Below, one piece after another: positions 1 through 64,000 of a stretch of 64,000 nucleotides of DNA (position 1 is the stretch's first letter; every line of letters starts with the position of its first letter). Source of the DNA: Schmidtea polychroa (Eukaryota); the NCBI GenBank assembly GCA_044892525.1, contig CM097887.1:122552397-122616396 (forward strand), given 5' to 3'. The notes under the pieces were generated by a model. The model searched no databases and had not been told where the DNA came from. It saw only the letters and a list, made by a program, of their open reading frames with translations. Position numbers and translations under genes: made by a program.

Positions 1-1
1 C

Positions 2-3000
2 TATAAGAGAGAAAAGAAAGTAAATTGGAAGTTGATAGTAGGTTTTCTACCATTTTTGGCAAAAACAATGGTGTTGCACGGTCATTCTAAAGACATACAT
101 AGAATAAAACGATTGATCAAAATACTGACAAAAATAAAAGGAACTGACGAGGAAGTCGGTAGACGATTTCGGAAAACAATGTATGATGAGGCAACGAGAG
201 CGCAACTGAAAAAGAACAAACCAAAATTCCTAGACAGATTTAGAAATCGATCAAACAGCAGCGATAGTGATGATGACGACAACGGGAATGACAAATACCC
301 ATATCCAAGTAGAAACCCGAATGAAAAGCCAATAGAAACAGCGCCATACTGGGAGAAAGAAAAAACAAATACCTGGATAGCCAACGGAAGTTATATACCA
401 CCGGATATCGTTGGACAACAAGCAGCGCTAACCATGACACAAAATATGTATCCACAGTTACCAAGTCAACCAGGTATGAACTATATGCCGACCCGAAGAA
501 CGAAAAGTGTAGACCAAGCGGACGACGTAAGAACGATAGCAGTGATGAGTTCACCAGGAGGTGCGGCAGTAACAGTCATGATCCAAATCAACGGGAAAGA
601 GACAAGCGCCATGATAGATACCGGAGCAAACGTATCAGCAATAGCAATAAACCAAATACCCAGTAAATGTTGGAAAGATATCGAACAAACAACTATCCAT
701 ATCATCGCATGCAGTAAAGAAACCGTAGACGTAGTAGGAAGATGGTGGACTACGTTACGATATCAGGATAACGAAATTGAAACGTATCTAGCGGTGATAC
801 CCAAACTGAGTGAACCATGTATAATCGGAACGGATTTAATGCCGGAATTGTTTAAGGAAGTAGTAATCGATTTAACAACAATGTGTCTAAAAGACAAAAT
901 GGGTAGAATATGCAAGATGAACGCAATAATTAGATGCCCGGAGAAAATAATTGTACCCGCAAAATCACAGATGATATGTCAAATAAAAGTGGATGCAGGA
1001 ATGGAAGGAGAAGTCATTTTTGAGCCAAGCAAATCATTCGAAAAACGACGAGAATTACCATTGGCAAGAGAAATAATAACAATAAATGAAGACGGGGAAA
1101 TACCAATTAACATCACAAATTTCGAGGAAGAAGACAAGATCATATATGAAAATGAAAGATTGGGTAGATTGACACCCATGATAGACATCGAATTACCAAA
1201 AATCACCAACGAAACAACGAAAGCGGACGAATTATGGATAATTGATAGCACCTTGCTAACGGAAAAAGAAAAGGAGAGACTTCAACAATTATTGATAGAA
1301 TATAAAGATATATTCGCAATTTCGGATTTAGATTTGGGAGCATGCGATGTTACACTACACGCAATACCATTAATAGACGAAACTCCAATCGCACTACGTC
1401 CATACAAACTAGCAGAGAAGCAAAAAGAGATAGCCGAGGCAGAAGTACAAAAAATGCTAGATGCACAAGTGATCGAACCAAGTTGTTCGCCATGGCAATT
1501 TCCAGTAGTCATGGTGAAGAAAAAAGATGGTACTCAGAGATTCTGTATCGATTATCGGAAACTAAATGCAGTAACAAAAAGAGACACATACCCATTACCA
1601 GACATCAATGAGATGTTACTTATGTTACAGGGGGCCGCATATTTTACATCTTTAGATCTGAAAAGTGGATATTGGCAGATCAAAGTCAAGGAGGAAGACA
1701 AAGAGAAAACAGCATTCACATTGGGCCGAGATCTATACCAATTCAGGAAAATGCCGTTCGGACTGACCAATGCCCCAGCATCATTCCAGAGATGTATGAA
1801 TTTTGTCACACACGGGATCAAGCAATGTATGGTATATATTGATGATTTATTAATATATTCAGCAACTTTCGAACAACATTTGGAGGACATTAGAAACGTG
1901 TTCATCCGATTACGACAATGGAAACTGAAACTTAAACCATCCAAATGTGATTGGGCAAAAGAAAAAGTTACGTTCTTAGGACACATAGTGTCAGCAAAAG
2001 GCAAAGAACCAGATCCAAGAAACATAGAAAAAATAAAAACATGTCCAGCACCAAAAACTGTCACCCAAGTTCAAGAATTTCTCGGATTATGCGGATATTA
2101 TCGAAAATTCATCAAAAACTATGCAGGCATTGCGAAACCAATACAAGAATTAGTGAAAAAGGATATTTCATTTATTTGGGGTGCAGAACAACAAAAAGCG
2201 TTTGAGACATTGCGAGATAAATTAATTGAAGCCCCAATACTAGTACATCCTGATTTCAAGAAACCGTTCTTATTAGCAACAGATGCAAGTGGATATGCAG
2301 CCGGAGCAATATTGGGACAACTCGACGAGGAAGGGAAAGAAAGAGTGATTGGATACTACAGTAGAACGTTTAAAAAGCACGAGAAAAACTATTCCGTAAC
2401 CGAGAGAGAAGCGTTAGCAATCATACAAGCAATTAAACATTTTCGATATTTGTTATGGGGACACGAAATATGTATCACCACGGATCATCAACCATTAGTA
2501 TGGCTTGGTCAACACAAAGAAGCTTCAAGTAGATTGATGCGATGGGCAATGCAGTTACGAGAATATTCACCGTTCATAAAATTCAAAGCGGGAAGAGCGA
2601 ATGCCAATGCGGATTGTATGTCCAGATTTATCTTTCCAGATTTGGTAGATCACGAAATGCAACGAATATGTCTGATGGTAGCAGAAGATTTAGATTTTTG
2701 CCAATTACGGAAAGACCAACAAGAGGATACAGAGTTGAAGCAAATCATTGAATATGTGAAAACAGGGAAAGCAGAGGTATATGAGAAAGATCAAAAATTG
2801 AAGGAGCATATGGATAAACATCGACATCGATATATTATCGAGAAGGACTGGTTATTGATAATGGATGGCGAGAAAAGACTGATGTGCATTCCCGAGAATA
2901 GACGTAAAGATCTACTAACACAATACCATGACGGAAGACTCGGAGGACATATGTCATCTAAAAAGACGTTGGCACGAATGAAACAAAAATATTTTTGGCC

Positions 3001-5698
3001 TACATTGACCGAGGATGTAACGGAATGGGTGAAAAATTGCATAACTTGCGCAACCAGAAAAAACACGGGAACAAAATGGAAGGCACCATTAAAACCAATG
3101 CCAGTACCAGCAGAACCAATGACTATGATATCTATGGATGTAGTCGGTCCATTACCAGAATCAGATAGAGGGAATATATATATATTGGTGATTACGGATT
3201 ATTTGACGAAATTCCCCGAAGCATTCGCAATGGCAGATCAGAAAGCAAGAACAATCGCAAAAATACTAGTAGAGGAGATATGCTGTCGATATGGAACACC
3301 GAAACGGATATTAACCGATCAAGGGACAAATTTCATGAGCGAAATAATGAGCGAAGTCACCAACTACTTCAAGATCGCAAAATTAAGAACATCACCGTAC
3401 CATCCACAAACTAATGGTATGACAGAAAGATTCAATGGAACACTGATTCAAATGTTATCAAATTATGTCGATCGTCATCAACGAGACTGGGATGAATATA
3501 TAAAATTATGTCTAATGGCTTACAGAATGTCGATTCACGCGTCCACAAAGATGAGTCCGTTCAAGTTGATGTACGGCAGAGAATGCAATATGCCAATGGA
3601 TTTAGAATATCAGCCACCAATATCACAATACATGGAAATAGACGATTATGTAACCAAGTTCAAGGAAAGAATGCAGGAAATCTGGGAAACTGCAGGATTG
3701 AATATAAAATTTTATCAAGAAAGTTACAAAGATCTACATGATAGAAAGAAAAACGTCAAACAGCATACGTTTCAAACAGGCGATTGGGTGATGATCGAAA
3801 CACCAGAATTAATTCCAGGAACCACCAAAAAATTACAACGAAACGGTAAAGGGCCGTATGAGATTCTATTCGTCGGAGAAACTAATGTAAGAGTACGATT
3901 AATGAACAACCCTTTTACAAGACCAATATACGTAAATGTTGCACGATGTAAGCCAATTCCGAAAACCGCCACCAGTCAGCCAGAAGGACGTACATTAACG
4001 ACAAGATCACAAACGTATAGAATAAACATGTTACAGCAGATAAACGAACCAACAGGTAATCGATTAGGGTTACAACCATCAGAAGCCGAGAAAATCATAA
4101 AGGAAGTAAAAGTTAAAATGCCCGGATGGGCAGAAGACAGATTAGATTTTGAGATATTGGGAGGTCTGCTAACAATGATCGAAAATTATGCAAACCGAGA
4201 AAGAACACACCCATTACTCAGGGTAGTAAAAAGTCAATGGCCTATATTATTTACGATCACAGACCACTATGGAGATACACCGCTGCACAAACTTTTAAAG
4301 GTCGGGAATAATGAACAAATACTGGAAACGATCGAAGCATTTCGCGATTGTAACATTTCGACGGATCAAGAAAACAACCAAGGTTACACCCCACTAATGA
4401 TAGCAGCCAATCGGGATAAAGCTAAAGATATTATCATCGCATTACTTGAAACTGGGTCAAAGATAACCACACAAGACCACAACCAGAAAAATGCACTACA
4501 TCATGCAATCGAAGGGAAAAGTACGGAAGCCTTCATAATCTTAGTAGATCTATTATCATATGAGGATAATAGGGAGATAGGAAACATGTATGACGGGTTA
4601 TTAACTGCAATCAAAGAGAAATTAATAACAATTACTGGAATACTAATTGCGTGGAGGAACCCGATCAAAAACGATTATATGGTAGATATAAACGAAACAT
4701 TTACCAAAGGAGAAAACACCTTGATGAGAGAAGCGATGAGAGGACATCACCTATTCGAAATTCCAAAACAACTACTACAACGTGGCATAAAGTTCTCAAA
4801 TCACAAAGACGAACAACTAATCAGAAAACGAATTACCAACTTAGAAAAAGCTATATCTCAATTTACCGATAAAGTACAAGTAAAATTTTGGGAAACCGTG
4901 AGTGTTTTACATATGATGGAAACTATGAACAACATTCGAGAAAACTACCTAAGTATTATTCAAGTTCTAACGGCAGAGGAACGCATTAACAGTTCGAACA
5001 AGAAAAAGATAAAAATAAAGAAAGTAAAAGCAAGAGAGTCTGAGGAACAAGTCGATCAAACAATAACCGATATAGCAACAACAAGTAAACCAAAGACAAT
5101 AAACTCCGACCAAGAGATAGTAGTACGTAAGGCTAAAGAGGTATTCTTTGAAGAAATGCAAGATCTATCCGATGAAGCGATACTATCAAAAATAACAAAA
5201 ACAGTACACACCTACGCAAGAGACCAGACCACAAATCTAGACATAGAAAAAATAAAAACATTTATACCACTAGCATTCACCTTACCAACAAAAGATTCAA
5301 GAACACCATTACAACAAGCCATTTTAGCAGCAAAAGAAAACAGAGCAATAACCATCATAAGAATCCTCAGGGACTTCGGAGAAGAATCTAATGCAAAAAA
5401 TGAACAAGGAGAAACGGCAATGATGTATGCAGCAATAACAAAGATACACCCGAAAACCTTACATATACTACATCAATCAGGTTCGAGACTGGATGAAATA
5501 TCAAACGAAGGAAATTCTACCATGGATTGGGCAACAATACAACCAAACTTGGAAATGATTAGATTCATTTGTAAAAATGCTACAAGAGCTGAGGTAGAAA
5601 ATATCTGTAAAAACACGTCACAGTTCCAATGGAACGATACGGATGAACTTAGAAGCTATGAAGTTATTGCTAACATGGAGAATACCACAAAGCAATAA
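2..5698 (+). CDS. pol: Retrotransposon polyprotein: aspartic protease, reverse transcriptase, RNase H, integrase, plus C-terminal ankyrin repeats (5'-truncated by the window edge)
   Basis: Frame is open from position 2 (the track's start at 32 is TTG). Protease SAMIDTGANVS (DTG at 617-625); RT RFCIDYRKLN, MPFGL and YIDD (1835-1846); RNase H LATDASG, EREALAI, TDHQPL; integrase HDGRLGGH...CITC, MDVVGPLP, TDQGTNF, ERFNGTL, GPY; ankyrin-like GDTPLH, GYTPLMIAA, QKNALHHA, RTPLQQA, GETAMMYAA. Confidence 0.97.
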   Translation, partial: YKREKKVNWKLIVGFLPFLAKTMVLHGHSKDIHRIKRLIKILTKIKGTDEEVGRRFRKTMYDEATRAQLKKNKPKFLDRFRNRSNSSDSDDDDNGNDKYPYPSRNPNEKPIETAPYWEKEKTNTWIANGSYIPPDIVGQQAALTMTQNMYPQLPSQPGMNYMPTRRTKSVDQADDVRTIAVMSSPGGAAVTVMIQINGKETSAMIDTGANVSAIAINQIPSKCWKDIEQTTIHIIACSKETVDVVGRWWTTLRYQDNEIETYLAVIPKLSEPCIIGTDLMPELFKEVVIDLTTMCLKDKMGRICKMNAIIRCPEKIIVPAKSQMICQIKVDAGMEGEVIFEPSKSFEKRRELPLAREIITINEDGEIPINITNFEEEDKIIYENERLGRLTPMIDIELPKITNETTKADELWIIDSTLLTEKEKERLQQLLIEYKDIFAISDLDLGACDVTLHAIPLIDETPIALRPYKLAEKQKEIAEAEVQKMLDAQVIEPSCSPWQFPVVMVKKKDGTQRFCIDYRKLNAVTKRDTYPLPDINEMLLMLQGAAYFTSLDLKSGYWQIKVKEEDKEKTAFTLGRDLYQFRKMPFGLTNAPASFQRCMNFVTHGIKQCMVYIDDLLIYSATFEQHLEDIRNVFIRLRQWKLKLKPSKCDWAKEKVTFLGHIVSAKGKEPDPRNIEKIKTCPAPKTVTQVQEFLGLCGYYRKFIKNYAGIAKPIQELVKKDISFIWGAEQQKAFETLRDKLIEAPILVHPDFKKPFLLATDASGYAAGAILGQLDEEGKERVIGYYSRTFKKHEKNYSVTEREALAIIQAIKHFRYLLWGHEICITTDHQPLVWLGQHKEASSRLMRWAMQLREYSPFIKFKAGRANANADCMSRFIFPDLVDHEMQRICLMVAEDLDFCQLRKDQQEDTELKQIIEYVKTGKAEVYEKDQKLKEHMDKHRHRYIIEKDWLLIMDGEKRLMCIPENRRKDLLTQYHDGRLGGHMSSKKTLARMKQKYFWPTLTEDVTEWVKNCITCATRKNTGTKWKAPLKPMPVPAEPMTMISMDVVGPLPESDRGNIYILVITDYLTKFPEAFAMADQKARTIAKILVEEICCRYGTPKRILTDQGTNFMSEIMSEVTNYFKIAKLRTSPYHPQTNGMTERFNGTLIQMLSNYVDRHQRDWDEYIKLCLMAYRMSIHASTKMSPFKLMYGRECNMPMDLEYQPPISQYMEIDDYVTKFKERMQEIWETAGLNIKFYQESYKDLHDRKKNVKQHTFQTGDWVMIETPELIPGTTKKLQRNGKGPYEILFVGETNVRVRLMNNPFTRPIYVNVARCKPIPKTATSQPEGRTLTTRSQTYRINMLQQINEPTGNRLGLQPSEAEKIIKEVKVKMPGWAEDRLDFEILGGLLTMIENYANRERTHPLLRVVKSQWPILFTITDHYGDTPLHKLLKVGNNEQILETIEAFRDCNISTDQENNQGYTPLMIAANRDKAKDIIIALLETGSKITTQDHNQKNALHHAIEGKSTEAFIILVDLLSYEDNREIGNMYDGLLTAIKEKLITITGILIAWRNPIKNDYMVDINETFTKGENTLMREAMRGHHLFEIPKQLLQRGIKFSNHKDEQLIRKRITNLEKAISQFTDKVQVKFWETVSVLHMMETMNNIRENYLSIIQVLTAEERINSSNKKKIKIKKVKARESEEQVDQTITDIATTSKPKTINSDQEIVVRKAKEVFFEEMQDLSDEAILSKITKTVHTYARDQTTNLDIEKIKTFIPLAFTLPTKDSRTPLQQAILAAKENRAITIIRILRDFGEESNAKNEQGETAMMYAAITKIHPKTLHILHQSGSRLDEISNEGNSTMDWATIQPNLEMIRFICKNATRAEVENICKNTSQFQWNDTDELRSYEVIANMENTTKQ

Positions 5699-7253
5699 AT
5701 ATGCAATAAATATAAATGAGTTCTACGAAAACGGAGAAAATGCTATGGTTAAAAATACACTAACAAAAGGAGGAACTCCGAAAATCATAATGATCGTATT
5801 AAACAGGGAAGATCTCAAATTCACGCAGAATCTAAACGAACAAAAGCGAATCGGGAAACATCGTCGGATACAATTAAGAGAATTAGTGAAAGAATGGAAT
5901 AGAAAGAGACATGTAGCAACAGGCAGAAAGGAGTTCGAATTCGAAGCAAAATTAGCAAGAAACAGAGTGCTAACGGCATACCGCAGATTGTTGAATGATA
6001 TAAATGTCGAGGACGACATTTTAAACGATAGCGGGGGAGATAAAGACGATAAAGACGACGATAATAATGAAAAAGGTCGAAACGGGAATAAAGAGAAAGA
6101 GAAATCAGAGGAGAATAATCAAGAAAATAACGACGCGAGTAGGAAAAAAGAGGAAAATAACCCGAGAAACCGAATAAAGCAAGAAGAAAAGACGAATAGT
6201 GGAAAACAGAGGGTATGCCTACTTTTTACCAACAAAGAAATGGAGACAAATATGATGATAATGATACTCGTATTAACAATGGTGGAAATGATAACAGCCC
6301 AGGGAGGAATGAGAACGATAAAAGAAGCCAAAGAAACGGAAAATAAGGACAACAAAGAAGAAGAACTAAAACAAGAAAAGAAAAAACAAGTACAAGAGCA
6401 GCAATGGGATCTAAAAGAAGAATGGGATTTAAAAGAAAGGTGTATATTAGGAAGATGTATGTCTAGAGCTTATCAGAGACTAGTGTTAAAAAATGAAGAT
6501 GCAGAACCAATAACGGAAGTAAGAATACAAGAAGCATACCGAAATCGAGACGGAAAGAGAATAACGAAAGTCAAAGGGAAGGAGGTACACCTGGGAAAAG
6601 GAGGTGAGGTAGTGATAACGCAACTCCAGCCAAGAAAAGAACACAAAGTCTGCATTGCAAGATTAAGACCGGGTGAAGACTGTCTACAATATGTAATACA
6701 GCAACAACCTCCAAAAGAATACACAATATGCATCTGGAGAAAAGATACAGCGAGAGAATGTCGACGATACCCTGGGAAAAGAGGGAGGAAAAGAAAAATC
6801 AATGATGAAAAAGATGAGCAAGGAAAACGCAAGAAAAACAGTGAGAAACATCAAGACAATTATGTATCCGAGGAGGAGATGGAGAAAATACAAAAAATGG
6901 CAAAGGAAGGTATGAACGAGGAAATAGCAAGAATACGAGGAATGATGAAAGGAAATGGCAAAGAAGGTAATCTAAAAAGCACAGAAGCAATATCAACAAT
7001 AACGAACAAGGAAAAAGCGGAAATTATAAGCGTAAAACAGATGATGTGGATCAGCGGCATAATAATAACAGGGGCCTTTTTAATCATAACGGGGGGGACA
7101 ATAAAAATAATCAAAGATAGACGGCATCGCGGAGAACTAGAAATGGCCAGAATAAGAAATTTTCAACATCGTGTAAAACGACCAAGTAATATCAAGCAGG
7201 AACAGTGGGTGGAGGCCTGGAATGCTCAGCGCCCTCCAAGCTCACGTATATAG
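5643..7253 (+). CDS. ORF2: N-terminus continues the ankyrin array of pol; the C-terminal part (from ATG 6240) resembles a type I membrane protein
   Basis: LLLTWRIPQSNKYAININEFYENGENAM matches ILIAWRNPIKNDYMVDINETFTKGENTL in pol. Hydrophobic MMIMILVLTMVEMITA, a six-Cys region, TM-like WISGIIITGAFLIITGGTI and a basic tail. Confidence 0.75.
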   Translation: MNLEAMKLLLTWRIPQSNKYAININEFYENGENAMVKNTLTKGGTPKIIMIVLNREDLKFTQNLNEQKRIGKHRRIQLRELVKEWNRKRHVATGRKEFEFEAKLARNRVLTAYRRLLNDINVEDDILNDSGGDKDDKDDDNNEKGRNGNKEKEKSEENNQENNDASRKKEENNPRNRIKQEEKTNSGKQRVCLLFTNKEMETNMMIMILVLTMVEMITAQGGMRTIKEAKETENKDNKEEELKQEKKKQVQEQQWDLKEEWDLKERCILGRCMSRAYQRLVLKNEDAEPITEVRIQEAYRNRDGKRITKVKGKEVHLGKGGEVVITQLQPRKEHKVCIARLRPGEDCLQYVIQQQPPKEYTICIWRKDTARECRRYPGKRGRKRKINDEKDEQGKRKKNSEKHQDNYVSEEEMEKIQKMAKEGMNEEIARIRGMMKGNGKEGNLKSTEAISTITNKEKAEIISVKQMMWISGIIITGAFLIITGGTIKIIKDRRHRGELEMARIRNFQHRVKRPSNIKQEQWVEAWNAQRPPSSRI

Positions 7254-7421
7254 AAAGGATTATGACTGTATATAGATTGTAAAAAGTAAGTAGGTAATAT
7301 TTATTTATATAACAGTATTCTATATTTTTATATAAGCGCGGTATCAATAGTATATAATGATGGGGATAATTAATATGAAAATAAAATTAGATAAGGATTG
7401 AAAAGTATATATAAATTAAGA

Positions 7422-7781
7422 ATGGAGCGAATAGGCGAGGAAGTAAATCACAGTACAACAACCGAGGAGATGTGGAAACAACAATGTGCAATGTTAACTC
7501 AAGTGATTTCGAATTTACAGGAACAAGGACTCGCTGTACAAAGAAGCTTAGTCGAAAGTTTAAATAAAGGCTTCAGTTATGTAAGAATAATCGAAGATCA
7601 ACGAATAAAAATAGAACAAATGCAGCGAGAGATAGACCGAATATCACGATACAGCCAGGTGCAAGAAGAGGAGTTAATAAGAATCGCGGAAGAGATGGAG
7701 CGAGAGGAGATAGAAGACTGGTCAGAATGGTTAACCAGCAGGGAAGAGGGCGGACAAGAGGCCGACTCTTCCAGCCAATAA
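7422..7781 (+). CDS. Small acidic coiled-coil accessory protein (119 aa from ATG 7422)
   Basis: Open frame with the element's A-rich codon bias, Q/E-rich helical sequence, flanked by AT-rich spacers. The track start at 7398 is TTG; the first ATG is at 7422. Confidence 0.7.
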   Translation: MERIGEEVNHSTTTEEMWKQQCAMLTQVISNLQEQGLAVQRSLVESLNKGFSYVRIIEDQRIKIEQMQREIDRISRYSQVQEEELIRIAEEMEREEIEDWSEWLTSREEGGQEADSSSQ

Positions 7782-7870
7782 ATATAACCTAAAATAGCAA
7801 TGTAAATAACTGTAAATAAAAATACGAAACTGTACCAGTAACGAATATATGTATATATATAATTATAGAA

Positions 7871-9258
7871 ATGGATAAGCGACAACGAGAAGAATTCAAA
7901 GAAATTGTTGAACAAATCAGAAAGTCCACCACAATTCGAATACACAACCATGTAACGTGTGGAATATGCAAGAGCTTATTAAGAGAACCTCACCAAACCA
8001 GATGTGGATGCAGAATGTGCAGAGAATGTGTAGAGGAGATAATAAAGAAGGGACCACAATGGTGCCCAGTATGCAAAGAAACAATGATAACAAGTTTGGG
8101 AGATACAAACGAAGATAAAGCAGCTGTAAAAGATATGTCGAATGCAAACCTAGGATGTAAAAACACCCATGTAATTGGCGAGGAGTGATATGGGAAGTGA
8201 GGCAACATATGGAGCAATGTGAATATAAAATCAGTCAATGCAAACGTTGCCAAGAAGAGATTAAAGTCAATGAAGAAGCAGAACATCAAAGTCGATGCGA
8301 AGAAAGACTGGAGAAATGTGAGTATTGCGGAGAAACCGACACCTGGAAAAAACTAATCAGTCAACATCACAACATACAAGAGGAGAAAGTGTGCGCAGAA
8401 TTCAGAGGAGAATGTCCCAATAAATGCGATAAACCCGGAGTAATAAAACTCGCTCAACATCTGAAAGAATGTGAAAGGAAAAAGATAAGGTGTGTGTTAG
8501 GAAAATGGGGATGTCAGAAACAATTACACCGAGGGGAATTACCCCAACATCTAGCAGAAAACGTATCAACACACGCGGAAATATGGTCAACGGTATTACA
8601 AGAAAACGAAAGGAAAACCGAAAACTTAGAAAGAGAAATAGTCTCGCTAAAAGCGTTGGTAAAGGAACTATTGGAAGAAAAGGAAGCATTTGAAGAGGCG
8701 AGAACAAGTACAAAGATACAGACAAATCTAGTAGAAACTAGCAACATTATGGTGAAAGAACTACATCAAAAAGTAAGCGAATTAAACCTCAACGAATTAA
8801 TACCTACGGCTCCATACATATGGAAAATAACGGGAGTAAAAGAGAAGATGCAGAGAGCGAGAAATGGAAAGGATACAACCTTACTAAGTCCAGCATTCTA
8901 CTCATGGAAAAACGGGTATAAAATGAAAATGAAAGCATACCCCAATGGGGATGGAAGTGCATACGGAACGCATTTCTCAGTATTCTTCTTGATGTGCAAA
9001 GGGCCATACGACGAGTTAATAGAATGGCCATTCAAAGCAAAAATAGACCTCGCAATGATGAACTATCAAAGTATACATGAACAGAGTTTCCATACAGCGG
9101 GAAACCTCGTATGTTACCAAAGGCCCTTGGAAGAAGAAGGACCAGCAACTGGAGCACCAAATTTCATCCTACAGCGGAAAGTAGAAGACATGACGAGAAA
9201 CGACACTATATACATAAAAATAGCGGTGAGGCGAGACGGGAAGAGTAGGACTGAGTAG
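7871..9258 (+). CDS. TRAF-family protein (RING, TRAF zinc fingers, coiled coil, MATH/TRAF-C), intronless, split by a 1-nt frameshift near 8160-8170
   Basis: RING CGIC...QTRCGCRMCREC...CPVC in 7871-8188. In the other frame PCNWRGVIWEVRQH, then C/H zinc fingers, a coiled coil and MATH motifs YIWKI, SPAFYS..GYKM, YPNGDG..GTHFSVFF..KGPYD..EWPF, YQRP. Confidence 0.92.
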
Positions 9259-9473
9259 AGAGACGAATAATTTTGTATATACTAATTGTAAATATCGGCG
9301 TATATATCCAGTAAAATATTATATAATAGTGTAGAAAACCCCAAATCTACCAAAGGTAAACTTAAGCGAAAAACTCCTAAAACAACTCCTATAACGAATT
9401 ATAAAAATAAATAAATAATAAACCAGATATAAGCGTACAACGTTAAGTTAATGATATCGTTATTTAGACAAAG

Positions 9474-10511
9474 ATGACACAAGAAGGAACTGAAGCCCCA
9501 AACCACGAAACCAAAGTCAATAAAATCCATAAGGGAAAATGGGTCAAAGTAATGTTACAATTGACGAACCAGACCCACAACCACCTCGAAGAGGCCAGGG
9601 AATACGAGAATAACAAATATCAGTGGTTAGTAAACAATTTAAGAGCCGAAGCAGAAGCATGCAAAAGAGCCTCTAAGTGGGCATCATTGGAAAACACTCG
9701 CCAAGAAGCGCACAGCCACTATTTAAAACAGTTAGTGCAGGAAGCACGGAAACGATTGACGGACGAAAACACAAAACGAGAAGCAGAAAAACAAAAGGAA
9801 GGAAGGAAAATGAATCACCTATTGGCAGAAGCCCGAAACTGGAAGCGGCAGAACAAAGAGATGAAAAAAGAAATGAAAGAATTGCCTATGAGATTAGAAT
9901 ACGAAAGCGAACAAGGCAAATGGGAGGAAAATCTGGTCATAAGAGAAGAACTGAAACGGCTCAGAAAGATTGCGGCCCGAAGCCAAACATGGCAGACCAA
10001 AGCCATGGAATTTGAAAGACATCTAGCCATGAAAATCTCCATAAGGGAGCACGAGAATGCCGCAATGGAAGAACTGATACTTCAACAGTCAGGACGACTC
10101 GTGGAACTGGTAAATAAGGTCGCAGAACTAGAACGAGATGTCAACGGATACCAAGGAGCTCTGGAGCAGAGAAATATGGTACTGGCGGGGAAAAACAAAA
10201 AGTTAGAAAACGAAAGGAAAATGTATAACGAAAATCTCAAAAATCTGGAGATAGAGATCAAGAAATGGGAAAACGGCGAAAAAGCGGAAGAGTTAGAAAA
10301 ACAGATAGAGGTACGGGATGACGAAACTAGGTATTTAACCTACCTATTGGACGAGGAACTCAATGTGTCAAGAGCGCTAAGAGACGAAGTCCAAGAACTT
10401 AGAGCGCAGATTCCCCGGTACTACATCCCATTTGATCCCATCGCACTCCAATTACAAACGTCAGTAGAAAGCGATGAAGGATATGTAGGCCAGGAAGAGA
10501 CCTTTGTATAA
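9474..10511 (+). CDS. Long coiled-coil accessory protein (345 aa)
   Basis: ATG-to-stop ORF, E/K/R/Q/L-rich helical sequence, element codon bias; no catalytic motif recognised. Confidence 0.8.
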   Translation: MTQEGTEAPNHETKVNKIHKGKWVKVMLQLTNQTHNHLEEAREYENNKYQWLVNNLRAEAEACKRASKWASLENTRQEAHSHYLKQLVQEARKRLTDENTKREAEKQKEGRKMNHLLAEARNWKRQNKEMKKEMKELPMRLEYESEQGKWEENLVIREELKRLRKIAARSQTWQTKAMEFERHLAMKISIREHENAAMEELILQQSGRLVELVNKVAELERDVNGYQGALEQRNMVLAGKNKKLENERKMYNENLKNLEIEIKKWENGEKAEELEKQIEVRDDETRYLTYLLDEELNVSRALRDEVQELRAQIPRYYIPFDPIALQLQTSVESDEGYVGQEETFV

Positions 10512-10684
10512 AGATAAAGGGGAAGATAAAAAATATAAAAATCGGGACCTGTATCCCAACCAAAAAATTAATGGTACGGTAAAAGTATGAAAGGGACTGT
10601 AACCCTGATTATAAAATAACATATAAATGTATAAGTATAAGCCGCACTGTAGCGCAATTATTAATTACGTATATATTATAGAAA

Positions 10685-11386
10685 ATGAACGCTGAGAACG
10701 GACAATCTATCATAACACCTATAATTGAATTAGAAGAGGGGGAAATTGAAGTTGATGAAGTGGAAAGGAAGAAAACTATCAAGGAAGAATTACAAGAAGA
10801 GAGACAGGAAAACGAAAGATTAGTAGAAAGGTGGAGAGATAATCGAAAAATGATTAAAGTATTGAAAAGAGAATATATCTTGTTAGAAGGAGTAAAGAAA
10901 GAAGTAGAGGAAGAAAACGAATGGCTTCACGAGCAAAGAAAGCGAGGGAGAAATTGGGAAAAGATCGCGGAAGAATTATGGCAGGAGAGGGCCAGTCGAA
11001 AGGCCGACGAAGTGATTAGTGACTATTGGAAAACCGAGGCACGGAAACACCAAGAAAGCCTGAAAGAGTTACAACTCCAACTACACCAAAAACAGAAGGA
11101 ATGTGAGATAATGAGACGAATGAACAACAAATACCAGGAAATAGACAACGAAGAAGACGGGGAAAGGGAAAATGATTTTCTACAGATAATGAACCATAAA
11201 AACCTCGAAAGAGCAACACAAGAAATAAAAGCACTAAAAGAAAAAATAATAACCCTAAAGCAACAGTTAGACGAAAGAGACAAACAATTAAAAGTACTAC
11301 CCGAATTGAGAAAACGAGTAATAAAAGCAGAAACGAGAGTGATGAGAACATCCGAGAAAACCCGTAAAAAGAAAACCCGGCAATAA
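10685..11386 (+). CDS. Coiled-coil accessory protein (233 aa) with a basic C-terminus
   Basis: ATG-to-stop ORF, E/K/R-rich, ends RKKKTRQ. Confidence 0.78.
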   Translation: MNAENGQSIITPIIELEEGEIEVDEVERKKTIKEELQEERQENERLVERWRDNRKMIKVLKREYILLEGVKKEVEEENEWLHEQRKRGRNWEKIAEELWQERASRKADEVISDYWKTEARKHQESLKELQLQLHQKQKECEIMRRMNNKYQEIDNEEDGERENDFLQIMNHKNLERATQEIKALKEKIITLKQQLDERDKQLKVLPELRKRVIKAETRVMRTSEKTRKKKTRQ

Positions 11387-11441
11387 TTAAAGATGAATGA
11401 TCAATGTAAATAATTGTAAATAAAAATTTTCGTATAGTAGT

Positions 11442-12077
11442 ATGTGGTTCGGAACAACCCTGATGACAATAATGATGATAGCGATAAACGGAATACCCAT
11501 GGGGCAGCCAATCCCAACACTCTGGGAGAATCCCGAGAAACAGCAAAACCCGTTAACCAAACTGAAAAGCGAAAGAAAGCTCTCCAACAACATCCCGAAG
11601 CAATGCTGGAACAAAGCCGTCTGGCAAAAACTTCAAATGCAACTCCACCTACAAACCCAAAAAATCGAACAGCTCGAAATTCTCTTACAAGAACAAACCA
11701 CCCAACAATCCTTGAAGGAAATCATCGTGAAGAAGGAAGTAAAAGAAAGCCAAGTCTTACTCTATGCTACCATCAGTGAAACCCTTATCATCTGCGCATT
11801 AGTCATCTGGAAAGCATATGATATTCATCGAACATGGAGAAGAAACCAGTCACTATCCGAGAAACACGAAAGAAAGAACCCACGACCGAAAAATAAACAT
11901 AAACGAGCAGTACATTTTCAACAACCAAACCCACCCGACCAAATGCAACTAAATCTATCTCCTGATCAAATGCCTGTTACAATCCAGCTCCCCACGATAA
12001 CAACTTCAACCAGCCATCCGACCCAGAATTCAACCAACCAAGACAGTAATAACATTCCGAACCTTGAGATCATGTGA
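11442..12077 (+). CDS. Putative type I membrane accessory protein (211 aa)
   Basis: Signal-peptide-like MWFGTTLMTIMMIAING, Q/L coiled coil, TM-like VLLYATISETLIICALVIW, a basic stretch and a P/Q/T/N-rich tail. Confidence 0.72.
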   Translation: MWFGTTLMTIMMIAINGIPMGQPIPTLWENPEKQQNPLTKLKSERKLSNNIPKQCWNKAVWQKLQMQLHLQTQKIEQLEILLQEQTTQQSLKEIIVKKEVKESQVLLYATISETLIICALVIWKAYDIHRTWRRNQSLSEKHERKNPRPKNKHKRAVHFQQPNPPDQMQLNLSPDQMPVTIQLPTITTSTSHPTQNSTNQDSNNIPNLEIM

Positions 12078-12839
12078 CATCGACCATTCATAAACTTTGT
12101 GTGTATAAATCCGGTCACCTAAAGTGGCCACTGCTTGCTTATATTTGTCCTTTTATCTGTTTAATTAAAGTATTATTTAGTTATTTTAATTTTATGTTTG
12201 TGTGAATGATGATCGTGAAATTAGTTGTTATGCCGAAAAAAGGTATGATTTAAACGTATGATATTATGTGAATTGCGGGGCGCAATTTTAACGGGCCCCG
12301 GAGTGATTTGTTGGGCTAAAACGTGGAGTTTCGAAAACTGGAGCAAATAGAAAAGTAATCCTTGAAAAATTAACGAAATAAAATAAAAATATAAAGTACC
12401 ATCAAATTCTCACTAATAAAGCAAAAAGGAACAATAAAATATCAATAAGAGAATAAGAATAAGTAAAACAAACTAAATAAAACCCAATAAACCCCTTGAG
12501 ATTTAGAAATAAAGCGATTTAGGACCCAGCAGATGAAATAGAATAAAATAAGTAAAAAAGTGACAACAAATAAACGAGAAATTTAAGAAATAAATAAAAA
12601 AAAATAAAACTATCTTTAAGTCTAATTAAAACAAAAAATTATATTACAATAAAAATAGGAGGAAAATAATAAAAATAAGAAAATAAATAAAATAATAATA
12701 AGAAATAAGTTAAGTCATTAAAATCTAATATATTATAATAAAAAACATAAAAATAATAATAAATAGTAAAAATACAAACAAGTCGTGTCCTGATTGGACG
12801 AAAAATAATATATAAGGAACGGAAAATATCTGTAGATTA

Positions 12840-12919
12840 CCATTTTTAAAAAATATTCTACAGGTGACCATTTTTAAAAAATATTCTACAGGTGACCACT
12901 TTTAAAAAATATTCTACAG
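12840..12919. repeat. 28-bp tandem repeat, about 3 copies (CCATTTTTAAAAAATATTCTACAGGTGA)
   Basis: Units start at 12840, 12868 and 12896 (third unit partial, one mismatch). Confidence 0.92.
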
Positions 12920-15219
12920 ACTTGACAGATTTCGGAACCTTTAATTAGCCTACAGCGAACTAGTTCAGAGATTTCCAAACCAAACCGAGGAAGGAATATA
13001 TAGAGGCCAAACTACAAATCCATTCGGGAAAAAATCTTAAATTCAACCGATTTTAACTTCAGTTTTCGAAACTCAAGGTATGCCTCGACAGTTGTTTTAT
13101 TTATGGTTATTAGGTTAATTTCGTTAATTATTATAAATATAATAAAACAATTTCATATAATAAATTTATTTAAATGAAAAGTTGCCTTTCTTCATGGTAC
13201 CGGCGACTGTACCATCTGAGAGCTCCCAGTATGATGTGGACGAGTTGGAATTGCACTGCAGTTGAGGACACCACCGTGGAAAGGTTGGTATGCATAAGAA
13301 ATCACGAACATGCTGAAAGGAGAATGTGATATTTGTAGAGAGTGATATTGTCATATTAGATATCCATCAAGGAGACGAGGAGGTTTCGGTTACGTAGGAG
13401 GAGCAACATCATACTCGGAGATCCAAATGATATGGTCGCCGGGTAAATTTTATTTATGCATTTTTCTATCATTCAGTTTGATTATTGTATTGTTGATTTG
13501 ATTGCATGGAAACGAGTTGATTGGTCCCTCATGACGGTGCAAGGAGGCGGCAGCAATGAATGCCTTCTTGGGTGTGTCGTGAGGGGTGAAGAAACTCAGT
13601 AGGTGGAACATCCAGTTGATAAGTGAAAATTTCCTTCATCAAGCGCGATCGTCCATAGAGCTTACCATCGATTCATTTAGCCCAATCGAGATTTCCAGTA
13701 GATGTAGAGATGATTTGAATTCCGAATGCAGGCAGTTCAGAGCGAGATAGGCAGTGACGATAATAATCCACATAGCTAGGAGAAAGATTTTTTTTTTGAT
13801 ATTCAGCCGGTCAATCGACGTAGCTAGGAAAGAGTAGTGTTGACCATGGATTGCAAGTAAATCCAACGATTTTTCAGTGACGCTCTGTGTTTGCAAGGTT
13901 CTGTCTGATTTGTGCCGTCATGATGTTAGTGGTTACATCCATTGCCGATGTACTCTTACGATTTGATTGTCGTCCGTGAGTCGCCAATGCTAGTGATAAA
14001 AATCTCTCGCTGACAGGGAAGTAAACATCTTGTAGGGAAATTATCAAAATTCTTACTTCGAGCTCGCAGACAGTAGTTGCCAACGATAACGAAATCAGTT
14101 GATTTACATTAGCCAGCGTAGAGTTAGTCGACAGGAGATATCTGATAATGTCCTGGAGAAAGAGATAACATGTTAGTTTTTCTGGGGAAACGTCAAATGG
14201 ATAAGCTGATAGTCATTGATCTGAATTTAGATCGTAAAAGGAAATTAGATGATAATGTTGAGCTTACCCAATAATCTATGAAGTTGTCGCCCACTCAGAT
14301 TGAATAATCTGCTTTTCCAATTCATCTACGGCTGCTTATTTGAGGGATCTATTACGCAACCACTATTATTCCGACTTGAGCATGCACATACACACGCACC
14401 ACAGTCAAATATACATAGGGCAGTGTAAAAGTAAATACACAATTTTTGGTGAGGTAATAGCGGTATGATGATGTGAATTTTTCTAGAACGGTGAGATAAT
14501 AGGATGAGGTAAAGGAATGGATTTCCCCTACACAACTCGATATATCATAATTTCTCACAACAGCATAAACCATCATTCGCAGTGATAGCCAACATACAGT
14601 TACAGATACCACCAGGAGTAATGACACACCTACACAGTCAATCATAATGCATAATCACAAGTGAACGTTTTCCATGACGACGATTTCGACGCGTTATTGG
14701 AATTAATTAGATGTAGATTTAGAGCAGAATTTTCAACTGATCACTTGATCAATTCCATAATTTTGAACGAGATAAAAACATAAATAATCTATTCCGTCGC
14801 CGTGAATTATTTCTCTGTACTTTTAGGTACGCCTACATCGACGGATTGCCATAATGATATCGGCAAATTTTTAAATAAAAATATACTAAGGGGAACAAGG
14901 TGGAAGGGTTTTTCAGTGAGAAAGACGAGTTTTACCTGGGGATGGTCCCATCCGAAAGTAAACCCAAAGGGCGAGGTTCATGTAGAGAGAATTTTCCGTA
15001 TGAAATCCCCGTTTCCTTTTCTTAATTTACACGAATTAGGTGAAGAGATTTGAATGTTTACAACTGAATGACTGCGTATAGAGATGGATGAAGAAGTGTG
15101 TGGGTCATCGTTGGGTGGTATGCTTGATAAACTCCAAAGCCACGCTCAAAAATTTGATTATTCTTTTCTCACTAATAGAGGTTTTTCCGAGTAAATATAA
15201 ACAATGATTGATTTTCTAG

Positions 15220-15981
15220 ATGGCTACATCGTCCAACCACGCCAAAGAACTTCGCCCGTGTTTTTCTTGTGCGGACAAGAACGCGGATATCGCCCAACTG
15301 CATTTATATATCGGGGCTCTCAAAAAGAGAATTGATCTCTATGAAGGAACGTGGTTCTCCCCGCCACAAATGAAAGAGGAACGCAAGAAAATTCTCCGAT
15401 TAGAGCATTGCAGGGACAGCCTGCTAGAGGAAAGCCGGTGTCAGCGGCTCACCATCAAAGCGCAATCGGAAGCCCTCCATAAGGTGTATACGGAGGCAGA
15501 ATTGGCTAAGCGGGTGCGAGAATTTCCCGTTCTAGAGGGGACGAATGTCTTTCCCCCTCACCACCCGTCTCCTACTTCTTCCAGCTCGCACTGCCAGGGG
15601 CACGGCTCACAACTGCCGCCCATTCCAGCCCCGGTGTTGTCAAGTCACCAGCCAAAGACAGGTGGACCTACCAATCCCATCGTAGCTCCAATCCTGGTAG
15701 CACAAATCGGTACCACGAACACCGAAAACCCCCCGACTACCCGCAAACGGAAACGGCCAACTCGAGCCGAGAAGAACCAAAAACGCCGAGATGCGATGAC
15801 AGCACTCGAGACGTCCTTATCGGCGGCGAATTCAAAAATCCAAGAGATAACGTCCTCCCATTCAATCCCCTCAAAGGAAGTCTTCCGCATTGTTCCAGCT
15901 GAGGGCATCAAATACATTGTAGATAGCCGATTACCGGTCGACATAGATGAGATACTGGCCGATGGAGATAACTTTGTTTAA
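15220..15981 (+). CDS. ORF inside the candidate LTR (253 aa): CxxC, coiled coil, P/S/H-rich linker, basic NLS-like segment
   Basis: ATG-to-stop ORF directly preceded by TTTTCTAG. Contains PCFSCAD and RKRKRPTRAEKNQKRR. Visibly more GC-rich than the upstream ORFs. Confidence 0.7.
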   Translation: MATSSNHAKELRPCFSCADKNADIAQLHLYIGALKKRIDLYEGTWFSPPQMKEERKKILRLEHCRDSLLEESRCQRLTIKAQSEALHKVYTEAELAKRVREFPVLEGTNVFPPHHPSPTSSSSHCQGHGSQLPPIPAPVLSSHQPKTGGPTNPIVAPILVAQIGTTNTENPPTTRKRKRPTRAEKNQKRRDAMTALETSLSAANSKIQEITSSHSIPSKEVFRIVPAEGIKYIVDSRLPVDIDEILADGDNFV

Positions 15982-16805
15982 CGTGACGTACAATTGAGTT
16001 TGATTTCCTCTTCATTGAGTTGTAAATTATCTTGTGAATGTTGCTAATGTTATGTCTTTTTGACTGCTGTTGATCTGTTAGTAGTAACGATATTTTTATA
16101 GTTTCAGCGTCAATAAAATTTTTTTGTTTGATTTCAGTTTTGTCGAGTTTTCATATATTTGTTTGTGCAATTAGGATAAATGAGATAATGCTGCGGAATG
16201 AAGGTAATTAAAGTTGAAGGTCGTTCCTTTGGACCAGGATCAGACTGAGTGACACGCATGTATGTGGGTAAGTCCTTCTAAGGCACCGTAGGACCCGAAC
16301 CGAGAAAGGGTTAGGAGTAGTCCTAAGGCAGGGGCTCACCTGCTAACTTTTTCCGACCCGTGTGAGCAGCACCAACATGGAACATCACCATGGGCTCATA
16401 CGTGGGAATATGCAATCGATCATTTGGAGTATGTGTAAGAAATGTATAACTGAGTAATGATGCTTGATAGGTGTGATGGAAAGGCATGCATAATTTTCTT
16501 TCTTCTCCACATACGCCAACACGTATGAAAACAGAAAACGTTAATTAATTAATTAATTGGCTAATGGAAAACCCGAGCCAATGGAGAACCCGAGAGATAA
16601 AGGAAACCCGAGCTGGGTAAACAAGAAGAAAGGCAAACAAAAGGAAAATTTGGGCCCATTAGCTTGACACAATGATTAATGGGAAAAGAGTAAGGAGAAG
16701 ATAGCGCGCGTAGGAAGACCGGTAGGGCCATTAATTATCTGGATTCGTTGGACCATTATGGATGACAGCCGAAGCAAACACGTAGGAGAAAATGTCAAAC
16801 GAAAG

Positions 16806-16909
16806 ATTGGCTCGGCAATAACCATTTGTCATCCTGATTTCGAGGAGTATATAAGCAAAGGGAAAATCAGAGAAAATCGGCATTTTGCCTCAGGTAGGTT
16901 AAGAAGAAT
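16806..16909 (+). promoter_or_regulatory. Putative LTR promoter (CCAAT box, TATA) and downstream splice donor
   Basis: ATTGG at 16806, TATATAA at 16848-16854, TCAG about 30 nt downstream, CAG|GTAGGT at 16901-16909. The TATA and donor are not conserved in the related LTR at 42.8 kb. Confidence 0.4.
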
Positions 16910-17421
16910 TAGACTGTAGGAAAAGTGGTAAACGAATTAGGGAAGTAGGGAAAAGAAGAAATAGAATTAAGAATACGGAAAGGCGAAAAGGGATCAAACC
17001 AAAGAGAAACCGAGGAAAAAGAGAGTCGAGATAACTAAAGGATCAAAAGGTGAATATTGTTTGTTTGCAAAGCATCAACGCCGAGCGGAGAATCGTATAA
17101 AACTTTGATTGGTAATTGTAGCGTGATAATAAATTGTGAACTTGTTGTTTCAATATACGTTGGGTCGTTCATTGTTTTACTTTAAAGAACACCAGGAGTC
17201 AGAGAGAACCGACTTGAAATAATCCAAAACCCAACAGACTAATGAAATCAACAAAGTATTTGATCTTTTGTCAAAACAAAAATAGAAGAAATGACAATTA
17301 ATCTCAACAATTCTTTTGAAATAAGTAATGAGTAAAATCTAGTTATTTTTTTTATTTTAGTATGAATCTGGACATTTAAAACAAATATCAAGTAATATCA
17401 ATATTTGATACAACCCATTAA

Positions 17422-18288
17422 CCTCTTAAGTGACTATGACGGATATATACGCCATCAACTAAATTGACCTAAATTGACAAAATATGTTAAAAATTTAACA
17501 TAAACTTTTGTTAACATATTATCTTAATAAATATTATCCAATAAGATATTATTTTATTTTTTGTAACACTATGCCCATATATGCCTATATATACGCTAGC
17601 GAATAACAAACTCGCCACCGAGGAGCGCATTTCGTTTGACGGAATAAACCACTTAGAAGTTAAGCTAGAAAGGAGGTCTAATGTTGTTTTAGATTTTTTC
17701 TTGAAAACATTACAATCCAAAATTACTTTCGAATCTGAATTCATAATTCTAAACCTGATAGAATAATGGACCATCAAAATATCAGTTTAATAGCTCCTAT
17801 AAAGATCAGTTTTACATTGGGATGTAATACACCCTGGCGGAAAATCAAAAATCTGGTCAAAATATAAAAAAGTATTATATTTTGTTTTGTAGCTGGCTCA
17901 TTACAGGGCCCTACTCTTTATTCGTTTTTTTTATACAACGTTATTTTAACTTTCACTTTGTATTGTATTTATTGTACCAGTGGCATTATATAATTCACGG
18001 ACTTTTAAACTAAGATTTTTCTTCTACCAACATCTACGCAGAGAAAAATTAAAAAAAATATTACTATCTTAATAAAAGAATATCGCTTTTAGAAGATTGT
18101 TATTTGAAATAATTTATAAATAAGTTATTCCGAGTGATATCTAGTAATAACAGTAGTAAATCAAGACCACGAAGTTTAATAATGTCGAATGCAAGATCTA
18201 TTACATTTATGCTGAAAAATTGTAACAAAATGACAAGATAAAGGTAATTTTCACATGACATGTATAGACGTCTATCGTGTTTAATAGG
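17422..18288 (+). mobile_element. Possible decayed piggyBac-derived element
   Basis: TTAA|CCTCTTAAGTGAC left end and a degenerate ...TTAATAGG|TAAA right end. The internal fragment RISFDGINH resembles the RFDG..H segment before the piggyBac C-terminal Cys-rich domain. Confidence 0.35.
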
Positions 18289-18394
18289 TAAAAAGTTGGG
18301 CAATTCACCTCGGTTTTATATACCCTAGTTAAAAGCTATTTTTTACAAAATATTTTCCACAGCAAATAGAATTCCAGAACAATAAAAACAAAAT

Positions 18395-19642
18395 TTATTT
18401 ATTCGGCACAAACATTTTAATCCCCTCTCTCTCGATTTCTGTATAATTCAATATATCCAACAATTCTTTATCAACTTCATCTGTTTTAGTTAGCGACGAA
18501 ACTCGATCACAGGCCAGTTTGTTCGCTGTGCAAATGTTCTTGATGGCCAGAATGGCATGCTGCTGGATATAGGGATTGCATAAATCGATTCTTGTGCTCG
18601 ACATTACAAGTTCCAATCCACCAGTGTCAACGACAATGTCTTGAATTGATTTATTATCATGGACTAAGTTAGAAATTAATTTGATAGTGAATTTTTTTAT
18701 GTTGAATATTGGTCGATCTATAAAAGTTTCATTTTTACTGAATGAATAATGGCTTTTAAAAATTTTATTTTCTTGAGGATCTTCATCGTATTGACGGAGA
18801 ATTCTTAGAACTTCTAACAATGACTTGATAAGAGCAGATTGTATTTCACATGAAATTATTTCTTTGATGTTATGAATATTGGATAATATCATAAGAGACA
18901 ATTTAATTATATCCAATTGCGATTGGTCAGATTTTTTAAATAAATCTTTATCGTCTTCTACTTTCAATAGCAAATAATCGACTAAAAATTTCGTATTTTC
19001 GATAGACATGTCAATATGTGCTTCATCAATAAAATATAACAACTGTACAATTACAACAGGATTACAAAATTTGAAACAATTTCTAACAAATCTAGAAGAT
19101 TTTTCCAACATTTTAGTTAGTAAAATATTACCATTTTCTATTTCAGATTCGTCAACTGCTTTGAAAATATTAGATATTAAAGAGAAATTTATACATGAAC
19201 AAACATAATCACATGAAAATATTTTGCTACTGTAAACATGCAATATCAGCCAAATAATAGTTCTGATTTCAGTGGAAGTTGAAATTTCAACGCAAACAAA
19301 AATTAAAGTGTTCAATATTTTTATAAGGCGATAATCGTATTGGTGCAAATTATCTTCAGAACATAGAAAGTTGTGTAACGTTTGGGATGCAACTAACTTT
19401 ATTGTTTCATCATCACATTCAAATTTAAATGATAAGCAGCAAAATATGAAGTCTAAAAGTTCTGTGAAACATTCGGAAGGAAATTTTTTCAATCCTAATG
19501 AATTTCTAAAAATTTGAATTGACTTAATTAGCAATTTTATATTATTGCAAGATTCTGATTTCAATAATGGTTGAACCTCTTTGAAGATTTTTAAAATATT
19601 CTGTTTATTGTAACTATCGATGTCTTTCAAATTAAAATTCAT
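18395..19642 (-). CDS. ATXN10: Ataxin-10 homologue (ARM-like repeat protein), single exon, 415 aa
   Basis: C-terminal KKFTIKLISNLVHDNKSIQDIV...GGLELVMSSTRIDLCNPYIQQHAILAIKNICTAN matches the ataxin-10 signature domain. Confidence 0.85.
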   Translation of the reverse strand: MNFNLKDIDSYNKQNILKIFKEVQPLLKSESCNNIKLLIKSIQIFRNSLGLKKFPSECFTELLDFIFCCLSFKFECDDETIKLVASQTLHNFLCSEDNLHQYDYRLIKILNTLIFVCVEISTSTEIRTIIWLILHVYSSKIFSCDYVCSCINFSLISNIFKAVDESEIENGNILLTKMLEKSSRFVRNCFKFCNPVVIVQLLYFIDEAHIDMSIENTKFLVDYLLLKVEDDKDLFKKSDQSQLDIIKLSLMILSNIHNIKEIISCEIQSALIKSLLEVLRILRQYDEDPQENKIFKSHYSFSKNETFIDRPIFNIKKFTIKLISNLVHDNKSIQDIVVDTGGLELVMSSTRIDLCNPYIQQHAILAIKNICTANKLACDRVSSLTKTDEVDKELLDILNYTEIEREGIKMFVPNK

Positions 19643-20075
19643 TAATTAATTTAAATGCAACTGCGGTTTGCTTAATAATATTTAAACAAAGTTTGAGAAT
19701 GAAATCCTTAATTAATTTTTAATTGAAAATGTTTAAATAATTAGAATATATATTTTTGCAATGTTAAACAAGTCTCTTATAATGTTGTAATTTTCAATCC
19801 AAATCAATTAACTTTAAATGTTTATTTAACTTTTTGGTATTTTTAAAAAAATGTTTATTTCATAATTGTGTTATAAAATAATTTTAATTTTATTTCCAAA
19901 ATCTGAAATAAAAATTATTAAACTTCACTAAAGAAAATATTCTGAGAGTAACTTATTTATTCTATAAGTCAAAAGTTTTAAACAGTCAAATAAAATGACC
20001 TTCATATATTTAGTTGTTATTATTTGCAAATTTTAATTTCAGAACAAAATTTTAAAATATATAATTTAAATTTTA
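19643..20075. promoter_or_regulatory. Probable bidirectional promoter between ATXN10 and TRIM37
   Basis: The two start codons are head-to-head with only 433 nt between them. Confidence 0.6.
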
Positions 20076-21460
20076 ATGGCATCTGGAGGCGGAGATGGAG
20101 AATTTAATTTTAAAAGAATAATCGTGAAGACAGATGAAACTTGTGTGGAAGTATTATTAAACTTCGACAAGTTAATTTCTTTTTTAAATCTTATTTATTT
20201 TTAGAGTCTCAATGAAGTATTTCGGTGTTTTATTTGTATGGAAAAATTAAAAGATGCAAGACTTTGCCCGAAATGCTCAAAACTTTGCTGTTACTTGTGT
20301 ATTCGAGTTAGATAATTTTTTTCTAGTTAATACTCAATATATTGAGCAAAAATAACATCAGAAATTATCAAAAAAATTACATTTTCCGATTATATTTTCT
20401 CATTTTTATTCATTTAATTTATAAATATTTAAATTTAAAAATATTTTTAAATATATTTAATTTTATGATTTTGATTTTTGAATACTATTCTGGTGTTATT
20501 ATTATTTAATTTTCATCATTAACTAGATAGTTAAATAATGCCGTCGCCATGAAAATTATTTAAATATTTTTCATGTACTTTTTTACTTGACACGAATGTT
20601 ATTTAACCCGTGGAATATTTCATCAATTAATTTAATCCTTTTAACACCAAATATTTGAATTAATTTGTTTGCTATAATATAATAATTCGTGCATAAACTT
20701 AATCTGGCGACGCATGGATAAGTATCTATACTGTTACTCAGAAGTTACAACGGAAAAAAGTGAAATAAATAAGGATGGAAACTATTAAACTTATTATTTT
20801 CCCCCTAAACCACTGTAGTTAACAGAGTATTAAATTTAGTTCTTCTATTCTTTCCTTGGAGCTTTATTATTGGAGCTTTCGTATAATTATTTGATGATGA
20901 ACTATAACAAAGTAATTCAGATTAGGTTAAAAGGTAATTCAAATTCCTATGTTGACTTCCTTTGAAGATGTTAGCTAGAACTTTGTTTTTGGTGATACAT
21001 ACATATTTTCTTGAAAAACAATTCAAAATCAAACAGTATTCATGTTTCTATTTTATTTCCAGGACTTTATCCACAAACATCTGGCTTAGACAATTTTCAA
21101 ACTCGTAAAACTCAATAAGAAACTATTATATTGAGTCAATTTTCTTGATTAGAATAATGAATATTAAAAAAATTAAATAAAAATCATTACTTTTACAATT
21201 GTCATCATAAAAAGCAAAATAAAAGTACTGTGCGAATTTCAAATAACTCTCTGAACTATATTATATATTCGTTGTAAGCAATGAACTGGCTTGAATTCAT
21301 AAAATTGCAAAACGGACAATTTATTTTTCTTCAATTTATCTAAACTAATAATTATAATCTGAAATGCAACATTTGCTAATAATAATAAAGAAATAGTTAT
21401 TCTACTAAGACAAATAGATCAAATTATAATTACAATGAAATTACTCTGCCGAGTATTAGC

Positions 21461-21514
<54 letters not shown>

Positions 21515-24500
21515 ACTATTATAACAAATGAATAGATGAACATAAAAAGATTTTTAAGAAATTCCATTTAAAAAAAGTAATAAACTAGCAACTGAAGAAC
21601 ATTTGTAGATCGTTTTGAAAACCTTGTTCATTTTTTGTTATTTCACCCTCCCTTGGATATTCACTAAAATATTTGATTATGTAATAATTACACAATCCTT
21701 TTCGCACAGTTGAATAATTGTTCTAAATTCCCAATATCATATTTGTACATTTTTTCAGTATTACTTCCGTCTTCTCTTGCAATTAATGCCTAGGTCTTTT
21801 ATTCGAATAGCCCAAAACAAAAAGAGCTGTTTAACAAAAATAACTTCTTTATTACTCAAAGGTATTAAATAACCCCAACATCTTACCAAGGCGAGCTGTT
21901 TGTATACATTATACCACAAGCATCTTGAAGTAGTACTTTAGGACCCATCATTTATTGGGTCACGCCCTATACTCCATGATCCTCATTTTCTTCTGAAAAA
22001 TATTTATAGATATAAGTAGATTCTAATTTGTTCAATGCCAGACTATTTATATTTTTGCCAGTATCGAAAGTTGGGGCTCTAAGGCTAGAAATTAATCCTA
22101 TAATACTGTTATACCCTCTTTTTCCTACTAATACTGTATAAATATGCATGATGAAAAGAATAAAATAAGGTATGGTGAGGTTTATTTCTAGCCTTATAAC
22201 CCCAGGTTTCCACACTGGTAATTTTTTATATTATAACCCCAAATCCCCTCCCCCACCTTCAAACTTATAATTTATTATAAACTAGCTGGGGTACCTGGTG
22301 TTGCACGATTTAAAAAATAGTAAACAGATTCAAATAAAGAAATTTATTTCAATTCATTCATTTAAAAAAAATAATTTAAAAAATACATAAAAATTTAATT
22401 AAAAAAAGTACATATAATTTATATATCTCTTATATCTATTTAAATGTAAAACTTAAAACGGCAGCCAGCCGGTAAAAAATGTGTCAAATGAAAAATTGAA
22501 ATAATCCTATTTTATAAACCTAACATGATCTACAACTTTTATTTGTAACATTGTTGCTAATTTCAGCTCCTTGGGGTATCTACTGTAGTAAATCAAGGTG
22601 ACCCTGAGTAGTGTTAGGGTACCCTAGGGGTGGTAACCTGGGGTTGAAACATAGCCTATGACCTGTCCCGAGTCAAATGAGGGTCACATGCAAAATTTCA
22701 GCACCCTAGGTTCAACGGTGGGGAATTCTATGGGTAACAAACTAACAAACTTGCATCTTTATATATTAGATAATGATAAATTATCCCAGAACTATACGTT
22801 TAAAATTAATAATTTTTCAAATTTTTGTAAATTAAGCGGGATTGACTGTATTGAAAGCAAATAGTAATTTCATATTAAATAATTTTGTTCCATACAGAAA
22901 ACCTCTAACATAACGCCTGGGAATTAAGCTAAAAAATTTAGAATTTAATTTCCAAATCATGCTTTTTTTCTCTATTGCGAGTACAGTGCCCAGGCGTTAT
23001 TTTCGGGAAAGACTGTAGGGTTGGCAACACTGTCATTTTTTTCCAAAGATTCCGGACTTTGAGTTTTCAGTTAAATCATTTGAATTAACTAAATGTTCAA
23101 ACTCATATATGCGAAAAGCTACCCTGAAACGTATTTGCACTCTATCTATCTATAATATAGATTCTATATCAACCACCGACAAACTCCACCTGTATTTATA
23201 CCTTTTATTTGAATTGAGATGGTCACCTGGCGGATATTGTAGATAGTGGCCGTGCTTACAACTGTGTAGCAGTAAATTAGAGAATAGTAATATAGAATAA
23301 TAGTTGAAAGAAATATATAATTATTAAAGCAAGCTATCATTTACAAATACTGAGAATTGTTAAGATTTAATTTTATATCATGAATAAATATTTTATTTTT
23401 AATCCCACGTTTTCCTCCGCATTGAAATTATTTTTCTTCAGGACGTATCAGCGCAATGTTATCAACTCTAATTACTACTATTTATTTTTCATTACATTAT
23501 AGTTGGAAATACTCCTTTTCTAGGATGCACCTAAATTCCCATTATGATCAATTCTATAATATTTTCATAATCTTCATACAATTTCTTTTTCAAACGAATA
23601 TTTCTCTGCTAACGAAGTTTTGTATTTAGAGATGGATAACCGAACAGAGGTCTCAGTGTCCCCATTGTAGGTTAGTAAATAATAAATTATAGCGTTATTA
23701 TCTCATATATGATTAAGATCTTCATTGCACTTGCATGAGCTAATCAATTGTCGATGGGTTGATGAAGTAACTCAGCAGTTAGACTCATTGCAAAAAACTC
23801 ATTCTACTATCTTACAAAGGTCTCTCGAAAATATTCACCGTGACATTGACAATGGGTAATAGTAACAATTTCTCATTATTTCTAAGTTTTATCTCTTACT
23901 CTCTACATATGGGACAGATGTGAGATGCACGATGAGAAACTATCAGTTTACTGTTTGACATGCTCAAAGGCTATTTGTCATCAATGTGCCCTATTTGATG
24001 GCCAACACAGTCAGCACTCATTCAAACCGCTCAATGAGATCTATGAGAGTTATGTGGCACAAATACAAATAAAAGCCAATCATTTAAAGCGAAGACATGT
24101 TGAATTGATTTCTCTAATTCAAGAAGTGGTAATTGTTCGTTTTTTGTGTTACTAATGTTTGTTAATCACTGCACATGGGAATAAGTTATAACTTGATCGA
24201 TTTTTCTAATTGTGCTGTTTTTACACAAACTCTTACCAGAGCACATCTGTGAATTTATTTGTCTTGGTCCCTATTCTACTGAATTACCAAATATCATACA
24301 ATTGTTCACTTACCGTTCATTTATTGTTCATTTTCCTATACATATATTTGATATTCATAATTAAAAGTCAAGTTATTATCAAATTTTATTAATTCAAATA
24401 AATAATATTCCTTCAACATCTTCCGAGAAAAATCTTCTAAAGTAGTAATGTAATCATTAGGAAATAGACAAACAGTATCATACATTCACACAATTTTTAA

Positions 24501-27500
24501 TCAAATTGTTAGTAACATTAATAAAAATAATTAATCACTTTAATTAATTATTTAATCCTAATTATNNNNNNNNNNNNNNNNNNNNNNNNNNNNNNNNNNN
24601 NNNNNNNNNNNNNNNNNNNNNNNNNNNNNNNNNNNNNNNNNNNNNNNNNNNNNNNNNNNNNNNNNNNNNNNNNNNNNNNNNNNNNNNNNNNNNNNNNNNN
24701 NNNNNNNNNNNNNNNNNNNNNNNNNNNNNNNNNNNNNNNNNNNNNNNNNNNNNNNNNNNNNNNNNNNNNNNNNNNNNNNNNNNNNNNNNNNNNNNNNNNN
24801 NNNNNNNNNNNNNNNNNNNNNNNNNNNNNNNNNNNNNNNNNNNNNNNNNNNNNNNNNNNNNNNNNNNNNNNNNNNNNNNNNNNNNNNNNNNNNNNNNNNN
24901 NNNNNNNNNNNNNNNNNNNNNNNNNNNNNNNNNNNNNNNNNNNNNNNNNNNNNNNNNNNNNNNNNNNNNNNNNNNNNNNNNNNNNNNNNNNNNNNNNNNN
25001 NNNNNNNNNNNNNNNNNNNNNNNNNNNNNNNNNNNNNNNNNNNNNNNNNNNNNNNNNNNNNNNNNNNNNNNNNNNNNNNNNNNNNNNNNNNNNNNNNNNN
25101 NNNNNNNNNNNNNNNNNNNNNNNNNNNNNNNNNNNNNNNNNNNNNNNNNNNNNNNNNNNNNNNNNNNNNNNNNNNNNNNNNNNNNNNNNNNNNAAAGACT
25201 TTATTAATAAAAATCGTCATTCGTACATCTTTTCAATATTTATTATTTAAAATTGTTATTTATAATTTAAAAATTTATAGATTTAATAATTTGTTTATAA
25301 ATTATCAAAATTGTAGTTATTCATCCCTAGTGAATGTAGATAGTGATGATGATAGTGATGCTAACTAAATAAATAGTGAAAAAGATGTGCGTAATAATAA
25401 ATAATATTAATAAATAGATATTAAACAATTGGAAGCAAATATATATTTATTTTTATTAAGTTTATCATTATAAAAAATTCTAAATTTACTTTTATTTCAT
25501 TTATAGTAAATTACGATTTAAATTTGAGTTATCTTTTATCAATTTATGAATTCTTGAAATCTTTGAATGAAATCTTTGAACTTATTTTATTGTACAAATG
25601 TTTTTTATTTCAAATTAATAATAGTGTAATAAAAAATAATGTATTTTGTGAAGTCCGGTGTATCTCTATATATAAGTGCTTAAACTCTAGTGAACTTCTA
25701 AAAGTTCACAGGCAAACCAAATCAAGTATCTTGCCAAAAATGCTAATATTTCCTAAATTTTTCAATTGATCAATTATATTTCATTCTTAAATTTCAATAA
25801 ATAAAATAAAAATGAATTTTTCATCACCAGCAGCTTAGAATTGAAAGTCTCCTTCAGTTTTCATGTTTAATTTCACGTTACAGAATTACTGCTTTTACTC
25901 AATCGTTTATTCTCTCGAATTCTTGAATAGAGATGACACGCAACCTTTCCTTTATATGTAGCTTATGTTCAGTACCGATTTTTTACTCTTGTAAATTTCG
26001 AATTATTTAAGTTGATATTAAATCAAATCATATTTGTTTCCTAACAAAAGTAAAGTGTCATTGACGCTATAATTTAACCCGAAGATCATTTATGTGTTGT
26101 ATTAATATGTTTAGGAGAAAAACGTTGATTTAGTCAAGCAAGCTAAAGATGAGAGAGTTCGAGAAATTCGAAATGCTGTCGAATTGATGATTGCTAAATT
26201 AGAAGCCCAATTGAAATCCAAATGTTTGACATTAATGGAACAGAGAAATAATTTGGCGGAAGTGCTTTTGAAATGAAATCATGTTTTCAAATTTGATATC
26301 TATTTCAGGAAACAGAAATAATGGAATCATTATTACAGGATGTAGAACAATCTCTTAATCGTTTCAGTAAGGCTGAACTAATAGCTAAATCATTAGATAT
26401 CCTCAATAAATTTGATGAAGTTCAACGGAAACCGATTCCATCTATTGTCAGTGCTCCAGTTCTTTCTGAATTTGTCAGGTGGGTCTTTAATATGTTTCAC
26501 AGATTTATTACAATAACAAACAAAATTGCATGTTTAAATATATTTCTTTGATTTAGTGAGATAGTTCCACAATATGATAGTACGACTTTCGTTATGAATA
26601 ATTTTTCTACTCTTCAACAAAGCGCAGATCCCGTTTATTCTCAAGAGTTGCACATTTCTGGCCTTAGTTGGCGTTTAAAGGTTTATCCTGACGGAAACGG
26701 CGTAGTTAGAGGTCATTATTTATCGGTTTTCCTGGAATTATATGCTGGATTACCGGAAACATCAAAGTCCGTAATTATTTTCCATCTTTTATGAAGTTTA
26801 AATATTAAATACAAATTATTAAATAAAAATATTAATTATTGAATATTAATTATGAAGTTTAATCATTAAATTTTTGGAATAATTTAGGTATGAATATCGG
26901 GTGGAAATGATTCATCAAATTAGCCGAGATCCATCGAAGAATATCGTTCGTGAATTTGCGTCTGATTTTGAAGTCGGTGAATGCTGGGGATATAATAGAT
27001 TTTTTCGTTTGGATCTCCTAGCTAGCGAAGGTTATCTTGATCCTGAAACTGATATTTTGATATTAAGATTTCAGGTAATAGTAATTAGTAACTTATATAT
27101 AAATGTGTGATTAATTAATTTAAATGACTACACTTTTAATTCCTGATTAAATTACACTACATTATTTATACACAACACTAATTACTGGTTCTCCGTCAAG
27201 TACTCCTGTTTTCTTTCTAAAATCATCCTTAGAATGTATGTGGTTGTTACTTTGGTTTTTCTGTTATCTTTCATTTTAAAAAAAAACTTTGTGTATTCGT
27301 CATGTCCTGGAGTATTTCCTTGAGAACTGTTTTAGGGTGACCTACCTCTGCTCTTTGTCATTGGTATGCATCTAAACTAAATCGACTAACAAAATCAATT
27401 AAAATTTACAATGTTGACAAGCTGATATTTAATTAGCACAATTTGTTGACAGGTTAGACCACCAAATTTCTATCAGAAATGTCGTGATCAACAGTGGTAC

Positions 27501-30500
27501 ATACAGCAGCTTGAACACTCTCAAGCTCGTTTATTGACACAAAACAATGAATTAAAAGACAGGCTTAATATTGAACTCGGCAGAAATGCACATCATAACT
27601 GTGATTCCAATTCAATGGTAGCGATCGATTCTGAAAAGGCGCAGGTTTGCATTAATATACACAACAATCCCGTGGAATTCGGTGCCAATTTACAAGGCAA
27701 CACTGATAAAGAGATAGGTTGGGTTTACATAATTCAATTTCTCCCTGCATTTCAACTGCATTTTCAAAGACCTATCAAATCCAGAACAACATATCGATGA
27801 TTGTGCTCAACAAGATAATAACCATCCAATAACTCAGCTGCACTCTACTGATCACTCAAGTAATCAGAATCATGAATGTGAGTCTGTTGAATTGAAGGAA
27901 TTCGACGTAGGAGATTCTAGTTCACTGATTAATGACGCTGACAGTGATAATGACGAAGATACGGACCAATCAAGCATAGATGGAAACGATGGGCAAAATT
28001 TACCCATTGGACTAAANNNNNNNNNNNNNNNNNNNNNNNNNNNNNNNNNNNNNNNNNNNNNNNNNNNNNNNNNNNNNNNNNNNNNNNNNNNNNNNNNNNN
28101 NNNNNNNNNNNNNNNNNNNNNNNNNNNNNNNNNNNNNNNNNNNNNNNNNNNNNNNNNNNNNNNNNNNNNNNNNNNNNNNNNNNNNNNNNNNNNNNNNNNN
28201 NNNNNNNNNNNNNNNNNNNNNNNNNNNNNNNNNNNNNNNNNNNNNNNNNNNNNNNNNNNNNNNNNNNNNNNNNNNNNNNNNNNNNNNNNNNNNNNNNNNN
28301 NNNNNNNNNNNNNNNNNNNNNNNNNNNNNNNNNNNNNNNNNNNNNNNNNNNNNNNNNNNNNNNNNNNNNNNNNNNNNNNNNNNNNNNNNNNNNNNNNNNN
28401 NNNNNNNNNNNNNNNNNNNNNNNNNNNNNNNNNNNNNNNNNNNNNNNNNNNNNNNNNNNNNNNNNNNNNNNNNNNNNNNNNNNNNNNNNNNNNNNNNNNN
28501 NNNNNNNNNNNNNNNNNNNNNNNNNNNNNNNNNNNNNNNNNNNNNNNNNNNNNNNNNNNNNNNNNNNNNNNNNNNNNNNNNNNNNNNNNNNNNNNNNNNN
28601 NNNNNNNNNNNNNNNNNNNNNNNNNNNNNNNNNNNNNNNNNNNNNNNNNNNNNNNNNNNNNNNNNNNNNNNNNNNNNNNNNNNNNNNNNNNNNNNNNNNN
28701 NNNNNNNNNNNNNNNNNNNNNNNNNNNNNNNNNNNNNNNNNNNNNNNNNNNNNNNNNNNNNNNNNNNNNNNNNNNNNNNNNNNNNNNNNNNNNNNNNNNN
28801 NNNNNNNNNNNNNNNNNNNNNNNNNNNNNNNNNNNNNNNNNNNNNNNNNNNNNNNNNNNNNNNNNNNNNNNNNNNNNNNNNNNNNNNNNNNNNNNNNNNN
28901 NNNNNNNNNNNNNNNNNNNNNNNNNNNNNNNNNNNNNNNNNNNNNNNNNNNNNNNNNNNNNNNNNNNNNNNNNNNNNNNNNNNNNNNNNNNNNNNNNNNN
29001 NNNNNNNNNNNNATAAAAGTAATAAAATGTAAAAATATAAAAGTAATATAACGATAATAAAAAAAAACTTTGTCTATGACTTGGTAATTTATGCAAATTC
29101 TCGATAAGCTTGACGTGGATCTTTTTCTACCTTCTTCCATTTTTCAAAAATAATAAATGCTTTAAATGCTTCGAATTTCAGATAAACCCCTTGTCCAATC
29201 ATCGAGAAGATGGACATAGTAGTCACCATTCAAACGCATCTGACAATTATTCTTCCGATAGGTCATTGAATATTTCCCCCGATTCCATAAATAACAACAA
29301 TGAATTATCGATGGCAATTTCTCGCTCGATACACAACAATGGCATTGAAACTGAAGATTGTATTTACATGAAAAATCCACAAACACTTTTCCCTTTGTCA
29401 ACATTTGAGTCATCTCGTTCAAAATCTAAACAATCAGATGGTCAAAATCAACAAGACAATCATACGATTTCCCTAAATGCCAACAACAGTAACAATCGAA
29501 ACACATATTGCGATGAATCGAAACCAACCTGGATGTTGTTATCAGAAACAGATAAAGTAGTAGCTGAAAGTTCAAGCTTGGCTTCATCTGGGGAAATTGA
29601 AGATCTTCTACGACTTCTTGAAGTTCGATATGAATCAGCTGATCTTTCTTTTCGTTCTACAGCCCACAAATTTGGCGCGGAATCAAAGTAATTCCTGATT
29701 TTTCGATCTTCTTTTAAACAAGATATGTAATTATTGATTGTAGACAAGCTCAGGAATTTACCGAGTCTCCAGATAATCATACTGCATTCCTTGAATTAGG
29801 CAGACGTGTTCAATCACTTGCCAATGATCCTTTGAGATCTATTGCTAAAGGAGGTTACTCAAACAATTGCTCATCAAAGCATAGAGAAGAATACGATATT
29901 GACGATGAGACAATGAGTGTTGATTTTGATGTCATGGAAACTGTCATGGATCCCGTCAATGAAATTAATTCCTCGAATATATTTAATCCTACAAACAAAC
30001 CATTATTAGACAAAACTAGTTGGTGGTGCAGTTCAAGATGGCGTAGACCTTTCCTGGGTAATAATTCTCCGAATAGACAACCAAATATTAGCAGGTAATA
30101 ATAATAATAATATTATAAATAATACAGAAACGCCAACTCAATAAATTCAACATAAACGCGATATATTTCAATTTTACAACAATCTTCGTCAGGCCGCAAT
30201 CTGGATAATCAATAATAAGACATANNNNNNNNNNNNNNNNNNNNNNNNNNNNNNNNNNNNNNNNNNNNNNNNNNNNNNNNNNNNNNNNNNNNNNNNNNNN
30301 NNNNNNNNNNNNNNNNNNNNNNNNNNNNNNNNNNNNNNNNNNNNNNNNNNNNNNNNNNNNNNNNNNNNNNNNNNNNNNNNNNNNNNNNNNNNNNNNNNNN
30401 NNNNNNNNNNNNNNNNNNNNNNNNNNNNNNNNNNNNNNNNNNNNNNNNNNNNNNNNNNNNNNNNNNNNNNNNNNNNNNNNNNNNNNNNNNNNNNNNNNNN

Positions 30501-33066
30501 NNNGATGTAATGAATTATTTATGTTATATAGTAAAGAAGCTTTTTATTGCTCATTTTCATTTATAAAGTTACTCATTGTGTCAAGTAATGAATTTAGAAG
30601 CATATGATATTAATTTGCTTTTGATCTCTTTAGTGATGCAAAAAGTAAACCAAAATGGATTCCGAATTCTAATTCAGAAGCTCCCGTAGATCAAGCTCCT
30701 TTCCCCAGTTCATCAGGACGAAATATTTCAGAACAAATGCAGTACTTCCAGGTTAAAATACCATCATCAGAAAGCGAGAATCAAGGTTATATTTATGTCG
30801 ACAATATTTCTATTTTATATTTAAATTTACTATCAAACGTTATTTGGTAATATCTTATTCAGTTATTCGGTGATTGAATGTATTTATGTTGGTAACTCAT
30901 CTTGTAGTGCTAATACTCTTTTAAGTATCTTTCCGCCAGATAACCAACGAACTTTTTTATTGTACAGAAAATTTTTGTGACTGGTAAAATAATCTATATT
31001 ACGGTGAGATTAGATCTGAGCGTTTGACGCCACTGTGTGATATGTTTCAAAACCACTCCATTTTCAAGGTCAAGTCGCGATTATTGATTTTTAAAACTTT
31101 TTATTATAAAAAAAAGTGCAATTATTGATTTGAAGTATAATTTTACATTTTTTTGTTTATTCGTACTATAACGCGGGCCTCTGAGATTTTCAAAATTTTA
31201 TTTGGACAAAATTATAGTGTATGACGTCATCTATATTTTTCCTGACCACAACATTTTCGAATTTCTGCAAGATTTTTATGTCGAAAAATTTTAATTTTTC
31301 AGAGAAAAACCTAATTAGAAAAAGAATCGGACATTTAAAAAATTTTTCAAAATATTTCAAAACTTTATTAACCGCGACTTGTTTGAAATTTCATTGGAAG
31401 TTAGTCAAAAATACAAAAAAACGAAGGTTTTATATCCAAATTGGAACCAGACTCCAGAACCCTATCGCACGTCGTGCTATTCAATTATTGAATCCTTTTT
31501 TGTTTCAATCAAATCAGCGGGTCCAGAACTTTGATTAACAGTCAAACGGAACCAATTTAATTATTTCTCTACAACTATTGTGTAATTGTAGATTGCTATG
31601 CACTGTGCCAATAATATATTCTATTATATAATTACGCTCATCAATGATTCACTGACTGATTCTATAACGCTCGCTGATTGGTTGATCCTGACAATATCAT
31701 AAAAATATTCTCTCACTAATACTATCATAGAATTTTTACACGAATAACTAAGCTTTCTAAGTTTATTTTGCAAAATAAAAATTAATTCGATTTTTCTATG
31801 TAATTATAAATTAAATTAATCGACGCAATCAAAAATAACTTGAATTTACTTTTAGGCATTCTTTACAACAATATTTATTATCACAAAGTTAAATTTAATT
31901 TCTAAAATGAATGTAAGTAAAAATTCAAATTGAAAATTCAATCTGAATCATCATGAATTTTTTTACAGAACTTTAATTTTCATCGCTTCATATCTTCATC
32001 ATTATAGTTATTACATTATCAATCGTGTAGTTCATAGTAAGTATTGGTAAGGTAATTTGCGCAAAAACATGAGTAAATCTGTGTGTGTTTGACTAAATCT
32101 GTGTGCATGAAATTTAAGGGGAACATTATGATATTTTGTAAGTGATTTAGATTAGGATTAGAATGCTTGATTCCGTATGATTCTGATTGAGTAAATTATT
32201 TGTCAACGGGCGCCTTAGGCGCCTTGCAATTAACTAGTATATATACAACATAGTTGATAACAATATTAATCTCAGTAGAAATCTGAATGTCATTTGCAGT
32301 AACATTGATGTAATGTTACAAAACAATTATTCATCATACTTTAAGATCTCTGAAATTATTTTCTCAATTGATCTTGATTCATATAATTGTAATTTTTGTA
32401 TATAACGAATTTTTGCTGAACTCTTTTCTGTTTCTTTTAAAAATTACTATCGTTTCCAGGATCTAATGTCACTGATGCTGCAAAAAAATCCGCGAAAAAT
32501 AATTTAAAAAGATTGCAAGACGCTATTAAAGAATTAACAGGAGAAAACTTTGACCACAGACGATCATTAATTGCGGAATCGGGGCTAGATTTATCAAATA
32601 GAACAAATTTGTCATTAGCTAGACACAATATTCATGGTAGGTGATTGGTGATTCAGTATTGATTTGTTTGCTTTCAATTTCAATGGTCATGTTTTAATGA
32701 AGAATTTTTTTGGTTTCTGTTATACTTTATTCTAGGAACGGATAGTCAGCAACATAACCAACAAGAAATGCGTGATATTAGAAAAAGATTGATTAAATGC
32801 GTTGATAAGCTACGAAATTCCTCCGGTACTAATCATGACGCTAATTTAGCAATTTTTGATTCGTCGAATTTCTCAATCGTTCGAGATTCCGATTCGACCA
32901 CTGATGGGAATGAGTCCCCGGACACAGTGGCTCGAAGATCTAGGTGAACTCTGATACGCATTCTGTAATTATTATATTATATAAATTTCAGGTCAACTTC
33001 ACCTTAAATTTTAGAACTTTATCAGCATTCCTTCAATATCAATATTGTTATTTTTTTTTTACAAAA

Positions 33067-33097
<31 letters not shown>

Positions 33098-33651
33098 GAA
33101 TGATCTATTTGCTGATTTACAGAGTATTTACAGAGGTTTCATTTTCGATCTCAATTTTCGATTCTTGATTGGAGTGGAGTAACTGAGTTAGATTATGAAT
33201 GTTTCGGATATGTTGTATTGCATATCGAATGTTGAAAAATGTATGAAACTTTCCAGTGTAGCAAATAANNNNNNNNNNNNNNNNNNNNNNNNNNNNNNNN
33301 NNNNNNNNNNNNNNNNNNNNNNNNNNNNNNNNNNNNNNNNNNNNNNNNNNNNNNNNNNNNNNNNNNNNNNNNNNNNNNNNNNNNNNNNNNNNNNNNNNNN
33401 NNNNNNNNNNNNNNNNNNNNNNNNNNNNNNNNNNNNNNNNNNNNNNNNNNNNNNNNNNNNNNNNNNTACGGTTTATTTATCATTTATTATTATTTATTTA
33501 TCATGATTATTATTATTAATATTAATCATTATTATTTATTTATCATTTGTTATATATAAATTTTTATTATTATTATTTTTTATTATTACCATATTTTTAC
33601 GCTTATAGGAAGCACCTGATTACGAGATGCAGGTTACAGGGCTTTCAGTAA
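20076..33651 (+). CDS. TRIM37: E3 ubiquitin ligase TRIM37 (RING, B-box, coiled coil, MATH, low-complexity tail), multi-exon; 3' end uncertain
   Basis: GT-AG exons with consistent phase: 20076-20150, 20205-20306, 23630-23670, 23718-23855, 23918-24128, 26115-26261, 26309-26478, 26557-26766, 26888-27074, 27453-27717, 27770-gap, 29182-29687, 29744-30094, 30634-30785, 32460-32636, 32736-32943, tentative last exon 33609-33651. Peptides [51 protein letters not shown] and [25 protein letters not shown] are diagnostic. Confidence 0.95.
21464..21512. repeat. (TA)n microsatellite
   Basis: Pure TA run; similar runs near 33066-33092, 56804-56827 and 58259-58316. Confidence 0.95.
22281..22772 (+). mobile_element. 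Non-autonomous helentron-like (DINE-1/Lep1-type) element in TRIM37 intron 2
   Basis: Starts ACTAGCTGGGGTACCTGGTGTTGCACG and ends ...AACAAACTAACAAACTTGCATCTTTATATATTAGAT, resembling the ends of HINE/Lep1 elements from memory. Confidence 0.45.
22895..23015. mobile_element. Short Tc1/pogo-type MITE
   Basis: TA|CAG...ATAACGCCTGGG and CCCAGGCGTTAT...CTG|TA imperfect inverted ends. Confidence 0.45.
31620..32237 (+). mobile_element. Non-autonomous Helitron in a TRIM37 intron
   Basis: 5' TCTATTATATAA; 3' GC-rich hairpin GGCGCC-TTA-GGCGCC about 10 nt before CTAG, followed by T. Confidence 0.55.
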
Positions 33652-33679
33652 AAGATTAAACGTTCTTTGGGAAAATGTC

Positions 33680-35700
33680 TAACGCTATTTACAGAAAAAT
33701 AATGTATAATTTAATAAATTATCCAGGTTTCTGTTAAAATTCCTCATAGAAGGTGATTGTCTTTAGCTATGGTCACAGCAATTTTTCGGTTTGTCTGCGG
33801 TCTTGACGAAATCGTTTTAATTCACACAACAATTCGAAAATTTTGTGCGTTGATGGGGACTTTCTTTTCATCACTAACTTGGGAATTTTCACTCCGTGCA
33901 TAGTGTCTTCCACCACAATCGACCAGAAGAGATTTCCATATACAGCTTCAGTAAATCCATAGTCTAGAAGACCATCTTAAATGTGGACGTTTCTCAAGTC
34001 AACACTCAAAATTTTAACGGTTTATGTTCTTTTCCAGGTGCCTGAAATATTTTTTAATACATATATTATTTAATACGTCCTTTAAAATTAACTATCCTCA
34101 TCATTCTCATTCAAATCCCCAATCTCACACAGCTATGTGTTAGCATTCAAACTCTTTGTTTGCGGCTTGATACAAATTCATCTCATTGATATCACCGTTA
34201 TTATAATAACAGTTTTTATATACAAATTGAACTGTTATTTTCCTCGTGATTGTTTAATTATGTATCGTATTCACGCTCTAAAGACGCTTTAGACTTCAGC
34301 CATCTATTTGAAACGAGAATCAGTATATCTGCTTTGTTTTTGACTGATTTCACTATTTGTACATAAATGGAAATTATGTGATTTTCGGTGCTCTTCTATT
34401 ATTAACAAGCGACGTCTAATTAGAGTCTCTGAAACCTCGCCTTCTTTGTTAAGAACTGTTCTCAGCCAGTCTACCACAGTGGCTGAGTCACCATCAGTTC
34501 GATTCTTCTAAAGCCTCATCGGATTGCTAAGTTTACGCCTTTAAGAACTGCATCAAGCTCAGCGACTTTTATATGTGAATGGTCATCACATTTTCTGAGT
34601 TAAATTGCATCCTCCACAACGTGACCATTTATCACCGATACAACCCCCAGAGCAATACTGCTAGTATCTCACCATAACGTACAGTGCTTCTTGATGTTTA
34701 CATACCAGCTCCCTTTGACTGGATCGTCCAGTTCAATGAGACTTATTGCTTCAGTCAATCTTGATTCGCACTCTACTCCGACCAGATCGTCCCAATTTGT
34801 ACCATCGCCAATTCTCTTGATAAAACTACAAGCCACCTCACGACCGGATAATGCTCGATAAACTTTCCACGGATGGAAAACAATTTACGCTGAGTAACTT
34901 TACCTTTAATTGAGTCAACTGCATTTCCTCTATATCATAACAGGTTACCACGACCATTGCGTTCAATTTTAAGACCGATAACTCTTGTATCAACTAACGA
35001 TTCCACTGGCTTTGTTACCAAATTCGCTACCTCATAAATACTGACCAAACACGTGTTAACAACTATGTTTAAAGCACAACTAAGACTAAATCAAGTCTTG
35101 TGAAAAGGTATGTCTTTATTTTGTAGCAAATCTTTTGGAATTCCTAAATATCTTTGCTCACATGTAACTGCAAATAATCATTTTTTAAATCAAGCATCAA
35201 TAACTGTTCTCCATCTGTATCCATTACATTTGAAGGGTGGTAACAAATCCGTTGGTGGTCACATACAACCTATATGCTTTTGAATTATTAAGGAAGTTTA
35301 ATTTCTGTTTGTAATAACAAATATTTAGGTAAATGTCGATGTTTTTTAAAAATATTTATATACTTTATAGGTAATAAATCGAAATAGAATTTGTACTCCC
35401 AAAACCTTTTAGAAGAAGGACTGAAAAATAAACTTTCCGACCCTGAGTTTGATAAGGACGAGTTCTCCCAGGTGATTAGTTTAGTGGACGTCATTTGTCC
35501 TGCCAAGAATTAGACAAAATCCTTGGAATACTAATCCACTGCTTTCTGCACAGACAATGAATGCGAAACGGTTCGTCGTAATTTTACTGTCATAAACAAA
35601 TGTAGGAGTCCTGGATGGTATCAGGTTGGATAACATCCATCGAGATAAAATATTAGATTTTTCTAATTTTTCTGAGGCAAACAAAAACATATCCAAAAAT
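33680..35700 (-). pseudogene. Decayed gypsy pol (RT, RNase H, integrase remnants)
   Basis: Minus-strand fragments across frames: MLDLKNDYLQLHV, VACSFIKRIGDGTNWDD, DTSSIALGVV, HIKVAELDAVLKGVNLA, DSATVVDWL, ETLIRRRL, KSVKNKAD. Many stops and frameshifts. Confidence 0.75.
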
Positions 35701-36039
35701 AAAATTATAGTAAATATGGAGTAAAGTTAAATTTCCTTTCCGAGTTTTGTGATCAAAAATTTCTTGCTTCAAATTATTATTTTCCAGTTCTGTTGATATT
35801 GGTTTCATTGGTGTCGTTGAAATGAGTTCGAATACTTCTTTTCTTGATTATTTTTCTTGTTAGGTGTGGTTTTCTTGAATTTTGGTTTCGTAAAGAGTTT
35901 TTATCGTTTTCTTGAGGTTAAGACTGTTTGACAGTTTTGGCTGTTTAGAAGTGTTGATTTTTTTGCGTTTGAAAGTTTTTCGTTTTGAAATAATTTACTA
36001 TCAAATTAATTTCTAACTTAGTCGATAATAATAAATCAA

Positions 36040-36700
36040 TTCTATCTGGGAAGTAGAAGGAGAAAAGGACGAATCAGTTGCAAGGTTGACGCCACTAGGA
36101 TGGACATGTTTGGGTAAGATCAACAGAAATCAAGCTCCAAGATATTCGATTTTGGTACAGAGCTATTTTTCGAAAACGGAAAAGTTAAATGAGTCGCGGC
36201 AATTTTGGGAACCTGACATCCGAAGAAGCAGTTAATATTATCCAAATCCTCGAAGAGAAATTCAATCGACTAAAGGACGAGCGTGAGAATGTAAATTGAT
36301 AGTTAATGCGTCAACTGTGGAATTAAAATCCGAAGCAATCAAAGAACAGCATTGGTAAATGCTTATGAGAAAATTAAATGTCAGATGCTCATTAAATGAA
36401 CTGTAACTGGGAAAAGTGTGGGATATTGATTTGGTGAAAAATTAAGAAATAATAAGGGAGATTTCATATCTAAATCAAATAAGATGTGGCTCTTGTTTAA
36501 CAAAATATGCAAGGTTGACGCCACTAGGATGGACATGTTTGGGTAAGATCAACAAAAATCAAGCTCCAAGATATTCGATTTTGGTACAGAGCTATTTTTC
36601 GAAAACGGAAAAGTTAAATGAGTCGCGGCAATTTTGGGAAATTGAGGAAAGCCAATAGGACAGAAATGAGTTATCTAATGAAATGCCAAAAACTTGAAAC
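36040..36700 (+). pseudogene. BEL/Pao retrotransposon fragments containing a 133-bp direct repeat (36079-36211 and 36508-36640)
   Basis: ARLTPLGWTCLG...QFWE is the typical BEL/Pao protease-RT linker. The two copies differ by one base. Confidence 0.65.
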
Positions 36701-37739
36701 GAACTGGAACAGTAATCAATCAATTCTGGAGAAACTAAAAAATCCGTTAAAATCCACATTGCGGTGCGGCAGCCTACATTAGAGAAAGATGGGCATGTGA
36801 GGGTTATAAAGATTTGTGTAAATGAAGAAAATTGCTGGAACCAGTGATCGGGGTTTGTCCAATAGGATTAAACAATGTAGTTGATCCATTAGTGAGGATC
36901 AAAGAGGGGAAAATGTGCAGATTTGAATTGTTGGTTTTAACCCTTATTTCCATGGATTCCTTTGGGGTAAACAACTTTGGGGTAAACAAGTCCCTACAAT
37001 GACTCTTTTCTTTGGTCTTTTTCCTCGACTCTTTGTTTTGCAATGTTGGTCTGGGTTTTTTAATGCTTTATTGTTTTTAACTTGTTATTTTACTATCATT
37101 ATTCCAGTCTATTTCTGATTTTTAAATTTTTTAAATTTTCAAGCTATTAATTTTTTGTTTTAATCGATAGTTATTTATTTTCATATTTTTGATGTTTTTA
37201 ACTTAATAATTATTATATTCTTTGTTTCTTTCTTTTTATTTATGTTTTCCTTAATTTCCTTCTATTCTAATTTATTTTAATCCAATTTATTTATTTATTG
37301 TATCCTTTAGCTATTATTCTTTTTATGATATGAATTCTTCGCATTTTTTCTCGTTGTTTTTTTCGTTTTGATTAAAGAAATTATTTATTCTTCCAATTTT
37401 TGCCCATTCATTCTAATGCATAAAGCATTCAGATAAAAGAAATTTTGATAACAATTTTATAGATTAAATGAAAAATTTATTTAAAAGGATACGGTTATCA
37501 TTATGAAACTTAATTTATTTTATTCTTATTCCATTGCTCTAACAATAAAGATTGGCGAATAAATATTTAATGAAATTTATTATCCGTAATATGTCATTGA
37601 AGTTGTTTTAAATAGTCAGCATAATCATTCCGCCAATTATAATTTAAATTTGGAAGATTAGTTAATTTTTCTGATTACTTAATAATTTTCTATTCATTAT
37701 TGAAACTATCGTTTTCCCGATCCAAATAAACATTTAAAT

Positions 37740-40700
37740 ATGACTAGTCTCAAGGATTCAGTTTTTGACCGAAGAAAAATCATGTCAGATAATGAAGTAA
37801 TAATGCTAAATTATTTATGATATTTTAATGAGTTCTATTGAAAGATCTATCCAAATTACGGTAGTATTCACAGGAGGCATGCTCCCATAATATCACAGTC
37901 CGTTGAAGCGGATATCGATCCGGAACTGATGCTTAATCAAGATATTGAGGTTGGTTATTTATTCACAACTTCTTGTTTGACGTCTTCCTTGTCTAGGGAT
38001 TTGATTATGACACAGTTCAAAATGAGATAATCATCAATGAAAAAATCAATAACGCTAAAAGGGTATGAAAAATTAGTTATAATATATTAATGTATTGGAT
38101 GTCAGCACCAACTGCGAATTGCAGTGTCACGATATGTGATTTTGTTCTTCATTGGATTTTTCACCGGTCTAGCGGCATTCACTTTCGATTTTTGCATAGA
38201 ACAATTGGCCGGTAAAAAATACGAATTGTTGAAAGGAAGTCAGTGAAAATAGATCGATATTGTTTTTTATTGGGTTTAATTGAATTGTTTAGTGTTTTCT
38301 ACATATTCCGACAATCCATTCATAACGGGTTTCATATGGTGTCTCATCAATGCTGCATTAGTCGGAATTGCATCGATTCTAGTTGTTTATATTGCTGTAA
38401 GTTATGGATTTAATGATGGGAAATATATTAGTAATAATTAATTATTACATAATAATTTATTTCGATTTTGTATCTATTAGTAGAAAATAATAATTCACTT
38501 CTATATAATTGACATAATAAATCAATTCTATTGACCAATATTTAATTGATTTGATTGGTTGTAGCAACTTCCTATTAATTATCGCTCTATATTGATGATA
38601 TTGCTAATTAATTATTACTCAATCTTCCTATTTATGCTTAATATAATTCGATTTTAATTCTTTCAAAATTAATGGTAAAATTAATAATATAATATATAAT
38701 ATAATATATAATATAATATCTATCACGTGATCTTATTTGTGATTGCGATTCGGATTTAGTAAAGTTCATTAAATTTAAATATAATTATGTCTGTAGAGAA
38801 TTTTTAGTATAATAATTTATTGAATGTCATAAATGTTTTCTGATTAAATTTCTAAAAATTAAAATTAAAAAGTTTTACTGNNNNNNNNNNNNNNNNNNNN
38901 NNNNNNNNNNNNNNNNNNNNNNNNNNNNNNNNNNNNNNNNNNNNNNNNNNNNNNNNNNNNNNNNNNNNNNNNNNNNNNNNNNNNNNNNNNNNNNNNNNNN
39001 NNNNNNNNNNNNNNNNNNNNNNNNNNNNNNNNNNNNNNNNNNNNNNNNNNNNNNNNNNNNNNNNNNNNNNNNNNNNNNNNNNNNNNNNNNNNNNNNNNNN
39101 NNNNNNNNNNNNNNNNNNNNNNNNNNNNNNATTATCGTTTCAACAGTTGCGTATAAATAATAAGATAATACATAATATGATAAGTATTTTGCCTTGCTAC
39201 GTGAATTGTTAGACATTTCACATTTAAATGTTTGTCCGACCATCGTTTCCTACGTTTCTACAACTTCATCACCTTTCCTCGGTTCTTACTGAGTGCTAAA
39301 CTTTACTTTTTTATTCGAATATCGGGTTTGTCATCCAGGGGATAACTCAAAATGAAAACAGAACAGAAATTCATATCGTAATATTGGTATAGAAAATTCT
39401 AACTTGTATATTTTTATCCAAATTTCATCATTATTAGGTGATTAAATTGACTTTCAATTCCTTATCAGATTTATTAAACATAATAGTTTTTGTTTCGGAT
39501 TAGTTCATAAGATATCATATAATGAATCGTTATTGGTTGAGCCATAAGAATTTGATCAGATTTAAACTTATGAAATCTCAGAAATATATCCATCCTTATT
39601 TCATTATATAAAACAGGATTTCTGTAATTAGTTGCTACACAAGCTCAGGAAGTCACACTAATGTATAGGGTTTTAATTCATTTTTATTAGCATAATTTTC
39701 TTGGTTATCTTCATTATCAATTGCGAGTTCCTCACGGATTTAAATTATTTCATGGTCTCTAGTATCTACTTCGGTTATAAGTTCTATTTTCTTCAAACCA
39801 GAGATATCCATTTTCAAAAGAGGCAATTAACAACGTTTACAACAAAAAATAAATTCAACGTTATACTGTAGATACTCGAGTATACTGCGAGGTTTTTGTG
39901 ACACAAAATTGGTTAAAAACTTGTGGGTTGCGTAACACGACTCGCGTTACATTCGATACACTGTAGATATAAAATTGTAAGTTTTATGTACCGAAATGGT
40001 TTTTGTCCTTCGCGTTATATTCGCGTCTTGAACTTTTCGTCCATTTCTGATGTAAATTTCTATCTCTCACGTTATACGGTATTATAAATATCTTTTAAAA
40101 TTCTCTACCGACAACTCCATTATAATTTTTATCTTTTTAAACAAGAACATTTTATAAAATTACAATTTTTTTACAACCTATTTTTTATTAAAGATTAACA
40201 AAATATTGGTTTATCAATTATGACAATTAATGACCCAAATCATCAGAAACTTTGACTTGTTTTTTGTTTCAGATGGCTCATCAAAGGTAAATGGTATTGA
40301 AAGAACAAAATTTTCAGACTTATCTAAATACTTCAATGGTGTTATCGTATAATACTAAATACCCGACCCGAACTAAAACCATTTATATTTATTGAGATAT
40401 TTGTAGTTAAAACAGTTTTGGTTTTTAAACCTTTCGAGAAAGAAAATCACTTTCTATTTCCCTTTGTTTCATTTATACCTTGATTCCATTATCAATTACA
40501 CAAAATGATGCATTTCTGTCCAACTAAAACAGTATTCTTTATTGGTAGGATTAAGAGTCATTACTGAAGAACTACCATCTTAACAAGTATTGATAAGTAC
40601 TCTAAACGGATTGTAATGCTAGTGTATCATAAATGAAAATAAAATTAAAATGGACGCCAACATTTTTAATTATAATTAGTGTCTAGGTGAAACGGAATTC

Positions 40701-43700
40701 TTTGTGTGGAAATGCAATGTACAAAATTGAAACTTCTAAAGTTGTATTAAATGAGAAAGACTTTAATTTCTTTCATAATATTTTTGGAATTGTGGCTCTT
40801 ATTCTTATCACTGAGGCGACAGACTTTTTGTCTGGCTGCTAGCTTAGTAAAATTGGATATTCTTCACTACACTGTAATAAAATTTTATGGAATTTTTTGT
40901 TACAATTTTGTCCATATTTTTAGAGAATATGGGATAAATTTCGCACTTTTTAATGATGAGTATTGCACTTGATAGTTTCTCACGTTGTTACTCTTGTATC
41001 TAATAAATCCTGGAATTTGTTCCATCTGTACGTCTATGTTGGCAGTGTTAATTATTATGGTTGTTTGTGGAATAAAGAAATTTGAAGAGCCCAATAGAGT
41101 CTCCTTTAAAATTTGAATCGGGATTGTTGAAGTGGATGTGTATTTGATTTGTGTGTGCGTGTGCTTATTTTAGATGTGTAACAGATAAGTAAAACTAACT
41201 TCAATTTAATGCAAAAACGTAATAACAACAAATGTATACAACTTTTTTTCAAATATAAAAAGATAAACCTTAGTCCTTGGCTTTTTAAATAAACATGTGC
41301 AATTCAACATTTCATTATTGCATCATTTTGTATCCTTTCTTGTATTTGGTTTGTCTAATGTTAAGGTTTTGATAGATTGTTTTCTGTTTTAATTCCCACG
41401 TTGATTTGTAGTCTTCTAGATTCTTTTGGTTTCTATTTATTTTTGGATCGTTTCTGGGATCTTCTTTTAATTTTTGCTATGGTAAATTATAATTTTTATT
41501 GATTTTGGATGATTCTTACTTTTAGTTATTTTTAAATTTATAATTGCCAGAATTGCAATATCTCACATAATAAAAAGGTACCAATAAAATTATTCACAAC
41601 ACATTCCCATAACGAAATACCACTATAATTACCAAATATTGGGATGGCACACCTAGATCATGTTGGAGTGGAAATGATTATTTCATCACAAAATAACAAA
41701 ATTAAGAATATCACATACGGTACAATGAACATGTCCGACAGTCAAATTTTAGATGTTTTGTTTATTGGTTAAAAAATGTTATCCCAAATTAGTTTTACGT
41801 TTTCATATTTATTTTGATATCATTTTTCTATTTTGTAGCTCTATATATCTCTATAATGATGGAGAACAAACAGCAATTGTATATTATTCCCATATATTAT
41901 ATTATTCTCTACTAATCTATGAGTTAAAATAAATACCAGTTTTTATTACTATTTTTCATGCATAGGAAATAATTTTAATAATCCAAGTAAATGTTATTAT
42001 TTTAAATGTTTAGAGGCCTTTTTACCTCCTCCGTTCCTTAATGACTTCATTGACACCTTTATTACGACTAATATGTGTCATAGACCTAAATAAATAATCT
42101 AAGGAAGGTAAGTCTAAACTATAAGGCGAATGAAGTAATAATTTAATAGTATAAAAATGTTGAGGTCAGTAAATTAAAATAAATTTAAATAAAATTTAGG
42201 TTGAATAAAAAAGATAAATAAAAGTGTGGTCATACACTGAATTGATAGTAAAGTTATTTATGATGGAAACAGTATTAGGAAATAGCAAAAGCAGTTACGA
42301 AAGGCAAAAATCCGAAAATTCGAAAAAATCAATAAATTGTAAATTTATCGAAATTGAATCGGAAAAACGGGACAGGTATAGATGAGCTAATGGTCAACAA
42401 GATGATGATTAATGATTTATCAGAAAATAGTTAAAAATGGTCGAAAAGCATTCGAATGTGTAAAACAGAAATCATTAATCAATTAATTGATTGGATAATA
42501 GGAAACCCGAGAGATGAAGGAAACCTGAGCCAATGGAGAACCCGAAAGATGATAGAAACTCGAACTCGGTTAACATGGAAAATAAACAAAATGAGAATCT
42601 CGGAAGGCCAATACCATGACAGCATGATTAATTTAGACAAACAAAGTTTAGGACTATTACGAAGGATTAACAAAAGGAGGCAATTAATCACGATATGGTT
42701 CAAACAACATTCGAGGAACCGGTTGTCGAACCATTGTCAGATAGAAGCAATCCGGTCAAAAACCAACTAATCAAAGTCAAAATTCAAAATAATCGGCATT
42801 TAGCATCAGCTAGGAATTCGAAGAAAGCGAGTGTAAGCAAATGGAAATTCCAAATTAGGGGAAAAGAAGATATAGAACCTGGGGATACGTAAAAAGTGTA
42901 AAAGAATTAAATCTAATAGAAAAGGAAAGAGGTGATCAAAGAAGCTATGGAATAAAAAGGTGAATATTATCTTTTGTCAAGGCATCAACACCGAGCGGAG
43001 GATCGGTCAAACCCATACAATTTTGGTTATTGATTATTTGGTGTAGAGAAAAATATATTTTTGTGATTTAAATATACGCTGGGTAGTCTGTTAGTGGCGA
43101 TTTTCAATTAAAAGGACAGTGGAGTCAGAGGTTACCGACTTGAATTAATAAAACCCAACAAAACGCTTTGATTTCCTGGTTCATTTACAGAGTATAGAAG
43201 ATAATACAATTTGATTTAGATGCCTTACCACCATAATCTGATAATACATGAGGATGGATGTTAAATTTTAAGTAGATTTTTTAGACCCACCTGAACTATA
43301 TCCTTCAAAGGATTATCATTATCTAAACTATTTGTCTTTTTCACATTTGATGTTTTTGTCTATTTAACACAAATCTTCAGCACTACGTTTTGATGTATTA
43401 TTTTAATAACACTTAAAATGCTTATTGCTGAATATTAATGCAATTTAAGAACAAAAATGAAGATAAATGACATTATCTACACGTTAATTAATTTCCAATA
43501 AGTTTAAAATGTTTGAAATATTTCTTTCATTATTAATTAAATTAGAATAGTGAATTTATTTCCTCAAAAATAATAACTTATTGCTCGGAAAATAATTCCT
43601 TGTAAATCGCATGCACGTTGGACCATATCTTCGTATGAGAGAGAAAAATGTTTTTTATATTAATATTTGAATTCGTATATAACATATTTTTTAAATTAAT

Positions 43701-46700
43701 TTTTAAACTTGCATATTTATTAAAAACAAACAGTTTTTTGCGACTAACTATTTTAATAAGTTTGAAATTGGTTCCTGTATGGTTTTCTGTTTCTCAGTTT
43801 TGATTTAACCTAATACAAGGTTATTGTTATTATTGTTGATTTATCATATATTTCCAGCCGATAGCTGCTGGAAGTGGAATTCCACAAATCAAATGTTTCC
43901 TGAATGGAATAAATGTTCCGAAAGTAAATCGATTCACCACTTTAATAACAAAAGGTATTGGAGTTGTGTTGAGTGTATCGGGAGGTTTGGCAGTCGGTAA
44001 AGAAGGACCAATGATTCATACGGGCTCAGCCATTGCAGCTGGGTTGTCACAAGGCAGACTAACGTTTTGCAAGCTCAGTTCTAGTTTTTTTAGAGTTTTT
44101 CGAAGTGATCAAGAAAAAAGAGATTTTGTCAGTGCTGGTGCTGCCGCTGGGGTCGCTGCGGCTTTCGGAGCTCCAGTTGGTGGACTGCTTTTCAGTTTGG
44201 AAGAGGGTGCCAGTTTTGTAAATCAGCGTTTGACATGGAAAATTGTAAAATTTCGTTGTTAATTATAGTAATATATTTGATAATTTTATTTTTAGTTATT
44301 TAGTTCTATGGTGTCTTTTGCCACTTTGGCATTTTTCAAAGCCGTTAAGGATAAAAATCCAACCAAATTTAATGAAGGTGGACTGATTAGTTTTGGATCA
44401 ATGGAGGTAAGTCGATTTGCGTTTACACAACATTTATATTTGTGAAGCTTTGTTAATAAAGTCATTGGATACGAAAAAATAATGTGCAAAATGCTGTGAA
44501 AACTTGTATTTTTAATGTTTTTAATAGTCTGGAGTCAAATTGATGATATGTGGATTGTTGTTGTTTTCAAATGGATTGAATAGTTAAATAATTTTGTTTT
44601 TTTTAATTTATTTGTTTAGTAAAATTAAAATTATAAAATATTAAAATAAATTTTTAAATATACTTAGGAATATTTTAAATGAAAAATAATTAATTATTTA
44701 AATTAAAGAAATAATTAATTAAAGTTTTTATAATTAATAATTGTCTTATTGGTTTATTTAACCCATGTTATCTATAGCTTTTTATCCAACCTGATGGTGA
44801 CAGGGAAACCGTAGAAATATATCGTGAAACGTATTTTTGAATGTCGCTTTCTAATAATTAGATTATTGCTTTGCTTATTTAATTATTTATTTATATATAG
44901 CATTGCTTCATATCCTGAATGACTGTTAAGTTACAAGTTCACATTCTTAACTAGATACTATTAATAGTTCGGAGTAAATGATTTAATAGTTACTATATTA
45001 TTCAATCTGAAAATGATATTTCTCCATTTTCATTCTGACTAAAGAACAAAAATTAAATTTTTGCAACACAAATTTTCAGTTTTCTTTATAATATTATTGA
45101 TATTTTGTCAGAATTAAAATGAATGAACAAGAAAAAAGAAAACATATCAAAAAAGAGATAATCTTTCTCCCTCATTAAAAAATATTGGCACTCGTTAAAG
45201 ACTTTTATCGCTGTACCCAACTTCTAGGTATTAAAAATCTTCGCTTGCTCTTGACGTCATAAAACTCAATGAAGTTTAACCGTCGCTCGTCTTTCATTAT
45301 GAAGTAGAATATGTTCAAGTTTCTAAATTTACTTTAAATCTTTGCGAAATATCTATTTAGGCTCCGCGGAACATAGTTTGGGAAACCCTGGCTTAAGTAA
45401 TACAGAAATTACATTTAATGCTATTTATAATAAATCATTGGTAAATATAAATAATATAAACGCAATAATATAAACAAATTCTTACCTTTTTTCGTAGATA
45501 AATTTTCTTTATTTTATCTTGAATTACCAGAGAATCAACATGACAAAATGAATTTTCGTTTACTAAATATTATTGTAAACTTTTCATACGCAAATACACA
45601 ATTTCTTTTTTGAATAAAACTATTTGGAATTTGACATTAATTTGAATTTCTGTTGAAAATTCAACGCAATGAACAAAAATAAATTCAAATTAGTCCTAAT
45701 CATTATGATTAATTAGTTATTGTGTGCCTGTGGTGAACTTGTCCACACAATTAGCAACAAGTCTGTGCCTTATTTTAACTTATATCAGTAAGTATGGCGT
45801 TTTACAATATATAAATATTTTATAGAACTGCCAACTTAGCAAAAAGTCACACGACGTACTATGTACACCATATCAATATTTGGTATAGATAGCAGTTGAC
45901 GTATATAGTACCTTATTCCAGCAAAATTGGATAATTGAGTAAAAGTAAAGTTGATAAAATCAGTGCCGAAAACTTGTGTTACATAGGAAAAAATTGATCT
46001 ATAGTAGTGTTAATACAATTACGTCGAAATATTACTTATTGCGTATAATAATAGTTTTATGCATATGTTGTTTGTAGAATACAGCTGTAGTTTTGGGACA
46101 GCTGTGGTGAATGTTGAATATGTAATATACGTGGAGAAATTACTATATTAAGACCTTATCATTAATTCTTTATAAACGACTTTCCAACTAGTTACTAAAG
46201 TTTCATGGTAGATCTTACGGGGAAAAGTTAGGCATAGTTATTTTCAATTTACAAACTTTATTAAACTAACAAATATTACTTATTCATTTAGGTCGGCAAT
46301 GTTCATGCGGATTTCTCCAGTGTACGTGTTATAACACCCATTATATAACAATTGATAAACGAGATCAGAACACAAATCAACCATTGCGTGGGATTTATTA
46401 GCAAACTTACTATTATTTTATAAATTAGACATTATTTCAATTTTATACTGTATAGAGCCTGTTAGAGCCTTTTGGAGGCCCAGGTCTGACATTATATGTG
46501 GCCCCCTATATAATGAAAAATATACAAAAAATGAAATTTTTACTGATAAAAAATTTATTTCAAAAATAAAAAATATATTCCGAATATCAAAGTATAAATA
46601 ACCTATTTTATCTTAGAAAAAAAAATTGTTGCCCTACGTAAAAGTGCGAAATACATTTTTTGATCGTTTGGTGTAGCTTCAAATAGTGTTATTTGGGGCC

Positions 46701-49700
46701 CCCTAAATTAAGAGGCCCATGCCAAAAGACCCTCATGTCCCCCCTCTTCCGGGGCCTGGTTATGATTATGTTATGTTTCAAAAAATTTTAACCCTCAAAA
46801 TAAGTAATACCGATACATTTGATTCAGCAATATATTTAGATTCATGATATTCAGAACTTAATGTGGTAAAATTTGCTGCTATTTTAATCCAATAATCCTA
46901 CATATACCACCATGAAGTTCTCCAGTGTTACCATAAATTTTTTGTGATTTAGTTGTATTGGGATATTTTATTTCCCTGTTCCCTGTATTATGTAATTAAC
47001 CCTGATAATTAATTTATATGAATGCCTGCATGTTCGATTGATTATTCGGGTCCTCGGATTATGTCATTGCTAATTATCACTTCAAATGATGCATATATTG
47101 TATTATATATAATGTCTCCTTTCCATTTCTAACACTTTTACGTATTTTTATTTAACCAAATAACATTTATAAAAATAAATTTAATAATAATTTTATTTAT
47201 CAATTAGTTATTTTTCAAAATTTAATATTTATTAATCTTTTAAAAATAAAATATCTGAAGTTAGACATGTGAAAATAGTCATTAAAAATGCTTTTACTTC
47301 CAATTGTTTTGTTTTGCAGACAAATTACTGTTTTAAAAAATGTTATTTTTGTACAAATTAATTTGAAATTTATTTTTTGTATTAATTTTTTCAATTTCCT
47401 TTATCTTCATTTCTTTTCAGATTATTTATTAATCTTTTGTTTTATATTTAATACTAATTTTAATATTGATCTGTTAACTGAAAGGAAAAGAAGAAAAAGT
47501 AAATTAAAAGTGGAAATAGACCAATTATGAAAGAAGCAAATAAAATATATAATTAATTCAAATTATATTTAGTTCTTAAGTTCCTATCAAATTGTTGATA
47601 TTCCTATATTTATCGTGCAAGGAGTTATTGGAGGTTTACTTGGAGCCCTATTTATCAAGGTTAATATAACTTTGACAAAGTTTCNNNNNNNNNNNNNNNN
47701 NNNNNNNNNNNNNNNNNNNNNNNNNNNNNNNNNNNNNNNNNNNNNNNNNNNNNNNNNNNNNNNNNNNNNNNNNNNNNNNNNNNNNNNNNNNNNNNNNNNN
47801 NNNNNNNNNNNNAAAAAGTTACCAAAGTGTTGGAAGCGATGCTAATTGCAGCTTTAACGGCTTCTGTAGGATTTACTTTTATCTCATTTCAAAGCGACTG
47901 TTGGCCTCTCAATGCAAAAACCATGGAAAATTCTCTTCAAGTTATATTTAATTTCATTCTCAAATATTAATGAAATTTTGAATGGATAGATGTTCTGTAG
48001 CGCCAGCGAATATACATCTTCGTCAGAATTGTTTTTCCAGACTCCAGAAAAAACTGTCCGATCACTTCTTCATTCAGAAACGTTTAGTGTCACAAGTCTA
48101 GTGATATTTGTTCCACTTTATTTCATTTTAGCTTGTGTCACATATGGATTGTGGGTGCCATCCGGCTTGTTTATTCCTTCCTTGCTTATTGGTGCAGCTT
48201 GGGGACGATTAATTGGTAAGGTTCACATTGTTCAAATTTATCCCATTATATTTCATAAATTTGTTTGAATAACTCTAAATTACGATTTAAGATGGGTTTT
48301 AATCAATATAGTTTTTATTTCACATTTCTAGGTACCGTAATTATCCGAATATAAGACGCTTTTTTTTCATCACTTTTGGGGATGATAATCGTGGTGCGTC
48401 TTATACATGGGTATAACAGGAAATATTTTTTCCTACTCAGAAAATTTTCTGAAAACCCGGTATGGGCAAGGGAAATAAAGCATAAATTAATACAAAATAT
48501 TTCTTTATTAGTTACAGAATGTTTTTTTCATTACAGAGATCATTATTTTCATCTTCACTTTTTATCAAATTCTCAATCTCAATGGACTCGTCCACTTCTT
48601 CAAACATTAATTCATTTTCCATATCATCATCCTCATTCCCTACATCAGATATATCGTCCTGCCAAATAACATCGTCTTCTGATCCATCCATAGCATTACT
48701 CAAACAACATTTCTTGAATCCTTTGATAATAATTGCCTCACTAACTGCATCCCATGATAATTGAATCCATTTGCAAATAGTTTCTAAATCAACCTTTCGT
48801 CTGTTTCCAGAAGCAGTAAATGATGGAGCTCCAGAAAAAAACCACTCATTCCATCTCTTTCGCATCTCTTGTTTAAATGGCCTATTGCAAACTACATCCA
48901 TAACTTGGAGTTGCCCGGTCATCCCTCCAGGAATAATCACAAGATCTGTTTTGTTTTTTGCCAAAATTTCCTTTACGCATGGCATACGGTGGCATCTAAA
49001 TGCGTCTAATACCAGTAACCTCCTTGAATTTCGAAATTCATCTTTTCTATCATTACACCAAATAGTCTTAATCCAATCCTTAGTCAACTCCTCATTCATC
49101 CATCCATTTTCTTGTGCTTTAACAATCATACCAGCTGGCCAATGAATGTTCTTTGGTAAAGATTTTCTTTTAAAAATTACATAAGGCGGCATCTTCTTGC
49201 CGTCACCATAAGCTCCCAACATAACTGTAAACCGATTCTTTTCGTTGCCTGTAGTTTTAATAGGTACGGACTTGACTCCTTTGAAATCCAATGTCTGAAA
49301 TGAAGGTATATCAAAACTTAGTGGAGTCTGATCCCCATTTGCTATGCAACTAATTGGATATTCATGCCTTTTCCTTAAATTTATTATATATTTCTGATAG
49401 TCGAGCAGCTTATTTTCTACATCATCCGGCAGTCGCTGTGCAATCGAAGTCCTTCTTCTTATAGAAATATCATTCCTTTTCATGAAGAGCTGGCACCAGC
49501 GCGCCAAGGCTTTAAATATTGAACCAGGATACATCTCCTTGACTAACTCTAAAGCCTTCAATCTAACTTCTACAGTGGATATTGAGGAACCTGAAAATCG
49601 CCTTTCATGAACATATTCAACTAATTTTTTCTCCACGTCAGGAAAAAATAATTTCCTCCCTCTGCCAGGGGCCTTTGTAGAGGATCTGCACTCTTTTAAA

Positions 49701-52700
49701 GTATTTTTATTATTTCTCCAATGCCTTACATTAGCTTCACTGAGTCCATATTCTCTAGATGCTCCTCTATTTCCGATACGTTCGGCTGCTTCAATTACCA
49801 TCAATTTGAAACCTGTCGTATAACTGCAGCGTTTAGAAGACATTATAGGGAAATAAAAATTTAAATTTAAGTAACTGAAATTTTAATTTTAAACAAAAAA
49901 TAAATTTAATGTAATATAAATTTAATGTAATATAAATTTAATGTAATAATTATACATGCGTCTTATATTTGGGTTACTTATATTTTCTTGAATTCAGTCA
50001 ATTTTTAATGATGCGTCTTATATTGGATGCGTCTTATATTCGGATAATTACGGTAATTCAGTTTAATTTCAACAAAATGTCTTAAGTGTTTTAGTGTTCT
50101 CGCTAGTCTGTAAGTTTATATATTGTTAATAGCTGTTTTTTTGCAAAAAATAATCTGCCACTGATTATTTTTATAATTGACACGTTGAGTGCTCCAATAC
50201 TGCCCAGAGCCAAATATCTTTGTGAAATTCGATATAACTTGCATGTAATTGAGAAGCGATTGGTAGGATATCAAACCGATTAATTGAATATCACAAAAGA
50301 CAAAGTCAATGATATATTAAAGGCTACTGGCATTGGTTTTGTTACTGATTAGTTCGAATGGTCAAATTTGATCAGAGAGAATAAAATGACAAGTTAAAGT
50401 TTTTTTAATCATTCAAGCTCAATTTTTTTGCCAAATCTTTAAGTGAAATTATATTAACTTTTATTAAATCTGAATTGTGTCCAATTGTTTATTTTGTCAT
50501 CTATTTTATTAATGCTTTCTTACGTGTATTTGTTTTAGGTTTATTATTGTATAAAGCCAACAGTGATCTTTTTCCTGATCCAGGAAAATTTGCTCTGATC
50601 GGTGCTGCTGCCAGTTTAGGTGGAATAGTGCGAATGACTGTCAGTTTAACTGTTATTCTTATGGAGGCTACTGGAAATATTATAGTGGGGTTACCGTTGA
50701 TTTTGACATTAGTCATCGCTAAATATGTTGGAGATGCTTTCAATGAAGGTATTTATGACAGTCACATAGACCTTGGTGGTTTTGCTCTATTGCCATGGGA
50801 ACCCGAAGAATTATCTGTTACTAAAAAAGCATATGATGTGATGTCTAGTCCAGTGGTTCATCTGGATCCAGTTATGAGAGTAGTAGACCTCGTAGAACGA
50901 ATTAAGGGCAATGGCCATCATGCATATCCAATAACTGATGGTGAAATCGATCTTGAAAACCACAGATTCGGAACTCTATATGGGATTATTTCGTCAAGAG
51001 ATATTGCATTATTACTCGATAAAAGGGTCTTCAGTGGCCATGAGTTGGATATGAAACATGAAATTACTATTGAAGATTATGATTCAGCTTATCCAAGATA
51101 TATACCATTAAAAGTAAATTTAATAATCTCAATATATCAAATAAAACTTATTTCAGGATGTTATTACCTTTTTGACAGATTCCGATTATCAGGAAATTAT
51201 TGACCTACGACCCTATATGAACCATGCACCTTACAGAGTGCAAGAAGTAAGTTTCTTAACAAATAAAATGAAATACTAAATTATACTTTAGATGATGACT
51301 TTAGATAGAGTGTTTCACTTGTTTAGACTACTGGGCCTGAGACATTTGCCGGTGGTTGACAACGCAAACCAGGTAATTCTTTTTATTTTTCTCAGTTATT
51401 TTTATTTTATTTATTGATTCACACATATTTGAAAAAGTTTTCTTTTAACCTTTCCACTTTTAATTTTTTCAATTTTGTTTACATTCAATTTTTCAGACTG
51501 TATATGAGGAAGCAAGACTTTACCCCCTCCCCCGTCAATTACCCCCTGCCATTAGCTAATCTTATTGTAATACTTAATGAGATTAATACAAACACTTATA
51601 AAAGAACTCAAGGCATTTTTCAGAATTCTTTCTCAAATATTTACATACCTGACATAAAAAGGAGAGGAATTATTAAAGACATTTTCTTTTCGTTATATGG
51701 GAAAACTTTTTATATGTTTGGACAAAAATTAATCTTTCTCGGAAATTTAAAAATCAGAAAAATAACATCATTTTCAATGACAATTTTCAAACTAATTCTA
51801 GTGGTGACAGTTTTTTGTAAATTCAAAGAGGAATTCTAATCTTTGAAGATGATAGTTATCCACAAATGGAAAATGAGCCCACTTTTGGAAAATGACTGAT
51901 AAATGGAGTAAAGGAGAATCAAAGGAAAAATAAAGAGAAATAAAGTTATCGGTGTAGAAATTGATCGAAAAATACTTTTTGTTGGAGTTGTGTAGGTAAG
52001 TGTACAGAAAACTGTGCAAAACTATTAAAAAAATTAAAATTTACAATATTTAAAAAGGTAAATTGAAGTGCAAAATAATTCAATTAAAAATGGAAAAGAT
52101 TAAAAAGTCAATATTTTTTCGGGGGAAACAGGTATGAGGGATGAAAAGATGACAACGAATATGATAATTTCAAATCGATAGGGTAGCAGTTCATAAAATA
52201 AGTTAATTGATACAAACCAATTTATTTAATTAAAACTAAAATCCCCAAGTTTGATATGCACGGTAGCTGTTTGTCAAGCTAAAGTAAAATAATTAAATTT
52301 CATTAGATTTTTTCCAATTTCTCTTTGACGAATAACTTAATTTGTGAATAACTACCGAGGATAAGGCTCTATTAAAGAATTTTTATTTAGTTGTCACAAC
52401 GGTCAAAAATGAGAAAGCATCCAAACAATTAAATGAAAGCAAAAAAAATAAAGTAGTCAGAGAGAAATTTTCTTTAGAAGCTAAATCAGATTCGTTAAAC
52501 TTGATGTGGTTTCTCCTAAGGTCACATGCCCCTAGTATCAAGCAAAAAAGGTTTTATTATATCAGTAGAAATTGTAACAAATGTGATTTTCGAACACACA
52601 TAAAATTAATTGTGATTGAGAACACGAAGAGTTAGATCATAAATTCTGTTCTAATGAATAGTAATATTAATTCAACATTTTACATGTGCTAGATGGCCTG

Positions 52701-54417
52701 AATAATATAATACTTCATAGTTATTACAAGCCTGGATTTCTTCTTTAATATTCAATATTAAGCTGTAGTTCAGTAATGACCAATATTTTACCAAGCTATG
52801 TATACTCTTATATCCATTATTTTTTAAAAAAAAATTGATTTACTTGAAAATATTGATTATAATTTTTAAGAATATTAAGATTGTTGAAATTCTTATTTTT
52901 ATTCATAATTATTACTTTCAAATATTCAAAAAATTTATTTTCAAAAGAAATTGCTGACTAAAACTTAGAGAATTAAAATTATGTATTTTCATATTATGAG
53001 CGATTTCAACATACAACGATCATGGAAATATTATTTAATATATAATATTATAAATTTAGCATACATATTTAAATTAACGATAAATATATTGTTAGATTTA
53101 AATAGTGATGGGATTCCGCCGGTACTCACCAGTACGCCCGTACTGGTTCTTAATAAGTTCTAGTACATAAGGATATTTCATTTTACAAATCAATACAAAT
53201 TTTGAAAGCATACCGGTTCCAAAGAAAATTAAATCCCATCACTGGATTTATCTCATAAGGAATTTAAAAAATGAACATCAGTTTTGAAATATTTCCAAAT
53301 TTTTGTAGCTACACGAAATTAATTAATTTTAATATGAAAAAAATTAATAAATTTCGGGAGAAACGATGGAAGTAAATGATTACTGCTAAAATAAACAAAT
53401 AACAAAAATGATGTTTAAGACACATAAAATATATTAATTAATTCAAATTCTTTTATAATCATAAATCATTGCAATCGGATTGACAATAAAAAATGAAAAA
53501 CATCAATTATTTGTTTTATGAAAAACCCGAGAATCTACAATAGTTAACTACTAGGGAAAATTTAACCATATAAAATAGGAAATATTTTAATTACATTACC
53601 GTTTCGGTCAAATAAAGAGAGGCACAAACTTTTAAGAAATGATTAATATTATATTGAAATGTTATATTATATTGAAATTTCATTGACCTATCTGATTAAA
53701 TAAAAATGTGTCCTACATTCGAGAAGTGTTACCAATTGTGCAGAGAAAGTACAAGATTGTGAGTTGTTTATCACTTTGAATATATGTTGTAAAACAGGGG
53801 TTTCAAACTCAAACGGGCCTGCGGGCCGCATTAGACTAGTATTATGAGCCGGCGGGCCGCAACATAAATAATTGTTTTTCAGAACATGTGGAGTCTGAAA
53901 CTCCGACGTTAATATTTATTTAATTAAAAACTCAACAAAACTAAAANNNNNNNNNNNNNNNNNNNNNNNNNNNNNNNNNNNNNNNNNNNNNNNNNNNNNN
54001 NNNNNNNNNNNNNNNNNNNNNNNNNNNNNNNNNNNNNNNNNNNNNNNNNNNNNNNNNNNNNNNNNNNNNNNNNNNNNNNNNNNNNATAAAAAAAATTAAA
54101 AAGATTAATTTATACAGCCAATTATGATTTTAATTGTTAAATAAGTTTGGTTAAATTACAAATCTATGTTTTTTCGTTGCGGGCCGCGTGTTTGAGACCC
54201 CTGTTGTAAAAGAATATTATGTAAATAAAGTACTTAATTATCATGTTACATATGATTTTTATTTCAAAATTTCAATTAACATGCTGATTAATATTTGTAG
54301 TTAAGAGGTATTATTACGAGGAAAGATATTCGAAGATTCAGGTTCGAGCCGAAAAATGGTAAAATTATAGTCGAAGAACTCTTTTTTTCCAAACACATAG
54401 ATCCAAATTCAGCATGA
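37740..54417 (+). CDS. CLCN7: Lysosomal 2Cl-/H+ exchanger ClC-7, multi-exon
   Basis: Exons 37740-37796, 37845-37949, 37997-38062, 38106-38238, 38293-38396, 43858-44244, 44296-44406, 47573-47940 (contains a gap), 47990-48215, 50539-51113, 51157-51246, 51292-51372, 54301-54417. GSGIP, GKEGP, FSLEEG, GLFIP and GIYD motifs plus two CBS domains without the long ClC-6 insert. Confidence 0.93.
39866..40079. mobile_element. Degenerate pogo-type MITE
   Basis: TA|CTGTAGATACTCGAG left end, ...TATACGG|TA right end, internal CGCGTTATATTCG motif shared with the MITE at 57830. Confidence 0.4.
42158..43160 (+). mobile_element. Solo LTR or LTR fragment related to the giant element, in CLCN7 intron 5
   Basis: Shares blocks with 16550-17236 (AACCCGAG/CCAATGGAGAACCCGA, AAAAGGTGAATATT, GCATCAAC.CCGAGCGGAG, GGAGTCAGAG...CCGACTTGAA...AAACCCAACA). 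The 5' end (TGTTGAGG at 42158, or TGTCA at 42076) is uncertain and no clean target-site duplication was found. Confidence 0.75.
48512..49843 (-). CDS. pogo-type transposase, 443 aa (Brinker-type HTH, CENP-B-type HTH, DDE_1 domain, DD35D)
   Basis: [11 protein letters not shown]...VRHWR; LVEYVHERR...RWCQLFMKR; catalytic residues in [15 protein letters not shown] and LQVMDV, with 35 residues between the second and third Asp. Confidence 0.93.
   Translation of the reverse strand: MSSKRCSYTTGFKLMVIEAAERIGNRGASREYGLSEANVRHWRNNKNTLKECRSSTKAPGRGRKLFFPDVEKKLVEYVHERRFSGSSISTVEVRLKALELVKEMYPGSIFKALARWCQLFMKRNDISIRRRTSIAQRLPDDVENKLLDYQKYIINLRKRHEYPISCIANGDQTPLSFDIPSFQTLDFKGVKSVPIKTTGNEKNRFTVMLGAYGDGKKMPPYVIFKRKSLPKNIHWPAGMIVKAQENGWMNEELTKDWIKTIWCNDRKDEFRNSRRLLVLDAFRCHRMPCVKEILAKNKTDLVIIPGGMTGQLQVMDVVCNRPFKQEMRKRWNEWFFSGAPSFTASGNRRKVDLETICKWIQLSWDAVSEAIIIKGFKKCCLSNAMDGSEDDVIWQDDISDVGNEDDDMENELMFEEVDESIEIENLIKSEDENNDLCNEKNIL
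49901..49948. repeat. 16-bp tandem repeat x3 (TAAATTTAATGTAATA) upstream of the transposase ORF
   Basis: Read directly from the sequence. Confidence 0.85.
53103..53244. mobile_element. hAT-type MITE
   Basis: Ends TAGTGATGGGATT / AATCCCATCACTG; flanks GATTTAAA / GATTTATC (6 of 8 match). Confidence 0.55.
53795..54203. mobile_element. hAT-type MITE with a perfect 8-bp target-site duplication
   Basis: Ends CAGGGGTTTCAAAC / GTTTGAGACCCCTG, flanked by TTGTAAAA on both sides; contains an N gap. Confidence 0.88.
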
Positions 54418-57400
54418 AATCTTTCCTAATTATTGTTCACAAGCATAATCCAGATTGAAGAATTAAAAATATCACTGACTTTTTATTTATTTTGATTTTT
54501 TATACAGGAAATATGATTATTATTTGTAATTTTTTTATCCACAATAAAATACTTTTCTACCTTTTGAACTAAATAATACAAAATTTCCTTATAAAATGTT
54601 ATTCTCATGAAATTATGCCGAATTTTAAATGATAATAGAATCACATTTGTTGGAGGATCTCGTGTTCAGGTGGCTATCATAATTTCATAATTATTACTTT
54701 ATATTCATAATTTTGTGTTTTCTACTTATTTTATTCGCTAAATTCTTTTCAGTAATGATTTTAGAAAATGTTGTTTTGTTTTTTCAAAAGGTTATACCTT
54801 TTCCAAATTCAATCAACAATAAGCAAAAGAATCTATGTACTGTTCGATGTATACACATATTAGTGGCATAGAGTGAGAATTACGGAGCGATTGTCAAATA
54901 TTTTCAATTCTATTCATATCTACCAAAATGAAAATTGAGCATGCAATTTCGAGTTGATTTCGAATTAGTGTATTTTCATTACAGCCATAAAATGTCACGC
55001 GAGTGTGAAGTATCAGTTTTCAACTTATAGAAAATTTGATTTGAAAAGGATGCATCTTAAAATATTAGTTTAAATAATTTTTATTTTCCAAATTTTATAC
55101 CGGATTTTTACAGATTTATTAATAGAAACTTAGTCAATTATTATATTATGTAATGATGGCGTCATGTTTCAAAAGAGATTATGTAATCATTAAACTCGTA
55201 TGACAAATAACTCACTTTGATCTTCATTCGTGAAAACAATTGTGGCCCAAAGTGAATTCAGTATATATTTTTATAATGGAGGATTAAGTCTCATTATCTA
55301 CGATTAATTATCCAAATTAGATGTGTAAATACGATAGAAAGGTTTAAACATTGGACTTTTATGGTATTGCATTTTAGTAACAATAAGATGAACTAATATT
55401 TTAGTTAAAGCCGAAAATTTCTGTAGCTTAGTATTAAATTTTTCATCTTTTTTTCAGAATGAAAATAAATGAAATAACATCAAAAAAAGCTAACAGGTCA
55501 AAGTTGACCAAAAAAATAAAAATTTTTACTAATAATGAACAATTGTAACAAATAAAAATATCTATGGGAAAGACAGTACTATGTATTTATTTTGATATAA
55601 TTTACAACATTTTCATTACAGCTGCGTCGTTATTCTTTCAATTTTTACTGATTTGTAGCAAGGTTTCTGATGAGACGTTGAAGCACCACTTCGCATGACC
55701 TAATAAAAATATTTAATTTTCATGATTTTTACACAAAATTTTCTACATTAATTTTAATCGTTACGGATTATTAAACAATTCAATAAGATTCAAACAACTA
55801 TCAATATTAATTTTATTAAATGCCGCTTTTAACCGGATGCAGATTCCATTTAAAACGGAAATTGCTATTCTATTTGTTTTAACTTTCTGATAAATTTGTT
55901 TTGAAACTTGCCTTTTTGCATTAACTCGTAAAGCTTAACTATGTTCCCGCAGTTAATGTCTTTTAAAATCTTCCTCAACTTAACAGAGATAGGAATTGAA
56001 AAAATTTGTAAAAATAAATTTATCGATAAGTTGAAAATGAAATTTCAACAGTTTTAATTAATTTTATTTAATAAATATATTTAATAAATTTCTACTTAAA
56101 TTAAAAATTAACTTAAAAATTATAATGGATAATATAGAAATTCAATTTGTCAATCACATCTAAGTGATTTAGTAATATTATAAGAACTTTTTTCAAATTT
56201 CACCACTGAAATGGCTTTTCTCAACTTGCTGATTCAAGCCAATGGGATTCTTTCTCTGCTGAAAGGAAATAGGTGCAAACGGTTTAATGGATATATTCGG
56301 TTGTAATTATATGTGAAATCAAAGTTCAAACTTGCACATATTAACTGGGATGTGTAGAAATAATTTCGTTTTTTACACAAGTTAATGCAGTTGAGTGCGT
56401 TAGTGGGTTAAAATGGTAATCGAAATTTTAAAAATTTTAGAATAAAATTTAAAATTTTTGGTAAAAATGTATCCAATAAATTTGAAATAAAGTTTAAACA
56501 ACATCACAAACTCAGATAGAGTCTGTTTTGATTGGATAAGTGACTTTTACATTTATTTGTATCGAATGTTGATATTTTATTCCATTTTTCAGATCTAATA
56601 TTATCATCGCGTATCTTCTTTTAATTGATGATAAAAATTAACGAAACAGTTCTTATGGTTTCATCCATAACGGCGTTTTATGTTATATTCCTTTACCACA
56701 AAGATAATTTGATGATATATTAAGTCTTTTAGTATTTTATTTAAAATGTTGGTAGACAAAATATTTGATCGGTAATTAAAATTGAGTATCAGTATGTAAT
56801 AATATATATATATATATATATATATAATATCGATTTTTTCGGTTACTTCAACTTCAGCTTCGACTATTGATAATTCGACTTCTTGAGCAACTTCAGTGAT
56901 TTCGTTAGACATGTTTGAATTGAATTTTGAATTTCTGAAAGTAAATTATAGTATATAGATAAACAAATAATATTTAAATATCCTATAAATAATAAAAAAT
57001 TTTGTATGATAATTATGATATTTTTATCACGTCGTTACGGCGTAGTATTGGAACACGTACGTTACACGATGTAATTTACTAATGTGAATTTTTGTGTAAA
57101 TTTAAGCTATGACTTTTGCATATTTTATTTTAACTATGAAACTTTAAAGACTAATTGATGCCCATGGTTATTCTCTATAAAGACGCTAGTGGGTGAAGTA
57201 AAACATATAAGTCAATTTATCCGACAGTTTTAAGTCATCTTTAGACTTACTTGATAATTATTAACTTCTCTCTGCCGTTTGATGGAATTGAAAATGAAAT
57301 AAATTATCGGATTAACTGCAGAATTCAATGGAGCTAGATTCTAGAAAAAAGTATATTAATACAATCAAAGATTTTAAATTAATAGAACAAAATTAAAATA

Positions 57401-57829
57401 CTTTTATTGCTATTTTTAAATATAGTTATAAATTGTCGTTACAGCCTTTATCGAGTAACAGTAAACCAATCTTATTTAATTTATTGCTCATTTTGGATTG
57501 ATTTGATTGGGTAATTATATTATTTATTTTTAAAGCATTAAAAAATATTAAATTTTGTTGGATGACAATAATTAAATATTGAATAATAACCACACAAAGG
57601 CGAATTATTTAAATTGATGGTATGCGTATACCTAATCCCGGTACAGTAATACTGAGGACACTTAATGTTGTAGACAGTTAATCACGGGGATAGATAATCC
57701 CAATTTCTGATAGTCAAATATTTGACATAAATAATATTAATTATTTTCATTTCGTTTTAGAATTTAAATAATAAACAATAAAATAATGGATAATTGAAAA
57801 AACATGCAGTGATGAAATTTTGTGTTATA

Positions 57830-58044
57830 CCGTATTAGCCCGAATATAACGCGATAATTTTTAACATTTTATTTTTATTAAATTTTGGTTTAAATTAATT
57901 AAATTTATTGTCATGAATATAACCTATGTATTACTTTTAATTACCTAACCAAACACTTATCTGATTGAATTTCCCTTAATTTTAATTTTTTTATGAGTAT
58001 TTTTTTTCTAAATTCGGGGTCGCGTTATATTCGGGCTAATACGG
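57830..58044. mobile_element. pogo-type MITE (215 bp)
   Basis: Perfect 25-bp inverted ends CCGTATTAGCCCGAATATAACGCGA with TA flanks; the ends resemble those of the 48335 element. Confidence 0.88.
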
Positions 58045-58254
58045 TATTAATGAAAATATTTACATAAAGTTTTAAATAAAGATAAATGAAATTCCAAATG
58101 AAAATTAATCAATGGAGTAAAGGAGGCTTATGGGCAACCAGCTACTGAAAATAGACTTTCTTGTGGTGATGAAAACAATTCCTCGTAATTCACACGAGTA
58201 GCGACAAGTATGCTATCTGGTGTACTTTTGCTACCCTCTCCTACTACTTACTAA

Positions 58255-58322
<68 letters not shown>

Positions 58323-58417
58323 TTTTATGAATACTACTATTATTATTTATTATGAGAACTTTTTGCTCCACTTTCACCACTGATTATTTTTTCCATTGAA
58401 TTTAGTAAAAAGAGAGT

Positions 58418-58595
58418 TTGAAGATTATAAATCAGTAATATATCAATGTTTTTTGATGCTCACGAATTTTTGGCACTACCTTTTTCAAGTGAATTTTCTA
58501 ATTTTTTCTAATTTTCAAATTCACTTGAAAATGGCAGTGCCGAAAATTCGTGAGTATCAAAAAACATTCATATATTACTGATTTATAGTCTTCAA
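58418..58595. repeat. Fold-back palindrome with ~75-bp arms; related partial copy at 61941-62054
   Basis: The left arm ATCAGTAATATAT...GGCACTACCTTTTTCAAGTGAATT pairs with the right arm with about 6 mismatches. The second copy shares GGCACTGCC...CAAGTGA / TCACTTG...GGTGCC. Confidence 0.85.
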
Positions 58596-60056
58596 GCTCC
58601 TGTTCCTTTACGATTACAATGACAGCACATCTAGTCTATATATACTAGTATCTGATATAGAGATCAAATCCCATCCAACTTTTCATGGCATTTCATCACT
58701 TTTTTTATCACGTTGACATTTTATCACGGTCAACCTATCACGTTGAATAATAATTGTAAGATAAAAATCAAATTAAAAAATTGTATAAAATAAAATAATA
58801 TAAAATTAATAAAATTAAATGTTTCATTCATGTGATAAAAAAGCGATAGCTCTCAGAAAATCAACGTTAACATCCTACTGTTCCTTGAAACTGTTGTTTC
58901 CACTCTTCTGCGAATATATCGATATCTTACAACCAAACTTTGGATAAACTGACATCTCCACTGAATGTACCATATTTGTTGTTTCAATGCTTATTATATT
59001 CAAAATTTTCAAAAATTACTGTTTGTTTTCCCCTTGAAGAAACTCCAAATTCAAATGAATCCATTTGTAATCGTTTATTTAATAAAATTGTATTTATTAA
59101 TTAAAAATATATAAAGTGATAAATTGTCGCGTAATAGAATGTCACGTGATAAATTGTCTGTACACGGGTTTATTAATAAATTAATTATAATTTTTTTATG
59201 AATATATATTTCTGAAATTTAATTTAATTTAATTAACTTCTTCTTAACTATCCAACCGAAAATTGCAAAATCGGAAAAGACAGTTTATATTTTATAAAAA
59301 ATTAAAGTCTATCCATCAATAATTATTGTGGAATTAATAATTATTATGAATAATTTCACATTATTCGACAATGTGTTTATTTCAAGCTATGAAGACAGAA
59401 AGATTTAATTCGTTGCTGAAATGTGATAAAAAATAAATAAGACTCTATTAATCAACGGGTCACTCCCAATTTTCGAGGAAACATTTTGTCATGTTTTGCT
59501 CACAAACATCAGAAATGATTAATGGGAACTTTTGTCAACCGTCGCATCCAGTAATGAAATATGTAGAAAATGGATTATTTTCCTAATTTTATCAATTATC
59601 TATGACAGTCTTTTAAAAAATATCCCGATGCGATCTATTAAATTCTTTGATTATAAAAAAATATTAATTTATTAATTTCATTTTATTAATTAATTGATTA
59701 AATATTGATTTATGGATAAACTACCCAAGCTGCTTAAGATTTAATTTAAAAAATTATTTTTGTCGAAAAATAATTTAAATATTTTCGTTTTAATAAATTA
59801 AATTAGCATTTTATAAGGAATAATTTAATGGAGAGATTATTTGTCTACAATTCTAGTCATGAATTGTATTATTNNNNNNNNNNNNNNNNNNNNNNNNNNN
59901 NNNNNNNNNNNNNNNNNNNNNNNNNNNNNNNNNNNNNNNNNNNNNNNNNNNNNNNNNNNNNNNNNNNNNNNNNNNNNNNNNNNNNNNNNNNNNNNNNNNN
60001 NNNNNNNNNNNNNNNNNNNNNNNNNNNNNNNNNNNNNNNNNNNNNNNNNNNNNNTG

Positions 60057-61680
60057 TTATGAAATATATTTTTGGTAGATTTCAAAGGAGACTGAATGAA
60101 GATCAATACAATAAAAGAAAGATAGCTTCAATTGAGAATGAAGATGAAAGATCATCGACAATATATGGAAATGTGATAGATCAATTCGATGACAACTACA
60201 CAAAAGAGCGAGCTTCTTCATGAGAGACATATGTTAAACAATTTTGATACTGGTATGTTCGCCTTTTGTGATTGTATGAATGGAATGACTGCGAATGATA
60301 ATTGAATAATGAATGTGAGTTCTAGTGTGGATAACCCTAACATTAATAATGAACTTCAGACAAATAAGTCGTAAAACTTGACAGAAACAGATAACAGGAC
60401 GCTGGAAATATTATACAGGTTCTTACAAAAGAAATTGAATGAATCAATGAAGATGCCGTCATGAGGAGGACTCAAGAGCTATTAGAAATATGTTACTTCT
60501 GCAAACATTTTGATCATTATTTATACTAGCGAAGATTTCCATTTCGAACAGACCTTTATCTTAACAACATAAAAAACTAATAACAGCACAATGCCAAATG
60601 TGGATTAATTATTTAAGTAGTTCCGATATAAAGATTGAATTCAGAAAGAGTTGACCATGCGAATGCAGATATGTTGTCAAGAAAAACATGCGGAACATGT
60701 GTTCAAGACATATTTGATAAAGNNNNNNNNNNNNNNNNNNNNNNNNNNNNNNNNNNNNNNNNNNNNNNNNNNNNNNNNNNNNNNNNNNNNNNNNNNNNNN
60801 NNNNNNNNNNNNNNNNNNNNNNNNNNNNNNNNNNNNNNNNNNNNNNNNNNNNNNNNNNNNNNNNNNNNNNNNNNNNNNNNNNNNNNNNNNNNNNNNNNNN
60901 NNNNNNNNNNNNNNNNTACTAAAATCAAAAAGACAAAATATCCTAAAAGAGACGCATGCGTTTTTCTGTCATGCAGAGATGCCGAAATTAATTAACTAAA
61001 TCCAGTGAAAATTTATCATGGTGGAGTTTAATAAAAGAACTGTATTTTATGCTAGAAATCGAAGACACTCATTTTAAAAACTAAATTGGAAACAAAAACA
61101 AACATAAATTTAAAACCTTTTTTGAAAAGATTTATATGGATATATCATATATGTAGATCAACGAAAGAAATATTCATTATAGGAAAATATTTATACAACA
61201 TTATCAATCATTTATGCAAATATATTTTTCTCTCGGCTATAGTGAAACAAGATGAAAATATAATCATTTCTTGTTAAATAAATAGATGTTGAGATTTGGA
61301 CCACCAAAAAACTTCGCATGAATGGTGGGAAATGTTTCGAGTCAAACGGTCATACAAGTGTTTTTTAAATTAGTAAAAATTAAAATAGTCTTCTCAAGTC
61401 CATGTTTTCCTAACATCAACAGGTTAATGAAAAACTGAATAGATACATTGCCAGAAGTTGACTACACGTTGAATGCTACAATTCAGAAAACGGTGGGAGT
61501 AAGCCCAATAGAAATTAACACAATAAATAAATAAAACACAAAGACGCAGAAGCAGCAAAGGATAAAAAAGCTAAAAACAGTTAGACACTTTGAAAAAGAA
61601 AATACGATGCTAATAAAACGCGAGATTTGAAATAACGACCAAGAAAGATATGAAGGACTGTATACGATAATAAGAAATAT
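60057..61680 (+). pseudogene. Decayed gypsy pol fragments
   Basis: DHANADMLSR (end of RNase H), MLRFGPPK (integrase core) and LPEVDYTLNATIQKTVGVSP (integrase C-terminal part), interrupted by stops and gaps. Confidence 0.65.
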
Positions 61681-64000
61681 AATGATAATCAGAAAAAGTT
61701 ATTTATATTTAAATTAATATTTCTAGGTTGAGATTTTAATTTTAACATTTTGATTTACAAGTTGAGGTTTATAAATTTTAAATTTATAATTATAAATTTA
61801 TAAATTTTAAATTTATTATTGATTTATGATTTTAAATATTTTAATTTTATGAATGCCTGATATAAATTTAAATATTTTCATTGTAATTTTAAAATTTAAG
61901 CACAGTATCAAAAATGAAGTATCGAAAAATTTGGTTGAAAATTTTCGGCACTGCCTTTTTCAAGTGATTTTGGATAAAAATCACTTGAAAAAGGCGGTGC
62001 CAAAAATTCGCGAATATTAAAAAACAACATCGATATCTTTACTAATTCATAGTCAAATACAATAATATTTTTATATTTATTATTGTTATTATTATTTTAA
62101 AATTTAATGGTTAATTAATCCATGTTAATACATAAGAAAAATGTCTAAAGGAAAAATAATTACTATTTAATCTCAATTTCTTGTTTTACTATTCATAATA
62201 TTTTTTCATTTCGTTAGTTGAAATGTTACAATTAAATCCATTGATTTATTATGTAAGGTTTGCATTTGGCCGACTCAAGTCAACTTCGACTGAAACATTT
62301 CTAGCAATTAATTCTTGAATAACTTACTTTTTCAATTAATTGAAATTCTATCCAATGGCTTCGTTAAATTTTGTAATCAATTTGTTTTAATTTTTGAAAT
62401 TATTATTGTTTAAAATTTTCTATAGATTTTTTTTATTAGATATATAAGAATTTTCATTAATATCTTTATTCTTTTCTCATCGATTATCAAATATATCATA
62501 CATTCCTTATTTTTTCAATGAGTAGGGACACAATAATAGGCCCCTAATGGGTTATGTAAGGTATTTATATAGGTTCTCTATATTATTTGCTATGGATGTG
62601 ACACAAAATTTTCAGGTACCCCACTGCCAATCATAATCAACCAATGATATATTACTCGTGCATGGTACTGATGAAAGCCAAATATGCTCGTGACTAATCT
62701 TCCATTAGAACTTGCATCACAGTGCACAGGTAGTTTAATTATGATACAATTTCTTTAAATTGTTGGCTAACCAAAATACTGTTAATTAATATTACTTCAA
62801 AACAAATATCGTGATTTTATTTTTTTATTTAAGATTAATTAAAAGATTTTATTGTAAATGAAGCAAGAAATAATTGCTAAATAACATGCAAATCCGTTAT
62901 AAAATATTTTCATTATCACCTACAACTTCCTAAGAATGACAAATTAAATCTTTTGATAGAGAATAATGAAATAGAAAGATTATTTGTCTACAATTTGTAT
63001 GTGCTTGGCCAAATTCTAGTCATGAATTTTGTCATCAAGTATGATTTAACTGGCTTCAACCAAGCATATATTAATTTCATATTTCTTTATATATAATTGA
63101 AAGAACGTGCCAAACAAATCGAAGCATCACAAATTATTTATTCACAACATTTTTGGTCTGTGCTCCGTATTAGAGATAACCTAAAATTTACAGACAAATT
63201 CATTCCCAGTAATAATGATGGCGAATTCATTGACTCAAGATGCAATAAACAGACAATGGGTTTGTGCTGGTCGGAACAATCATTATGGCACTTTGGGGAA
63301 TGGATATCATAGCTCATGGTAAAAATGATATAGCGAACTTAAAATAATCACTAAAAATTACAGATAAAAACGGTGCGCAAATTTCACGACCCCTCAGCTC
63401 ATCGATCGAGTTTTGCTACTTAAGACAAACAGTATGTTAAATTGAAAAAAACCTTCGTGACTACAGATAATATTATACCATTTCTAAATTGAATCTGCTG
63501 ATATACGCAAATAAAATATTAGTAATACTCATATGATATATTTTATGTAAGCTATTTGTAAATAAATTATGTATTTAATCTAGGATTGAATTTAATTATT
63601 CACAAATATATATTCACGAATCCATTTGTTTTTATATTTTTTAAAAATATTTTCAACGTGAAAGAAAGAGAGAAGTTGCTTGAATTTAGAAACGATCTTG
63701 AATATTAAAGCTAATTTCATGGAAAAGGTGCTCTCCGAGTTTTGGATTTCAATCCAACCACAATTTAATTTGGACTTAAAAGCCATCAAAACTTTACCAG
63801 AGTTTGGTTCATTATGTCTACGTGAGTTTGGATTTTCAACTTTAACTAAGTTAAAGTCTGTTAATATCTTCTTTGCATCGATCATTAAATTACAAGTAAA
63901 TTCATGATTTCAATGAAAATGTATTTTATTACACATTATTTAAACAAAGTTAAGAGAAGCCAAACTATGGAATTTTTCTTAACATGATCTTTTTACATAC

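Follow-up and report, generated by a model that had tools for sequence, protein, structure and literature searches.

Genes and features of the locus

The window, a 64,000-nucleotide stretch of Schmidtea polychroa DNA from an AT-rich assembly, begins inside a retroelement. Judged from its domains and repeats, its first 17.2 kb are the 3' half of a Burro-like Ty3/gypsy LTR retroelement (Table 1). The Ty3/gypsy assignment comes from the order of the pol domains (protease, reverse transcriptase, RNase H, integrase), with Ty3 Gag-Pol as the closest solved relative (E 1e-121), and the likeness to Burro/GYPSM1 from the ankyrin and MATH/TRAF cargo together with a multi-kb LTR. The element has eight ORFs downstream of pol in all, several of them with an AG at most 3 bases from the ATG. 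The one that concerns us here encodes 253 aa and begins at 15220.

The pol frame (2-5698) is open 5' of its first ATG, with a hydrophobic stretch there, and the polyprotein probably extends upstream of the window. By eye, an insert between protease and reverse transcriptase falls where Burro has a dUTPase-like domain. The 536-aa ORF (5643-7253) shares 56 bases with the end of pol; it contains two hydrophobic segments and matches no Pfam family significantly. A TRAF-like gene is spread over two consecutive ORFs 20 bases apart, a RING (7871-8188) and a zinc finger/MATH (8209-9258), which may be either a natural split or decay. The word GTAAATA occurs eight times in the scanned part of 7200-17400, and by raw count six copies are in spacers adjoining accessory ORFs (7802, 7812, 9288, 11406, 11416 and 15191, the last of them 29 bases 5' of the ATG at 15220); possible explanations are a shared processing site or a forkhead-type site. 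Outside the element, a host gene with an ataxin-10 domain (ATXN10) is a single 415-aa ORF on the minus strand (18395-19642) that ends about 1.2 kb from the LTR's 3' terminus, and an intact 443-aa Tc5/pogo-type DDE transposase with Brinker and HTH domains occupies 48512-49843, also on the minus strand. Nine runs of N, assembly gaps totalling 2,993 bases, interrupt the window, and listed ORFs that run over them, such as 24558-25220 and 27929-29140, are not real.

Table 1. Features of the element, its LTR and the 253-aa ORF, in window coordinates.
Feature	Positions	Strand	Remarks
pol ORF: protease, RT, RNase H, integrase, C-terminal ankyrin repeats	68..5698	+	Frame open from window start
Seven accessory ORFs: 536 aa, 119 aa, RING, TRAF zinc finger/MATH, 345 aa, 233 aa, 211 aa	5643..12077	+	
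Probable 3' LTR, 4,928 bp, inverted ends TGTTGGG...CCCAACA	12309..17236	+	End motif; 5' LTR outside the window
Possible upstream promoter and ATG-free leader exon: TATA-like 12809, donor-like 13078	12809..13079	+	Motif matches; a lead only
Splice-acceptor-like pyrimidine tract and AG, directly 5' of the ATG	15207..15219	+	
253-aa ORF, ATG to TAA	15220..15981	+	Intact; member of an unnamed family
CxxC (C14-C17)	15259..15270	+	Lineage-specific
Conserved helical core, residues ~24-115: heptad helix, Trp/Pro kink, long heptad helix, short helix, invariant His	15289..15564	+	
Basic cluster (NLS-like, 175-179) and basic helix from P180 into a short amphipathic helix, to ~213	15736..15858	+	
C-terminal acidic-hydrophobic motif, residues 238-244	15931..15951	+	Common to two homologue subgroups
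AATAAA in a T-rich stretch 3' of the ORF, possible own poly(A) signal	16112..16117	+	0.08 expected in 15982-16200
Probable promoter/R/U5 zone: TATA-like 16848, donor-like 17050, AATAAA 17128 with GT-rich tract	16848..17236	+	
Second, diverged LTR-like copy	42462..43160	+	67-70% identical to 16528-17236; ends on the same word

The probable 3' LTR and the place of the ORF in it

The probable LTR is recognised by its 7-base inverted TG...CA ends, TGTTGGG at 12309 and CCCAACA ending at 17236, and by an AATAAA with a GT-rich tract. The pair of ends fits the LTR end motif as published (PMC3601003, in part), and TGTTGGG occurs a single time in 7200-16500 (minus one short stretch), at 12309. No strong or clear polypurine tract is found at the LTR start. 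Because of the inverted ends, the matching end word of the second copy and the AATAAA with its GT-rich stretch, we regard it as very probable that the 253-aa ORF, which ends 1.1 kb 5' of the AATAAA at 17128, lies inside the 3' LTR. The first-pass annotation had placed it more narrowly in U3. That placement we hold to be probable, as the U3/R borders of an LTR need RNA data (PMC3601003, in part). Of the signals near the 3' end, the second LTR-like copy retains the donor-like 17050 and lacks the TATA-like 16848.

The second LTR-like copy belongs to a related family. If it began at 42158, a candidate position, its length would be about 1 kb and the ORF would be missing from it, but alignment gave this start no support, and 63 of 300 shuffles scored as well at its 5' end. 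No homologue of the ORF is found near 42462-43160. Within the 3' LTR itself, near its 5' end and just 3' of a TATA-like site, three tandem copies of a 28-base unit occupy 12829-12919; two of them include a donor-like word, and an enhancer repeat is possible. Further in, a 40% GC stretch (13170-14350) has successive stop-free frames of 61, 92 and 112 codons on the minus strand, without a Pfam match, which could be a decayed antisense gene or chance.

An intact frame of distinct composition

All 253 codons of the ORF are open, as first reported, and the remaining five frames have 5-11 stops. A stop-free frame this long appears in none of 3,000 dinucleotide shuffles of 15100-16100 and in 2 of 1,000 when the whole LTR is shuffled piecewise, and one of at least 250 codons in 1 of 3,000 shuffles of the ORF itself (15220-15981). 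The layout described by the first-pass annotation is also there: a CxxC (C14/C17), helices at residues 17-41 and 48-89, a linker (residues 111-172; P 23%, S 13%, T 10%, H 8%) and a basic cluster (residues 173-190) with a net charge of +9. Among the 15 sequencing runs listed, seven contain part of 15100-16150, and one has more than half of its words; this richest run may be the source sample. None of the runs listed as containing it is an RNA run, which says nothing either way about expression.

The composition of the ORF does differ from that of the A-rich ORFs of the element, with A at 0.23 of fourfold sites against 0.37-0.69 in the others. Codon composition differs both from the pooled element ORFs (chi-square p=6e-9) and from the neighbouring host ATXN10 gene (p=1e-7), and the LTR flanking the ORF has no A skew. 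The first-pass annotation read this as a separate acquisition. Composition sets the ORF apart, and separate capture is not thereby proven, because two internal ORFs, at 9474 and 11442, show the same kind of shift away from pol (p=5e-5 and 1e-5) and the searches made turned up no cellular source.

The same foreign composition, together with a second LTR-like copy that has no such ORF nearby, would fit a structural RNA-packaging or chaperone protein like the ORF1p of non-LTR elements, possibly from another element nested in the LTR. For such a protein there is a model in ZfL2-1 ORF1p, in which an Arg-rich motif, credited with binding the RNA of its element, comes after a dimeric coiled coil (PMC3905857, in part). 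ZfL2-1 ORF1p is an antiparallel dimer with an esterase domain from a non-LTR element (PMC3905857, in part), and what we find here is a predicted parallel dimer, no esterase and an LTR element. The ORF1p classes that we considered (CR1/L2, L1 and Jockey types) were rejected, with no RRM, zinc knuckle, esterase domain or downstream ORF2 in evidence. No terminal repeats or target duplication frame the ORF among the listed repeats, no homologue is joined to a reverse transcriptase or transposase domain, and GTAAATA precedes the ORF just as it does in three spacers of the other accessory ORFs. We consider this reading distinctly improbable, and treat the ORF as an accessory gene of the gypsy element in what follows.

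Homologues without a name

The homology search that the first-pass annotation had named as a check returns 15 homologues, a family without a name. A HMMER scan of 1.84 billion representatives gives ten of them (E 6e-10 to 5e-5), and profile searches add two (five matches, three of them known before) and later three. The ten that were looked up are singletons without a name. The first ten homologues align to residues 43-115 of the ORF at 37-44% identity and free of internal gaps, and are 37-86% identical among themselves over the same core. Because of this gap-free identity, the family is, on alignment evidence, old and under protein-level constraint.

In 13 of the 15 records, the homologue is a gene model fused to a Pfam domain of an unrelated host gene, and the 13 domains are all different (glycine cleavage P, SNF transporter, CRAL-TRIO, ribosomal L21, actin, subtilase, ABC, tyrosine phosphatase, sybindin, LSM14, MCM, M1 peptidase and ankyrin). 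None of the 15 has a match to reverse transcriptase, RNase H, integrase or transposase. An element origin for the ankyrins of homologue P0016 was considered and ruled out (best E 0.94). The simplest reading is that the homologues are a dispersed repeat whose ORF was joined to nearby host exons by gene predictors. Solo LTRs would produce such host-fused models, and the homologues would presumably have their own location in LTRs. The chimeric records (13 among P0002-P0016) are probably annotation artefacts, with real exon capture as a possibility, and an ORF stitched into host gene models in 13 of 15 records is an artefact worth flagging to annotators.

Other searches give the ORF no identity. 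A word-index search with the ORF alone confirms 0 of 394 candidates, JGI metagenomes 0 of 292, and IMG/VR 0 of 20 pattern matches; exact copies of 10 window proteins are absent from the protein collection; Pfam has no family for the ORF and the PDB sequences no match; and PHROGs returns two matches at E about 0.2.

Three conserved blocks

The alignments define three conserved blocks: a long helical core, a helix of basic character and, at the C-terminus, a short acidic motif. Core columns invariant in 11 of 11 sequences number about 10-11 (W45, P48, L68, E71, R73, Q75, R76, Q82, P112 and H115), and the hydrophobic core columns coincide with heptad positions.

For the second block, an Arg-rich motif starting at a proline is present in 9 of the 15 homologues, and by eye most of the other six records stop or splice out before it. 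The strongly basic cluster pointed out by the first-pass annotation holds up, in alignment with this basic helix. When a profile built from six homologues alone is run on the ORF, its top window falls at P180, a score equalled in none of 1,000 tail shuffles and in 38 of 5,000 local shuffles; the window at residue 171 is nearly equal (25.5 vs 27.3), and two unrelated element ORFs score 19-22. The basic helix of the ORF has 6 R and 4 K in its best 20 residues, compared with up to 11 R in homologues. One homologue's Arg motif weakly matches Pfam REV (E 7e-4; 19.1 bits vs a cut-off of 22), a match in 1 of 11 members that reflects low complexity.

For the third block, residues 239-244 are six identities to the extreme ends of homologues P0014 and P0015, reached in 72 of 20,000 shuffles. 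In sequence the motif resembles SUMO-interacting motifs, as judged by their consensus. Two patterns, a Pro-anchored one for the second block (0/20,000) and one for the third (7/16), were composed with the alignment in view and carry no weight as tests.

The remaining two parts of the layout are not family features. A CxxC is found in 0 of the 13 homologues with an upstream segment and nowhere at all in 12 of 12, which rules it out as the functional core and excludes a zinc-binding CxxC coiled-coil family. The P/S/H linker spans 20-36 residues in six homologues and 65 here.

The fixed residues bear on two alternatives. It is very unlikely, in our estimate, that the ORF is a relic, a gene of a once functional family that is now a silent passenger in this copy or lineage. 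A relic would account for the branch of the ORF, longer than any other on the tree, and for its basic motif, which has diverged furthest; against it are the intact frame, 11 columns invariant in 11 sequences, a core without gaps, and the start, acceptor-like and poly(A)-like signals all in place. Only 2 of the 13 branches of that tree are well supported, and we leave it out of the argument on origin. The invariant W45, E71, R73, R76 and H115 suggest a fixed partner, as would be expected of a coiled-coil decoy or adaptor acting on cell-death, immune or ubiquitin/SUMO pathways in the manner of the element's other cargo. The element does carry RING/TRAF and ankyrin cargo, and Burro carries MATH/TRAF, BIR, BCL2-like and SUMO-like domains (PMC6431247, in part). 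That other cargo is, however, recognisably host-derived, whereas the ORF protein has no cellular match, and such a role leaves the Arg-rich motif unexplained; we think a host-pathway modulator improbable. By comparison with its homologues, then, the 253-aa ORF is established as an intact, old and selected accessory gene of a giant Ty3/gypsy element.

Predicted structure

AlphaFold predicts confident helices at residues 17-41, 48-89, 92-101 and 182-213 with disorder between them (mean pLDDT 66.6, pTM 0.36), and a prediction without alignment is similar. Helix 182-213 is continuous, basic and then amphipathic, with pLDDT above 90. In the single-chain model the core helices form a hairpin instead of a dimer. 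Two copies of residues 14-118 are predicted to form an in-register parallel coiled coil with a score of 0.62, against 0.00 for the best of three controls; the runs agree in at least 94% of contacts (pLDDT 84), and the in-register contacts fall at conserved heptad positions. In a microbial benchmark 21 of 30 one-chain pairs attain the mark that we use for a dimer, as do 0 of 23 single chains; in a eukaryotic one the counts are 17 of 29 pairs (animals 7/16) and 0 of 30 single chains. Of the 7 eukaryotic pairs that lack an older solved relative only 1 attains it, so memory of coiled coils may contribute to the score. In the predicted dimer C14 and C17 sit at the N-terminal end of the interface, where the two CxxC could share a zinc, in this lineage only.

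A structure search, the other check proposed at first pass, puts no name to the protein. Foldseek has no match at E<=0.001 among viral and PDB structures, and the VIA fold search returns generic helical hairpins only (best Z 9.4, rmsd 1.5, 69 aligned), below the tool's helical-bundle level. In the ESM Atlas the best neighbour (0.85) has no name, and delta antigen (0.78) and bZIP (0.76) are leads only.

Candidate expression signals

The acceptor-like context directly 5' of the ATG is shared by 2 of the 83 ATGs in 12901-17237, and there are five acceptor-like sites of this kind in 12720-15219. An out-of-frame ATG, 17 bases 5' of the ORF start, would be lost on splicing. In three homologue models the ORF is entered four residues ahead of its Met, as would be expected of a real acceptor, but predictors choose such sites freely. 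A leader could come from the 5' LTR, where the candidate is ATG-free from 16860 (3' LTR numbering) to the donor-like site at 17050. Rfam has no match in 12950-17400 at E<=1, and a bacterial promoter scan, which does not apply to a eukaryotic element, is at chance level.

A tentative reading: an RNA-level regulator

The first-pass annotation had described the layout as that of a nuclear regulator, and the conserved core, the basic helix, the C-terminal motif and the predicted dimer lend this support. Our own reading of its function, which we hold tentatively and at a little under an even chance, is that the ORF product is a nuclear, dimeric RNA-binding regulator encoded by a spliced RNA, working like Rev, Rex or CERV and unrelated to any of them. 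Motif matches strongly suggest that the ORF sits in U3 and would be expressed from a spliced RNA, joined at the acceptor-like site before the ATG. This RNA would start either in the 5' LTR, its leader running through to the 3' LTR copy, or at a promoter near the LTR's own 5' end, and it could end at the poly(A) signal at 16112, inside U3. The protein would dimerise through the long coiled coil and enter the nucleus by its basic cluster; its basic, Arg-rich helix would bind the element RNA, and the short acidic C-terminal motif would recruit a host factor. The putative regulator would then steer splicing, poly(A) choice or export, such that full-length genomic RNA is made and leaves the nucleus. 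An unspliced read-through RNA would need such help because of the eight downstream ORFs, the acceptor-like AGs and the poly(A)-like signal 5' of R. A strict leucine-rich nuclear export signal is absent from the ORF by the usual pattern; there are three loose matches, one at 230.

The idea put forward at first pass, a transactivator or silencing suppressor, is a regulator at the level of DNA or chromatin: a dimer in which the basic helix and short zipper bind LTR DNA, with the acidic motif for activation or SUMO binding, acting on the LTR promoter or against silencing. Helix 182-213 has the continuous basic-then-amphipathic course that this requires, and the parallel dimer predicted for the core would agree with it. 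Members of the bZIP class have an N-x7-R/K-x9-L spacing followed by the zipper. That spacing is not found in the ORF and is found in 1 of the 12 homologues tested, so we do not class the protein as bZIP; by eye, homologues have Arg runs at the positions where bZIP proteins have small base-contacting residues, and the bZIP neighbour in the ESM Atlas scores only 0.76. The C-terminal motif can be compared with the putative SUMO-interacting motifs listed for herpesvirus ICP0 orthologues (PMC3161977, in part), and an anti-silencing role would have an object, as planarian LTR elements are under PIWI silencing (PMC8532177, in part). On balance we judge a DNA-level regulator unlikely, yet a serious candidate. 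The homologues' Arg-rich motif and the splice-acceptor context favour an RNA-level role like that of Rev somewhat more, against which it must be said that basic helices bind DNA too.

A stronger form of the RNA-level reading is that a family of Rev-like dimeric Arg-rich regulators resides wholly inside giant animal Ty3/gypsy LTRs, each a self-contained U3 unit with promoter, intron, ORF and poly(A) site. We find this rather doubtful. If true, every LTR, abandoned solo LTRs included, could supply a trans-acting switch for the production and export of full-length genomic RNA. RNAi against this one ORF would also give a way to ask how elements with so many ORFs get their cargo expressed and deal with PIWI silencing.

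Comparison with known systems

Complex retroviruses characteristically carry regulatory genes in U3. The sag gene of MMTV and the nef gene of HIV have coding sequence in or overlapping U3 and are expressed by splicing; their products are, for sag, a superantigen of the membrane and, for nef, an adaptor that is myristoylated. The parallel drawn with them at first pass applies to position in U3 and does not extend to the protein, as neither layout is seen in the ORF. A further comparison is with Rev, Rex and Rec, small proteins with an oligomerising helix and an Arg-rich helix; the ORF has a predicted dimer and a basic helix that has diverged from the Arg-rich motif of its homologues and stays in register with it. 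The ORF differs from them in having no significant sequence or fold match and in a long coiled-coil core that lies 20-65 residues from the basic helix. Membership of the Rev family itself was rejected, with no Pfam family for the ORF, REV below the cut-off in 1 of 11 members and no PDB sequence match.

Among retrotransposons, Burro/GYPSM1 is, by its published description, the nearest to the host element. The two share a pol of Ty3/gypsy type that carries ankyrin repeats, as well as MATH/TRAF cargo, accessory ORFs and a multi-kb LTR. Burro/GYPSM1 has one giant gag-env-pol polyprotein with BIR and BCL2-like domains (PMC6431247, in part). Here the TRAF parts and six other ORFs follow pol as separate frames. 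A gene inside the LTR is not mentioned for Burro in the available text of that paper, and the available parts of PMC6431247, PMC11410931, PMC8532177 and PMC13524379 do not describe such an LTR gene family. Extra orphan ORFs are known in long-LTR retrotransposons, such as ORF0 of Retrosat2, outside the LTR (PMC3485330, in part). In the literature searched we find no conserved stand-alone non-host gene family in a gypsy LTR, and in the open-licence literature no paper on this ORF family, which the supplements of the Burro paper or Repbase may mention.

The literature searched holds one tested RNA-export factor of an LTR retrotransposon, CERV of the C. elegans element Cer1, which is not in the LTR. 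CERV is made from a spliced mRNA and is needed for the export of unspliced genomic RNA (PMC10309623, in part). The protein proposed here would resemble it as a nuclear orphan, encoded by an LTR retrotransposon, that multimerises and has an NLS and a helical zipper domain; CERV differs in having 517 aa, exons shared with gag, globular M and G domains, a Cys loop and no recognised RNA-binding motif (PMC10309623, in part). The ORF, compared by description, encodes 253 aa, is predicted to be all-helical plus disordered with a basic helix, and lies very probably inside an LTR. CERV shows that an LTR retrotransposon can evolve an export factor of this kind (PMC10309623, in part), and an old, conserved, unnamed family borne by LTRs would show convergence on the gene control of complex retroviruses in a giant gypsy lineage.
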